A stretch of DNA of 41,929 nucleotides, from assembly GCA_036677365.1 (NCBI GenBank), contig JAVBWN010000002.1:1-41929 (forward strand), in the 5' to 3' direction. Made by a program: the position numbers and the translations under genes. The first letter of the stretch is position 1, and each line of letters begins with the position of its first letter. Origin of the DNA: Acholeplasma sp. GTDB taxonomy: Bacteria > Bacillota_I > Bacilli_A > Acholeplasmatales > UBA5453. The notes under the pieces were generated by a model. The model saw nothing but the letters and a program-made list of their open reading frames with translations, did no database searches and had not been told where the DNA came from. Positions 1 through 41,929 of the stretch are shown here, one piece after another.

Positions 1-5
1 AGATG

Positions 6-113
6 TCTGGTGACGATGGCGAAGTGGACACACCTGTTCCCATCCCGAACACAGAAGTTAAGCACTTCAGCGCCGAAAATAGTACAATGTGCGAAGATAG
101 GTCGTTGCCAGGC
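6..113 (+). rRNA. rrf: 5S ribosomal RNA (end of rRNA operon)
   Basis: TCTGGTGACGATGGC...CACCTGTTCCCATCCCGAACACAGAAGTTAAGC...GTCGTTGCCAGGC; the 5' and 3' ends pair; ~108 nt. Confidence 0.96.
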
Positions 114-127
114 AAATCTTAATAACC

Positions 128-204
128 GCCTAAATAGCTCAGTTGGTTAGAGCACCTGACTGTTAATCAGGGGGTCCTAGGTTCGAGTCCTAGTTTGGGC
201 GCCA
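128..204 (+). tRNA. tRNA-Asn (GTT)
   Basis: Acceptor stem GCCTAAA/TTTGGGC, anticodon arm CCTGA-CTGTTAA-TCAGG, GGTTCGAGTCC T-arm, encoded CCA. Confidence 0.97.
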
Positions 205-217
205 CTCTTTAACAGTT

Positions 218-243
218 AAACAGCTATTAGGCTGTTTTTTTTT
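218..243 (+). terminator. Intrinsic terminator of rRNA/tRNA transcript
   Basis: AAACAGC-tatta-gGCTGTTT hairpin followed by a long T tract. Confidence 0.75.
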
Positions 244-312
244 CATTTTTTTGAACTTCCATCTTTTCAAAATATTTTATTATGTTATAATAAACATGCG
301 AGAAACGAATTT

Positions 313-389
313 GCCTAAATAGCTCAGTTGGTTAGAGCACCTGACTGTTAATCAGGGGGTCCTAGGTTCGAGTCCTAGTTTGGGCGCCA
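313..389 (+). tRNA. tRNA-Asn (GTT), identical second copy
   Basis: Identical to 128-204; preceded by an extended -10 (TGTTATAAT, ~283-291) and followed by hairpin ACGACC..GGTCGT plus T tract (401-428). Confidence 0.97.
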
Positions 390-491
390 TCAGCCATTTT
401 ACGACCGATTATGAGGTCGTTTTATTTTGAGTATTGACTTTGAAACGGTTAAGAAATACAATTGAAGCAATTGTTAAGGATTAATTAAGAA

Positions 492-1385
492 ATGGATGTG
501 TGTCTTTTGGATGCTTATATCAACCCCAATTTAAAGAAAATCATCGAAGAAATCACCGCTTACGATGAGATGTATGATTTGATTCGCATGGTCGATCCGA
601 TTCAAAAAAAGGTATTATCTTATGATCAAAACGCATGGCATATCGAACCTGGCTTTTGTTATGATGTATATGAAGAAGGACATATTTGTAAAAACTGTGT
701 TTCAATCCGGGCACTTAATACCGATAGAACCGCCATTAAAACCCAATTTGTGAAAGATAAATTGCATATGGTTACCGCAGTACCCATCGAATTTGAAGGC
801 AGAAAAATTGTTTTTGAACTGTTCAAAGACATCGCAGACTCTCAAGATTTGTTGCAAGAACAACTCAAGGAGATGCAATCCCTCATCTTGAAAACCAATG
901 AACTATTGGTGACCGATGTTTTGACCAATATTTATAACAGACGATTCATTGAAGAACGTCTACCAGTGGATTTCGCCACACACCAAACCCTAGGCATCGA
1001 AGCTCAAATTGTCATGATTGATATTGATTTTTTCAAACTAGTCAACGATCAATACGGCCATCTGATGGGTGATAAAGTATTAAAAGATGTCGCTAGATTG
1101 ATGAAACAAGCCTTCAGTGAAACAGAAATCATCGCGAGATATGGCGGCGAAGAATTCTTAATATACGACCCTAGACCAATGGAAGAAACACTCAAATCCA
1201 CAGAAATTTTTAGAAAAAATGTGGAGACTTACCCGTTCGTTTATGAGAATAAAATCATCCATATCACCATATCTGCAGGCATTCAAACCGTCGGTAAGGC
1301 ATCACCAAAAGCCGCGATTCAAAGCGCAGATGAGAAGTTGTATGTCGCAAAATCAACCGGTAGAAACCGTATCATTAGTGCATAA
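492..1385 (+). CDS. Diguanylate cyclase (GGDEF domain) with N-terminal Cys-containing sensor region
   Basis: TDVLTNIYNRR, MIDIDFFKLVNDQYGHLMGD, RYGGEEF, KSTGRN motifs; N-terminal CY...C..CVS. Confidence 0.92.
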   Translation: MDVCLLDAYINPNLKKIIEEITAYDEMYDLIRMVDPIQKKVLSYDQNAWHIEPGFCYDVYEEGHICKNCVSIRALNTDRTAIKTQFVKDKLHMVTAVPIEFEGRKIVFELFKDIADSQDLLQEQLKEMQSLILKTNELLVTDVLTNIYNRRFIEERLPVDFATHQTLGIEAQIVMIDIDFFKLVNDQYGHLMGDKVLKDVARLMKQAFSETEIIARYGGEEFLIYDPRPMEETLKSTEIFRKNVETYPFVYENKIIHITISAGIQTVGKASPKAAIQSADEKLYVAKSTGRNRIISA

Positions 1386-1389
1386 AAGT

Positions 1390-1423
1390 AGCGTTAGGAG
1401 ACCGTCTTCTAACGTTTTTATTT
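1390..1423 (+). terminator. Intrinsic terminator
   Basis: AGCGTTAGGAG-accgt-CTTCTAACGTT plus T-rich tail. Confidence 0.65.
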
Positions 1424-1468
1424 TAAACAAGTGGGTTTTCAGTTATAATGGTATTTAGGAGCGAATCT

Positions 1469-2479
1469 ATGAGAAAAAACATCGTTACGGTTGCGAAAGA
1501 ACTGAATCTAGCCCCCTCTACCGTTTCTAAGGTATTAAACAACAACGGTAAGGTGAGTCAAAAAACAAGAGACCGCGTCATGGCCTATGTCAAAGAGGTC
1601 GGTTATTTTCAAGATGCTTCTGCACGTATATTAAAAAGTAAAAGAAGTTATACCTTAGGGATTCTATTTTCGGACATCTCTTTGGTCGGGTTAGAACACC
1701 CCTTTTTCTCAAGCATTTTACAATCCTTTAAAAACTATGTAGAAAAAGAAGCTTACGAAATCATTTTCGTCGTCAGTAAAGTCGGCGAAAGAGAAATGAG
1801 CTACTTAGAATGGTGCTTAACCAAAAAAGTCGATGGCGTTTTACTTGTATCAGGTAACCTGAATAACCCATACATCAAAGAATTGGTTGCGAGTGATATC
1901 CCATGTGTTTCGACGGACTTCATCATGCCCAACTTAACGACCATCATTTCGGATAATCAACAAGGCATCGATTTATCGGTAGCTTATGCAAAATCCTTAA
2001 AGCGATCCAAAATCGATATGATCGCTGGACCATCCACATCCATCGCGTTCCAATTGCGTATGGACCGTTTCCATGAAGTCATGAATAAATCTAAGAACCC
2101 ATACTTTGTAATCGAAGCGAAAGGGTTCGGGTACCAATCAGGTTATGACGCAGCGATCCGATTACTCGAACAAGCCACACGTACCCCTGAGTATGTCATC
2201 GTAGGTTCTGATGATTTAGCCTTTGGTGCGATTCGTGGGTTTGAATCTAAAGGATTTAAAGTCCCCGATGACATCAGTGTGATTGGATTCGATGACATTA
2301 ATTTCGCGAGAATTTATTCCCCTGCCCTATCTACGATTAGACAAGACAAAAAAGCGATTGGGGAAATGGCTGCACTTAAACTGATTCAAATGATTCAGGA
2401 AAAAGAACCGAAGAAGACTGAAGTAATCAAAATCCCGGTGACAATAATCGAAAGAGCTTCGACAAAAATAAAAAATTAG
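1469..2479 (+). CDS. LacI-family transcriptional regulator
   Basis: N-terminal HTH (VAKELNLAPSTVSKVLNN), C-terminal VPDDISVIGFDD/PALSTIRQD; start moved to ATG 1469 behind AGGAG. Confidence 0.94.
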   Translation: MRKNIVTVAKELNLAPSTVSKVLNNNGKVSQKTRDRVMAYVKEVGYFQDASARILKSKRSYTLGILFSDISLVGLEHPFFSSILQSFKNYVEKEAYEIIFVVSKVGEREMSYLEWCLTKKVDGVLLVSGNLNNPYIKELVASDIPCVSTDFIMPNLTTIISDNQQGIDLSVAYAKSLKRSKIDMIAGPSTSIAFQLRMDRFHEVMNKSKNPYFVIEAKGFGYQSGYDAAIRLLEQATRTPEYVIVGSDDLAFGAIRGFESKGFKVPDDISVIGFDDINFARIYSPALSTIRQDKKAIGEMAALKLIQMIQEKEPKKTEVIKIPVTIIERASTKIKN

Positions 2480-2487
2480 CCTGGGTG

Positions 2488-2516
2488 TTGACATTGCATA
2501 AAATACCCTATATAAT
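2488..2516 (+). promoter_or_regulatory. Consensus SigA promoter
   Basis: TTGACA (2488-2493), 17 bp spacer, TATAAT (2511-2516). Confidence 0.9.
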
Positions 2517-2574
2517 GTAAGCGTATTCTAATAGGTAACCGATTTCACGTCAGTTACTTATATTTTAGGCAAAA

Positions 2575-2592
2575 AAGGAAATCGTTTTCCTT
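2575..2592. promoter_or_regulatory. LacI-type operator (1 mismatch)
   Basis: AAGGAAATCGTTTTCCTT near-palindrome with central CG. Confidence 0.75.
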
Positions 2593-2631
2593 AAAGTAAA
2601 ATAAGTAGAATGCGTCTTTTTTTACCTAAAA

Positions 2632-2649
2632 AGGGAAAACGTTTTCCCT
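2632..2649. promoter_or_regulatory. LacI-type operator (perfect palindrome)
   Basis: AGGGAAAACGTTTTCCCT, perfect 18-bp palindrome with central CG, just upstream of RBS GGAGG. Confidence 0.82.
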
Positions 2650-2671
2650 AAGACTAAATGGAGGAAAAAAC

Positions 2672-5368
2672 ATGAAAAAAGTATTCATCATTCTCGCCTT
2701 TTTGGGGCTCGTTTTGGGGCTTCAAAAACCAGTGAATGCGGCCGATGATCGTCCAATCATCAGCGCGACCCAAAATGCCATATTGGCGAATGTGGGCGAT
2801 GTGATTGATTTGAATGATTATGTGTATCAGCACAACGCAACCTCATTCGTTGAATTCAATCAAGTTACGTTGACGGGATTCTCAGATGGGATCGTACTGT
2901 CTGGTCAAGAAATCACAGTCAATCAAAAGGGACAACACGCATTCTTATTACAATACCAGAGTGCCAACATTTATGTTTACGTGGTTGCCAAAGCAGCCAA
3001 CGAAACCGAATATATTTTATTTGAAACGGGTTTTGATGGTGTACCCAACGGTAAACTACCAAATGGTTATACCACAGTTTCCGGTAGCGCTGGCATTCAA
3101 AGCGAACAACTATTGGTTGCGGGTCGGGGTGGTAGTACATTGGTTACCTTACCAAACTACCTCAGAAGCTTCATGAATTACATCATCGAAGTGGATATGA
3201 CCATCGTTGAAGTTGATAACGATTCCCGTTGGGCAAGTGTCATGTTTAGGTACTCAACAGAAAACTATTATCAAATGGCGATACGTAAAGACGCCACATT
3301 GGCCAATGGGGTTGAGTTTGCGAAAAGAATCAATGGGGCTTGGAATGTCACCAACACAGCAGCGTTTACTGAAGCATTATCACCAGCTAAAATGTACAGT
3401 CTAAAAATCGATGTCTTAGACGCGACCGTTAAGGAGTACATCAATGATCAATTGTTCATTACCCACGAACAAGCCCTTGAGTATAAACGTGGTCTGATTG
3501 GGGTTCAAGCAAACGGTGCGAATGCCGTATTTGATAACTTCAAAATTACTTTACCTGAAAGCTACATCCGTACGGAAACATTTGAATTTACCCGTATCCC
3601 AACCATTTATGAACCAAACACGAAGATTGTGAATCCAGCCAGTATCATCACACCATTAGAATCATCAGCACAACTTCAATCTTACACATCCAAGCGTCCA
3701 GCGACTTTGATTTTAAATGTGAACGCAGAGATGGATGTCGTCGATAGTGCGAATGTTAAAATCGATTCATTGTACAATGTGTTGATTGCGATGGATGGTA
3801 AGCTCATCCCAGCGTTTGCAGTAGAAGACTCAACTTTGGCTGTAGAGATAGCGGAGCGCATTAAACTATGGGGTATCCTCGATGTGTTCTTCATTTCGAC
3901 TCAAAAAGACGTCATCTTGGCTGCCCGCGGCGAGTATGAGATGATCCGCGGGGTTTTGGATTTATCGAGCCGTTCATTTAATACACAAACTGACTTAGAT
4001 CAAATTAGAAAAGATACCAACAGTGCACAAAGTGTGGCTGTCATCTTAAATCCACTCGATTTAGAAAAAAATCACGTCAATTATCTTCAACAACGTTTAG
4101 TTACCGTTTGGTCATTGGCGGATGATACCCATGAAAGCCGATGGAATGTATTGTTGTCTGGTGCCAATGGCATCATTACACCAAACCCAATGGCTGTAAT
4201 TGATTTATATGAGACCTTTACCACAACCACCCATTTAAGAGAAGTGTTCATCATCGCTCACCGTGGGTTACATAACGGTTATACCGAATCTTCAGGACCT
4301 GAAAACTCCATCGAGGTTGCACTTCAAGCGTACCAAAATGGTGCGAAGATCATTGAAACCGATGTCCATTTAACCTTCGATGAAGAAGTGGTTGTTATGC
4401 ACGATACCACGACAGGCAGAACAGCCGCTCAAAACTTTACGGTTTCTGCACAACTGTTAGGTGCCTTAGAAAACATCCAATTATTAGATGTATCGAATAC
4501 CGGCAAGACATTCTATATTCCATCATTAGATAGCTATCTTGAAGCATTTAAAGATAAAGATGTTGTCCTATTTATTGAAGTTAAACCAACGAATATCAAG
4601 CTCCTTGAAAAAGTGAGAGACAAAGTATTGGAAAAAGACATGGAAAACAAAGTCGTGCTCATTCACTTTGGTGCTCAAAACATCCAAAACATGAAGAATG
4701 TGATGCCTACCATGGTCAATGGTTATTTGACAGGGGCGTTACTCAATTCCAATAGCATTCCAGATTCGATGCTCAGTGTTTTGACCTCCATCGTACCCAT
4801 GAAGTCTACGTTGAACCCATCGTATGGTCAACTCACCCCAGAATTCACCAAAGCGTTGACCCACCGTGGCATTACCGTATGGCCTTGGACCATCGATGAT
4901 GGCACCAGTTTAAGTTATTACTATAATGCCGGTGTCGGTGGCATTACGACCAACGTCTCAGATTATTTTAAAGACATGTACATGTATTTGAAGTATGAAT
5001 CAACCCAAATTGAAGTCATCAAAGGTGAACCATTCACCTTAGGTGGAGAACTTAAAACCAAAGGTGGATCGGTGTATCCATACCGTACAGAACTCGTCAT
5101 ACTTCGAAATGACGCCAATGCAACCTTCGACGCTTCCGGTAAATTGACTAGCGTAAATGACATTGGAGACGTGGTATTTTATACCAAAGCAATCTCAACA
5201 TTACCCAATGGTAACGTCATTGAAATTTATAGTGATCTCATGACCATCACGTTTGTTGAACCAAGCGCGAACCTTTGGCGTAACCCATGGATATATGTCG
5301 GATTCTCTGGCGTATCCGTATTGGCAGTAGGCATTTGGTTTACCCTCAAAAAGGTAACTAGAAAATAA
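2672..5368 (+). CDS. Secreted, C-terminally anchored glycerophosphodiester phosphodiesterase with ConA-like/DUF1080-type beta-sandwich domain
   Basis: Signal peptide (..PVNA), GLIGVQ..AVFDNFKI beta-sandwich end, IIAHRG..GPENS..IETDV..HD GDPD motifs, VWPWTID, C-terminal TM followed by KK. Confidence 0.85.
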   Translation: MKKVFIILAFLGLVLGLQKPVNAADDRPIISATQNAILANVGDVIDLNDYVYQHNATSFVEFNQVTLTGFSDGIVLSGQEITVNQKGQHAFLLQYQSANIYVYVVAKAANETEYILFETGFDGVPNGKLPNGYTTVSGSAGIQSEQLLVAGRGGSTLVTLPNYLRSFMNYIIEVDMTIVEVDNDSRWASVMFRYSTENYYQMAIRKDATLANGVEFAKRINGAWNVTNTAAFTEALSPAKMYSLKIDVLDATVKEYINDQLFITHEQALEYKRGLIGVQANGANAVFDNFKITLPESYIRTETFEFTRIPTIYEPNTKIVNPASIITPLESSAQLQSYTSKRPATLILNVNAEMDVVDSANVKIDSLYNVLIAMDGKLIPAFAVEDSTLAVEIAERIKLWGILDVFFISTQKDVILAARGEYEMIRGVLDLSSRSFNTQTDLDQIRKDTNSAQSVAVILNPLDLEKNHVNYLQQRLVTVWSLADDTHESRWNVLLSGANGIITPNPMAVIDLYETFTTTTHLREVFIIAHRGLHNGYTESSGPENSIEVALQAYQNGAKIIETDVHLTFDEEVVVMHDTTTGRTAAQNFTVSAQLLGALENIQLLDVSNTGKTFYIPSLDSYLEAFKDKDVVLFIEVKPTNIKLLEKVRDKVLEKDMENKVVLIHFGAQNIQNMKNVMPTMVNGYLTGALLNSNSIPDSMLSVLTSIVPMKSTLNPSYGQLTPEFTKALTHRGITVWPWTIDDGTSLSYYYNAGVGGITTNVSDYFKDMYMYLKYESTQIEVIKGEPFTLGGELKTKGGSVYPYRTELVILRNDANATFDASGKLTSVNDIGDVVFYTKAISTLPNGNVIEIYSDLMTITFVEPSANLWRNPWIYVGFSGVSVLAVGIWFTLKKVTRK

Positions 5369-5380
5369 AAGGAGAAAAAT

Positions 5381-7882
5381 ATGAAAAAATGGTTTGTCGT
5401 ATTATTCATCATGATGTTAGGATTCGTCCTAGCAGCATGTAATACCACGCCACCGGTGGAAGAAAAAGATACCATCGCGCCAATTTTAATTGGTGTCGCG
5501 GATGTATCCATTCAAAAAGGTCAAACATTTGACCCCCTCACTGGTGTTTCTGCAACCGATAACGTGGATGGCAATCTCACCGCTTCGATTGTGGTCACAG
5601 GTACAGTGGATCTTAATCAAACAGGTACCTATGTGCTTACTTATACCGTAACAGACGCTGCTGGCAATAAAACAGAGCGCGAAAGAACGGTTACCATCAC
5701 AGAAGTATTCCTATCAGACTTGAGAATATTGAATGGGGACTTCGGTCAACAACTCGCAGGCACTTGGACCCATTGGGCTGGTGAAGGTGGCGCATCCACC
5801 GTGTCCATCGTGAATGGTGAGGCTGTCATTGACATCACAGCCAATGGTAATCAATGGTATTCAACACAGTTTAACCAAGGTGGTTTGACCATCACCCAAG
5901 GCAAGATGTACCGCATTGAATTTGAAGGTCGTGCCGATCAAGCCAGAGGCATTGTTGTGAAGATAGAAAACTCGGCTTACCAAGGCTATATCGATGAAAC
6001 CGTCAGCTTAACGACTGTCATGACAAAATATTCATTTGAATTTTTCGTGACCAGACCGACCATCACCAATGGTAAATTGGTCATTGGTGCAGGTACCATG
6101 GCATCCCGTGGGTTAGACGCAGGTGCATTGACCAAAGTGTATTTGGATAATTTCGTTGTCACCGAAGTCGACCCAGGTGTGGACGATGTATTACCAATCA
6201 TCCAGGGTGCAACACCGAAGATCATCGAAGTGAATCAAGCCTTTGATCCACTCGAAGGCATCACGGTATCAGACAATAGAGACTTCAATTTAACCCCTGC
6301 AAACATCGTCATCACTGGGACATTAGATATCACTACCCCAGGGGATTACGTGTTGACTTATACGCTAACAGACGCAGCAGGCAACACTGCAGTCGTGGAA
6401 AGAACGGTGACTGTCTTAGCTGGTTTAGTACCATCCACTTGGTTGGTGGTCAATGGCGACTTTGAAACCGAACAACTCACACCACTCCCACAACCTGCAG
6501 AAACCGGTTGGGGTTGGCATGGTGCTGGCGCATTCACCGCGAAGATTGAAGGCGGTATGGCCATCATCAACATCACAAACCCAGGTACTGTCGTTCACGG
6601 GGTACAATTCTATCAACAAAACAGAGTCATCGAACAAGGTCAAATCTACAAGATTACATTTGATGCGAAATCCGATATTCCTAGACCAATCATGGTTGCT
6701 TTAGAACAAGGTACGACCCGTCGTTATGACGAAATCGTGTTCTTAACTTCTGAGTGGCAAACATTTGAAATCCAAATCGAGTTCGTCCTTACAGGGTTCA
6801 CCAATGGTAAGTTCGCCTTCTTCATGGGCGATATTGGGTCAACCTCTGTACCAACAACCGTATACTTGGATAATATTGAAGTTGAAACCGTGCGTAACTT
6901 GGTAGATACCACGGCCCCACAACTCTTTGGATTAGACGATTACTATGTCTTAAAGAATTCTACATTCAATCCACTTCAAGGTGTGACGATTCGCGATAAC
7001 TATGACAGAACATTAACAAATGATCACATCGTTGTTACAGGTTCCGTCAATACCGCGGTGGCTGGCGAATACACACTCACTTATACCATTAAAGATGCAG
7101 CCAACAACGAAGCGGTTTACACCAGAAAAGTAGAAGTGATTGAAAGCGCTGAAATGCTTTCGAATACGTTCGTGCTGGTCAATAACGATTTTGCTATTGA
7201 TCAACTCACCCCAATGGCACAACCAGCAACCACAGGTTGGGGTTGGCATGGGGCAGGGACATTCACGATTGCGATTCAAAATGGCATCGCAACGATCAAT
7301 GTCACCAACCCAGGTACTGTCCCTCATGGGGTTCAATTCTACATGCAAAACCGTGTCATTGAAACCGGGGCAACTTATCGATTAACCTTTAAAGCCAAAG
7401 TCGATATCGCAAGAAGCTTCAGATTGTCCCTTGAAGCAGGTACAGATGTGCGCTTCTTCCAAATCATCGATGTCACAACCGAATGGGCAACGTATGAAGT
7501 ATTCATGACCCCAAGTGGTGGTGGATTCTCGAATGGTAAGCTCGGATTCTTCATGGGTTATATCGATGAAACTTCTGTAGCAACCACGTTCTACTTAGAT
7601 GACATCAACATCGAATTGGTCGGATATCGTCAAGATACCGTGAAGCCATTCATCTTTGGTGCCAATAACGCTGAAGTGGTCAAAGGCACAGCCTTTAACC
7701 CACTCACAGGTGTGTCTGTATTTGATAACCAAGACAAAACATTACTTCCTGCCAGCATCGTCGTAACGGGTACAGTCGATACCGATACAGTAGGTGTTTA
7801 TACACTCACTTACACACTGACCGACAGACAAGGCAATCAAACGGTAGTTGAACGTGTCATTACCGTCATTAACAACGTATAA
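5381..7882 (+). CDS. Surface lipoprotein with four Ig-like (DUF5011-type) repeats alternating with three CBM4/9-like domains
   Basis: Lipobox LAAC; four repeats of F[DN]PL.GV...D..D......I.V.G.[VL][DN]....G.Y.LTYT.[TK]D..[GN]N; three NGDF/NNDF...YLD[ND] carbohydrate-binding modules. Confidence 0.82.
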   Translation: MKKWFVVLFIMMLGFVLAACNTTPPVEEKDTIAPILIGVADVSIQKGQTFDPLTGVSATDNVDGNLTASIVVTGTVDLNQTGTYVLTYTVTDAAGNKTERERTVTITEVFLSDLRILNGDFGQQLAGTWTHWAGEGGASTVSIVNGEAVIDITANGNQWYSTQFNQGGLTITQGKMYRIEFEGRADQARGIVVKIENSAYQGYIDETVSLTTVMTKYSFEFFVTRPTITNGKLVIGAGTMASRGLDAGALTKVYLDNFVVTEVDPGVDDVLPIIQGATPKIIEVNQAFDPLEGITVSDNRDFNLTPANIVITGTLDITTPGDYVLTYTLTDAAGNTAVVERTVTVLAGLVPSTWLVVNGDFETEQLTPLPQPAETGWGWHGAGAFTAKIEGGMAIINITNPGTVVHGVQFYQQNRVIEQGQIYKITFDAKSDIPRPIMVALEQGTTRRYDEIVFLTSEWQTFEIQIEFVLTGFTNGKFAFFMGDIGSTSVPTTVYLDNIEVETVRNLVDTTAPQLFGLDDYYVLKNSTFNPLQGVTIRDNYDRTLTNDHIVVTGSVNTAVAGEYTLTYTIKDAANNEAVYTRKVEVIESAEMLSNTFVLVNNDFAIDQLTPMAQPATTGWGWHGAGTFTIAIQNGIATINVTNPGTVPHGVQFYMQNRVIETGATYRLTFKAKVDIARSFRLSLEAGTDVRFFQIIDVTTEWATYEVFMTPSGGGFSNGKLGFFMGYIDETSVATTFYLDDINIELVGYRQDTVKPFIFGANNAEVVKGTAFNPLTGVSVFDNQDKTLLPASIVVTGTVDTDTVGVYTLTYTLTDRQGNQTVVERVITVINNV

Positions 7883-7910
7883 TTGTTATTAGAAACATAC
7901 TTCCTCTCTT

Positions 7911-7943
7911 GAAAAGGTGTGAAATTTCACACCTTTTCTCTTT
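7911..7943 (+). terminator. Intrinsic terminator
   Basis: Perfect inverted repeat GAAAAGGTGTGAAATTTCACACCTTTTC followed by TCTTTT. Confidence 0.8.
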
Positions 7944-8018
7944 TGGAAATCACTTTCAAAGGGGTTATCGTGGCTTAGTTCACCAACTTGTTATATAATT
8001 TAGACAAGAGGTGAACTT

Positions 8019-8459
8019 ATGAAATACATTCGACAATTTATCCACATCACCATCACCTTTTTCAAGGCCATCATTCGACTCATCATTGGGTTGAAAACAC
8101 CTAAAGGGTTATTGGCTTTGTTTTTAGCCTTGCTCCTTTATTATGGTTGGGCAATCGCATTTATTGTGTATGGCACCATCCTAAAAGACCCTTGGTTCAT
8201 CTCCATTGGTACCTCGGTGGTTGTCTTCTGGATGGCCCCACTCACCCCATTTTGGGCACTGACCATCTTTACCACTTTATTCATTCAAAGGGTCATTTTA
8301 AGAGATCAAAAAACCCAGTCATTTAGAAAAATATATAATATGTATTTGGGTGAATCGAAAACCAAATCCGATGTAAAACTCATCGCGTTGGTAGAAGAAA
8401 AAACCGATTTCGCCGACCCAACCCAAGCAGAACTCGAAGCATCCAAAAAACAGGATTAA
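8019..8459 (+). CDS. Hypothetical membrane protein
   Basis: RBS GAGGTG, 2-3 hydrophobic segments. Confidence 0.7.
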   Translation: MKYIRQFIHITITFFKAIIRLIIGLKTPKGLLALFLALLLYYGWAIAFIVYGTILKDPWFISIGTSVVVFWMAPLTPFWALTIFTTLFIQRVILRDQKTQSFRKIYNMYLGESKTKSDVKLIALVEEKTDFADPTQAELEASKKQD

Positions 8460-8496
8460 CCCATTTATGATACAATACCATTAGGAGGACACTCAC

Positions 8497-8823
8497 ATGG
8501 AATATATCAAACAGGCACATCAAATTTATGGATTAAATGAAGCAAGACAAGTCATCGCTGAAGTCAAGTTTCCAATAACTACTGGACACATCGTAGAAAT
8601 TAACCGGACGTATGTCGATCCATCACTGCGTGGTCAAGGGGTAGCGAACGAACTTTTAGTCATGGCGTATGAAACGATTAAAGCCCACGGCTATAAAGCG
8701 ATTCCAACCTGCAGTTACGCCGTTACTTGGTTTAAAAGAAACAAGGATAAACACGATATTTTATTGGAAGGTATCGATTTAGATAACCCAGAATTATTGT
8801 ATAACGAAGTTTGTAGCCGGTAA
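8497..8823 (+). CDS. GNAT family N-acetyltransferase (YjdJ-like)
   Basis: INRTYVDPSLRGQGVA..L, IPTCSYA motifs; RBS AGGAGG. Confidence 0.88.
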   Translation: MEYIKQAHQIYGLNEARQVIAEVKFPITTGHIVEINRTYVDPSLRGQGVANELLVMAYETIKAHGYKAIPTCSYAVTWFKRNKDKHDILLEGIDLDNPELLYNEVCSR

Positions 8824-8833
8824 GGAGGACCCT

Positions 8834-9103
8834 ATGGATTTTATTACCGAAAGAAACATGATTTATGTTTGTAGCGATGAGAAAATCGTTGCAGAAGTGA
8901 CTTTTCCTAACATCGATGACACAACCGTTGACATCAATCATACATTTGTTGACCCATCTTTAAGGGGTCAAGGTATGGCAGGTAAGCTTCTCATTTTGGC
9001 GTATGAAGCGATTAAACAACAAGGGTATAAAGCCGTGGTTACCTGTCCTTACGCAATCAAGTTTTTCAAAGAAAATAAAGCCTATCAAGACATCCTAAAG
9101 TGA
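8834..9103 (+). CDS. GNAT family N-acetyltransferase (YjdJ-like), tandem paralog
   Basis: INHTFVDPSLRGQGMAGKL, VTCPYA; RBS AAGGAGG. Confidence 0.9.
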   Translation: MDFITERNMIYVCSDEKIVAEVTFPNIDDTTVDINHTFVDPSLRGQGMAGKLLILAYEAIKQQGYKAVVTCPYAIKFFKENKAYQDILK

Positions 9104-9127
9104 GAACTTAACCGTTCTCATTTTTTT
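9101..9127 (+). terminator. Intrinsic terminator
   Basis: TGAGAAC-ttaacc-GTTCTCA plus T7. Confidence 0.7.
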
Positions 9128-9192
9128 GAGGATAGGGGTATTTTTACATACCGTTGTGTTATAATACAAAATAGATTTGGTTGAGGTTACCT

Positions 9193-10548
9193 ATGACAAA
9201 AAAACTCCAAAAAAATATTTTAATCCTCACGTTCCCGATTTTCATTGAACTGTTGTTTTTCATCTTGATGGGGTCGGTCGATACATTCATGATATCCGGC
9301 TATGAAAAAGCGAATGCATTCGCGGTGGGCAGTGTCGCAGCCGTTGGGAATGCGTCCACTGTCATCAACTTATTTGGGGTTTTGATCAACATCGTCTCTG
9401 CAGGTATTTCCGTGGTTGTCTCACAATACTTAGGTGCGAAAAATGAGGATGGTGCGAAAAAAACCATTTTGACAGGGATTTTGATGCAAGTCCTCATTGG
9501 ATTGCTCATCGCGGCCACACTCCTCATCTTTGGTAATCTGTTATTTAAACTCATCGATACCCCAGTTGAAATTCAAGGGTTATCCTATGATTACTTATTC
9601 TATACCGCGATTTCATTGTTTTTTGTTGCGATATCGAATGCGATTTCCTCCGCACTTAGGGCTTATGGTCATACCCATGAAGTCATGATCACGGTCATCG
9701 CGGCGAATGTCTTCAATATCTTATTCAACTTCATTTTCATTTACGGGTATTTGGGTGCCCCTGAAATGGGTGTGGCTGGTGCGGCAGTGTCCACCATGCT
9801 GATGCGTTTCTTCACCATGCTCATCACATTTGTCTTACTGAAAAAACTCATCGGTTTATCCATCACCAAAATAAGATATGATAGAAGTAGTATGAAGAAA
9901 ATTGTTAAGGTGGGGTTACCCTCTGCTTTAGAAAACATGACCTACAACCTCATGCAATTTGTGATTTTATCCTTTGTGAACAAATTAGGTACGGAAATGA
10001 TTACCGCAAGAACTTATGTCAACACCGTACTGTCTTACATATTTTTATTCTCAGCATCTTTCGCGGCAGGGAATGCCATCATCACAGGGTATTACATTGG
10101 TGAGGAAGATTATGAAGGTGCTTATAAAAACACCCTCAAAACCACCGCCATGGCGATTGGTGTTGTCACCATCGCGACGCTCGCGGTTAACTTGTTGTTA
10201 CCATTGATTGCGAACGCACTCACCGATAACCCACTGATCATTAAAACCATGAGACAAATCTTCTTGTTTGTGATTTTACTGGAAATTGGTCGAAGCCTAA
10301 ATCTAGTCATCATTCAGGCCTTGAGGGCCGCTGGCGATACCACTTTCCCGCTCATCATGGCCATCATCTCGATGTTAGGGATTGGAATCACAGCTTCTTA
10401 CTTATTCACAAATTCGCTCCAATTGGGGTTATTAGGGATCTATCTAGGCATCACCTGCGACGAGTTTTTCAGGGGTGTGACCATGCTCATCCGATGGTTC
10501 AAAAAAGTATGGATGCATAAATCATTAGTCAAGGAGACCGCACAATGA
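9193..10548 (+). CDS. MATE family efflux transporter
   Basis: ~12 TM segments; VDTFM, SQYLGA, LRAYG, MGVAGAAVST, LRAAGDT motifs; ATG 9193 after GAGGT. Confidence 0.92.
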   Translation: MTKKLQKNILILTFPIFIELLFFILMGSVDTFMISGYEKANAFAVGSVAAVGNASTVINLFGVLINIVSAGISVVVSQYLGAKNEDGAKKTILTGILMQVLIGLLIAATLLIFGNLLFKLIDTPVEIQGLSYDYLFYTAISLFFVAISNAISSALRAYGHTHEVMITVIAANVFNILFNFIFIYGYLGAPEMGVAGAAVSTMLMRFFTMLITFVLLKKLIGLSITKIRYDRSSMKKIVKVGLPSALENMTYNLMQFVILSFVNKLGTEMITARTYVNTVLSYIFLFSASFAAGNAIITGYYIGEEDYEGAYKNTLKTTAMAIGVVTIATLAVNLLLPLIANALTDNPLIIKTMRQIFLFVILLEIGRSLNLVIIQALRAAGDTTFPLIMAIISMLGIGITASYLFTNSLQLGLLGIYLGITCDEFFRGVTMLIRWFKKVWMHKSLVKETAQ

Positions 10549-11165
10549 AACCAGTCATCATGGCCGTAGCGGGGGGTTCCGCTTCCGGCAAAACCACCGT
10601 CGTCAATGAAATTCTTTCCAAACTCGATTTGAAAAGCGTCGCCATCATCAAACACGACGACTACTACAAAGCCCAACATGAGATGAGTTTAGAAGAACGT
10701 TACAAGGTGAACTATGACCACCCAAGTTCACTGGACAACGATTTATTGGTCTCTCACATTGAAGCACTCCTAAAAGGAGAAAAGGTTTTAAAACCAGTCT
10801 ATGATTTTGAAACCTATGACCGAAGCACCAAAACGGAAATGGTCGAACCCAAAAAGGTCATCATTTTAGAAGGCATCCTCATTTTGACCGATGAACGAAT
10901 CCGTCAACTTTCAGACATCAAACTATTTGTTGAACTCGACGACGATACCCGTTTCATCAGACGTCTTCAACGAGACATCAAAGAACGTGGTCGAAGTGTT
11001 GAATCGGTCATCAAACAGTATTTGAACACCGTCAAACCCATGCACCATAAATACGTTAAACCAACCAAGCGCTATGCCGATGTCATCATCCCCAATGATT
11101 ATAATCACGGCGTGGCTGTAGACATCATTGTTTCTCGTATTCAAAAAATCTTGGAGGAAAACTAA
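10545..11165 (+). CDS. udk: Uridine kinase
   Basis: AGGSASGKTT P-loop, DDYY, NYDHP, ILEGIL, RRLQRDIKERGR, PTKRYADVIIP. Confidence 0.96.
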   Translation: MKPVIMAVAGGSASGKTTVVNEILSKLDLKSVAIIKHDDYYKAQHEMSLEERYKVNYDHPSSLDNDLLVSHIEALLKGEKVLKPVYDFETYDRSTKTEMVEPKKVIILEGILILTDERIRQLSDIKLFVELDDDTRFIRRLQRDIKERGRSVESVIKQYLNTVKPMHHKYVKPTKRYADVIIPNDYNHGVAVDIIVSRIQKILEEN

Positions 11166-11803
11166 TGATTTTAATCGTTGGCGCGATGGCGTCAGAAACC
11201 GAATCTATTAGCCATTTGGTTCAAAACCCTGACAACTTCACCTTGAATGGAAAAAACGTCGTTACAGGCGAAATACAAGGCCATGCGGTGATGATTATCA
11301 CCACAGGGGTTGGTAAAGTGAACGCCGCTTTTGGATTAACGTCAGTCTTATCTTCTTACGAGGTCGATTACATCATCAATGTCGGGTTGGTCGGTGGCTT
11401 TAAACCGCTGAACCCAGGCGACATGGTATGGGTCAAAGAAGCTTTATATCACGATTTTGATTTATCCATCTTTGGGTATGACAAAGGTCAAGTGCCGCAC
11501 TTACCCACGGTATATAAACCCAACCTGAAAATTCAAAGCCAAATTCAATCCAAACTCCAATTACCAGAAGTCAGATTATACACAGGCGATACCTTCTTAA
11601 CCCAAGTCATCGAAGCCAATACGATTTGTGACATGGAAGGGGCTGCATACTTTCAAGTCGCACACCTCTTGAATGTCCCGATGGTTTCGGTTAAAATCAT
11701 CTCAGATATCGTTGGTGAACCATCTCAGCTTGAAGACTATAGCAGCTTTGAAGCCGCTTGTAGCATCCGTTTTAAATCGCTCATTGAACAATTACTGTCT
11801 TAG
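11165..11803 (+). CDS. mtnN: 5'-methylthioadenosine/S-adenosylhomocysteine nucleosidase
   Basis: IVGAM..E, GVGKVNAA, INVG..GG, YHDFD..FGY..GQVP, TGDTF, DMEGAA, ISD. Confidence 0.88.
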   Translation: MILIVGAMASETESISHLVQNPDNFTLNGKNVVTGEIQGHAVMIITTGVGKVNAAFGLTSVLSSYEVDYIINVGLVGGFKPLNPGDMVWVKEALYHDFDLSIFGYDKGQVPHLPTVYKPNLKIQSQIQSKLQLPEVRLYTGDTFLTQVIEANTICDMEGAAYFQVAHLLNVPMVSVKIISDIVGEPSQLEDYSSFEAACSIRFKSLIEQLLS

Positions 11804-11814
11804 GAGGTAATGAT

Positions 11815-12360
11815 ATGAAAGGGTTACTTATTTTATCGGATCATTGTGAAGACACAGAAGCACTATCGACCAGAGCCTTATTAAAAAGAGCTCAAATTGA
11901 AGTCGATACGGTAACCATCAACCCAAACAAACAAATCGTCACAGGGTATGGGTTACACGTTTTGGTGGATTATCATAAGGATGACATCGATGTCGATGAT
12001 TATGATTTTTTAATCGTCCCGGGTGGTAAATATGTCGCACAAATCATCGATCAAGATACCTATATCAAGTCCACAGTGAAAGCTTTTGAAATGAATCAAA
12101 AACTCATCTGTGCGATTTGTGCAGGACCCCGTTTTTTAGGTACGATGGGGGTCTTAAAAAACAAGCATTATACGATTTATCCAGGCAATCAAAACGAGGC
12201 TTTTGGTGGGGTGTATCACCCTGAACTTAAAGCGGTCACGGACGGCCTTGTTATCACAGCAAGAGGCGCTGGTGCTACCCTCGATTTTGCCTATGAAATC
12301 ATCCAGTTTATACAGGGTGAAGCAGCCGCTAAAAAGATCCTCCAAAACATCGCATATTAA
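11815..12360 (+). CDS. DJ-1/PfpI (YajL/ThiJ-like) family protein
   Basis: EDTE, LIVPGG, AICAGP catalytic Cys, ITARGAG. Confidence 0.9.
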   Translation: MKGLLILSDHCEDTEALSTRALLKRAQIEVDTVTINPNKQIVTGYGLHVLVDYHKDDIDVDDYDFLIVPGGKYVAQIIDQDTYIKSTVKAFEMNQKLICAICAGPRFLGTMGVLKNKHYTIYPGNQNEAFGGVYHPELKAVTDGLVITARGAGATLDFAYEIIQFIQGEAAAKKILQNIAY

Positions 12361-12385
12361 TTTGAATTAATATGTATAATTTATA

Positions 12386-12413
12386 TTGACAAACGCATTT
12401 TTATTGGTATAAT
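12386..12413 (+). promoter_or_regulatory. SigA promoter of tRNA cluster
   Basis: TTGACA, 16 bp spacer, TATAAT with TG extension. Confidence 0.85.
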
Positions 12414-12436
12414 AGTAAATGCGCTTGTTTAAATGT

Positions 12437-12512
12437 GGCCCGTTGGAGAAACGGTTAACTCACATGCCTTTCACGCATGCATTCACGGGTTCGAATCCCG
12501 TACGGGTCACCA
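12437..12512 (+). tRNA. tRNA-Glu (TTC)
   Basis: GGCCCGT/ACGGGTC stem, CATGC-CTTTCAC-GCATG anticodon arm, CCA. Confidence 0.96.
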
Positions 12513-12519
12513 AAAAGTT

Positions 12520-12596
12520 GTACTCATAGCTCAATTGGATAGAGCGCTTGACTACGGATCAAGAGGTTGGGGGTTCAAGTCCTCCTGGGTACGCCA
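12520..12596 (+). tRNA. tRNA-Arg (ACG)
   Basis: GTACTCA/TGGGTAC stem, CTTGA-CTACGGA-TCAAG, CCA. Confidence 0.96.
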
Positions 12597-12604
12597 TATT
12601 TAAT

Positions 12605-12681
12605 CGGGAAGTAGCTTAGCTTGGTAGAGCGCCTGGCTTGGGACCAGGAGGTCGCAGGTTCAAATCCTGTCTTCCCGACCA
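12605..12681 (+). tRNA. tRNA-Pro (TGG)
   Basis: CGGGAAG/CTTCCCG stem, CCTGG-CTTGGGA-CCAGG, CCA. Confidence 0.96.
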
Positions 12682-12686
12682 TTTTT

Positions 12687-12760
12687 GCGGGTGTAGTTCA
12701 ATGGTAGAACCCCAGCCTTCCAAGCTGATGACGTCGGTTCGATCCCGATCACCCGCTCCA
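12687..12760 (+). tRNA. tRNA-Gly (TCC)
   Basis: GCGGGTG/CACCCGC stem, CAGC-CTTCCAA-GCTG, CCA. Confidence 0.96.
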
Positions 12761-12770
12761 ATGAAAATAT

Positions 12771-12799
12771 AAAATCACCAAAATAGGGTGATTTTTTTT
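12771..12799 (+). terminator. Intrinsic terminator of tRNA cluster
   Basis: AAAATCACC-aaaatag-GGTGATTTT plus T tract. Confidence 0.8.
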
Positions 12800-12841
12800 C
12801 TGTCTTAAATGTTATAATAACTCATAGTAAGGGGATTTCCT

Positions 12842-13681
12842 ATGAAAGTTATTTGTAATCAAACCAGACTTCAAACAACCTATTTAAGTTGGCTTGTCAT
12901 CATCAATATCATTGTTTTAACCGCTGGGTGGGTCCATCAAGGTTGGCTTGGTTTTGGTTCCTCGATTTTGATCAACATGGGCATTAATTTGTTGATATTG
13001 AAATCATACCGAAATAAACTTAAAAAGAACCGAGACCACGTCAGCATCAACATGGGAGCGTTCAAACATACCAAACCCAAAAGTTATTATGAAATTCCAC
13101 TCGTGGATATTGAACATTTTTTTGTAAAACCACACCCAAAGAAAAAACGTACACAACGAATCATCCATGTGGTATTCAATCGAAACCATTCGTATGATTT
13201 TGTTATAGATCGCAGTCAATTGTTGAAACTAGAAACAGTGGTAAGAAGACCACTGAATTATTCACTGATGCCAAAGAAAACCACGCATGGGTTACCTAAA
13301 CAACGACGTTTCATTTGGTTTCAAGTGCTTGGGTCATTGATTGGTGTGGGTTTAACCGCTATTGGGATTCTACTATATAACCATACCAATAACATCACCC
13401 TCAATGGCATCATGGTAGGTTTAATCGTTATTTACGCGCTTATTCATTTTTCTTCGTTTTTAGATCAAGCCGACCCATGGCACGTTAAGCTGTCTCAAAG
13501 TATTATCGGTATGGTGATCTATGTTCTTATTGTTTTTTCAGTCATCACGGTGTTTTCAAACTTCATCTTAGAAAACCCATTTTCGATGGTTTATATGATG
13601 TATGCCATTTACGCACTGTCTTCATTTGTCGTGGTGGTTTTGATTCTCATGGCATCTCTTTATATCTTGTCTTACGCTTAG
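12842..13681 (+). CDS. Hypothetical integral membrane protein
   Basis: Two N-terminal TM segments, basic soluble region, ~4 C-terminal TM segments; RBS AAGGGG. Confidence 0.7.
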   Translation: MKVICNQTRLQTTYLSWLVIINIIVLTAGWVHQGWLGFGSSILINMGINLLILKSYRNKLKKNRDHVSINMGAFKHTKPKSYYEIPLVDIEHFFVKPHPKKKRTQRIIHVVFNRNHSYDFVIDRSQLLKLETVVRRPLNYSLMPKKTTHGLPKQRRFIWFQVLGSLIGVGLTAIGILLYNHTNNITLNGIMVGLIVIYALIHFSSFLDQADPWHVKLSQSIIGMVIYVLIVFSVITVFSNFILENPFSMVYMMYAIYALSSFVVVVLILMASLYILSYA

Positions 13682-13692
13682 GAGGTCATACC

Positions 13693-14439
13693 ATGCCGTA
13701 TCCAATACTGGAATTTGATGATCATGATGATGTGTTCATTCGCCCCCATTGTGATGTCAGCCATTTACCAAAAGTCGAGAATCTTGTCATCACCTTTTTT
13801 AAAGAAGTGGTGGACGAATTGCTTGAAAACAAAGCCATCGAAGTTTATATGAACTTAAAGGGTGAAAACAGCTATACTTTTTATAAGTTTATCGATGAAC
13901 CAACGCTTGTTTTTCATGGTGGTATTGGGGGGCCTTTGTGTGGTGGGATGATGGAAGAAGCCATCGCTATGGGTGTTAAACGCATCCTATTTTGTGGCGG
14001 CGGTGGTATTTTGAAACCCATGCCAGTGGGTCACTGTATCGTCATTCATAGTGCCATCCGTGATGAAGGTACAAGCTATCATTACGCCAAACCATCACGA
14101 GAAATCGCTGTGGATCCAGTGGTAGTAAAATCCATTGAAGCGGGTTTAAATCGCTTAGGTGTGCCACATGTCGTGGGTAAAACATGGACAACAGACGCCT
14201 TTTACCGAGAAACCAAAGACCGGGTTAAACGTAGACAAAATGAAGGTGCGATTCTAGTTGAAATGGAACAGGCATCATTGATCGCGATTGCGCAATTTAG
14301 AAAAGTCAAATACGGTGCGATTGTGTATGCTGGCGATGACCTCACCAGCGATGTCTGGGATTCCCGTTCGTGGCAATCCCGTCAAAGTGTACGAAGTCGT
14401 TTGGTACTCATTTGTAAAGAACTCGTGAGAGACCTCTAG
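13693..14439 (+). CDS. Nucleoside phosphorylase (PNP/UDP family)
   Basis: GIGGP, AIRDEGTSYHY, TWTTDAFYRET, VEMEQA. Confidence 0.9.
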   Translation: MPYPILEFDDHDDVFIRPHCDVSHLPKVENLVITFFKEVVDELLENKAIEVYMNLKGENSYTFYKFIDEPTLVFHGGIGGPLCGGMMEEAIAMGVKRILFCGGGGILKPMPVGHCIVIHSAIRDEGTSYHYAKPSREIAVDPVVVKSIEAGLNRLGVPHVVGKTWTTDAFYRETKDRVKRRQNEGAILVEMEQASLIAIAQFRKVKYGAIVYAGDDLTSDVWDSRSWQSRQSVRSRLVLICKELVRDL

Positions 14440-14491
14440 GCGAATGCTTTTGGATTTGTTATAATGAAGTGGGTCTTAAGGGGTGGAAACC

Positions 14492-15025
14492 ATGGCTGTA
14501 CAAGAAGTCCATAAATTTGAATTGTTCGATGCCTATGACATCGATGAGAATAAACTGAACATCGATATGGTGCGCGGTGAATCACACCCAGAAGGTCAAT
14601 ACCACATCGTGATTGAAATCATCACGATGAATGAACAAGGACAAATCCTTTTAACCAAGCGTCACCCAAAAAAAGTTTTTGGGAACTATTGGGAGATTAC
14701 GGGCGGGTCCGTCTTAAAGGGTGAAGATGTCTTATCAGGTGCAGTTCGTGAACTAGAAGAAGAAACAGGATTAAGAGCAGATAAGAATAATTTCATACCG
14801 ATTTTTAGAGAAGTATTTTATGACGGTATTTTCAAAGGATTCTTCCATCAGATAGATACGGCAAACCAACATTTCAAGATTCAAGATGAAGAAATCATCG
14901 ATTATCAATGGATTTCGAAGTGCGATTTCATTGAGTTTATTTGTAAAGACCATTTTGTGCCTCATTCGAAAAATCGTATTTTACGCGCATGGGCTGTTTT
15001 AGAACCACTCATCTTTTGTGAATAG
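14492..15025 (+). CDS. NUDIX hydrolase
   Basis: Nudix box GGSVLKGEDVLSGAVRELEEETGL; start ATG 14492 or GTG 14483. Confidence 0.9.
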   Translation: MAVQEVHKFELFDAYDIDENKLNIDMVRGESHPEGQYHIVIEIITMNEQGQILLTKRHPKKVFGNYWEITGGSVLKGEDVLSGAVRELEEETGLRADKNNFIPIFREVFYDGIFKGFFHQIDTANQHFKIQDEEIIDYQWISKCDFIEFICKDHFVPHSKNRILRAWAVLEPLIFCE

Positions 15026-15143
15026 CATTTGGCACACATAGTGTGCCATTTATTTTTTAAAGCGATTCTCACTAAAAAACACCGTATTTATTTGATTTAT
15101 AGGCGTTTTTATGACAAAATTATTATAAACAGGAGGTCATATT

Positions 15144-15818
15144 ATGCAAGAATTTATTCAAACAAACGGCATTTATATTCTCATCGGATTGGTATTGGTA
15201 TTCGTGGTCGTGACTTTTTTATTGTCACGTAAACCCGAAAAACAAGATAAACCGGTAGAAATTCAAAAACAAAGTGAACCCGTGGCACCTGCCCCAGTTG
15301 AAGAACAACCCGCCATCGCAGAAGCAGTGGTAGAAACACCAGTTATGGCTGTAAAACCAGAACCTGAAGTTAAGACAGAGCCTGTGGTTGAAACGAAACC
15401 TGAGCCTGTGGTTGAAGCTAAACCAGAACCTGTGGTTGAAACAAAACCAGAACCTGTCGTTGAAGCTAAACCAGAACCAAAACCGAAAGTCGCGAAACCA
15501 AAAGCAGAAGTCAAAAAAGAACCGGTAAAAGAAACACCAAAACCGGAAGATTTGGATGAAGATGCGGATGAAGAAGCCGCGCTCAAACGTGTGGTAAAAA
15601 ACCCTAAATACCACATTTCTATGAATAAGGACGAAACCAGTCCATATTTCAAGAAATGGCGTGTGCGTAAAGAAGGTTCAACCAAAACCATCAAGTATTT
15701 TGATACCCAAAAAGAAGCCATTGAATTCGCACAAGGTTTGGCAGAAAAAGCCAACACAAGCGTGGTTATTCATAAAGTAGATGGGTCGATTCGTAAACAA
15801 GATTATTCTAAAAAATAG
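15144..15818 (+). CDS. Membrane-anchored protein with Pro/Glu/Lys-rich linker and C-terminal DUF2188-like domain
   Basis: N-terminal TM; EPVVE[TA]KP repeats; W.VRKEGS....FDTQKEAIEFA..VVIHKVDG; RBS AGGAGG. Confidence 0.78.
   Translation: MQEFIQTNGIYILIGLVLVFVVVTFLLSRKPEKQDKPVEIQKQSEPVAPAPVEEQPAIAEAVVETPVMAVKPEPEVKTEPVVETKPEPVVEAKPEPVVETKPEPVVEAKPEPKPKVAKPKAEVKKEPVKETPKPEDLDEDADEEAALKRVVKNPKYHISMNKDETSPYFKKWRVRKEGSTKTIKYFDTQKEAIEFAQGLAEKANTSVVIHKVDGSIRKQDYSKK
15378..15473 (+). repeat. Coding tandem repeat, 4 x 24 bp (EPVVE[T/A]KP)
   Basis: GARCCTGTSGTTGAARCNAAACCW repeated four times in frame. Confidence 0.9.
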
Positions 15819-15868
15819 TAGCACAAAAAGCACGTAATGACGTGCTTTTTATCAATAAGGAGATAAAG

Positions 15869-16348
15869 ATGGAAACATTCATCGTATTTATAGTGTTGGG
15901 TTTATTCGTTGTTTTAACCGTATCCCTCAGCTTCATCCCATCCGATGGGTTTGGTGTGTTAGAACAAATGGGTAAAATCCATGAAATCTATAAAGAACCT
16001 GGCCTTCATTTCGTGATGCCTGGATTTCAAAAGATGTATTTGTATCAAAGGGAAACTACCCTCAATTTTGACCGTTTGTTACTCGCACCGGACAATGGAA
16101 TGTTATTTAAGGTCACTTTAACCATCAGTCTTGTGATTACCGACATTGAAGCTTACCATAAAGCCGTTAAACACATGTCACTTCACCACGATTTGCTCAA
16201 ACAAATGGAAAAATTCGTCGAAACTTGCGCGTGGTCTGCACAGTCCATCCGTGCAGATTTAAATGAGTATTTGGTAGAACTCTTCACCAAAAATACCTAC
16301 CCATTCGCCGTATCGAACATCGATGTGCACGAATTAGAACAAGCTTAA
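15869..16348 (+). CDS. SPFH/band-7-like membrane protein (short, divergent)
   Basis: N-terminal TM then GVLEQMGK...EPGLHFVMP; ATG 15869 after AAGGAG. Confidence 0.62.
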   Translation: METFIVFIVLGLFVVLTVSLSFIPSDGFGVLEQMGKIHEIYKEPGLHFVMPGFQKMYLYQRETTLNFDRLLLAPDNGMLFKVTLTISLVITDIEAYHKAVKHMSLHHDLLKQMEKFVETCAWSAQSIRADLNEYLVELFTKNTYPFAVSNIDVHELEQA

Positions 16349-16392
16349 CCAGTCCAATCGACTGGTTTTTCTTTTTTAAGCAAATCGCATGA

Positions 16393-16409
16393 TATTTCGA
16401 ATTCGAAAT
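16393..16409. promoter_or_regulatory. Palindromic operator (MarR/MhqR-like box)
   Basis: Perfect 16-bp palindrome ATTTCGAATTCGAAAT (16394-16409) ~25 bp upstream of the LLM gene. Confidence 0.55.
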
Positions 16410-16434
16410 GATATCATGTTTATGAGGTGATGTT

Positions 16435-17487
16435 ATGTCAAAATTCGAACTTGGAATCACAACATTCGCAGAAGTGATGCCAGATTTAAAAACAGGAAAA
16501 ACCATATCATACGACGAACGAATCAATCAACTCATCGATGAGATAGTGCTCGCTGACCAAGTTGGTTTGGATTATTATGGGATTGGTGAACACCACAGAA
16601 AAGACTTCGCCGCGTCTGCACCCCATACCATTTTGGCTGGGGCAGCGCGTTTAACGAAGCACATTAAATTGGGTTCTGCAGTTACCGTATTGTCCTCAGA
16701 AGACCCCGTGCGTGTCTATCAAAATTTCGCAACACTGAACGCGTTATCAAGAGGCAGAGCAGAAATCATGGCTGGTCGAGGTTCATTCATCGAATCCTTC
16801 CCATTGTTTGGTTATGATTTAAATCAATATGACCGTTTGTTTTCTGAAAAACTCGATTTACTCCTACAAATTAGAGACCATGAAATCGTCTCATTTGAAG
16901 GGAGCACTAGAGCCGAAATAGATCACTTAGGGGTTTACCCAAGAACCCAATACCCACTGCCAATTCAAGTGGCTGTTGGTGGGACACCAGCATCCGTCGT
17001 CCGTGCCGCGAACTACGGGCTACCGCTATTTCTTGCCATCATTGGTGGCTATCCAAGGATGTTTTCACCGCTGGTGGACTTGTATAGGAAAACTTACAAA
17101 GAACGTGGTTATGACCCAAAAGACATGCATATATCGGTCCATTCCCATGGGTATATCGCAGAATCTCATGAGGATGCGGTGGAAACGTATTTCCCATCGA
17201 TCAAACAGGCGATGGACATCATCGGTAAAGAACGTGGCTGGTCTACGTACACAAGACAAACCTATGATGCCAGTCGTTCTATAGAGGGGGCTTTATTTGT
17301 AGGTGACCCTGAGTATGTTGCGAAGAAGATACTTCATTTAAGAAAAACATTGGGGATCAACCGTTTCGCATTACACGTACCTGTGGGACAACTTGACCAT
17401 GATAAGGTAATGAAAACCATTGAATTATTAGGTACGAAAGTTAAACCCATCATTGAGGCGGCGATTGCTTTAGAAAATAAAGTATAA
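16435..17487 (+). CDS. LLM-class flavin-dependent oxidoreductase (luciferase-like monooxygenase)
   Basis: GIGEHHR, LGSAVTVLSSEDPVRV, GRAEIMAGRGSFIESFPLFG. Confidence 0.93.
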   Translation: MSKFELGITTFAEVMPDLKTGKTISYDERINQLIDEIVLADQVGLDYYGIGEHHRKDFAASAPHTILAGAARLTKHIKLGSAVTVLSSEDPVRVYQNFATLNALSRGRAEIMAGRGSFIESFPLFGYDLNQYDRLFSEKLDLLLQIRDHEIVSFEGSTRAEIDHLGVYPRTQYPLPIQVAVGGTPASVVRAANYGLPLFLAIIGGYPRMFSPLVDLYRKTYKERGYDPKDMHISVHSHGYIAESHEDAVETYFPSIKQAMDIIGKERGWSTYTRQTYDASRSIEGALFVGDPEYVAKKILHLRKTLGINRFALHVPVGQLDHDKVMKTIELLGTKVKPIIEAAIALENKV

Positions 17488-17529
17488 TTTAGTTGAAAAA
17501 TGACGTATAATGACTTTGAGGTGATGTTT

Positions 17530-18102
17530 ATGAAGTCTTATACGCAAATACCTGAGGGTTATACCTTGAGTTACGATTTACATCTATTGAAAAACAAACG
17601 TGTCTTTGTGTTATTGAATGTACTCTCATTTGTTTTGATCGTACCTTTACTACCCGGTGTTTTGTTTTTTGATTTTACAACACTTGAAATACCCCACTTG
17701 ATGGTATTCATTGTTATGATGGTACTGAGTGTGGTTATTCATGAGTTGATTCACGCGTTCTTTTTTCACCGATTTAGTGGAACGAAAGTGAAATTTCAGT
17801 TTCATGGCTGGGCTGCGAGCGCATCCACGCCAGGCATTTATTACAGAAAAAAATATTATCTCATCATCGGTTTAGCGCCAGCAGTCATCCTCAACCCTAT
17901 ATTGCTTCTTTTGGCGCTTTTATTACCAGCCCCCTATAATCTCGTTAGCTACTTAACACTCATGGTCCATTTCTCTGGTTGTGTTGGTGACTTCTATGTT
18001 ACGTGGATCATGCGAAAGTACCCTGAAGATATGTATGCAGAAGATACAGGCATTGGGATGCGTTTCTACGAAAAAACAAATACAGATATTGACTTTGACT
18101 AA
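17530..18102 (+). CDS. DUF3267-like membrane metalloprotease (putative zincin)
   Basis: HELIH motif at end of TM, LAP, GCVGDF; ATG 17530 after GAGGTG. Confidence 0.8.
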   Translation: MKSYTQIPEGYTLSYDLHLLKNKRVFVLLNVLSFVLIVPLLPGVLFFDFTTLEIPHLMVFIVMMVLSVVIHELIHAFFFHRFSGTKVKFQFHGWAASASTPGIYYRKKYYLIIGLAPAVILNPILLLLALLLPAPYNLVSYLTLMVHFSGCVGDFYVTWIMRKYPEDMYAEDTGIGMRFYEKTNTDIDFD

Positions 18103-18137
18103 CTTAATTATAAAAATTGGGTTTTAAGTGATATCAT

Positions 18138-18166
18138 TTGAATTTTCGTTTCGAAGCATGTACAAT
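18138..18166 (+). promoter_or_regulatory. SigA-type promoter
   Basis: TTGAAT, 17 bp spacer, TACAAT. Confidence 0.6.
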
Positions 18167-18220
18167 AGAGCCAATCCGATGATAGATAGCCTGCAAACTT
18201 ATGTCATCAAAATCACAAAG

Positions 18221-18251
18221 ATACCATGACGCAGACATGGTATTCTTTTTT
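18221..18251 (+). terminator. Terminator hairpin within 5' leader (candidate attenuator)
   Basis: ATACCATG-acgcaga-CATGGTAT plus TCTTTTTT immediately before RBS AAGGAG. Confidence 0.6.
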
Positions 18252-18266
18252 AAGGAGAGTCTATAT

Positions 18267-18866
18267 ATGAGCTTTGAAGAAAAACGCAAATTTGGTTTAT
18301 TCGAACAACTACCCATCATTGTAAGGGCAGCACGTTCGTTTTTATACCTCAGATTATTTAAAAAGAAAAATGGCATGACCTTTAAATTTAAGGAACGCAT
18401 CATGCTTTCAGTCACCGAAGTGAATGGGTGCCAAATGTGTTCATTTGTCCATACCAAACTCGCATTAAAAGCTGGATTGACTTTAGATGATATCCAAGAG
18501 TTATTATCGGGTGAACTGGTGGGTGTACCCAAAGAAGAGTCTTTAGGCGTATTATTCGCGAAAGACTACGCCTTCAATAAGGAACAAATCGATGCTCTTT
18601 TTTATCAAAAATTGGTCGATACTTATAATGTTAGAAAAGCCAGAGCCATCTTGGGTGTTGCAGAAATGATCACCATGACCAATGGCATGGGGCTTGCTTT
18701 AGGGTATTTGAAACGTACACTCACCTTTAAACATGTCAAAGGGTCAAATGTCTTGAATGAGTTATTCGTCCCTCTTGCAACGATGGTATTATTCCCTATT
18801 TTGTTGTTTTTATTTTTACCCTATATCCCGTTTTACAGTAGAAAATTTACAAACAAAACCAATTAA
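18267..18866 (+). CDS. Carboxymuconolactone decarboxylase/AhpD-family protein
   Basis: KERIMLSVTEVNGCQMCSFVH (E...CxxC...H); ATG 18267 after AAGGAG; C-terminal TM. Confidence 0.85.
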   Translation: MSFEEKRKFGLFEQLPIIVRAARSFLYLRLFKKKNGMTFKFKERIMLSVTEVNGCQMCSFVHTKLALKAGLTLDDIQELLSGELVGVPKEESLGVLFAKDYAFNKEQIDALFYQKLVDTYNVRKARAILGVAEMITMTNGMGLALGYLKRTLTFKHVKGSNVLNELFVPLATMVLFPILLFLFLPYIPFYSRKFTNKTN

Positions 18867-18935
18867 TTTTGAAAAAGCGGACAAAATCCGTTTTTTTTTC
18901 GTTTTATTAGGTAGAAAAGCATACGGGGGTATCTT

Positions 18936-19175
18936 ATGAGACTAATTAAAGTAGACCAAGACAATATTTTTATCGATGGGGATTTCATCGAAATTGAAGA
19001 TGTGACTGCAGAGTTATTAGAAGACATCGTGGACCACGCCATGCACGACAAGTTGGTGTTTGATATCCATCCAAACAATCGGCACCCACTCGCCACATTT
19101 TTAAGAATTGTCGAAAAAGACGCACAACCAGACTCACCATTTAGAAAAAATTATCTTCAAGCGAATCAAAAATAG
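18936..19175 (+). CDS. Hypothetical protein (79 aa)
   Basis: RBS GGGGGT, host-like codon usage, followed by terminator. Confidence 0.7.
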   Translation: MRLIKVDQDNIFIDGDFIEIEDVTAELLEDIVDHAMHDKLVFDIHPNNRHPLATFLRIVEKDAQPDSPFRKNYLQANQK

Positions 19176-19200
19176 TCCTACCTAATCACACCTATCCGAT

Positions 19201-19232
19201 AGGCTAAAGGCCTCCCTCCCTTTAGCCTTTTC
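19201..19232 (+). terminator. Intrinsic terminator
   Basis: AGGCTAAAGG-cctccctc-CCTTTAGCCT plus TTT. Confidence 0.7.
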
Positions 19233-19275
19233 ATTTATAAAAAAATGTGATAAACTAAAGATGAGGTATAACAAA

Positions 19276-19878
19276 ATGAGACTATTATTTCAAGGCGACT
19301 CCATCACAGATTGTAACAGAAATCGTGAGAACCCAATGGATTTGGGTTTTGGATATGTTCGTAAAATTCAACAAGCTTTACCACAACATGAGGTATTCAA
19401 CCGCGGCATTTCTGGCAACCGCACCATCGATTTATTGATGCGTTGGCAGAAGGATACGTTGGATTTGAAACCAGATTTCTTATCGATTTTCATTGGCATC
19501 AATGAGGTGTGGCATTACCATTATGATCAAAAAGTACTGACACCCATGATGTATGAAGACTATTATAAAAATCTAATCAAACAAGTGAAGTACTTACTTC
19601 CCAACACTAAAATTTTACTCATTGAACCCTTTGTGTTCCCCATCGGTGTTTACCAAAGAAGCTGGGACGTCGAATTGTTTGAAGAACAAGCCGTTGTGAG
19701 AAAACTATCCCACATGTACAACACGTTATATTTACCACTCCAAGATATCCTCAATTCCAAATTGAAGGATTACACCATGGCACAAATCGCTGACGATGGC
19801 GTTCATCCAACCGATTTAGGCCATGAAATGATTAAGGATGCCATACTAGAAGTCATTAAACCACACATTGGAGGATAA
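19276..19878 (+). CDS. SGNH/GDSL hydrolase
   Basis: FQGDSITD, NRGISGN, IGINE, DGVHP blocks; ATG 19276 after GAGGT. Confidence 0.92.
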   Translation: MRLLFQGDSITDCNRNRENPMDLGFGYVRKIQQALPQHEVFNRGISGNRTIDLLMRWQKDTLDLKPDFLSIFIGINEVWHYHYDQKVLTPMMYEDYYKNLIKQVKYLLPNTKILLIEPFVFPIGVYQRSWDVELFEEQAVVRKLSHMYNTLYLPLQDILNSKLKDYTMAQIADDGVHPTDLGHEMIKDAILEVIKPHIGG

Positions 19879-19879
19879 G

Positions 19880-20080
19880 ATGAAAAAAGAACTGAGGGTA
19901 TTGTTTTTTGGCATTGTCGGGTCTATCTTAGTTTCAGGCGGAACCATCGCCATCGCGATTGGGGCACAAGCGAATCAATTGAGCTATTACCCTATTTTGG
20001 TATTTTTGGGTGGATTGATGCTCATTTATGCGATTTTCGCGTCATTATTAGATGAACCGGCACCTCGTAAAAGTCAGTAA
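19880..20080 (+). CDS. Small 2-TM membrane protein
   Basis: RBS GGAGG, two hydrophobic helices, followed by hairpin AAAAGTCAG/CTGACTTTT. Confidence 0.72.
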   Translation: MKKELRVLFFGIVGSILVSGGTIAIAIGAQANQLSYYPILVFLGGLMLIYAIFASLLDEPAPRKSQ

Positions 20081-20188
20081 ATAAAACTGACTTTTTTTCT
20101 TTTATAATATTACAAAAATAACGTGGTATTTCAACGTTATTGGTGTTATAATACCTGTAGACACAACGTTACTATAAGGAGAATTAAG

Positions 20189-21586
20189 ATGGCTATATTG
20201 AATCAGATTCCAACCCGTACAATCCCGTTATCCAAAGCAAAGTACACTAAAAATGAACGTTTCCAAGTCGGATCACCTGTCCATATGGTGGGCTATTTCA
20301 CATTCAAAGAAGTGGATGCGAATAACATCATTACCGTTAAACGTATGAGTTTTGGGTTTAGAAATGAATCCACACAAAACATCATCGCGATTCGTGGTGT
20401 GTTCACCCAACAAGACGCCTTTGGTGATGAACTGGGTGAACTCAAATACAGCTTGGTCGAAATGGAAAATTATGCCCCAGGTTCGATTCAAGGTGAACGT
20501 TTATTTATGGATGTCAACTTGTCGACCACTTCAATATTATTTAGAATAGAACAGGTCATCTTCGCCGATGGGTCTAAATGGCAAGCAGGTCAGTTTGATT
20601 ATATTCCAATCGATATAGAAAGAAAACCGATTGAAGAAGCTTTCCAAAATACCATGAAGTATGCTTGGTTTTTAGTTACCCCCAATTTTCCTATCAATAA
20701 CCACTACACAGAAAATGCGCATTTCTATGCTTGCCCATGTGGAAACATCAACACGATTGACAAAACAGCCTGCAGCTTATGTAAAACACCGAAAGAACAA
20801 GCCAAGCCGTTCGCTTCTTCTGATGTGGCTGAAAAAGCCATTCAGAATACAGTCAAACGTGTCTTTGATGATTTCAATGCCTTATTCCCGGATGCTATAG
20901 TCAAAGACTCTGCTTCAAGTTATCGATTTAATGAGAACGCCGTATTATTTGATTCGGCCCCTTTGAAAAAATTAAGAGATTTCGCCACCCAATGGAAAGG
21001 TGTGAATCCGATTGTCAAAGATGAAATTAAGAAGAATACCACCTTCATCCCATTCATTGAAGGCTTAAAAAATCACTTATTAAAAACAGAAAATGATCAA
21101 AAAATGAAAGCAGAAGCAGAGAAAAAAGCAAAGGCACGTAAACAACGCATCAAGTTATTATCCATTAGCCTAGTCTCTATCCTCTTACTCGCACTCATTG
21201 GTTTTGGTGTTTATTATGGGATTTTCGGTAAATTGGCTTTTGAAAACAGAAATACCTATAATGCGAGCGTGAAATTTATTAAACTGGATTCACTGCATAC
21301 CCAAATTGACATTCAAATCGATGGTATTGATTTCAAAGATTCTAAGTTTGAGTTTTACGGCATCGTCTTCGATAGTTGGTGCACCACCCAGTTTTGTTAC
21401 GATGAAATCATTTTATCACCTAGTGATTGGGACGTCGTGATTACCAACAACCAATTTAATGCTACAACCGTTGTCAATTTACCAATCAATGGGATGCAAG
21501 CCAATATCAAACACTTAGAATTCAATAGCGAATATTTTACGAAACATATTTATGTCCCATCCAGCAACATCACACGATTTAACTAA
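20189..21586 (+). CDS. Hypothetical membrane protein with zinc-ribbon motif
   Basis: ATG 20189 after AAGGAG; V.FADGSKW, CPCG.IN....CSLC, basic coiled segment then single TM. Confidence 0.72.
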   Translation: MAILNQIPTRTIPLSKAKYTKNERFQVGSPVHMVGYFTFKEVDANNIITVKRMSFGFRNESTQNIIAIRGVFTQQDAFGDELGELKYSLVEMENYAPGSIQGERLFMDVNLSTTSILFRIEQVIFADGSKWQAGQFDYIPIDIERKPIEEAFQNTMKYAWFLVTPNFPINNHYTENAHFYACPCGNINTIDKTACSLCKTPKEQAKPFASSDVAEKAIQNTVKRVFDDFNALFPDAIVKDSASSYRFNENAVLFDSAPLKKLRDFATQWKGVNPIVKDEIKKNTTFIPFIEGLKNHLLKTENDQKMKAEAEKKAKARKQRIKLLSISLVSILLLALIGFGVYYGIFGKLAFENRNTYNASVKFIKLDSLHTQIDIQIDGIDFKDSKFEFYGIVFDSWCTTQFCYDEIILSPSDWDVVITNNQFNATTVVNLPINGMQANIKHLEFNSEYFTKHIYVPSSNITRFN

Positions 21587-21587
21587 A

Positions 21588-21619
21588 AAAAATGCTTAGG
21601 CCACTGGCTTAAGCATTTT
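21588..21619. terminator. Bidirectional terminator
   Basis: AAAATGCTTAGGCC-act-GGCTTAAGCATTTT between convergent genes. Confidence 0.8.
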
Positions 21620-21636
21620 CATTTTTAGGATTAAAT

Positions 21637-22785
21637 TTAGCTACGGACGTTATCGATCATCGTGTTGATCTTATCGATATCGGATGGGTTTAAAGCAGTG
21701 AGCGGTGCCACGCTTAATACCGCATTCTTGTTGTAATAAGTTTGGTTTGCTAAAGCCCAGTTACGGTACCAATCATCGGTAGAAGTTAAGTTTTCCATGA
21801 TGATGTCATAGGATTCGTTGAATGCAACCGCATAACCAACAACTTCAGCATTCAAAGCCACCACTTCAGGGTCTAACATGAAGTTGATGAATTCGTGTGC
21901 TCTATCGACATTCTTAGAAGTGTTTGGAATGACCAACATATCGGCGAATACGAAAGTATCTTCAGGTACATAAATATTGAATAACGCTTGAACTTGTTGC
22001 AAGGTCTTGCCTTCTTCAAGTTGAATGTATAAACGGTCTAGATAGTCCCCTGTGTAAACGAGTGCCATATCTAGGTTACCAGCTTCCACATTACGTTTTA
22101 AGGAGTCATCGCCCCATTCCACGAAGTTTGCACCAGCGATGGCTGTTTGTGCTTGAGACAATAAAGATGTAGAGAATGCATTGACATTTTGATCTAAGTA
22201 TAACATTGCTGCAGCGTAAGCGAATTGAGGCACGTCATACATACCACGTCTCACACCCGCAGGTGCTTTGGATGGGTCAAAGTAAGCGCCCCAACCATGG
22301 GTTTCTAAAGCAGTTTCTAAACCGGCGATGCGGTTGTTGTAGATGATACCAAAGGTACCCCAGAAATAAGGGACAGCGTAATCGGTATAATCAACGGTTT
22401 CACTGGTTCTAGTTTGAGTGGTAGCAGTCATCGATGCGAAGATTTGATTGACACCATTCATATAAGTGACATTGGCACGGTTTGGTAATTTGTCGTAATC
22501 TAAGGCGATTAACATATTTTCATCGACCATCTTTTCGATCATATAATCGGAAGGGATGACGATATCATAAGCGGTGGTGCCGCTTTTAATTTTGCTGTAG
22601 AAGGATTCATTAGAGTCTGCCACGTCGACGATGACATGGTAGCCGTATTCTTCTTCAAAACGATCCACAACGGCTTCGTTGATGTATTCACCCCAGTTGA
22701 GGATACGAAGTACAGGACGGGAATCGCAAGCTGCTAAAACAACTGCTGCAGTAAGCATTAAAGCAAATGCTAAGAATTTTTTCAT
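21637..22785 (-). CDS. potD: Spermidine/putrescine ABC transporter substrate-binding lipoprotein
   Basis: Lipobox LAAC; NWGEYI, SNE, YDIVIPSDYMI, PYFWGT.GI, FINFMLDPE. Confidence 0.92.
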   Translation of the reverse strand: MKKFLAFALMLTAAVVLAACDSRPVLRILNWGEYINEAVVDRFEEEYGYHVIVDVADSNESFYSKIKSGTTAYDIVIPSDYMIEKMVDENMLIALDYDKLPNRANVTYMNGVNQIFASMTATTQTRTSETVDYTDYAVPYFWGTFGIIYNNRIAGLETALETHGWGAYFDPSKAPAGVRRGMYDVPQFAYAAAMLYLDQNVNAFSTSLLSQAQTAIAGANFVEWGDDSLKRNVEAGNLDMALVYTGDYLDRLYIQLEEGKTLQQVQALFNIYVPEDTFVFADMLVIPNTSKNVDRAHEFINFMLDPEVVALNAEVVGYAVAFNESYDIIMENLTSTDDWYRNWALANQTYYNKNAVLSVAPLTALNPSDIDKINTMIDNVRS

Positions 22786-23675
22786 TTGTTTGTTTTTCCT
22801 TTCTTGTTGATGAATTGTGAACCTATGAGTCCTACCATAATGACCAATGTCAATAAGGTAGAGAATGCATATACGGATGGGGTCAAATTACGTCTACCCA
22901 ACACCCCATAAATCCAAATGGATAAGTTGTCAAACCCAGCGCCAGTATTGAAGAAGCTGATGACAAAGTCGTCAATGCTCATCGTTAACGCCAGCAACAT
23001 CCCACTGAAGATGCCCGCCTTAATGGCTGGAACCACAACATAGATGAGTGCTTTCATCGGTTTTAAGCCTAAGTCCGCTGCCGCATCCACCAAGTTCGCA
23101 TCCAATTCCTTCAATTTAGGAACCACAGAGAGTACCACATATGGGAAGGTGAAGAACAAGTGAGCAAGGACTAAGGTTGGTAAACCGAAAATGCTGATTG
23201 AAGCACCCGGGTTAAATAAACGGATAATCAAGTTGATCAATTCCATGACGAATCTAAACATGATCATCAAGGAGAACCCAGTCACGATGTCTGGATTCAA
23301 AATTGGCATGTTATTTAAAAACATCAAACCACTGCGTTTGTTTTTAGGCAAGTGGAAGATACCAATCGCGAAGAATGTCCCTAAAATGGTGGCGAGTGTG
23401 GTTGCGATGAAGGATACGGTGAGCGTATTTTTGATTGCACTCAACAATTCACGTTCATTGAATATGTTTAAATACCATTTAAGGGTGAAACTAGAGAAGC
23501 GGGTGGTGATGACAGAGCTATTGACAGATTGAATCGCGATGATGATGATGGGTAAATATAACATCAACATCATAACGACAAAGAACACAATCCCCGCCCA
23601 TTTTAACAAAGGCTTTAAATAAGCCCTATGTTTGAAGCCATAATCTTCAATTTGTGCTTTTGGAAAGTTTGTCAT
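22782..23675 (-). CDS. potC: Spermidine/putrescine ABC permease
   Basis: LYLPI, FTLKWY, NPDIVTG, LVDAAADLG, SIDDFVIS. Confidence 0.92.
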   Translation of the reverse strand: MTNFPKAQIEDYGFKHRAYLKPLLKWAGIVFFVVMMLMLYLPIIIIAIQSVNSSVITTRFSSFTLKWYLNIFNERELLSAIKNTLTVSFIATTLATILGTFFAIGIFHLPKNKRSGLMFLNNMPILNPDIVTGFSLMIMFRFVMELINLIIRLFNPGASISIFGLPTLVLAHLFFTFPYVVLSVVPKLKELDANLVDAAADLGLKPMKALIYVVVPAIKAGIFSGMLLALTMSIDDFVISFFNTGAGFDNLSIWIYGVLGRRNLTPSVYAFSTLLTLVIMVGLIGSQFINKKGKTNK

Positions 23676-24499
23676 AGTAAGGTTTCTCCTTCCTTGTCAA
23701 ATCTTCTTAAGAGCACAATGGCACCGAAGATGAGGAATAAGATGGTCGATGCGAGCAACGCACCATCGTTGAATATGGTGTAATTGAATTTCGTTTCGAT
23801 GATGTTCCCGATGAATACGATTCTACCTTTCGATAAAATCTTTGGAATCGCGAACCCAGAGAAGGTTGGCAAGAACACCATGATCGATCCAGTAACGACC
23901 CCTTTTAATGACAGTGGGAAAACCACATGTAAGAAGGTTTGGAATGGGGTTTTACCCAAATCTGCAGACGCTTCAATCAAGGAGTTGTCGATTTTTTCTA
24001 ATGCGGTATAAATCGGTAAAATCATGAATGGCACATAAGTGAATACCATCCCAATGATGACCGCGAGTGGGGTCCCATTGATGTTTGAAAACGGACTGAA
24101 TCCAATGAGTGATGTGAGGATGTTGTTTTCTGACATGATGTTGGCTAACGCATCGATTCTTAAAATGAGGTTACTCCACATTGGTAGGATGACGAGCGTC
24201 ATGATACCAAATTTATTATTGAAATTTGAACGGTAGACCAAGTAAGCGGTCAAGTACCCAATCACAAACGCCACCAAGGTGGTGATGGATGCGAAAGTAA
24301 AGCTATTTCTAAACCCAACAAGGATGGACTTTTCGCCAAACATGTCAAAGTTTTCTAAGGTAAAACTCAAGCTATTAAAACTGATAGAAGAGGTTAGATT
24401 TGTAAATCCTAAAGCGACCAACGCAATCATCGGTATGAATACCAGGACGTACAACCATATGCGATATGGATTGGCTAACTTTGCGTAGGTACTATTCAT
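23672..24499 (-). CDS. potB: Spermidine/putrescine ABC permease
   Basis: LPMWSN, PFMILPIY, LIEASADLG, GSIMVFLP, IGNII. Confidence 0.92.
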   Translation of the reverse strand: MNSTYAKLANPYRIWLYVLVFIPMIALVALGFTNLTSSISFNSLSFTLENFDMFGEKSILVGFRNSFTFASITTLVAFVIGYLTAYLVYRSNFNNKFGIMTLVILPMWSNLILRIDALANIMSENNILTSLIGFSPFSNINGTPLAVIIGMVFTYVPFMILPIYTALEKIDNSLIEASADLGKTPFQTFLHVVFPLSLKGVVTGSIMVFLPTFSGFAIPKILSKGRIVFIGNIIETKFNYTIFNDGALLASTILFLIFGAIVLLRRFDKEGETLL

Positions 24500-25631
24500 T
24501 TTCCTTACCCATTAAATGGATTTCATAAGGGTCAACTTTGAGTCCAATCTTTGATCCGACTTCAAAGTATTCATAGTCATTGACTAAAATGTCATGGTCT
24601 TCAGCTCTGACAACGAGTTCATTGTGTACGCCTTTAAATAAGCTGAAAGTGACTTGTCCTTCAATCGATGCTTTTTCAGCAGGGACGACATCCCAGTCTT
24701 CTGGACGGATGACGACATCCACTTTCGTACCAACTTTAAAGCCTTCATATCCAATGAATTTGAATTTGGTGTTTAAGAAAGTAACTTCTTGTTTCGCAGT
24801 AATTTCGCCATCAAAGATGTTCGTTTCACCAATGAAGTGAGCAACATATTGGTTGACAGGTTCGTTATAAATCGATTTAGGTGTACCGAGTTGTTCGATG
24901 TTCCCGTTACGCATAACCACGATACGGTCAGACATCGTCATCGCCTCTTCTTGGTCATGGGTGACAAAGATGAAGGTGATGCCTAGGTTTCGTTGCATCT
25001 CTTTAAGTTCATACTGCATGTTTTGACGTAACTTTAGGTCCAAAGCGGCCAGGGGTTCGTCAAGCAGAAGAATTTTTGGACGATTAATTAATGCACGTGC
25101 GAGTGCAACACGTTGTTGTTGACCACCCGATAGTTGGTCAATCTTGCGGGTATCATACCCAGATAATTTGACCAAAGCCAACATTTCTTTCGCATCTTTC
25201 AGGATGAAGTCATCGATGGTTTTCTTAAGCAGACGCTTATTTTGTAAAAGGGATCCATCTGGACTGACTTTTTCGATACGACGCTTGTAAAACTCAGTTA
25301 AGAATGAGAGGGGTCTATGGTGTAGACCAAACGCGACGTTGTTGATCACGTTTAAATGCGGGAATAACGCATAGCGTTGAAACACGGTGTTGATTGGTCT
25401 GGCAAACGCAGGGATTTCGCTGAAGTCTTTACCTTCAATCGCGATGACGCCACTGTCTGGGGTGACAAACCCACCGAGCATTCTGAGTGTTGTGGTCTTT
25501 CCACAACCAGATGGACCTAACAATGTCACAAACTCGTTTTCATAAATGGTCAAATTAATCCCATTTACGACGTTCTCATTGTCATAGGTTTTTACAAGAT
25601 TAACTAATTGAATTAATGGTTTCTTTTCCAA
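24492..25631 (-). CDS. potA: Spermidine/putrescine ABC ATPase
   Basis: GPSGCGKTT, TVFQRYALFPH, LSGGQQQR, LLLDEP, VTHDQEEA; TTG start after AGGAG. Confidence 0.93.
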   Translation of the reverse strand: MEKKPLIQLVNLVKTYDNENVVNGINLTIYENEFVTLLGPSGCGKTTTLRMLGGFVTPDSGVIAIEGKDFSEIPAFARPINTVFQRYALFPHLNVINNVAFGLHHRPLSFLTEFYKRRIEKVSPDGSLLQNKRLLKKTIDDFILKDAKEMLALVKLSGYDTRKIDQLSGGQQQRVALARALINRPKILLLDEPLAALDLKLRQNMQYELKEMQRNLGITFIFVTHDQEEAMTMSDRIVVMRNGNIEQLGTPKSIYNEPVNQYVAHFIGETNIFDGEITAKQEVTFLNTKFKFIGYEGFKVGTKVDVVIRPEDWDVVPAEKASIEGQVTFSLFKGVHNELVVRAEDHDILVNDYEYFEVGSKIGLKVDPYEIHLMGKENE

Positions 25632-26082
25632 CTTCGGGCTCCTAGGTATAATAATATTTTTTTACTGATAGTTATTATATACTTATTTTCTAGGATTTCA
25701 AGCATTTTAGACGAAAAAAAAAGACATTTTTTTTGATAGTGCTTTCATTGATGAAAAACAACGCTTAAAATCGCGTCATAACGCTATCAATTCAATTTTT
25801 GTCTTTTTTGGGTTTTTGACACAAAAATGACCCTATTTAGACACAAATTTCGGATCATGGAAAATAGCCCATCTCAACATCTTTTTATCTCAGATTTTGA
25901 CTTCATTTTTTAGATTAAATATGAAACGATAATTAACCAATGAACAATCTTTCGAAGAAAGCCTTAAATCGGCATTTAAACCAAAATATTATCACTTCAT
26001 AATTTGTTATTTACAAATAGATAATTTAATATAAATGTATACAATTTAGAAAATCTATGTTACAATCATTTTAAGGGAGATT

Positions 26083-26547
26083 ATGAATATGAAAATGACA
26101 CAGGTGAGCCCACGCTCAAACAAGGTTTATGAGTTCAATTATGATGTTTGGTTAGGCAAAATGAGCATCAAAGTGAATAATCAATCATCGACCAAGGTTA
26201 AACGTTTGATTTACAATTACACAGAAGACTTAGAAACAAGAACCATCACAGTCAAAGGCAACATGCTCAGCGGTTTCAAACTCATCGATGGCGATGAAGA
26301 AATCGTCATGCTCAGAAAATTATCTGGTTTAGAATGGGTATTGGTATTATTCCCACTCGTTATTGGTGTCCTTGGTGGTGCCATCGGTGGTGGTTTAGGG
26401 GCGTTGGCTGGTATTGGAAATGCATATGTTGTGAGACAAACCAAAAATCCATTCATCAAAATTTTTGTGAGTTTATTGTTCGCTGGCTTAGCGTTTGTTG
26501 TGTATAGTTTGGTCGCGAGTGCGCTTTTAGAAGCAATTAATGGTTAA
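26083..26547 (+). CDS. Hypothetical membrane protein
   Basis: Soluble beta-rich N-terminus, glycine-zipper TM GGAIGGGLGALAG; RBS AAGGGAG. Confidence 0.75.
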   Translation: MNMKMTQVSPRSNKVYEFNYDVWLGKMSIKVNNQSSTKVKRLIYNYTEDLETRTITVKGNMLSGFKLIDGDEEIVMLRKLSGLEWVLVLFPLVIGVLGGAIGGGLGALAGIGNAYVVRQTKNPFIKIFVSLLFAGLAFVVYSLVASALLEAING

Positions 26548-26737
26548 TTTTTAGAAGACCTCTTGAAGGTCTTTTATTTTTTGGATGCTAATATTATTTC
26601 TAAAATTTAGAAATTAATGTTATAATCTCTTATGGAAAACTGGCGGTTAGACCGTTTTAATTAGATTTATTTTAATTAGTCATCTTTTCTCGCAAAAAAA
26701 CGCCAATTTTTACGTCTTAATAAAGGGGGAAACAAAT

Positions 26738-27256
26738 GTGCACATTTCCGGTAAACTCTTACGGGATATGAAACATGGCAGTGAAGAAGCATTCACCACC
26801 ATCTATGAGCAATACCATAAACTCATCTATTACATCGTTTACCAATACGTTAAAGACGTAGAAGTAGCGAAGGATTTGACCCAAGACGCTTTCATTAAAA
26901 TGTACCAAGAAGTGAGAAGTAACGATGAACCCATCCGTTTCCATCCATGGTTTATCACGTTGACGAAAAACATCGTTTTTGATTATTTTCGGAAAAACAA
27001 ACCAAACCTGGTGGATAAAAACAGTGAGAAAACTTTAGCAGAATTCCCCGATCCTAGCTATCAAGCCTCCCCCGGCGCCATATCTTTTCAAGTGTTAACC
27101 CCTTCGGAAAAACAGGTCATCGACTACAAAATCATATTCAAACTGACATTTCAAGAGATTGCGGACACCATGGGTTTAACCCTAAGCGTCACAACGAAGA
27201 TGTATTATGAAGCGCTCGCCAAACTCAGACTCGAACTGGAGGTCAAGTCGAAATGA
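26738..27256 (+). CDS. ECF-type RNA polymerase sigma-70 factor
   Basis: AFTTIYEQY, AKDLTQDAFIKMY, F.PW...TKN..FDYFRK, LTFQEIA; GTG start after AGGGGG. Confidence 0.9.
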   Translation: MHISGKLLRDMKHGSEEAFTTIYEQYHKLIYYIVYQYVKDVEVAKDLTQDAFIKMYQEVRSNDEPIRFHPWFITLTKNIVFDYFRKNKPNLVDKNSEKTLAEFPDPSYQASPGAISFQVLTPSEKQVIDYKIIFKLTFQEIADTMGLTLSVTTKMYYEALAKLRLELEVKSK

Positions 27257-27591
27257 ATCCAAAAAATGTCATCAAGGCTTACAAAAACCAGTTCAATGAT
27301 CAATTCAACGTCCCTGATATGTTGATTGATATCAAAGCTGAACTCACATTTACCCCCCGTATCATTTTCAAGAAAAGGGTCAAAATTCGACTCATCGTTG
27401 AATTGATGGCTTCATTCATTTTGGTTTTCATGAGTACCTTATATTTAAATGAAGATTTTGGTATGGATCCATCATCATTCTTTGAAGAAAATAAGCCATA
27501 TATCTTATTAGGTATCGCTGGATTAGTATTCCTATTATTCATAATCGATATTTCTCACAAACTCATCAAAGTATATAAAAATAGAGCTTAA
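27253..27591 (+). CDS. Putative anti-sigma-like membrane protein
   Basis: ATGA overlap with ECF gene, two TM segments; function inferred from position. Confidence 0.55.
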   Translation: MNPKNVIKAYKNQFNDQFNVPDMLIDIKAELTFTPRIIFKKRVKIRLIVELMASFILVFMSTLYLNEDFGMDPSSFFEENKPYILLGIAGLVFLLFIIDISHKLIKVYKNRA

Positions 27592-27613
27592 GAAGTCATC
27601 CTTCTTAGGCTCT
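27583..27613. terminator. Bidirectional terminator
   Basis: AGAGCTTAAGAAG-tcatc-CTTCTTAGGCTCT between convergent genes. Confidence 0.65.
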
Positions 27614-29442
27614 TATGTTTTATTAAACAGTCTACGAATCAAATCTTGTAAGAGGGTTGGGGTAACTTTTTCATAGACCAACTCAATCGCGAGCAGTGGG
27701 TCATCTGTGATGATGCCATCGACGTCAATACTGACAGCGTATTTGATGTCTGATGCCCGATTGAGTGTCCAAACATACGCTCGTTTTCCCGATTTATGAA
27801 TCATTTCGATGTATTCGGGGTTCGATTTGATCATGTCAAAACGTAGCCCCAAGGCATCGACATAATCCAATGTAATGACACCATTGAGCGAACCAACGAA
27901 TACAGGAATCAAAAGCATCGTAGATATGCTCTCATCCATCGATTTAATCTTACGCAGTTGTTCGCGATTGAATGACATGATGGTCGTAGAAGCAGCCATA
28001 TCATAATCCATCAACATTTCCATTACACGGGTTTCAATCCCAGGTGTCGAACCTTTGATTTCTAAGTATAAATAGGTTCTACCATAAATCAGTTCAAGCA
28101 CTTGTGCAAGGGAAGGGATTTTTTCACCAGAAAAATCTGGGTGAAACCATGAACCAGCATCGAGATTTTGGATTTCTTCAAAAGTTAATTGTTCAATGCT
28201 TTGACCTGTTTTTAAGTTGGTGGTACGGTTGACGGTATAGTCATGGAATAAAAACGGAATACCATCTTTAGACATACGTACATCGATTTCAACAGCGTCT
28301 GCACCCTGTGATATTGCCAAGTCCATCGCAGCTAGCGTATTTTCTGGTGCGTAAATCGAAGCGCCACGATGGGCAATCACAGCCGACCTATTGAGTAATT
28401 CAAGTGGAGATCGATCCGCACCTAAAATTTGATAAACGGTACTAATATTAAGACCAATCAAAACCACGATACTGAGTATGGCGACTTTTCGAGTCCATTT
28501 CGTTTGTTTTGGATAAGGTCTCATGAGATTGAAATCCAAGGTTTCTGGGGTTTCAATCTCAGCATGCTTGTTGTGATAAACGGCTGTGATATAAGCGACA
28601 TTGATTGGAACAAAAAACAAAGTCGATAGGAACCCAATCAATAAATACACCGCGTAAATGAATGTAAATAGGGTTGGAACAACATACCCTTCACCACGGG
28701 TGAGTTGAATCAACCAACCTAAAGCGATGATGATGAATAAATAAAGGGCATACACGATGAGATTGAGTAAGAAATTGATTGAGAAGAATTCTGCCATCGT
28801 GCGCATTCTTCTTTTACTCAACATCAGTTTCTTTTCAAGTTTTACCGACTTAAAGGGTTGTTTCTTAAAGGTATAAATCGGTAAGTATAACATGGTTTCT
28901 ATGAATATTATGAAAATGATGGCAGTCAATACCAATACGACTCGATTGATCCAAACATCGGCTCTGAGTTCGTTCACTAAAATGGGTAGGTCAATCGAAG
29001 AAGCGAAACCATAAACCGAGATAAAACCCGTTAAATATACAAAGCTGAGTGTCGGTACCCATAAATATATCGGTAATAGTTTACCCATCATTTTGATTTG
29101 ATCCACACCTGCTAACCATAAATACTTCATATTGAGTTGGATTTCTTTGATACCATATTCAAAGATGATTTGTAGGAAGAGAATTTCAATCAAAAAATAG
29201 ACGACGATAATCAAAAGTATTAGAAATAAAAGGATAACCGTACTCGGACTGACTAAGTACTCTAGTAGATCCCGGTTTGTGATGTAGACAAATGGACTCC
29301 ATTCAATGGTTAAATAAAACAAACGACTGACAAATGGGTAAACCAAAACAACCCCCAAAAGACGATAGAGGATTTCAAAGTAAATCAAAGTTTTTAAATT
29401 GTACCCAAGCCCTTTAGCCATCAAGTGGAGTGTTCTTACCAT
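27613..29442 (-). CDS. Membrane-domain glycerophosphodiester phosphodiesterase
   Basis: ~7 N-terminal TM segments; VIAHRGAS..APENT, VEIDV..SKDG..HD, YVWTLN, VDGIITDDP. Confidence 0.92.
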   Translation of the reverse strand: MVRTLHLMAKGLGYNLKTLIYFEILYRLLGVVLVYPFVSRLFYLTIEWSPFVYITNRDLLEYLVSPSTVILLFLILLIIVVYFLIEILFLQIIFEYGIKEIQLNMKYLWLAGVDQIKMMGKLLPIYLWVPTLSFVYLTGFISVYGFASSIDLPILVNELRADVWINRVVLVLTAIIFIIFIETMLYLPIYTFKKQPFKSVKLEKKLMLSKRRMRTMAEFFSINFLLNLIVYALYLFIIIALGWLIQLTRGEGYVVPTLFTFIYAVYLLIGFLSTLFFVPINVAYITAVYHNKHAEIETPETLDFNLMRPYPKQTKWTRKVAILSIVVLIGLNISTVYQILGADRSPLELLNRSAVIAHRGASIYAPENTLAAMDLAISQGADAVEIDVRMSKDGIPFLFHDYTVNRTTNLKTGQSIEQLTFEEIQNLDAGSWFHPDFSGEKIPSLAQVLELIYGRTYLYLEIKGSTPGIETRVMEMLMDYDMAASTTIMSFNREQLRKIKSMDESISTMLLIPVFVGSLNGVITLDYVDALGLRFDMIKSNPEYIEMIHKSGKRAYVWTLNRASDIKYAVSIDVDGIITDDPLLAIELVYEKVTPTLLQDLIRRLFNKT

Positions 29443-29554
29443 AGTAAAACCTTCTTACTTGTATTGTAACACGGAATAAAAAACACATCAAATCTAAAAG
29501 ACTTTGAATAATCTATCTAAACATTGTATACTTGAAATAAGGCAGGTGACATTT

Positions 29555-30565
29555 ATGAAATTTAAAGACTATTTCACACCTAAATCGATGGTATATACGG
29601 GTGAACACACCAACATTAAAACCACCATCAAGCATTACCAATACAACGCACAAGAACTCGTTGTGACCGATGATTTTGTAAAAAAAGAGGGATTCAAACA
29701 TTATATTCAAGTGGTTGGATTGAGTGAAGTAGATAAAATCATGGCACTGAAAGAGATATATCCTGTGGAACCTTTGATTTTAGAAGACGTATTTAACGTA
29801 TCTCAACGGGTCAAAATGGATGACCGTAAAGAATACATCTTCGCTGTATTCCATGTGAATTACTTTAAAGAATCGGTTAAAGAGGATTACATGAGCTTGT
29901 TATTTTTTAAAGATACCATCATCACATTCCACGAAAAAGACCCAGAATGCTTAGAAGCGTTGTACCCACTCTTTGATAGTTATCAAGAACTCAGAGAAAG
30001 AAATACAGATTTCCTTTTCTATCAAATCCTTGACATCATTACCGATAGACACATCGATTTGATGGAACACAACCAAATGGTCACCGAACAAATCGAAGAA
30101 GAAATCCTTGAATACAAATCGGTTGACCAAGAAGAGTTCTATCAGATGCGAAAATCCTTGTTAAAACTCAAAAGCAACGTTTCACCGATCTTAAATCAAA
30201 TCGATAAAATCATTCAAAGCCCAAAAGGCTACATATCTACGGATCAATACCCTTACTTTGATGATTTAAAGGACCACTTGTCGAGACTCGATGAACGATT
30301 GAATGACGCACGTGAGCTCATGCGTCATTTACTCGATTTACACATCAACAACCAATCGAATAAAATGAATGAAATCATGAAGACTTTAACCTTGTTCTCT
30401 GCAATTTTTATCCCTTTATCGTTCTTGACTGGATTCTTTGGTATGAATTTCGTACACTTCGATGTACTTACCTATGAAAATGCAGTCTTGGTATTTGTCT
30501 TAGGGTGTTTTATCTTAGCCGCTGGCATGGTCTATCTATTCAAACGCATGAATTGGTTCAAATAA
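29555..30565 (+). CDS. corA: CorA family Mg2+/Co2+ transporter
   Basis: MNEIMKTLT..FIPLSFLTGFFGMNF signature; ATG 29555 after AGGTGA. Confidence 0.93.
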   Translation: MKFKDYFTPKSMVYTGEHTNIKTTIKHYQYNAQELVVTDDFVKKEGFKHYIQVVGLSEVDKIMALKEIYPVEPLILEDVFNVSQRVKMDDRKEYIFAVFHVNYFKESVKEDYMSLLFFKDTIITFHEKDPECLEALYPLFDSYQELRERNTDFLFYQILDIITDRHIDLMEHNQMVTEQIEEEILEYKSVDQEEFYQMRKSLLKLKSNVSPILNQIDKIIQSPKGYISTDQYPYFDDLKDHLSRLDERLNDARELMRHLLDLHINNQSNKMNEIMKTLTLFSAIFIPLSFLTGFFGMNFVHFDVLTYENAVLVFVLGCFILAAGMVYLFKRMNWFK

Positions 30566-30807
30566 CCCTCCATATGGAGGGCTTTTTCTTTCTCAAGGAT
30601 TTCAATTATCAAAACTACATAACAAAAATCTTAAAATACGGTGTTATAATCAACATAAGGTGTCTTACAAAAACACAACGTTTCTTGTGGTTTTTCTAAT
30701 ACACAAAAATAATTTGCACAATATTTTAAAAAAGTGGACAAAAACAGATTTTTTTTCGTTTTATTAAGTGAGAAGATATTTTTTGTCCATTAATAGGGGG
30801 AAGATTA

Positions 30808-31338
30808 ATGGAGACAATCAGACTGGTTGAGGGAATCCGTAGAAGGAGCGAGTCTGCGTTTAGAGAAGTTTATGACAATTACTTTAAGTTATTGAAACAC
30901 GTCGTGTATAAGATGGTGAAAAACCATCAAATTGCTGACGAGTTAGTTCAAGAAGCATTCATGAAGATGTATGAGCGTATTCATACGTACACAGTGGACA
31001 CCAACTTTAAGTTTTGGTTAGTTCAAATTGCGAAAAACACCGCTTTAGACTACCTCAGAAAAGAACAAAAACAACTCAACATCACGGTGAATGAAGATGC
31101 GGTCGAAAGCTACATCGATGATCATAAACCAGATGACTACGATCATCTCTATAAAAAGATAGAAAAGATCGTCAGCAAAGACGAATATGAAATCGTCATT
31201 TTAAGAATCTTCCATGGCCTCAAGTTTCATGAGATTGCAGCCATGTTAGAGATAACCACAGCAGTAGCCACAAATAAGTACTCAAGAGCAATTAAGAAGT
31301 TAAAGAAAGAACTTCGTGAGGAGGATTTACATGAGTAA
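30808..31338 (+). CDS. ECF-type RNA polymerase sigma-70 factor
   Basis: AFREVYDNY, ADELVQEAFMKMY, FKFWLVQIAKNTALDYLRK, LKFHEIA; RBS AGGGGG. Confidence 0.92.
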   Translation: METIRLVEGIRRRSESAFREVYDNYFKLLKHVVYKMVKNHQIADELVQEAFMKMYERIHTYTVDTNFKFWLVQIAKNTALDYLRKEQKQLNITVNEDAVESYIDDHKPDDYDHLYKKIEKIVSKDEYEIVILRIFHGLKFHEIAAMLEITTAVATNKYSRAIKKLKKELREEDLHE

Positions 31339-31924
31339 GAAAATTAAGACCCTAGTCCAAAAGTATGAAAAGGACATGCAATTTGAGAATCGATTTGATG
31401 AATTAAAACACAAACTCGATTTAATACCTGACGCTGAAATAAAAAGCGAAGTTTATACCATCAAGAAAAAAGTAATGCCTGCGTACGCAATGATGATTGT
31501 ATTGCTCATGTTAGTGACAGGCATCATTGGATTACAGTTTGGATTGAACTCAAGTTATATAGAGACTCCTGAAACAGTAGATTCAGTCGAATCTAGACTA
31601 ATGGAACTAACTGACATTTATGAAAGAGAAGCTGTCTCGACGATTTTACTAAGTGATTTTGCTAGAGTACATTTGTATGTAGGTCTTCTCAATAATGAAG
31701 AGGTAATTGTTGCTTATCTTACAATTATTCAACCAAACATAACTGCTAGCATAGATGTTGAGAATTCAACCTATACATTGTCTACTGCAAATCGATTTCA
31801 ATTGATCGTATTAAATGAAATGAATGCAGATTTAGACTTTAAAGTTATCTTCAACCAAACGATTATCCACTCTGAAAATAAACAAATAGATTTTACTGCA
31901 TACTTTGATTTATTAGGTCAATAA
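31331..31924 (+). CDS. Putative anti-sigma factor (single TM, extracytoplasmic domain)
   Basis: Overlaps ECF stop, RBS GAGGAGG, one TM; function inferred from position. Confidence 0.6.
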   Translation: MSKKIKTLVQKYEKDMQFENRFDELKHKLDLIPDAEIKSEVYTIKKKVMPAYAMMIVLLMLVTGIIGLQFGLNSSYIETPETVDSVESRLMELTDIYEREAVSTILLSDFARVHLYVGLLNNEEVIVAYLTIIQPNITASIDVENSTYTLSTANRFQLIVLNEMNADLDFKVIFNQTIIHSENKQIDFTAYFDLLGQ

Positions 31925-31927
31925 CGT

Positions 31928-32410
31928 ATGAAAAAATACTATACACTCTCGATTTTCATTCTCTTCTTAGTTCTTTCCGGATGTACTTCCAAACGAGAAT
32001 CTCAAAAGGTTTTATATAAGTTTGACAAAGAAACATCCTTTTCAAATGTAGAACTACTAGATCAACTAGACGATTATAAAGATGGCTTGGTAATATCAAT
32101 CACTTTAGAATCAGAATATGTTGCTGATGAATATAAAACAAAGATTTTACCAGGCATGACTGCTGAACAAATCGATGCCATCATCAAAGAAATGCGCGAA
32201 GTAACCAAAAACTACTTCATAGAATTAAACAACCAATTCATCGAAACACACAAATTATCGGAACTTGGTGTGGTGGAGTTTTCAAAATACGATCCAACCA
32301 TCACCATTTATTTGGGAAAAGATGAATTGACATTAGAACAAATTGACAAATTGATTTTAATCTCGAAAGTAGATGAAGTTTTATTTGTAGAAGTTAAGCG
32401 TTACATTTAG
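31928..32410 (+). CDS. Lipoprotein resembling the propeptide of the downstream subtilase
   Basis: Lipobox LSGC; by-eye alignment to residues ~68-167 of 32425..34119. Confidence 0.65.
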   Translation: MKKYYTLSIFILFLVLSGCTSKRESQKVLYKFDKETSFSNVELLDQLDDYKDGLVISITLESEYVADEYKTKILPGMTAEQIDAIIKEMREVTKNYFIELNNQFIETHKLSELGVVEFSKYDPTITIYLGKDELTLEQIDKLILISKVDEVLFVEVKRYI

Positions 32411-32424
32411 GGGGAGTTATTCAC

Positions 32425-34119
32425 ATGAAAAAATTATTACTTACTACCATAATTGTTCTCGGGATGGCTTTCTCGTTAATGGTTAATGTTTCAAAACCTG
32501 TGGTTGTGCTTGGATCAACAACACAAGCAGAACCTAAGGACAAAATTGTGTTTGAAGGATTTAATATCAATCAATCTGCATCTATGGACGAAATCCAAGA
32601 AGAAGTAAGCGAAGCAGCAAATGAAGTAGTCACAGTTCAAGTTCAATTTGATTATGAGTATTTTTCTGATGCTAGATATAGAATTAACCGAAGAACAAAC
32701 ATCAACACATTCATCGCTGAACAAAGAAAATTAATTAAAGACTACCATACCAAGATGAATGCATATTTGATTCAAGATCTTGAACTCAATAATTATGTGG
32801 ATTCTTATGTGTCAAGTTATGGTCCATTTGTTGAGTATTATTATGAAAAGGATACATTCATTAACAACTCAGAAGAAATTGTTGGGGAACTTATTGAAAA
32901 TGAAAATGTATCGATGGCTTACATCCAAAATACAGAAGAATATACCTCATCAAACTTAAATACAGCAATGTATACCATGGGATCATATGAAGCCATTACA
33001 ACCGGTCAAGTTAGTGGTGCTGGTGTTACCATTGGTATCCTTGAAATTGAAGGTATTGTAGAAAGAAAACATCCAAATCTCATTGGTTCTAATTTAACAG
33101 TTCGTGATGAATGGTGGTTTAATGAAACAATTTCATCACACGCTACAATGGTAGCTTCTGTTGCTGGTGGTAATTTTGGTATTGCGAAAGGGGCAAGAAT
33201 TCTTAGTGTTCAATTGGTAGGCTCTGCCAAAGAAGAAATGGAATGGATGCTAGATCGTGGTGTCAATATCATTAACCTCAGCTGGGGTGATTCCTATAGT
33301 AATGCAACAGGCGTCTATTCAAGCCAATCTGCTTACTATGATTACATTGTGAGAACCACTTTTGTGACAATTGTTGCTGCTGCAGGAAACTGGGGCGACG
33401 GACATGGTATGGTTGGAAATCCAGGTTTAGGGTATAACGTTATCACCGTAGGTGCAACTAACCCAACAGGGACATATCGTCAAAGCTACTCATCCTATAA
33501 TGTTATTAATGGTCCATCCAAACCTAATATTGTAGCACCTGCTGGATTTATGATGCCAAATTATTCATTTCCATTTACAGGAACCAGCGTAACATCTCCA
33601 TTGGTAGCAGGTACAATCGCGTTAATGATGGAAACCTATCCTGAACTCAAAGTATTTCCTGAAAAAGTTATGTCATTGATTTCAGCTTCTGCCAAATTCA
33701 TGTCATTCCACGGGACAACTGGAATTGAAGGTTATAATGCAGAAGTTGGTGCAGGACTATTTGATTATAAAGAATCCATGGAAAATATGACCAATACTTT
33801 TGGTTATATCAATAGCACAGGTAAATCTGGTGTCTTTAAAGAAGTATATTTCTATGTGGATTACATGCAACAAGTGAAAGCATCAGTTGCATGGTTACTC
33901 AACAGTAACGATACAACCACAGTTAAACTCACAGACTATGATTTAAGATTATTCGATCCAACCGGTAGACCTGTCGCATCCGCAACCTCTAATCATAACA
34001 ATATTGAAGTTGTCACATACACAGCACACATGCCTGGTTATTATAGATTACAAATCACCCAAAATGGCGCGTTAGCAAACGGTTCTGACTGGGTATCCTT
34101 ATCCTACAGTATTCGATAA
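32425..34119 (+). CDS. Secreted S8 (subtilisin-like) serine peptidase with C-terminal beta-sandwich (PPC-like) domain
   Basis: Signal peptide; G.GVTIGILE, HATMVA, INLSWG, AAAGN, NVITVGA, KPNIVAP, GTSVTSPLVAG; DYDLRLFDP..NNIEVV. Confidence 0.9.
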   Translation: MKKLLLTTIIVLGMAFSLMVNVSKPVVVLGSTTQAEPKDKIVFEGFNINQSASMDEIQEEVSEAANEVVTVQVQFDYEYFSDARYRINRRTNINTFIAEQRKLIKDYHTKMNAYLIQDLELNNYVDSYVSSYGPFVEYYYEKDTFINNSEEIVGELIENENVSMAYIQNTEEYTSSNLNTAMYTMGSYEAITTGQVSGAGVTIGILEIEGIVERKHPNLIGSNLTVRDEWWFNETISSHATMVASVAGGNFGIAKGARILSVQLVGSAKEEMEWMLDRGVNIINLSWGDSYSNATGVYSSQSAYYDYIVRTTFVTIVAAAGNWGDGHGMVGNPGLGYNVITVGATNPTGTYRQSYSSYNVINGPSKPNIVAPAGFMMPNYSFPFTGTSVTSPLVAGTIALMMETYPELKVFPEKVMSLISASAKFMSFHGTTGIEGYNAEVGAGLFDYKESMENMTNTFGYINSTGKSGVFKEVYFYVDYMQQVKASVAWLLNSNDTTTVKLTDYDLRLFDPTGRPVASATSNHNNIEVVTYTAHMPGYYRLQITQNGALANGSDWVSLSYSIR

Positions 34120-34150
34120 AAAGCATTTTAAACGAAAGGGGGCGACCATC

Positions 34151-35140
34151 ATGATGAAAGTATTAGTGGCTGAAAGTAATAAGAAACATCGCGATTTACT
34201 CGTTCAGTACTTACAAGAAGAACAAATCCACGTCTTAACAGCAGCCGATGGCCAAAAAGCCCTCGAAGTATGGTCCAATGAAGACCCAAAAATCATCATC
34301 ATGGACATCAATATGCCAGACATCGATGGTTTCAGCGTCATTGAAGAAATCCGTCGTCGTGAACTTGATCATACGTATATCATCGTCGCTACCGACAATG
34401 AAGAAGTCATTTTAGGTAGAAGTTTCGATGTGGGTGCAGACGATTTCATCTCCATGCCAATCCGTAAAACAGAACTCATCTATCGCATTAAAGCGAGTGA
34501 AAAGGTGATTTCCAATCAAGAAAATCAAACTGTGATTTACGCTTTGGCACAACTCACAGAAACCCGTGATATCGAAACCGGTAGACACCTTGAACGTATT
34601 GGGATGTATGCCAAAGTAATCGCGACAGAACTTAAAAACCACCCGATTTATGGTGAACAAGTAACCTCACAATTTATTCATCACCTAACCTTATCCTCTG
34701 TCTTACATGATATTGGTAAGGTGGGCATTGAAGATGCAGTCTTACGTAAAAAAGGGATTTATACCGAAGAAGAGCGTAAGAAGATGCAGACCCACACCAT
34801 CATTGGTGCATCCACCATTGACAAAGTGGCGGACAAATACCCATTCATGGGGTTCTTAAAGATGGCTTCTGAAATTGCCCGATACCACCATGAAAAATGG
34901 GACGGTTCGGGTTACCCTGAAGGGTTAAAAGGCAAAGATATACCGTTATCCGCGAGAATCGTGGCTTTAGCCGATGTCTTTGATGCTTTGATTTCTGAAC
35001 GCTATTACAAACCAAAATACAGTTTCCAAGAATCTAAGCGCATCATTCTAGAATCTTCAGGATCCCATTTTGACCCCATCATCGTCGAAGCATTTTTAAA
35101 ACATGAGGCTGAATTTTACGCAATTGCACACCTCGATTAA
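34151..35140 (+). CDS. Response regulator with HD-GYP cyclic-dinucleotide phosphodiesterase domain
   Basis: REC (MDINMPDIDG, GADDF); ETRD.ETG.H, LHDIGK, HHEKWDGSGYPEGL, ADVFDAL. Confidence 0.93.
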   Translation: MMKVLVAESNKKHRDLLVQYLQEEQIHVLTAADGQKALEVWSNEDPKIIIMDINMPDIDGFSVIEEIRRRELDHTYIIVATDNEEVILGRSFDVGADDFISMPIRKTELIYRIKASEKVISNQENQTVIYALAQLTETRDIETGRHLERIGMYAKVIATELKNHPIYGEQVTSQFIHHLTLSSVLHDIGKVGIEDAVLRKKGIYTEEERKKMQTHTIIGASTIDKVADKYPFMGFLKMASEIARYHHEKWDGSGYPEGLKGKDIPLSARIVALADVFDALISERYYKPKYSFQESKRIILESSGSHFDPIIVEAFLKHEAEFYAIAHLD

Positions 35141-35262
35141 TACCGAAAATCACATTCAAAACGCCTACCCATGGCGTTTTTAATATATTAGGCGTGTCTT
35201 TTATTAAAAAACCGTTATAATAGAGATAGAATATCTTTCATAATTCTTTTATTTTAGGGGGT

Positions 35263-37263
35263 ATGCATATGGCTTACCGAGAGATTTTAAATATATTGGT
35301 CAATCTTTTGAACAATGGACTCATTTTATTGGGTTTGGTGTTTTTATATGCAGCAACCAATTTCGACCCACAAACCAACACACTTAGAAAAAAGATCACC
35401 GCTGGTATAACGATTGGGATATCTTCGATTTTCATCATGGCGAACCCATGGAAATTAGACACTGGTCTCATATTTGATACAAGATCGGTATTGTTTGGGG
35501 TTAACGGGTTTTTCTTTGGTGGCATTCCCACGGTAATCGCAGCTGTGATTGGTTCCGCTTATCGTATATGGGTAGGTGGTGCGGGTGTATATGCTGGGGT
35601 TGCAACCATCTTATCCACCTCTGCCCTTGGCTATTTATGGAAGAAGTATCGTAAACCAGAGTGGTTTAACAATAATGCTTACTTTGAATTTTATGCTTTA
35701 GGCGTTGTACTCCATATCGCCACTCTGCTTGGATTCTTCTTAATTCCGAACGGCCTCAATATCATCATCAACTTACTAATTCCTTATTTAGGCTTATTCC
35801 CAATACTTGTGATGCTGATTGGTGTGGTCATCTTAAATCAACAATCCAGATTACATTTTAACCAAGAATTTAGAATTCAAACCAAGCTTTTACAAGCCTC
35901 CATGGACGCGACTAGACACATGGAAATCTATGCTTTGGACCGCAATTTTAAATATCTAACATTCAATCATTTCCACCAAGTGTCGATGAAAGCCTATTAT
36001 AACTTAGAGATTCATAAAGGGGAGGATTTCTTATCCATCATCGAAAATGACGCGATGAAACGTCGTTTGATGAGAAACATTCAAAAAGCCTTGGATGGGG
36101 TATCTCATATCGATGTGGTCCGTGTCGAGATCGATGGGGAAAAATACCTAGAAGAACATTACGCCCCCATCATTGAAGATGGTAATATTATTGGCGCAAC
36201 CATTTTCTCATATGAAATCACAGACCGTAAAAAATACGAAGCCTCCATTTTATACCTATCTTATAACGATGCTTTGACTGGTTTATACAATAGGCGCTTT
36301 TATTCCGAAAAGTTAGCAGAACTCAAAGACACCAAATACAACCCTGTATCGATCATCTTGTGTGACATCAATGGGTTGAAAATCATGAACGATGCTTTCG
36401 GTCACGCCGCAGGGGATGAACTCTTGATTGAAGTCTCTGCCCTATTAAAACAAATTTTCAATGATAAAGGTTCCGTATGTCGTATCGGTGGCGATGAGTT
36501 TGTTGTATTGTTACCAAACACACCACTGCATTCCGCCCAATATTACTTAGAAAAGATGAAACGCATCTTAGATAAGAAATATTTACATGGCATGAGCGTA
36601 TCGGTATCCTTCGGGGTATCGTGCCGTGATCAAGATGGCGACTTAGAAGAAGTCATCCGCGTCGTAGAAGAACAAATGTATAAGAACAAATTGTTCGAAG
36701 TGACTTCACATCGAAGTGAATCGATCAAAACCATCTTAAATACGTTACATGAGAAAAACCCAAGAGAAGAAAGACACTCCAAACGGGTCTCTGAGATTTG
36801 TATCAACATTGGTCGAAAATTAGGCATGAAGTCTGAAGATTTACAGTTGTTAAGAGCGATTTCCAATCTCCATGACATCGGTAAAATTGCGATCGATGAA
36901 GCCATCTTAAATAAACCAGGTAAACTCACTGAAGCCGAATGGGAAATCATCAAACGTCACCCTGAAATCGGTTATCGAATCATTTCGACCTCACCAGAAT
37001 ACGCAGAAATTGCGTATGCCATCTTGTCACACCATGAGAAGTGGGATGGCACGGGGTATCCACGTGGGATTGAAGGCGAAAACATCCCGATTCGTGCGAG
37101 AATCATCTCCATCGCCGATGCCTATGACGCGATGGTTTCAGAAAGACCATATCGAAAACCACTGTCACACGAAGAAGCGATCGCTGAAATCAAAAAACAC
37201 ACAGGTAAGCAATTTGACCCTAGCTTGGTTGAAGTCTTCTTATCACTTTACGAAACAGGATAA
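35263..37263 (+). CDS. Membrane (5TM-LYT-like) sensor with PAS-like, GGDEF and HD-GYP domains
   Basis: IFDTR..GFFFGG TM domain; DALTGLYNRR, DINGLK..NDAFGH..GD, RIGGDEF; LHDIGK, HHEKWDGTGYP, ADAYDAM. Confidence 0.92.
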   Translation: MHMAYREILNILVNLLNNGLILLGLVFLYAATNFDPQTNTLRKKITAGITIGISSIFIMANPWKLDTGLIFDTRSVLFGVNGFFFGGIPTVIAAVIGSAYRIWVGGAGVYAGVATILSTSALGYLWKKYRKPEWFNNNAYFEFYALGVVLHIATLLGFFLIPNGLNIIINLLIPYLGLFPILVMLIGVVILNQQSRLHFNQEFRIQTKLLQASMDATRHMEIYALDRNFKYLTFNHFHQVSMKAYYNLEIHKGEDFLSIIENDAMKRRLMRNIQKALDGVSHIDVVRVEIDGEKYLEEHYAPIIEDGNIIGATIFSYEITDRKKYEASILYLSYNDALTGLYNRRFYSEKLAELKDTKYNPVSIILCDINGLKIMNDAFGHAAGDELLIEVSALLKQIFNDKGSVCRIGGDEFVVLLPNTPLHSAQYYLEKMKRILDKKYLHGMSVSVSFGVSCRDQDGDLEEVIRVVEEQMYKNKLFEVTSHRSESIKTILNTLHEKNPREERHSKRVSEICINIGRKLGMKSEDLQLLRAISNLHDIGKIAIDEAILNKPGKLTEAEWEIIKRHPEIGYRIISTSPEYAEIAYAILSHHEKWDGTGYPRGIEGENIPIRARIISIADAYDAMVSERPYRKPLSHEEAIAEIKKHTGKQFDPSLVEVFLSLYETG

Positions 37264-37265
37264 AG

Positions 37266-37302
37266 AAAATGCAATGCTGAGTTTCATCAGCACTGCATTT
37301 TT
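37266..37302. terminator. Bidirectional terminator
   Basis: AAAATGCAATGCTGA-gtttca-TCAGCACTGCATTTT between convergent genes. Confidence 0.78.
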
Positions 37303-38909
37303 TAATTGAGGTCGATTATCTTGGTGGGTTTAATATCCTTTAAATCACGGTGTGATACAAAGATGATGGTTTTTTGTTTCAATGCTTTTAAGTTCATCAA
37401 CACTTTTTTCTCGGTGTCAGCATCGAGTGAAGCGGTGATTTCATCTAACAACAAGATAGGTGCCTCTTTTAATAATGCTCTGGCTATGGATAACCGTTCA
37501 AGCTGTCCAATCGATAAGCCCGCACCCATTTCTTTCAGCTTGGTGTCAAACCCAGCAGGTGTTTTTAAGATATCTTCATAGATCACCGCGGTTTGACACG
37601 CTTCGATGACTTTTTCCATGGGGATGTCTTTTCTTAGTGTCAGATTTTCTAAGATAGAATCGGATAATAGGTAATAGGATTGTGGGACATAAGAGAAGTA
37701 GGGTCTCGTGGATTCGGATAATTCATACGAAGCGTCATCGACCTTGAGTTCTAATGTGCCAGCACTTGGTTTCATCAAACCCAACAATAGTTTAATGAGG
37801 GTGGTTTTGCCTTTGCCAGATTCACCTTTAATCCAAATGAGTTCACCGGGTTTTATATCAAGTGATACGTTATCCAATACCAAACGTTGTTCGTATTTAA
37901 ATGAGACTTTCTTAAGTTCAATCTTCTTGAATGGTCTCACAGGCAATTTGGTTTTGGATTCTCTTGGTAAATCATCGATCATTTTGATACGGTCGAGAGA
38001 AGCGGTCCATTGGTGGTACTTAATGACTAAAGTGGATAACCCAGAAAATGGACTTTGGATGTTTTGAACGAGTTGGATAATCGCGATTAAACTACCAAAC
38101 ACAATCGAACCTTGACTCAAACGATAAGTTCCAAACAATATCGCGAATACATAACCAAACGCGAAGAAACTATGTAAACCCAACCCAGTCAAAGAAGAGA
38201 TGAGTTGTTTTTTCATGCGTTTTAGGTAGAAGTGATGACCTGAGGTTTGAAGCGATTCTTTTTGAATGTCTTCCGCTTCAAACGCTTTAATCACTTCTAA
38301 ATGGGTTAAACCTTCTTGCATCTGTTGGTAGAGTTGATCCTCAGCACTTAAAGCTTCTTTTTGAATGCCTTTAATCTTTTTGGATAATAGCCTTGATAAG
38401 ACAAATAATAATAGTCCAAGGGTTAAGAACAATACCGCGAATAACCAATCTAAAATGAATAGAACAACAAACGCACCTAAAAATCTAAAGATATAAAAAA
38501 TGACTTTCGGCAGTAAATCGTATACCCCATCTGTGATCGCTGTAACATCCGATTTGAAGTGGTTGATGTAGACGGCAGAGTGGTTTTCACCGGTACTTTG
38601 AAGTTTACCAGTTAGAATTTTTTGGTATAAATCTTCACGCATCTGTCCTTCTAATTGATAGGTAACAGACGATTTATAATATTGGTTATATGCGGATAAC
38701 AGCACTTGTATGACCATGATAATTACCAGTAAAGTGCCATATAAAAATAACAATGACCCATCGGTATAAGCGTCAATGGCGAGTTTGGATAAGTAAGCAA
38801 ATACAATCGCAGTGAGTGATAGTATGAGTGAAAACACCGATAACAAGGTTAGCGGTGGGACGATCCGTTTTTGATAAGGTTTTAATAAAGGGGTCATTTT
38901 CAATTTCAT
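37302..38909 (-). CDS. ABC exporter, fused permease/ATPase
   Basis: ~6 TM segments; GESGKGKTT, YVPQ, LSIGQ signature, LLLDEIT, VSHR; no C39 peptidase domain. Confidence 0.92.
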   Translation of the reverse strand: MKLKMTPLLKPYQKRIVPPLTLLSVFSLILSLTAIVFAYLSKLAIDAYTDGSLLFLYGTLLVIIMVIQVLLSAYNQYYKSSVTYQLEGQMREDLYQKILTGKLQSTGENHSAVYINHFKSDVTAITDGVYDLLPKVIFYIFRFLGAFVVLFILDWLFAVLFLTLGLLLFVLSRLLSKKIKGIQKEALSAEDQLYQQMQEGLTHLEVIKAFEAEDIQKESLQTSGHHFYLKRMKKQLISSLTGLGLHSFFAFGYVFAILFGTYRLSQGSIVFGSLIAIIQLVQNIQSPFSGLSTLVIKYHQWTASLDRIKMIDDLPRESKTKLPVRPFKKIELKKVSFKYEQRLVLDNVSLDIKPGELIWIKGESGKGKTTLIKLLLGLMKPSAGTLELKVDDASYELSESTRPYFSYVPQSYYLLSDSILENLTLRKDIPMEKVIEACQTAVIYEDILKTPAGFDTKLKEMGAGLSIGQLERLSIARALLKEAPILLLDEITASLDADTEKKVLMNLKALKQKTIIFVSHRDLKDIKPTKIIDLN

Positions 38910-39008
38910 AAGGGTTCCTCTATTGGTATTGTATCATGGAACAACCACAGTTGACACTGTATTTCATTTATAAAACAAGGTATAATGGGGATAAGTGTGA
39001 GGTCAAGT

Positions 39009-40100
39009 ATGCAGACATATTTAATCGCTGGTATCCCCATTTCAATTGAATACCATTTTGATGATTACTTCAAAAACAACATCGAAGTCTATCAAAAAAA
39101 AGTCTTACCAAAATACCACATCGAGACACTTTTGGTCGATCATATCGAAGCCAAAACAGAGCCTTACATGCAAGACACCTACCGCAGATTTTATCAAGAT
39201 AAAGATAGACACACCCTTCAAGTGGTCGATTTAAATGGGTCAGTCAAATATGAAATCAAACGCAGTTTAGATTATCAAGAGGTTACCATTTCGATGGTTG
39301 AAAAACTGTCTAAGAAACCTGCTGAAATGGAATATATCTTCATCTCAATGTTGTTTTTAGATATCGCCACCATCGAAGGTTTTATCCCATTACATGCCTC
39401 GTGTGTGATTAAGCATAATGAAGCCTATATGTTTTCTGCCCCCTCAGGTACAGGTAAATCTACCCATGCGCGTTTTTACCAAGATGTTTTAGAAGGCGAA
39501 ATCTTAAATGATGATAAACCCATCATCAAAGACATGAAAGTCTATGGTACACCTTTTTCTGGTAAAACAGCCCTCAATCAAAATGCCATATACCCACTGA
39601 AAGCCATATACTTCATTGAACAAGGCAGTGTGGATACAATCAAACCATTGACGGTCGATGAGGCTTCAAAACTATTATTAAAAAACATCGCTAGACCAAC
39701 GACCAAAGAAACCTGGGAAACCTTACTGCCTGCCATCAATCATTTACTCAATCAGACCAAGTTTTATCGAACCACTTTAACCTTAAACAAGCACAGTGTA
39801 TACATGACTTATTTTGAACCCAATAAGGAGACACCTATGAAAATCAAACCTGGATTCATCATTAAAACCATTGGTATTCGCTACATGGTATTACCTATAG
39901 ACGCTCAAGCACTCCATTTCAATGGGGTGATGACGTTAAACAAATCGGGTAAACGCTTATTTGAATCCTTGGAACAAGAACAAACCTTAGAATCCTTGGT
40001 TCAACTTCTAATGGACCACTATGAAGTGTCTTATGAGGATGCTAAAAAAGACGTCATCACCTTCATAGAAACCTTGAAAGCCAAAGACTTACTATGTTAA
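39009..40100 (+). CDS. HPr-kinase-like P-loop kinase fused to a C-terminal PqqD/RiPP recognition element
   Basis: LHASCV...FSAPSGTGKSTHA, LNDDKP, YGTPFSG; last 87 aa LNKSG..LFE.L.....L...L...YEV....A..DV..FI..L PqqD pattern; ATG 39009 after GAGGT. Confidence 0.85.
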   Translation: MQTYLIAGIPISIEYHFDDYFKNNIEVYQKKVLPKYHIETLLVDHIEAKTEPYMQDTYRRFYQDKDRHTLQVVDLNGSVKYEIKRSLDYQEVTISMVEKLSKKPAEMEYIFISMLFLDIATIEGFIPLHASCVIKHNEAYMFSAPSGTGKSTHARFYQDVLEGEILNDDKPIIKDMKVYGTPFSGKTALNQNAIYPLKAIYFIEQGSVDTIKPLTVDEASKLLLKNIARPTTKETWETLLPAINHLLNQTKFYRTTLTLNKHSVYMTYFEPNKETPMKIKPGFIIKTIGIRYMVLPIDAQALHFNGVMTLNKSGKRLFESLEQEQTLESLVQLLMDHYEVSYEDAKKDVITFIETLKAKDLLC

Positions 40101-40519
40101 AAACCATCATCGATAACGACATATTTTTTGAAGTCGTCAAAGCTGAACTGGGTTCTAAAAAGCGTGTCAGTTTTACGGTCAAAGGCACATCGATGTGGCC
40201 ATTCTACAAAGATGGCCAAACGATTGTTTATGTGGATTTGCCAGAAAAACTCAAAAAATACGATGTCGTCTTGGCCAATTATCAAGGCAAAGTCATTCTC
40301 CACCGAATCATTAAAATCCATCAGGATACCTATACATTAAGAGGTGACGCCACTTACCGAAAAGAAGTGGTGGATGTTCAAGACATATTTGCGAAAGTCA
40401 CCATACACCAAAACAAAAAGAAAGTATCTATTTACTCTAAAACATATCGTCTATTAGTTATTCTTTGGGTCAATAACCCATTTAGAACATTATTACTTCG
40501 CTTGAGGTCGCTTAAATGA
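40094..40519 (+). CDS. S24/S26-family serine peptidase (no N-terminal TM)
   Basis: VKGTSMWPF (catalytic Ser), YDVVL, ILHRII, LRGD. Confidence 0.85.
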   Translation: MLKTIIDNDIFFEVVKAELGSKKRVSFTVKGTSMWPFYKDGQTIVYVDLPEKLKKYDVVLANYQGKVILHRIIKIHQDTYTLRGDATYRKEVVDVQDIFAKVTIHQNKKKVSIYSKTYRLLVILWVNNPFRTLLLRLRSLK

Positions 40520-41682
40520 TTGAAACCACCTTATTCAAAGCGACATCTCTCGCTTTGAAACAACAACAGATCGATTTAAAAATCGAGGATGAAGCCTCGT
40601 TTTTTAAAATGATGTTGAATGGGGGTTTATCCGGTTTAATCATTCCGTATTTAGATCCTAAAGCCTATTCATCCAAGTTTATTCACAAGTGTAATGGGGT
40701 TTTATATTCATTCATTGATAAAGACCAAAAACAAATGGTTTTAATCGCCCAGATTAAAACACTATTCCAAAAAGAACACATCGATCACATCTTTTTAAAG
40801 GGTACAAAGCTTAAAACATTATACCCTGAGTCTTATATGCGTGGGATGGGCGATATTGACATTTTGGTCCGTTCAGATTTGGATGTCATAAAAAACCTAT
40901 TCAAAAAGATGGGTATTGAACTCGAGTCTAGAACACTACAGCACGACCAATACATCACACCCGAGGGTTTGTTGATAGAGATACACCCAAGTATTCATAA
41001 AGACTTCAATCCAAAATACCAAACCTATTTTAAAACGGCTTGGAACCATACAAAATTAGTTGAAAATTATGAATACACATTACTACCTACATTTGAAGTC
41101 ATCTATTTGGTTTACCATTTGGCTAAACACGTGGAATCCTCAGGGATTGGACTTAGAAGCTTACTTGATATCGCGATATACGTAGATAAAAATGTCGATT
41201 CGATTGATCAAAAAGCTTTAAATGAAACCTTAGAATCACTTCAAATGACGAAGTTCTTTCAAACGATTTTATATTTAAACCACACCTATTTTGAGGTAGA
41301 AGTACCCTTACTGGATTCAAGTTTTACTATGAGTGAACCCCTCGTACAACAGGTGACGGATTATTTTCTCATCTCTGGTATTCACGGTAAAGGTGAATCA
41401 TTCAATAGCATGGCACCAAGACTCGCAGCCTCAGAAAATAAAGGGAAATCACGATTCAAAGTACTCCTTCGAATCGCATTTCCCAAATTGGTAGATGCGA
41501 GAGGGATGTACCCTATACTCAATAAACATGCCTATCTTTATCCTTTTATGATGATTCATCGGATGATTAAACTTATTTTCTTTAAACGTAAGTCTTCACT
41601 GAAAAAAATCAGAAACCTAAATGAAAGCAATTCGAAACGAACTGAAATAGAACAACTCTTCAATGACATCGGTATTTACTGA
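40516..41682 (+). CDS. Nucleotidyltransferase family protein (NTP_transf_5-like)
   Basis: FLKG..L..LYP...RGMGDIDILV, IEIH, HLAKH...GIGLR.LLD. Confidence 0.88.
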   Translation: MIETTLFKATSLALKQQQIDLKIEDEASFFKMMLNGGLSGLIIPYLDPKAYSSKFIHKCNGVLYSFIDKDQKQMVLIAQIKTLFQKEHIDHIFLKGTKLKTLYPESYMRGMGDIDILVRSDLDVIKNLFKKMGIELESRTLQHDQYITPEGLLIEIHPSIHKDFNPKYQTYFKTAWNHTKLVENYEYTLLPTFEVIYLVYHLAKHVESSGIGLRSLLDIAIYVDKNVDSIDQKALNETLESLQMTKFFQTILYLNHTYFEVEVPLLDSSFTMSEPLVQQVTDYFLISGIHGKGESFNSMAPRLAASENKGKSRFKVLLRIAFPKLVDARGMYPILNKHAYLYPFMMIHRMIKLIFFKRKSSLKKIRNLNESNSKRTEIEQLFNDIGIY

Positions 41683-41725
41683 TGTCTTTTTTACGTAAAA
41701 ATTACTTAAAAATGACTATTTTGAA

Positions 41726-41754
41726 TTGCTTAGTATATATACTAGTGCTATAAT
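41726..41754 (+). promoter_or_regulatory. SigA promoter for precursor peptide gene
   Basis: TTGCTT, 17 bp spacer, TATAAT with TG extension; spacer holds palindrome TAGTATATATACTA. Confidence 0.72.
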
Positions 41755-41788
41755 GAATTCAAATGCAAATACTGTGGGAGGTATTTTA

Positions 41789-41917
41789 ATGTTTGAAAAA
41801 GAAGTGTACGAAGCGCCGTCTATCGAAATCACTGAGTTTGAATTAACCGATTCAATCGCGTTAAGCACTCAAGGTGGATTCGGTACGGGTGGCGTAGAAG
41901 AGATTTGGGGGAGCTAA
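41789..41917 (+). CDS. Putative RiPP precursor peptide, 42 aa (MFEKEVYEAPSIEITEFELTDSIALSTQGGFGTGGVEEIWGS)
   Basis: Strong RBS GGGAGGT 6 nt before ATG; YxxPxI RRE-type leader motif; Gly-rich C-terminus; adjacent to PqqD/kinase/peptidase/NTase genes. Confidence 0.78.
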   Translation: MFEKEVYEAPSIEITEFELTDSIALSTQGGFGTGGVEEIWGS

Positions 41918-41920
41918 TTA

Positions 41921-41929
41921 ATGAAAAAA
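41921..41929 (+). CDS. Start of next gene (MKK..., truncated by window edge)
   Basis: ATGAAAAAA preceded by GGGGAG inside the end of the precursor gene. Confidence 0.45.

Follow-up and report, generated by a model that had tools for sequence, protein, structure and literature searches.

Gene content of the locus

The window, a 41,929-nt stretch of Acholeplasma DNA, is an entire contig, and only 12 nt are left after the stop codon of the peptide gene. All five genes called by the initial annotation are open in translation table 11 at the coordinates it gave, within 37302–41917 (Table 1). ORF and domain matches bear out the gene content that it described, namely an exporter, a kinase–RRE fusion, an S24/S26 peptidase, a nucleotidyltransferase and a YxxPxI peptide. 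Successive enzyme genes overlap, the first pair by 7 nt and the second by 4 nt. The exporter gene is divergent from the kinase gene, as it also is at related loci, and promoter-like matches within the intergenic region between them were no more frequent than expected from shuffled sequence. The nearest named homologues belong to Paracholeplasma and Acholeplasma, which fits the suggestion of a probable wall-less mollicute.

Table 1. Coordinates of the features of the locus
Feature	Positions	Strand	Basis or remark
ABC exporter, LppD-like, MsbA-type half transporter, 535 aa	37302..38909	-	PF00664 4.4e-28, PF00005 5.5e-26
Intergenic region, exporter/kinase-RRE	38910..39008	.	ORF coordinates
P-loop kinase domain, LppK-like	39009..39836	+	Walker A, ScmC match, fold; ORF open also from 38985
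PqqD/RRE domain fused to kinase, LppB-like	39837..40100	+	PF05402
SipW/archaeal-type S24/S26 peptidase, LppS-like, 141 aa	40094..40519	+	PF00717 3.4e-6, above cut-off
PF14907 nucleotidyltransferase, LppN/PsmN-like	40516..41682	+	PF14907 4.4e-42
Terminator-like hairpin and T-run at end of nucleotidyltransferase gene	41665..41686	+	
TGnTATAAT-like extended -10 upstream of peptide gene	41746..41754	+	Read by eye; absent from consensus-scan list
Precursor peptide, LppA-like, 42 aa	41789..41917	+	Leader Y7-x-x-P10-x-I12; I23-A24-x-S26; end G-x-E-E-I-W-G-x
Start of next gene, codons MKK	41921..41929	+	Truncated by contig end

The fused kinase and RRE

Of the two starts open to this ORF, 38985 and 39009, comparison with 15 aligned homologues supports the ATG at 39009, the one given by the initial annotation; the ORF ends at 40100. 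The Walker A motif, H137, S139, G157, K158, T160 and N175–K178 are invariant across 16 homologues (numbering from 38985). The AlphaFold model of the kinase (pLDDT 91.4) has a predicted PEPCK-like two-domain fold with a P-loop, a fold that is also common to HPr kinase. A Foldseek search with this model returned ATP-PEPCK as the best match (2.2e-7), while HPr kinase 1knx ranked 48 (1.9e-3). None of the 16 kinase homologues matched PF07475 at E ≤ 0.1, and an hhalign comparison with the HPr kinase encoded by the genome itself aligned the P-loop alone, with a probability of 17%. The kinase had been labelled HPr-kinase-like; the P-loop and the fold agree with this label, but the PF07475 result and the Foldseek rank make it weaker than claimed. 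The best NCBIfam match of the domain is ScmC (TIGR04249; 7.5e-9, residues 114–233), at 35 bits against a cut-off of 125 bits.

The end of the same ORF, residues 301–370, matches PF05402 (5.5e-13, 49.5 bits). In this genus a single gene encodes both kinase and RRE, whereas other genera of the order have a discrete RRE, and the fused domain begins at the Met that starts those discrete genes (alignment of seven discrete and four fused sequences). A profile of 12 RREs matched the structures of PbaB1 (9x90, 9.1e-6), TfuB1 (6jx3, 1.3e-5) and TbiB1 (5v1u, 2.5e-4). The match to LppB (9x8z, E = 0.02) was weaker than those to the lasso RREs PbaB1 and TfuB1. These domain and structure matches confirm the PqqD/RRE domain that had been placed at the end of the kinase ORF.

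Associated enzymes and distribution

The peptidase also resembles the archaeal-type signal peptidase family TIGR02228 (4.6e-7, under the cut-off). Its S33, H70 and D85 are invariant across 13 homologues, and it has no N-terminal membrane anchor. The PF14907 gene is found at most related loci. The exporter matches MsbA (TIGR02203, 1.9e-67, under the NCBIfam family cut-off), and the domain search found no C39 peptidase domain in it.

The kinase–RRE query matched in 30 of 61 genomes of the order and the S24 profile in 124 of 400 genomes of the class. The gene order kinase, RRE, peptidase, nucleotidyltransferase, peptide (K-B-S-N-peptide) recurs in other families. The initial annotation saw no cyclase, B2 protease or radical SAM enzyme in the window, and this absence extends further: the genome, 99.86% complete, has no match to PF00733 (asparagine-synthase-type cyclase) or PF13471 (B2 protease), and none of the three families was matched among 79 neighbour proteins chosen from 12 related loci. 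Genes for surface proteins and for a nuclease (Endonuclease_1) are common at related loci and consistently linked to them.

The precursor peptide and its expression

The peptide had been described as separately promoted. The hairpin at the end of the nucleotidyltransferase gene and the -10-like element behind it fit this description, and the peptide ORF is preceded by GGGAGG. RNA-library contigs from three runs of three studies cover the peptide gene without differences. They start at 41772–41794, a weak promoter hint, contigs showing neither transcript ends nor levels. One contig, of 4,097 nt, extends past the end of the window.

A neighbourhood analysis had been proposed to find a conserved YxxP peptide near homologous clusters, and a family of 25 such peptides could be aligned. 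Y7 and P10 are invariant, as is the pattern Y-x-x-P-x-[ILV], and conservation is 90% or higher at E13, E16, I23, A24, S26 and W40. The precursor pattern of lasso peptides (Thr at -2, Gly/Ala/Ser/Cys at 1, Asp/Glu at 7–9, C-terminal Ser) was also tried on the peptide; T27, G29, E37 and S42 fit it but are not conserved in the family.

Pairing with a secreted protein

In the closest relative, the gene after the peptide encodes a secreted protein that contains Ig-like repeats and is at least 900 aa long; its conserved Ig-like N-terminal region we call domain X. A survey of 61 related genomes gave 34 domain-X matches, of which 32 were examined. A peptide ORF lies directly upstream on the same strand in 26 of these 32, and no peptide was detected at five. 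The pairing was also present at four of four further loci, two of them from other families, and it spans four families overall. It is kept in copies distant from the enzyme genes (genome G031), and it follows duplication, with three tandem pairs on one contig of genome G014. Nearly all domain-X genomes (18 of 19) also carry the kinase. With the domain-X query used here, no domain X was found in 12 of the 30 kinase-module genomes, including the present one, whose assembly does not contain its domain-X gene. An RNA-library contig from run X17 extends 255 nt beyond 41917, and the first 30 letters of this extension match the beginning of the L001 domain-X gene at 28 positions. Domain-X proteins have a signal peptide; their N-terminal hydrophobic segment is the only one, and neither a lipobox nor a C-terminal membrane anchor was found. 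The pairing suggests a role close to the peptide carrier for surface modification that the initial annotation had offered as one option.

Modelling of the peptide with domain X gave a complex score of 0.84 (0.84, 0.86 and 0.83 in three runs), against 0.00 for the best control. Of 80 solved complexes 58 score this high, as do 2 of 110 mismatched pairs, a calibration that is only rough here because the pLDDT of the partner is low (51–53) and our own alignments were used. At least 49% of contacts agree between runs. Predicted contacts involve only peptide residues 25 and 29–40, with the leader outside. Five of the eight invariant domain-X columns fall within the 36-residue predicted interface (hypergeometric P = 5e-4), although such models may favour conserved patches. 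The conserved C-terminus of the peptide is thus predicted to lie on the invariant residues of domain X. That the exported core docks onto domain X via its C-terminal G-x-x-G-x-E-E-I-W-G is a tentative reading of the model, to which we give somewhat less than even odds.

Proposed pathway

The linear polyphosphorylated peptide (LPP) family of Bacillales, first described in 2026 with Paenibacillus alginolyticus DSM5050 as prototype, is defined by six functions, lppA-K-B-S-D-N (PMC13381572). According to that account, LppK polyphosphorylates core Ser3 of LppA, LppS (S29/H68/D93) cuts off the leader in an RRE-dependent manner, and LppN was inactive in the published heterologous system (PMC13381572). 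By homology with this system, we consider the present locus to be an LPP-type RiPP pathway of an Acholeplasmatales bacterium, with a probability of about 0.78. A linear phosphopeptide whose leader is cut by an S26-like enzyme, as initially envisaged, is what the Paenibacillus gene set is described to make (PMC13381572). The accompanying statement that this gene set had no characterised product is outdated, because the family is now named and its primary modification has been demonstrated (PMC13381572).

In such a pathway, the fused PqqD/RRE domain would hold the 42-aa precursor by its leader motif Y7-x-x-P10-x-I12, and the P-loop kinase would place one phosphate, or possibly several, on a serine that closely follows the leader. 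S26 is the most likely acceptor, because it is conserved in 24 of the 25 peptides (S22 in 16 of 25), its A-x-S context resembles the A-Q-S of LppA, and it lies 19 residues from the Tyr, compared with 18 in LppA; a small residue-x-Ser behind the leader is common to both (PMC13381572). The SipW-type peptidase, with its S33/H70/D85, would remove the leader with the help of the RRE, probably between S22 and A24. Since the leader is without the H-Q...F-E-T of LPP precursors, whose positions are here E-[IV]-[VT]-E-F-E...D/E-S/A-I, both the acceptor serine and the place of cleavage are extrapolated. A further group may be added to the phosphate by the PF14907 nucleotidyltransferase, and the MsbA-like ABC transporter would export the product.

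The domain-X protein has no lipobox or C-terminal anchor and the cell has no wall; it may therefore be the modified peptide that holds this protein at the cell surface, as an adaptor or tether. In its fullest form, which we regard as speculative and rather doubtful, the matured phospho-(glyco)peptide would be a dedicated adaptor for a secreted adhesin-like protein rather than a free natural product, with the E-E-I-W-G strand in the invariant groove of domain X and the phosphoserine end directed to the membrane or glycocalyx, possibly via the PF14907 enzyme. If true, this would be ribosomal-peptide-based surface anchoring in wall-less bacteria and the first biological role for LPP-type RiPPs, and it could explain why Bacillales LPP clusters lie in capsule loci.

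Alternative explanations

The pathway may be of the LPP type while its peptide is free, as a secreted signal, antimicrobial or biofilm factor, with the adjacency of domain X reflecting co-regulation in a surface-protein operon. Published LPP clusters lie in capsule loci, and the available text of their description reports no protein partner (PMC13381572). Consistent with a free peptide are also the 12 of 30 kinase-module genomes without domain X by this query, the general abundance of surface-protein and nuclease genes around these loci, and the low partner pLDDT. Co-regulation accounts less well for a pairing that holds gene by gene, tracks duplications, persists far from the enzymes and spans four families. 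The core C-terminus is conserved, whereas RiPP cores usually vary, and the complex score stands against controls of 0.00 with invariant residues at the interface. We rate a free peptide as possible but on the unlikely side.

Two further readings would change the substrate or the product. The enzymes could act on the large secreted proteins, by phosphorylation, nucleotidylation or SipW/TasA-like signal-peptide processing, with the small peptide as a regulator or decoy. A SipW-type peptidase does adjoin secreted proteins with A-x-A-type signal peptides, and the module is consistently linked to surface-protein and Endonuclease_1 genes. The peptidase, however, is without a membrane anchor, all 25 aligned small peptides carry the Y-x-x-P motif for the RRE, an ABC exporter suits a peptide matured in the cytoplasm, and the LPP peptidase acts on an RRE-bound peptide (PMC13381572); we hold this reading to be quite improbable. 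Still more improbable is an ordinary phosphorylated lasso cluster of the paeninodin or pseudomycoidin type with cyclase and B2 protease past the contig end. The contig does stop directly after the peptide, which can be read as a leader ending in T-Q, a core that begins at G29 and has E37 as its ninth residue, and a Ser at the C-terminus, and such clusters share the kinase, RRE and PF14907 enzyme (PMC8498205). These residues vary in the family, however, the closest relative ending in W-E-G. Complete related loci run directly from the peptide to the domain-X gene, with neither enzyme there, and the genome has no match to either family. The protease role is filled by an S26-type peptidase, as in cyclase-free LPP clusters (PMC13381572).

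Comparison with known systems

In paeninodin and pseudomycoidin clusters, as far as the available text describes them, the leader has a Y/W-x-x-P motif and is recognised by a PqqD RRE, a Ser in the still linear precursor receives phosphate from a P-loop kinase, and an ABC exporter is present; for pseudomycoidin, attachment of a hexose to the phosphate has been connected with a PF14907-type enzyme (PMC8498205). The kinase, PqqD RRE, PF14907 enzyme, ABC exporter and Y-x-x-P leader are thus shared with the present locus (PMC8498205). The present genome differs in having no match to the cyclase or B2 cysteine protease families, and the likely acceptor Ser lies near the leader–core junction, not at the C-terminus, where the last residue is variable. 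The kinase domain resembles ScmC of SynChlorMet systems, whose radical SAM/SPASM partners were not found at this locus. In SipW–TasA operons, a dedicated archaeal-type signal peptidase lies beside the genes of its secreted substrates. Here too, a homologue of this peptidase adjoins genes for secreted surface or matrix proteins, but it is unanchored, it occurs together with an RRE, a kinase and a Y-x-x-P peptide, and its expected substrate is the peptide rather than the secreted proteins.

The closest agreement is with LPP clusters, which share the Y-x-x-P precursor, P-loop kinase, PqqD RRE, SipW-type Ser/His/Asp peptidase, MsbA-like exporter and PF14907 nucleotidyltransferase, and likewise have no macrolactam synthetase (PMC13381572). 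The lineage is different: Acholeplasmatales and the neighbouring families found here are absent from the text and the three accessible tables of the LPP description (PMC13381572). There the RRE is a discrete protein, and its fusion to the kinase in this genus is an architectural difference only. The LPP kinase is HprK-like whereas the kinase here has no PF07475 match, and in the profile search the RRE came no nearer to LppB than to B1 proteins of lasso clusters. LPP precursors follow the consensus YxxPxVLxHQxIxFETxxS and have cores with "highly variable C termini" (PMC13381572); the cores here are short, about 16–20 aa, with a conserved E-E-I-W-G end. Neighbouring genes encode Ig-like surface proteins and Endonuclease_1 in place of the capsule genes of LPP clusters. 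Judged by sequence, which is far from that of the characterised system, the present copy is a divergent Acholeplasmatales LPP variant. Its new features relative to LPP as described (PMC13381572) are the kinase–RRE fusion, the short core ending in G-x-E-E-I-W-G and the pairing of the peptide gene with a secreted-protein gene. The pairing with a surface protein that is predicted to bind the peptide is a testable lead and offers a hint to the function of LPP peptides.

Gene content of the cluster

The cluster closes contig C2, which the window spans entirely, in a genome of 1.97 Mb, 37 contigs and 99.86% completeness. Under translation table 11, every gene of the cluster is open, and the five genes that the initial annotation had described at 37302..41929 are all present.

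Genes of the cluster, with position, strand and identifying features
Feature	Position	Strand	Evidence
ABC half-transporter, 535 aa	37302-38909	-	PF00664 + PF00005, no peptidase domain
Kinase-RRE protein	38985/39009-40100	+	last ~87 residues = PqqD domain, PF05402 E 5.5e-13
S24/S26 peptidase, 141 aa	40094-40519	+	PF00717 at 3.4e-6; best NCBIfam match archaeal-type signal peptidase I, 4.6e-7
Nucleotidyltransferase	40516-41682	+	PF14907 at 4.4e-42
Precursor peptide MFEKEVYEAPSIEITEFELTDSIALSTQGGFGTGGVEEIWGS	41789-41917	+	GGGAGG ribosome-binding site in front

The first ~275 residues of the kinase-RRE protein carry a Walker-A motif, and their only match is a weak one to ScmC (TIGR04249, 7.5e-9). 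The nucleotidyltransferase gene ends in a terminator-like hairpin, and a TGnTATAAT-like element, read by eye, lies at 41746-41754. The gene that follows the peptide begins at 41921 (MKK) and is interrupted by the contig end.

Upstream of the exporter, positions 30808-37263 hold an ECF sigma factor, two unknown genes, an S8 subtilase, a response regulator with HD-GYP and a 5TMR-LYT/GGDEF/HD-GYP sensor protein. Of these, the subtilase and both c-di-GMP genes hold the same position in the closest relatives (loci L001, L028 and L035). At the other end, window positions 1-77 match the opening 77 nt of contig C30 exactly, which probably reflects a branch of the assembly graph at a repeat.

Divergence and distribution of the enzymes

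The kinase had been labeled HPr-kinase-like, a label that the comparisons weaken. None of its 16 homologues matches PF07475 at E <= 0.1, and hhalign against the HPr kinase of the same genome aligned the P-loop only. The structural model (pLDDT 91.4) has its closest match in ATP-dependent PEP carboxykinase (E 2.2e-7, TMq ~0.5), with HPr kinase 1knx only at rank 48 among the structural matches. The proposed PqqD/RRE identity of the last 87 aa is upheld by the Pfam assignment and by a profile of 12 RREs of the lineage, which matches the lasso RREs PbaB1 (9.1e-6), TfuB1 (1.3e-5) and TbiB1 (2.5e-4) and, more weakly than these, LppB (9x8z, 0.02). Single-sequence PDB searches with the RRE, as with the peptide, returned nothing significant. 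In the peptidase, S33, H70 and D85 are invariant among homologues.

Among named organisms, Paracholeplasma manati, P. vituli and Acholeplasma have the nearest homologues. Within the order, 30 of 61 genomes have a match to the kinase-RRE query, often split into separate genes and present at several loci per genome. Across the class, the peptidase profile finds matches in 124 of the 400 genomes sampled. The gene order K-B-S-N-peptide recurs in other families. A lone kinase homologue (L027 8738-9688, G012:C18) neighbors ribosomal protein L28 and has neither an RRE nor a peptidase close by, and at a related locus of another genome (L024 8518-15706, G044) nuclease genes separate the kinase and RRE genes, which lie 6 kb apart.

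Surface nuclease genes of the Endonuclease_1 type (PF04231) cluster with the kinase-RRE-peptidase module at 9 of 12 annotated related loci (L023, L024, L026, L028, L029, L031, L032, L034 and L036). In four relatives, 1 of 4, 3 of 4, 1 of 3 and 2 of 4 of these genes are found no more than 10 kb from the module; the window's own genome has four (on C22, C19 and C12), none on the window contig. A recurrent protein of ~340 aa follows the nuclease gene at L023 2727-3728, L028 15233-16291 and L029 14661-15698; its matches to CBM_X2 are weak, and one copy also matches a lipoprotein signal.

The precursor peptide family

Across an alignment of 25 non-identical peptides, Y7 and P10 (numbered as in the 42-aa precursor) are invariant, and conservation is 90% or higher at E13, E16, I23, A24, S26 and W40. 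Position 26 is Ser in 24 of the 25, while position 22 is Ser in 16, Ala in 8 and Thr in one. The cores of the lineage end in a conserved G-x-x-G-x-E-E-I-W-G. One peptide of genome G031 (loci L039, L041, L044) has Ser in place of the Pro of Y-x-x-P.

In LppA, the precursor of the Paenibacillus alginolyticus prototype of linear polyphosphorylated peptides (LPPs), Tyr -16 and phospho-Ser +3 are 18 residues apart and the core begins A-Q-S, according to PMC13381572. The window peptide has 19 residues from Y7 to S26 and an A-x-S context. Because this spacing is near that of LppA and the context agrees, S26 is by analogy the likely phospho-acceptor, and the leader would, by extrapolation, be cut between S22 and A24, 2-3 residues before S26. 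Two other cleavage sites were considered, one after A-x-S following the signal-peptidase -3/-1 rule and one after F-E-L by analogy to F-E-T. Both were dropped, since Ser is far less conserved at position 22 than at position 26 and the Tyr-Ser spacing fits LppA.

A secreted protein encoded behind the peptide

The gene that comes next after the peptide in relatives specifies a protein of 450 to 1,200 aa with a signal peptide. Its conserved, Ig-like N-terminal region of ~350 aa, termed domain X, is followed by variable LTD, aBig_2 or Listeria-Bacteroides repeat modules. A domain-X query found matches in 19 of 61 related genomes, 18 of which also have the kinase. We examined 32 of the 34 listed matches, the two in G020 lacking loci. 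A peptide-family ORF lies on the same strand at 27 of the 32 and is upstream in 26, with 0-465 nt between it and the aligned domain-X part; at five no peptide ORF was detected. Four further loci, two of which belong to other families of the class, all have a domain-X ORF directly behind the peptide (1e-79 to 1e-102). Locus L033 (G014:C6, ~12677-18048) has three tandem peptide and domain-X pairs behind one enzyme set, and in G031 (L039, L041, L044), which has a single complete kinase-RRE-peptidase module, pairs lie hundreds of kb away from it.

Domain X was modeled as tandem beta-sandwiches (pLDDT 85.9). A Foldseek search of the PDB yielded only generic Ig/FN3 strings and nothing at E <= 1e-3, while Pfam gave a weak Flg_new_2 match and the Atlas InlB-B-repeat-like clusters, which are leads only. 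The domain-X proteins have no C-terminal hydrophobic anchor, and the N-termini inspected have no lipobox cysteine.

Domain X is absent from the window's own assembly, including every contig end. The last 15-127 nt of the window contig overlap no other contig, and tblastn with the relative's downstream protein found only repeat regions elsewhere in the genome. For the nuclease and GGDEF genes seen in relatives, the best homologues sit inside other contigs. The partner gene is probably missing from the assembly owing to its repeats. An RNA-library contig (run X17) over the peptide gene extends 255 nt past 41917, and 28 of the first 30 letters of this extension agree with the start of the closest relative's domain-X gene. 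The peptide gene is covered without differences by RNA-library contigs from three runs in three studies, one of 4,097 nt. The higher depth over this gene is no basis for ranking genes, and nothing can be concluded from gaps over the enzyme genes. Contigs of three runs start at 41772, 41781 and 41794, two with adapter-like loose ends. These starts, located at the peptide start codon or shortly before it, weakly hint at a transcript 5' end. Such contigs cannot prove transcript ends or levels.

A complex was folded from the peptide (alignment of 25) and domain X residues 25-356 (alignment of 20). Three runs scored 0.84, 0.86 and 0.83, against 0.00 in all three controls. This mark is attained by 58 of 80 solved complexes and 2 of 110 mismatched pairs, a calibration that is only rough because our own alignments were used. 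The partner pLDDT was 51-53, and the runs share at least 49% of contacts. In the model, only peptide residues 25 and 29-40 contact domain X, and the leader makes no contacts. The 36-residue interface on domain X holds five of its eight invariant columns (D120, K148, Y181, N207 and E327; P = 5e-4). The model supports, but does not show, binding of the core to domain X.

Lasso and read-through alternatives

A lasso reading of the peptide, with T27-Q28, a G29...E37 ring and a C-terminal phospho-Ser, is rejected. The window peptide does end in Ser, whereas that of the closest relative ends W-E-G, and the positions required are unconserved among relatives. Nor is there a cyclase or B2 protein: Asn_synthase (PF00733) and Transglut_core3 (PF13471) have no match in the 99.86% complete genome, in searches that were positive in 11 and 2 of 14 reference genomes, respectively. 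The absence of a cyclase first remarked on within the window thus holds genome-wide. PF00733, PF13471 and radical SAM proteins were likewise not found among 79 neighbor proteins picked from 12 related loci. A second alternative is in-frame read-through from the peptide into domain X. The two ORFs share a frame in the window and at L035 but are in different frames at L001, L023 and L028; read-through is excluded, since they are not consistently in one frame.

Discussion

LPPs were defined by Popov et al. (Nat Commun 2026, PMC13381572), in whose account the clusters comprise a SipW-like signal peptidase, LppS (S29/H68/D93), a discrete RRE, LppB, an HprK-like kinase, LppK, an uncharacterised NTP transferase, LppN, and an MsbA-like exporter, LppD, acting with a precursor of motif YxxPxVLxHQxIxFETxxS. 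In B. subtilis, LppK adds one to four phosphates to core Ser3, LppS cleaves after T-1 in a manner requiring LppB, and LppN has no visible effect (PMC13381572). The final structure and biological role of LPPs and related phosphorylated lasso peptides are unknown, according to the same authors. The words Acholeplasma, Mollicutes, Mycoplasmatota and Tenericutes are absent from the text of that paper, as are Acholeplasma, Paracholeplasma and Mollicutes from three of its supplementary tables. Our literature search on LPPs found this paper alone, and one on RiPPs in Acholeplasma found nothing relevant by title or abstract among the papers listed. The initial annotation was right to suggest a linear phosphopeptide, which matches the LPP system; its statement that the gene set had no characterised product has been overtaken by the definition of LPPs with Ser3 phosphorylation.

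Because the window cluster and LPP clusters have the same six functions in common and no cyclase, we infer that they work alike. RRE-guided serine (poly)phosphorylation would be followed by removal of the leader by the SipW-like enzyme, possible decoration by the PF14907 enzyme and ABC export, a sequence to which we assign a probability of about 0.78. More tentatively, the modeled complex suggests that the conserved C-terminus of the exported core may dock on the co-encoded secreted protein. In a cell that has no wall, the docked peptide could then be an adaptor or tether, which is less likely than the docking itself.

The value of the cluster lies in the concrete and testable candidate that it offers for a functional partner of LPPs, a family named only recently; it also extends the family past the Bacillales sampled so far. 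The lineage offers a simpler and more informative version of the system, with small genomes, no interfering lasso cluster, short cores with a conserved end, and one-to-one genetic pairing with a secreted protein that lacks an obvious anchor in a wall-less cell. The purpose of the peptide can now be addressed by concrete binding and localisation experiments, and P. manati and P. vituli are cultured relatives with homologues. For genome mining, it is relevant that the Pfam HPr-kinase model can miss a kinase as divergent as this one.

Architecture and core sequence both set this lineage apart from the LPP clusters of PMC13381572. The RRE, discrete as LppB in those clusters, is fused to the kinase in the window's genus, where the RRE part starts at the Met that opens discrete RRE genes elsewhere. 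Moreover, the Bacillales LPPs have 'highly variable C termini' (PMC13381572), unlike the conserved end of the Acholeplasmatales cores.
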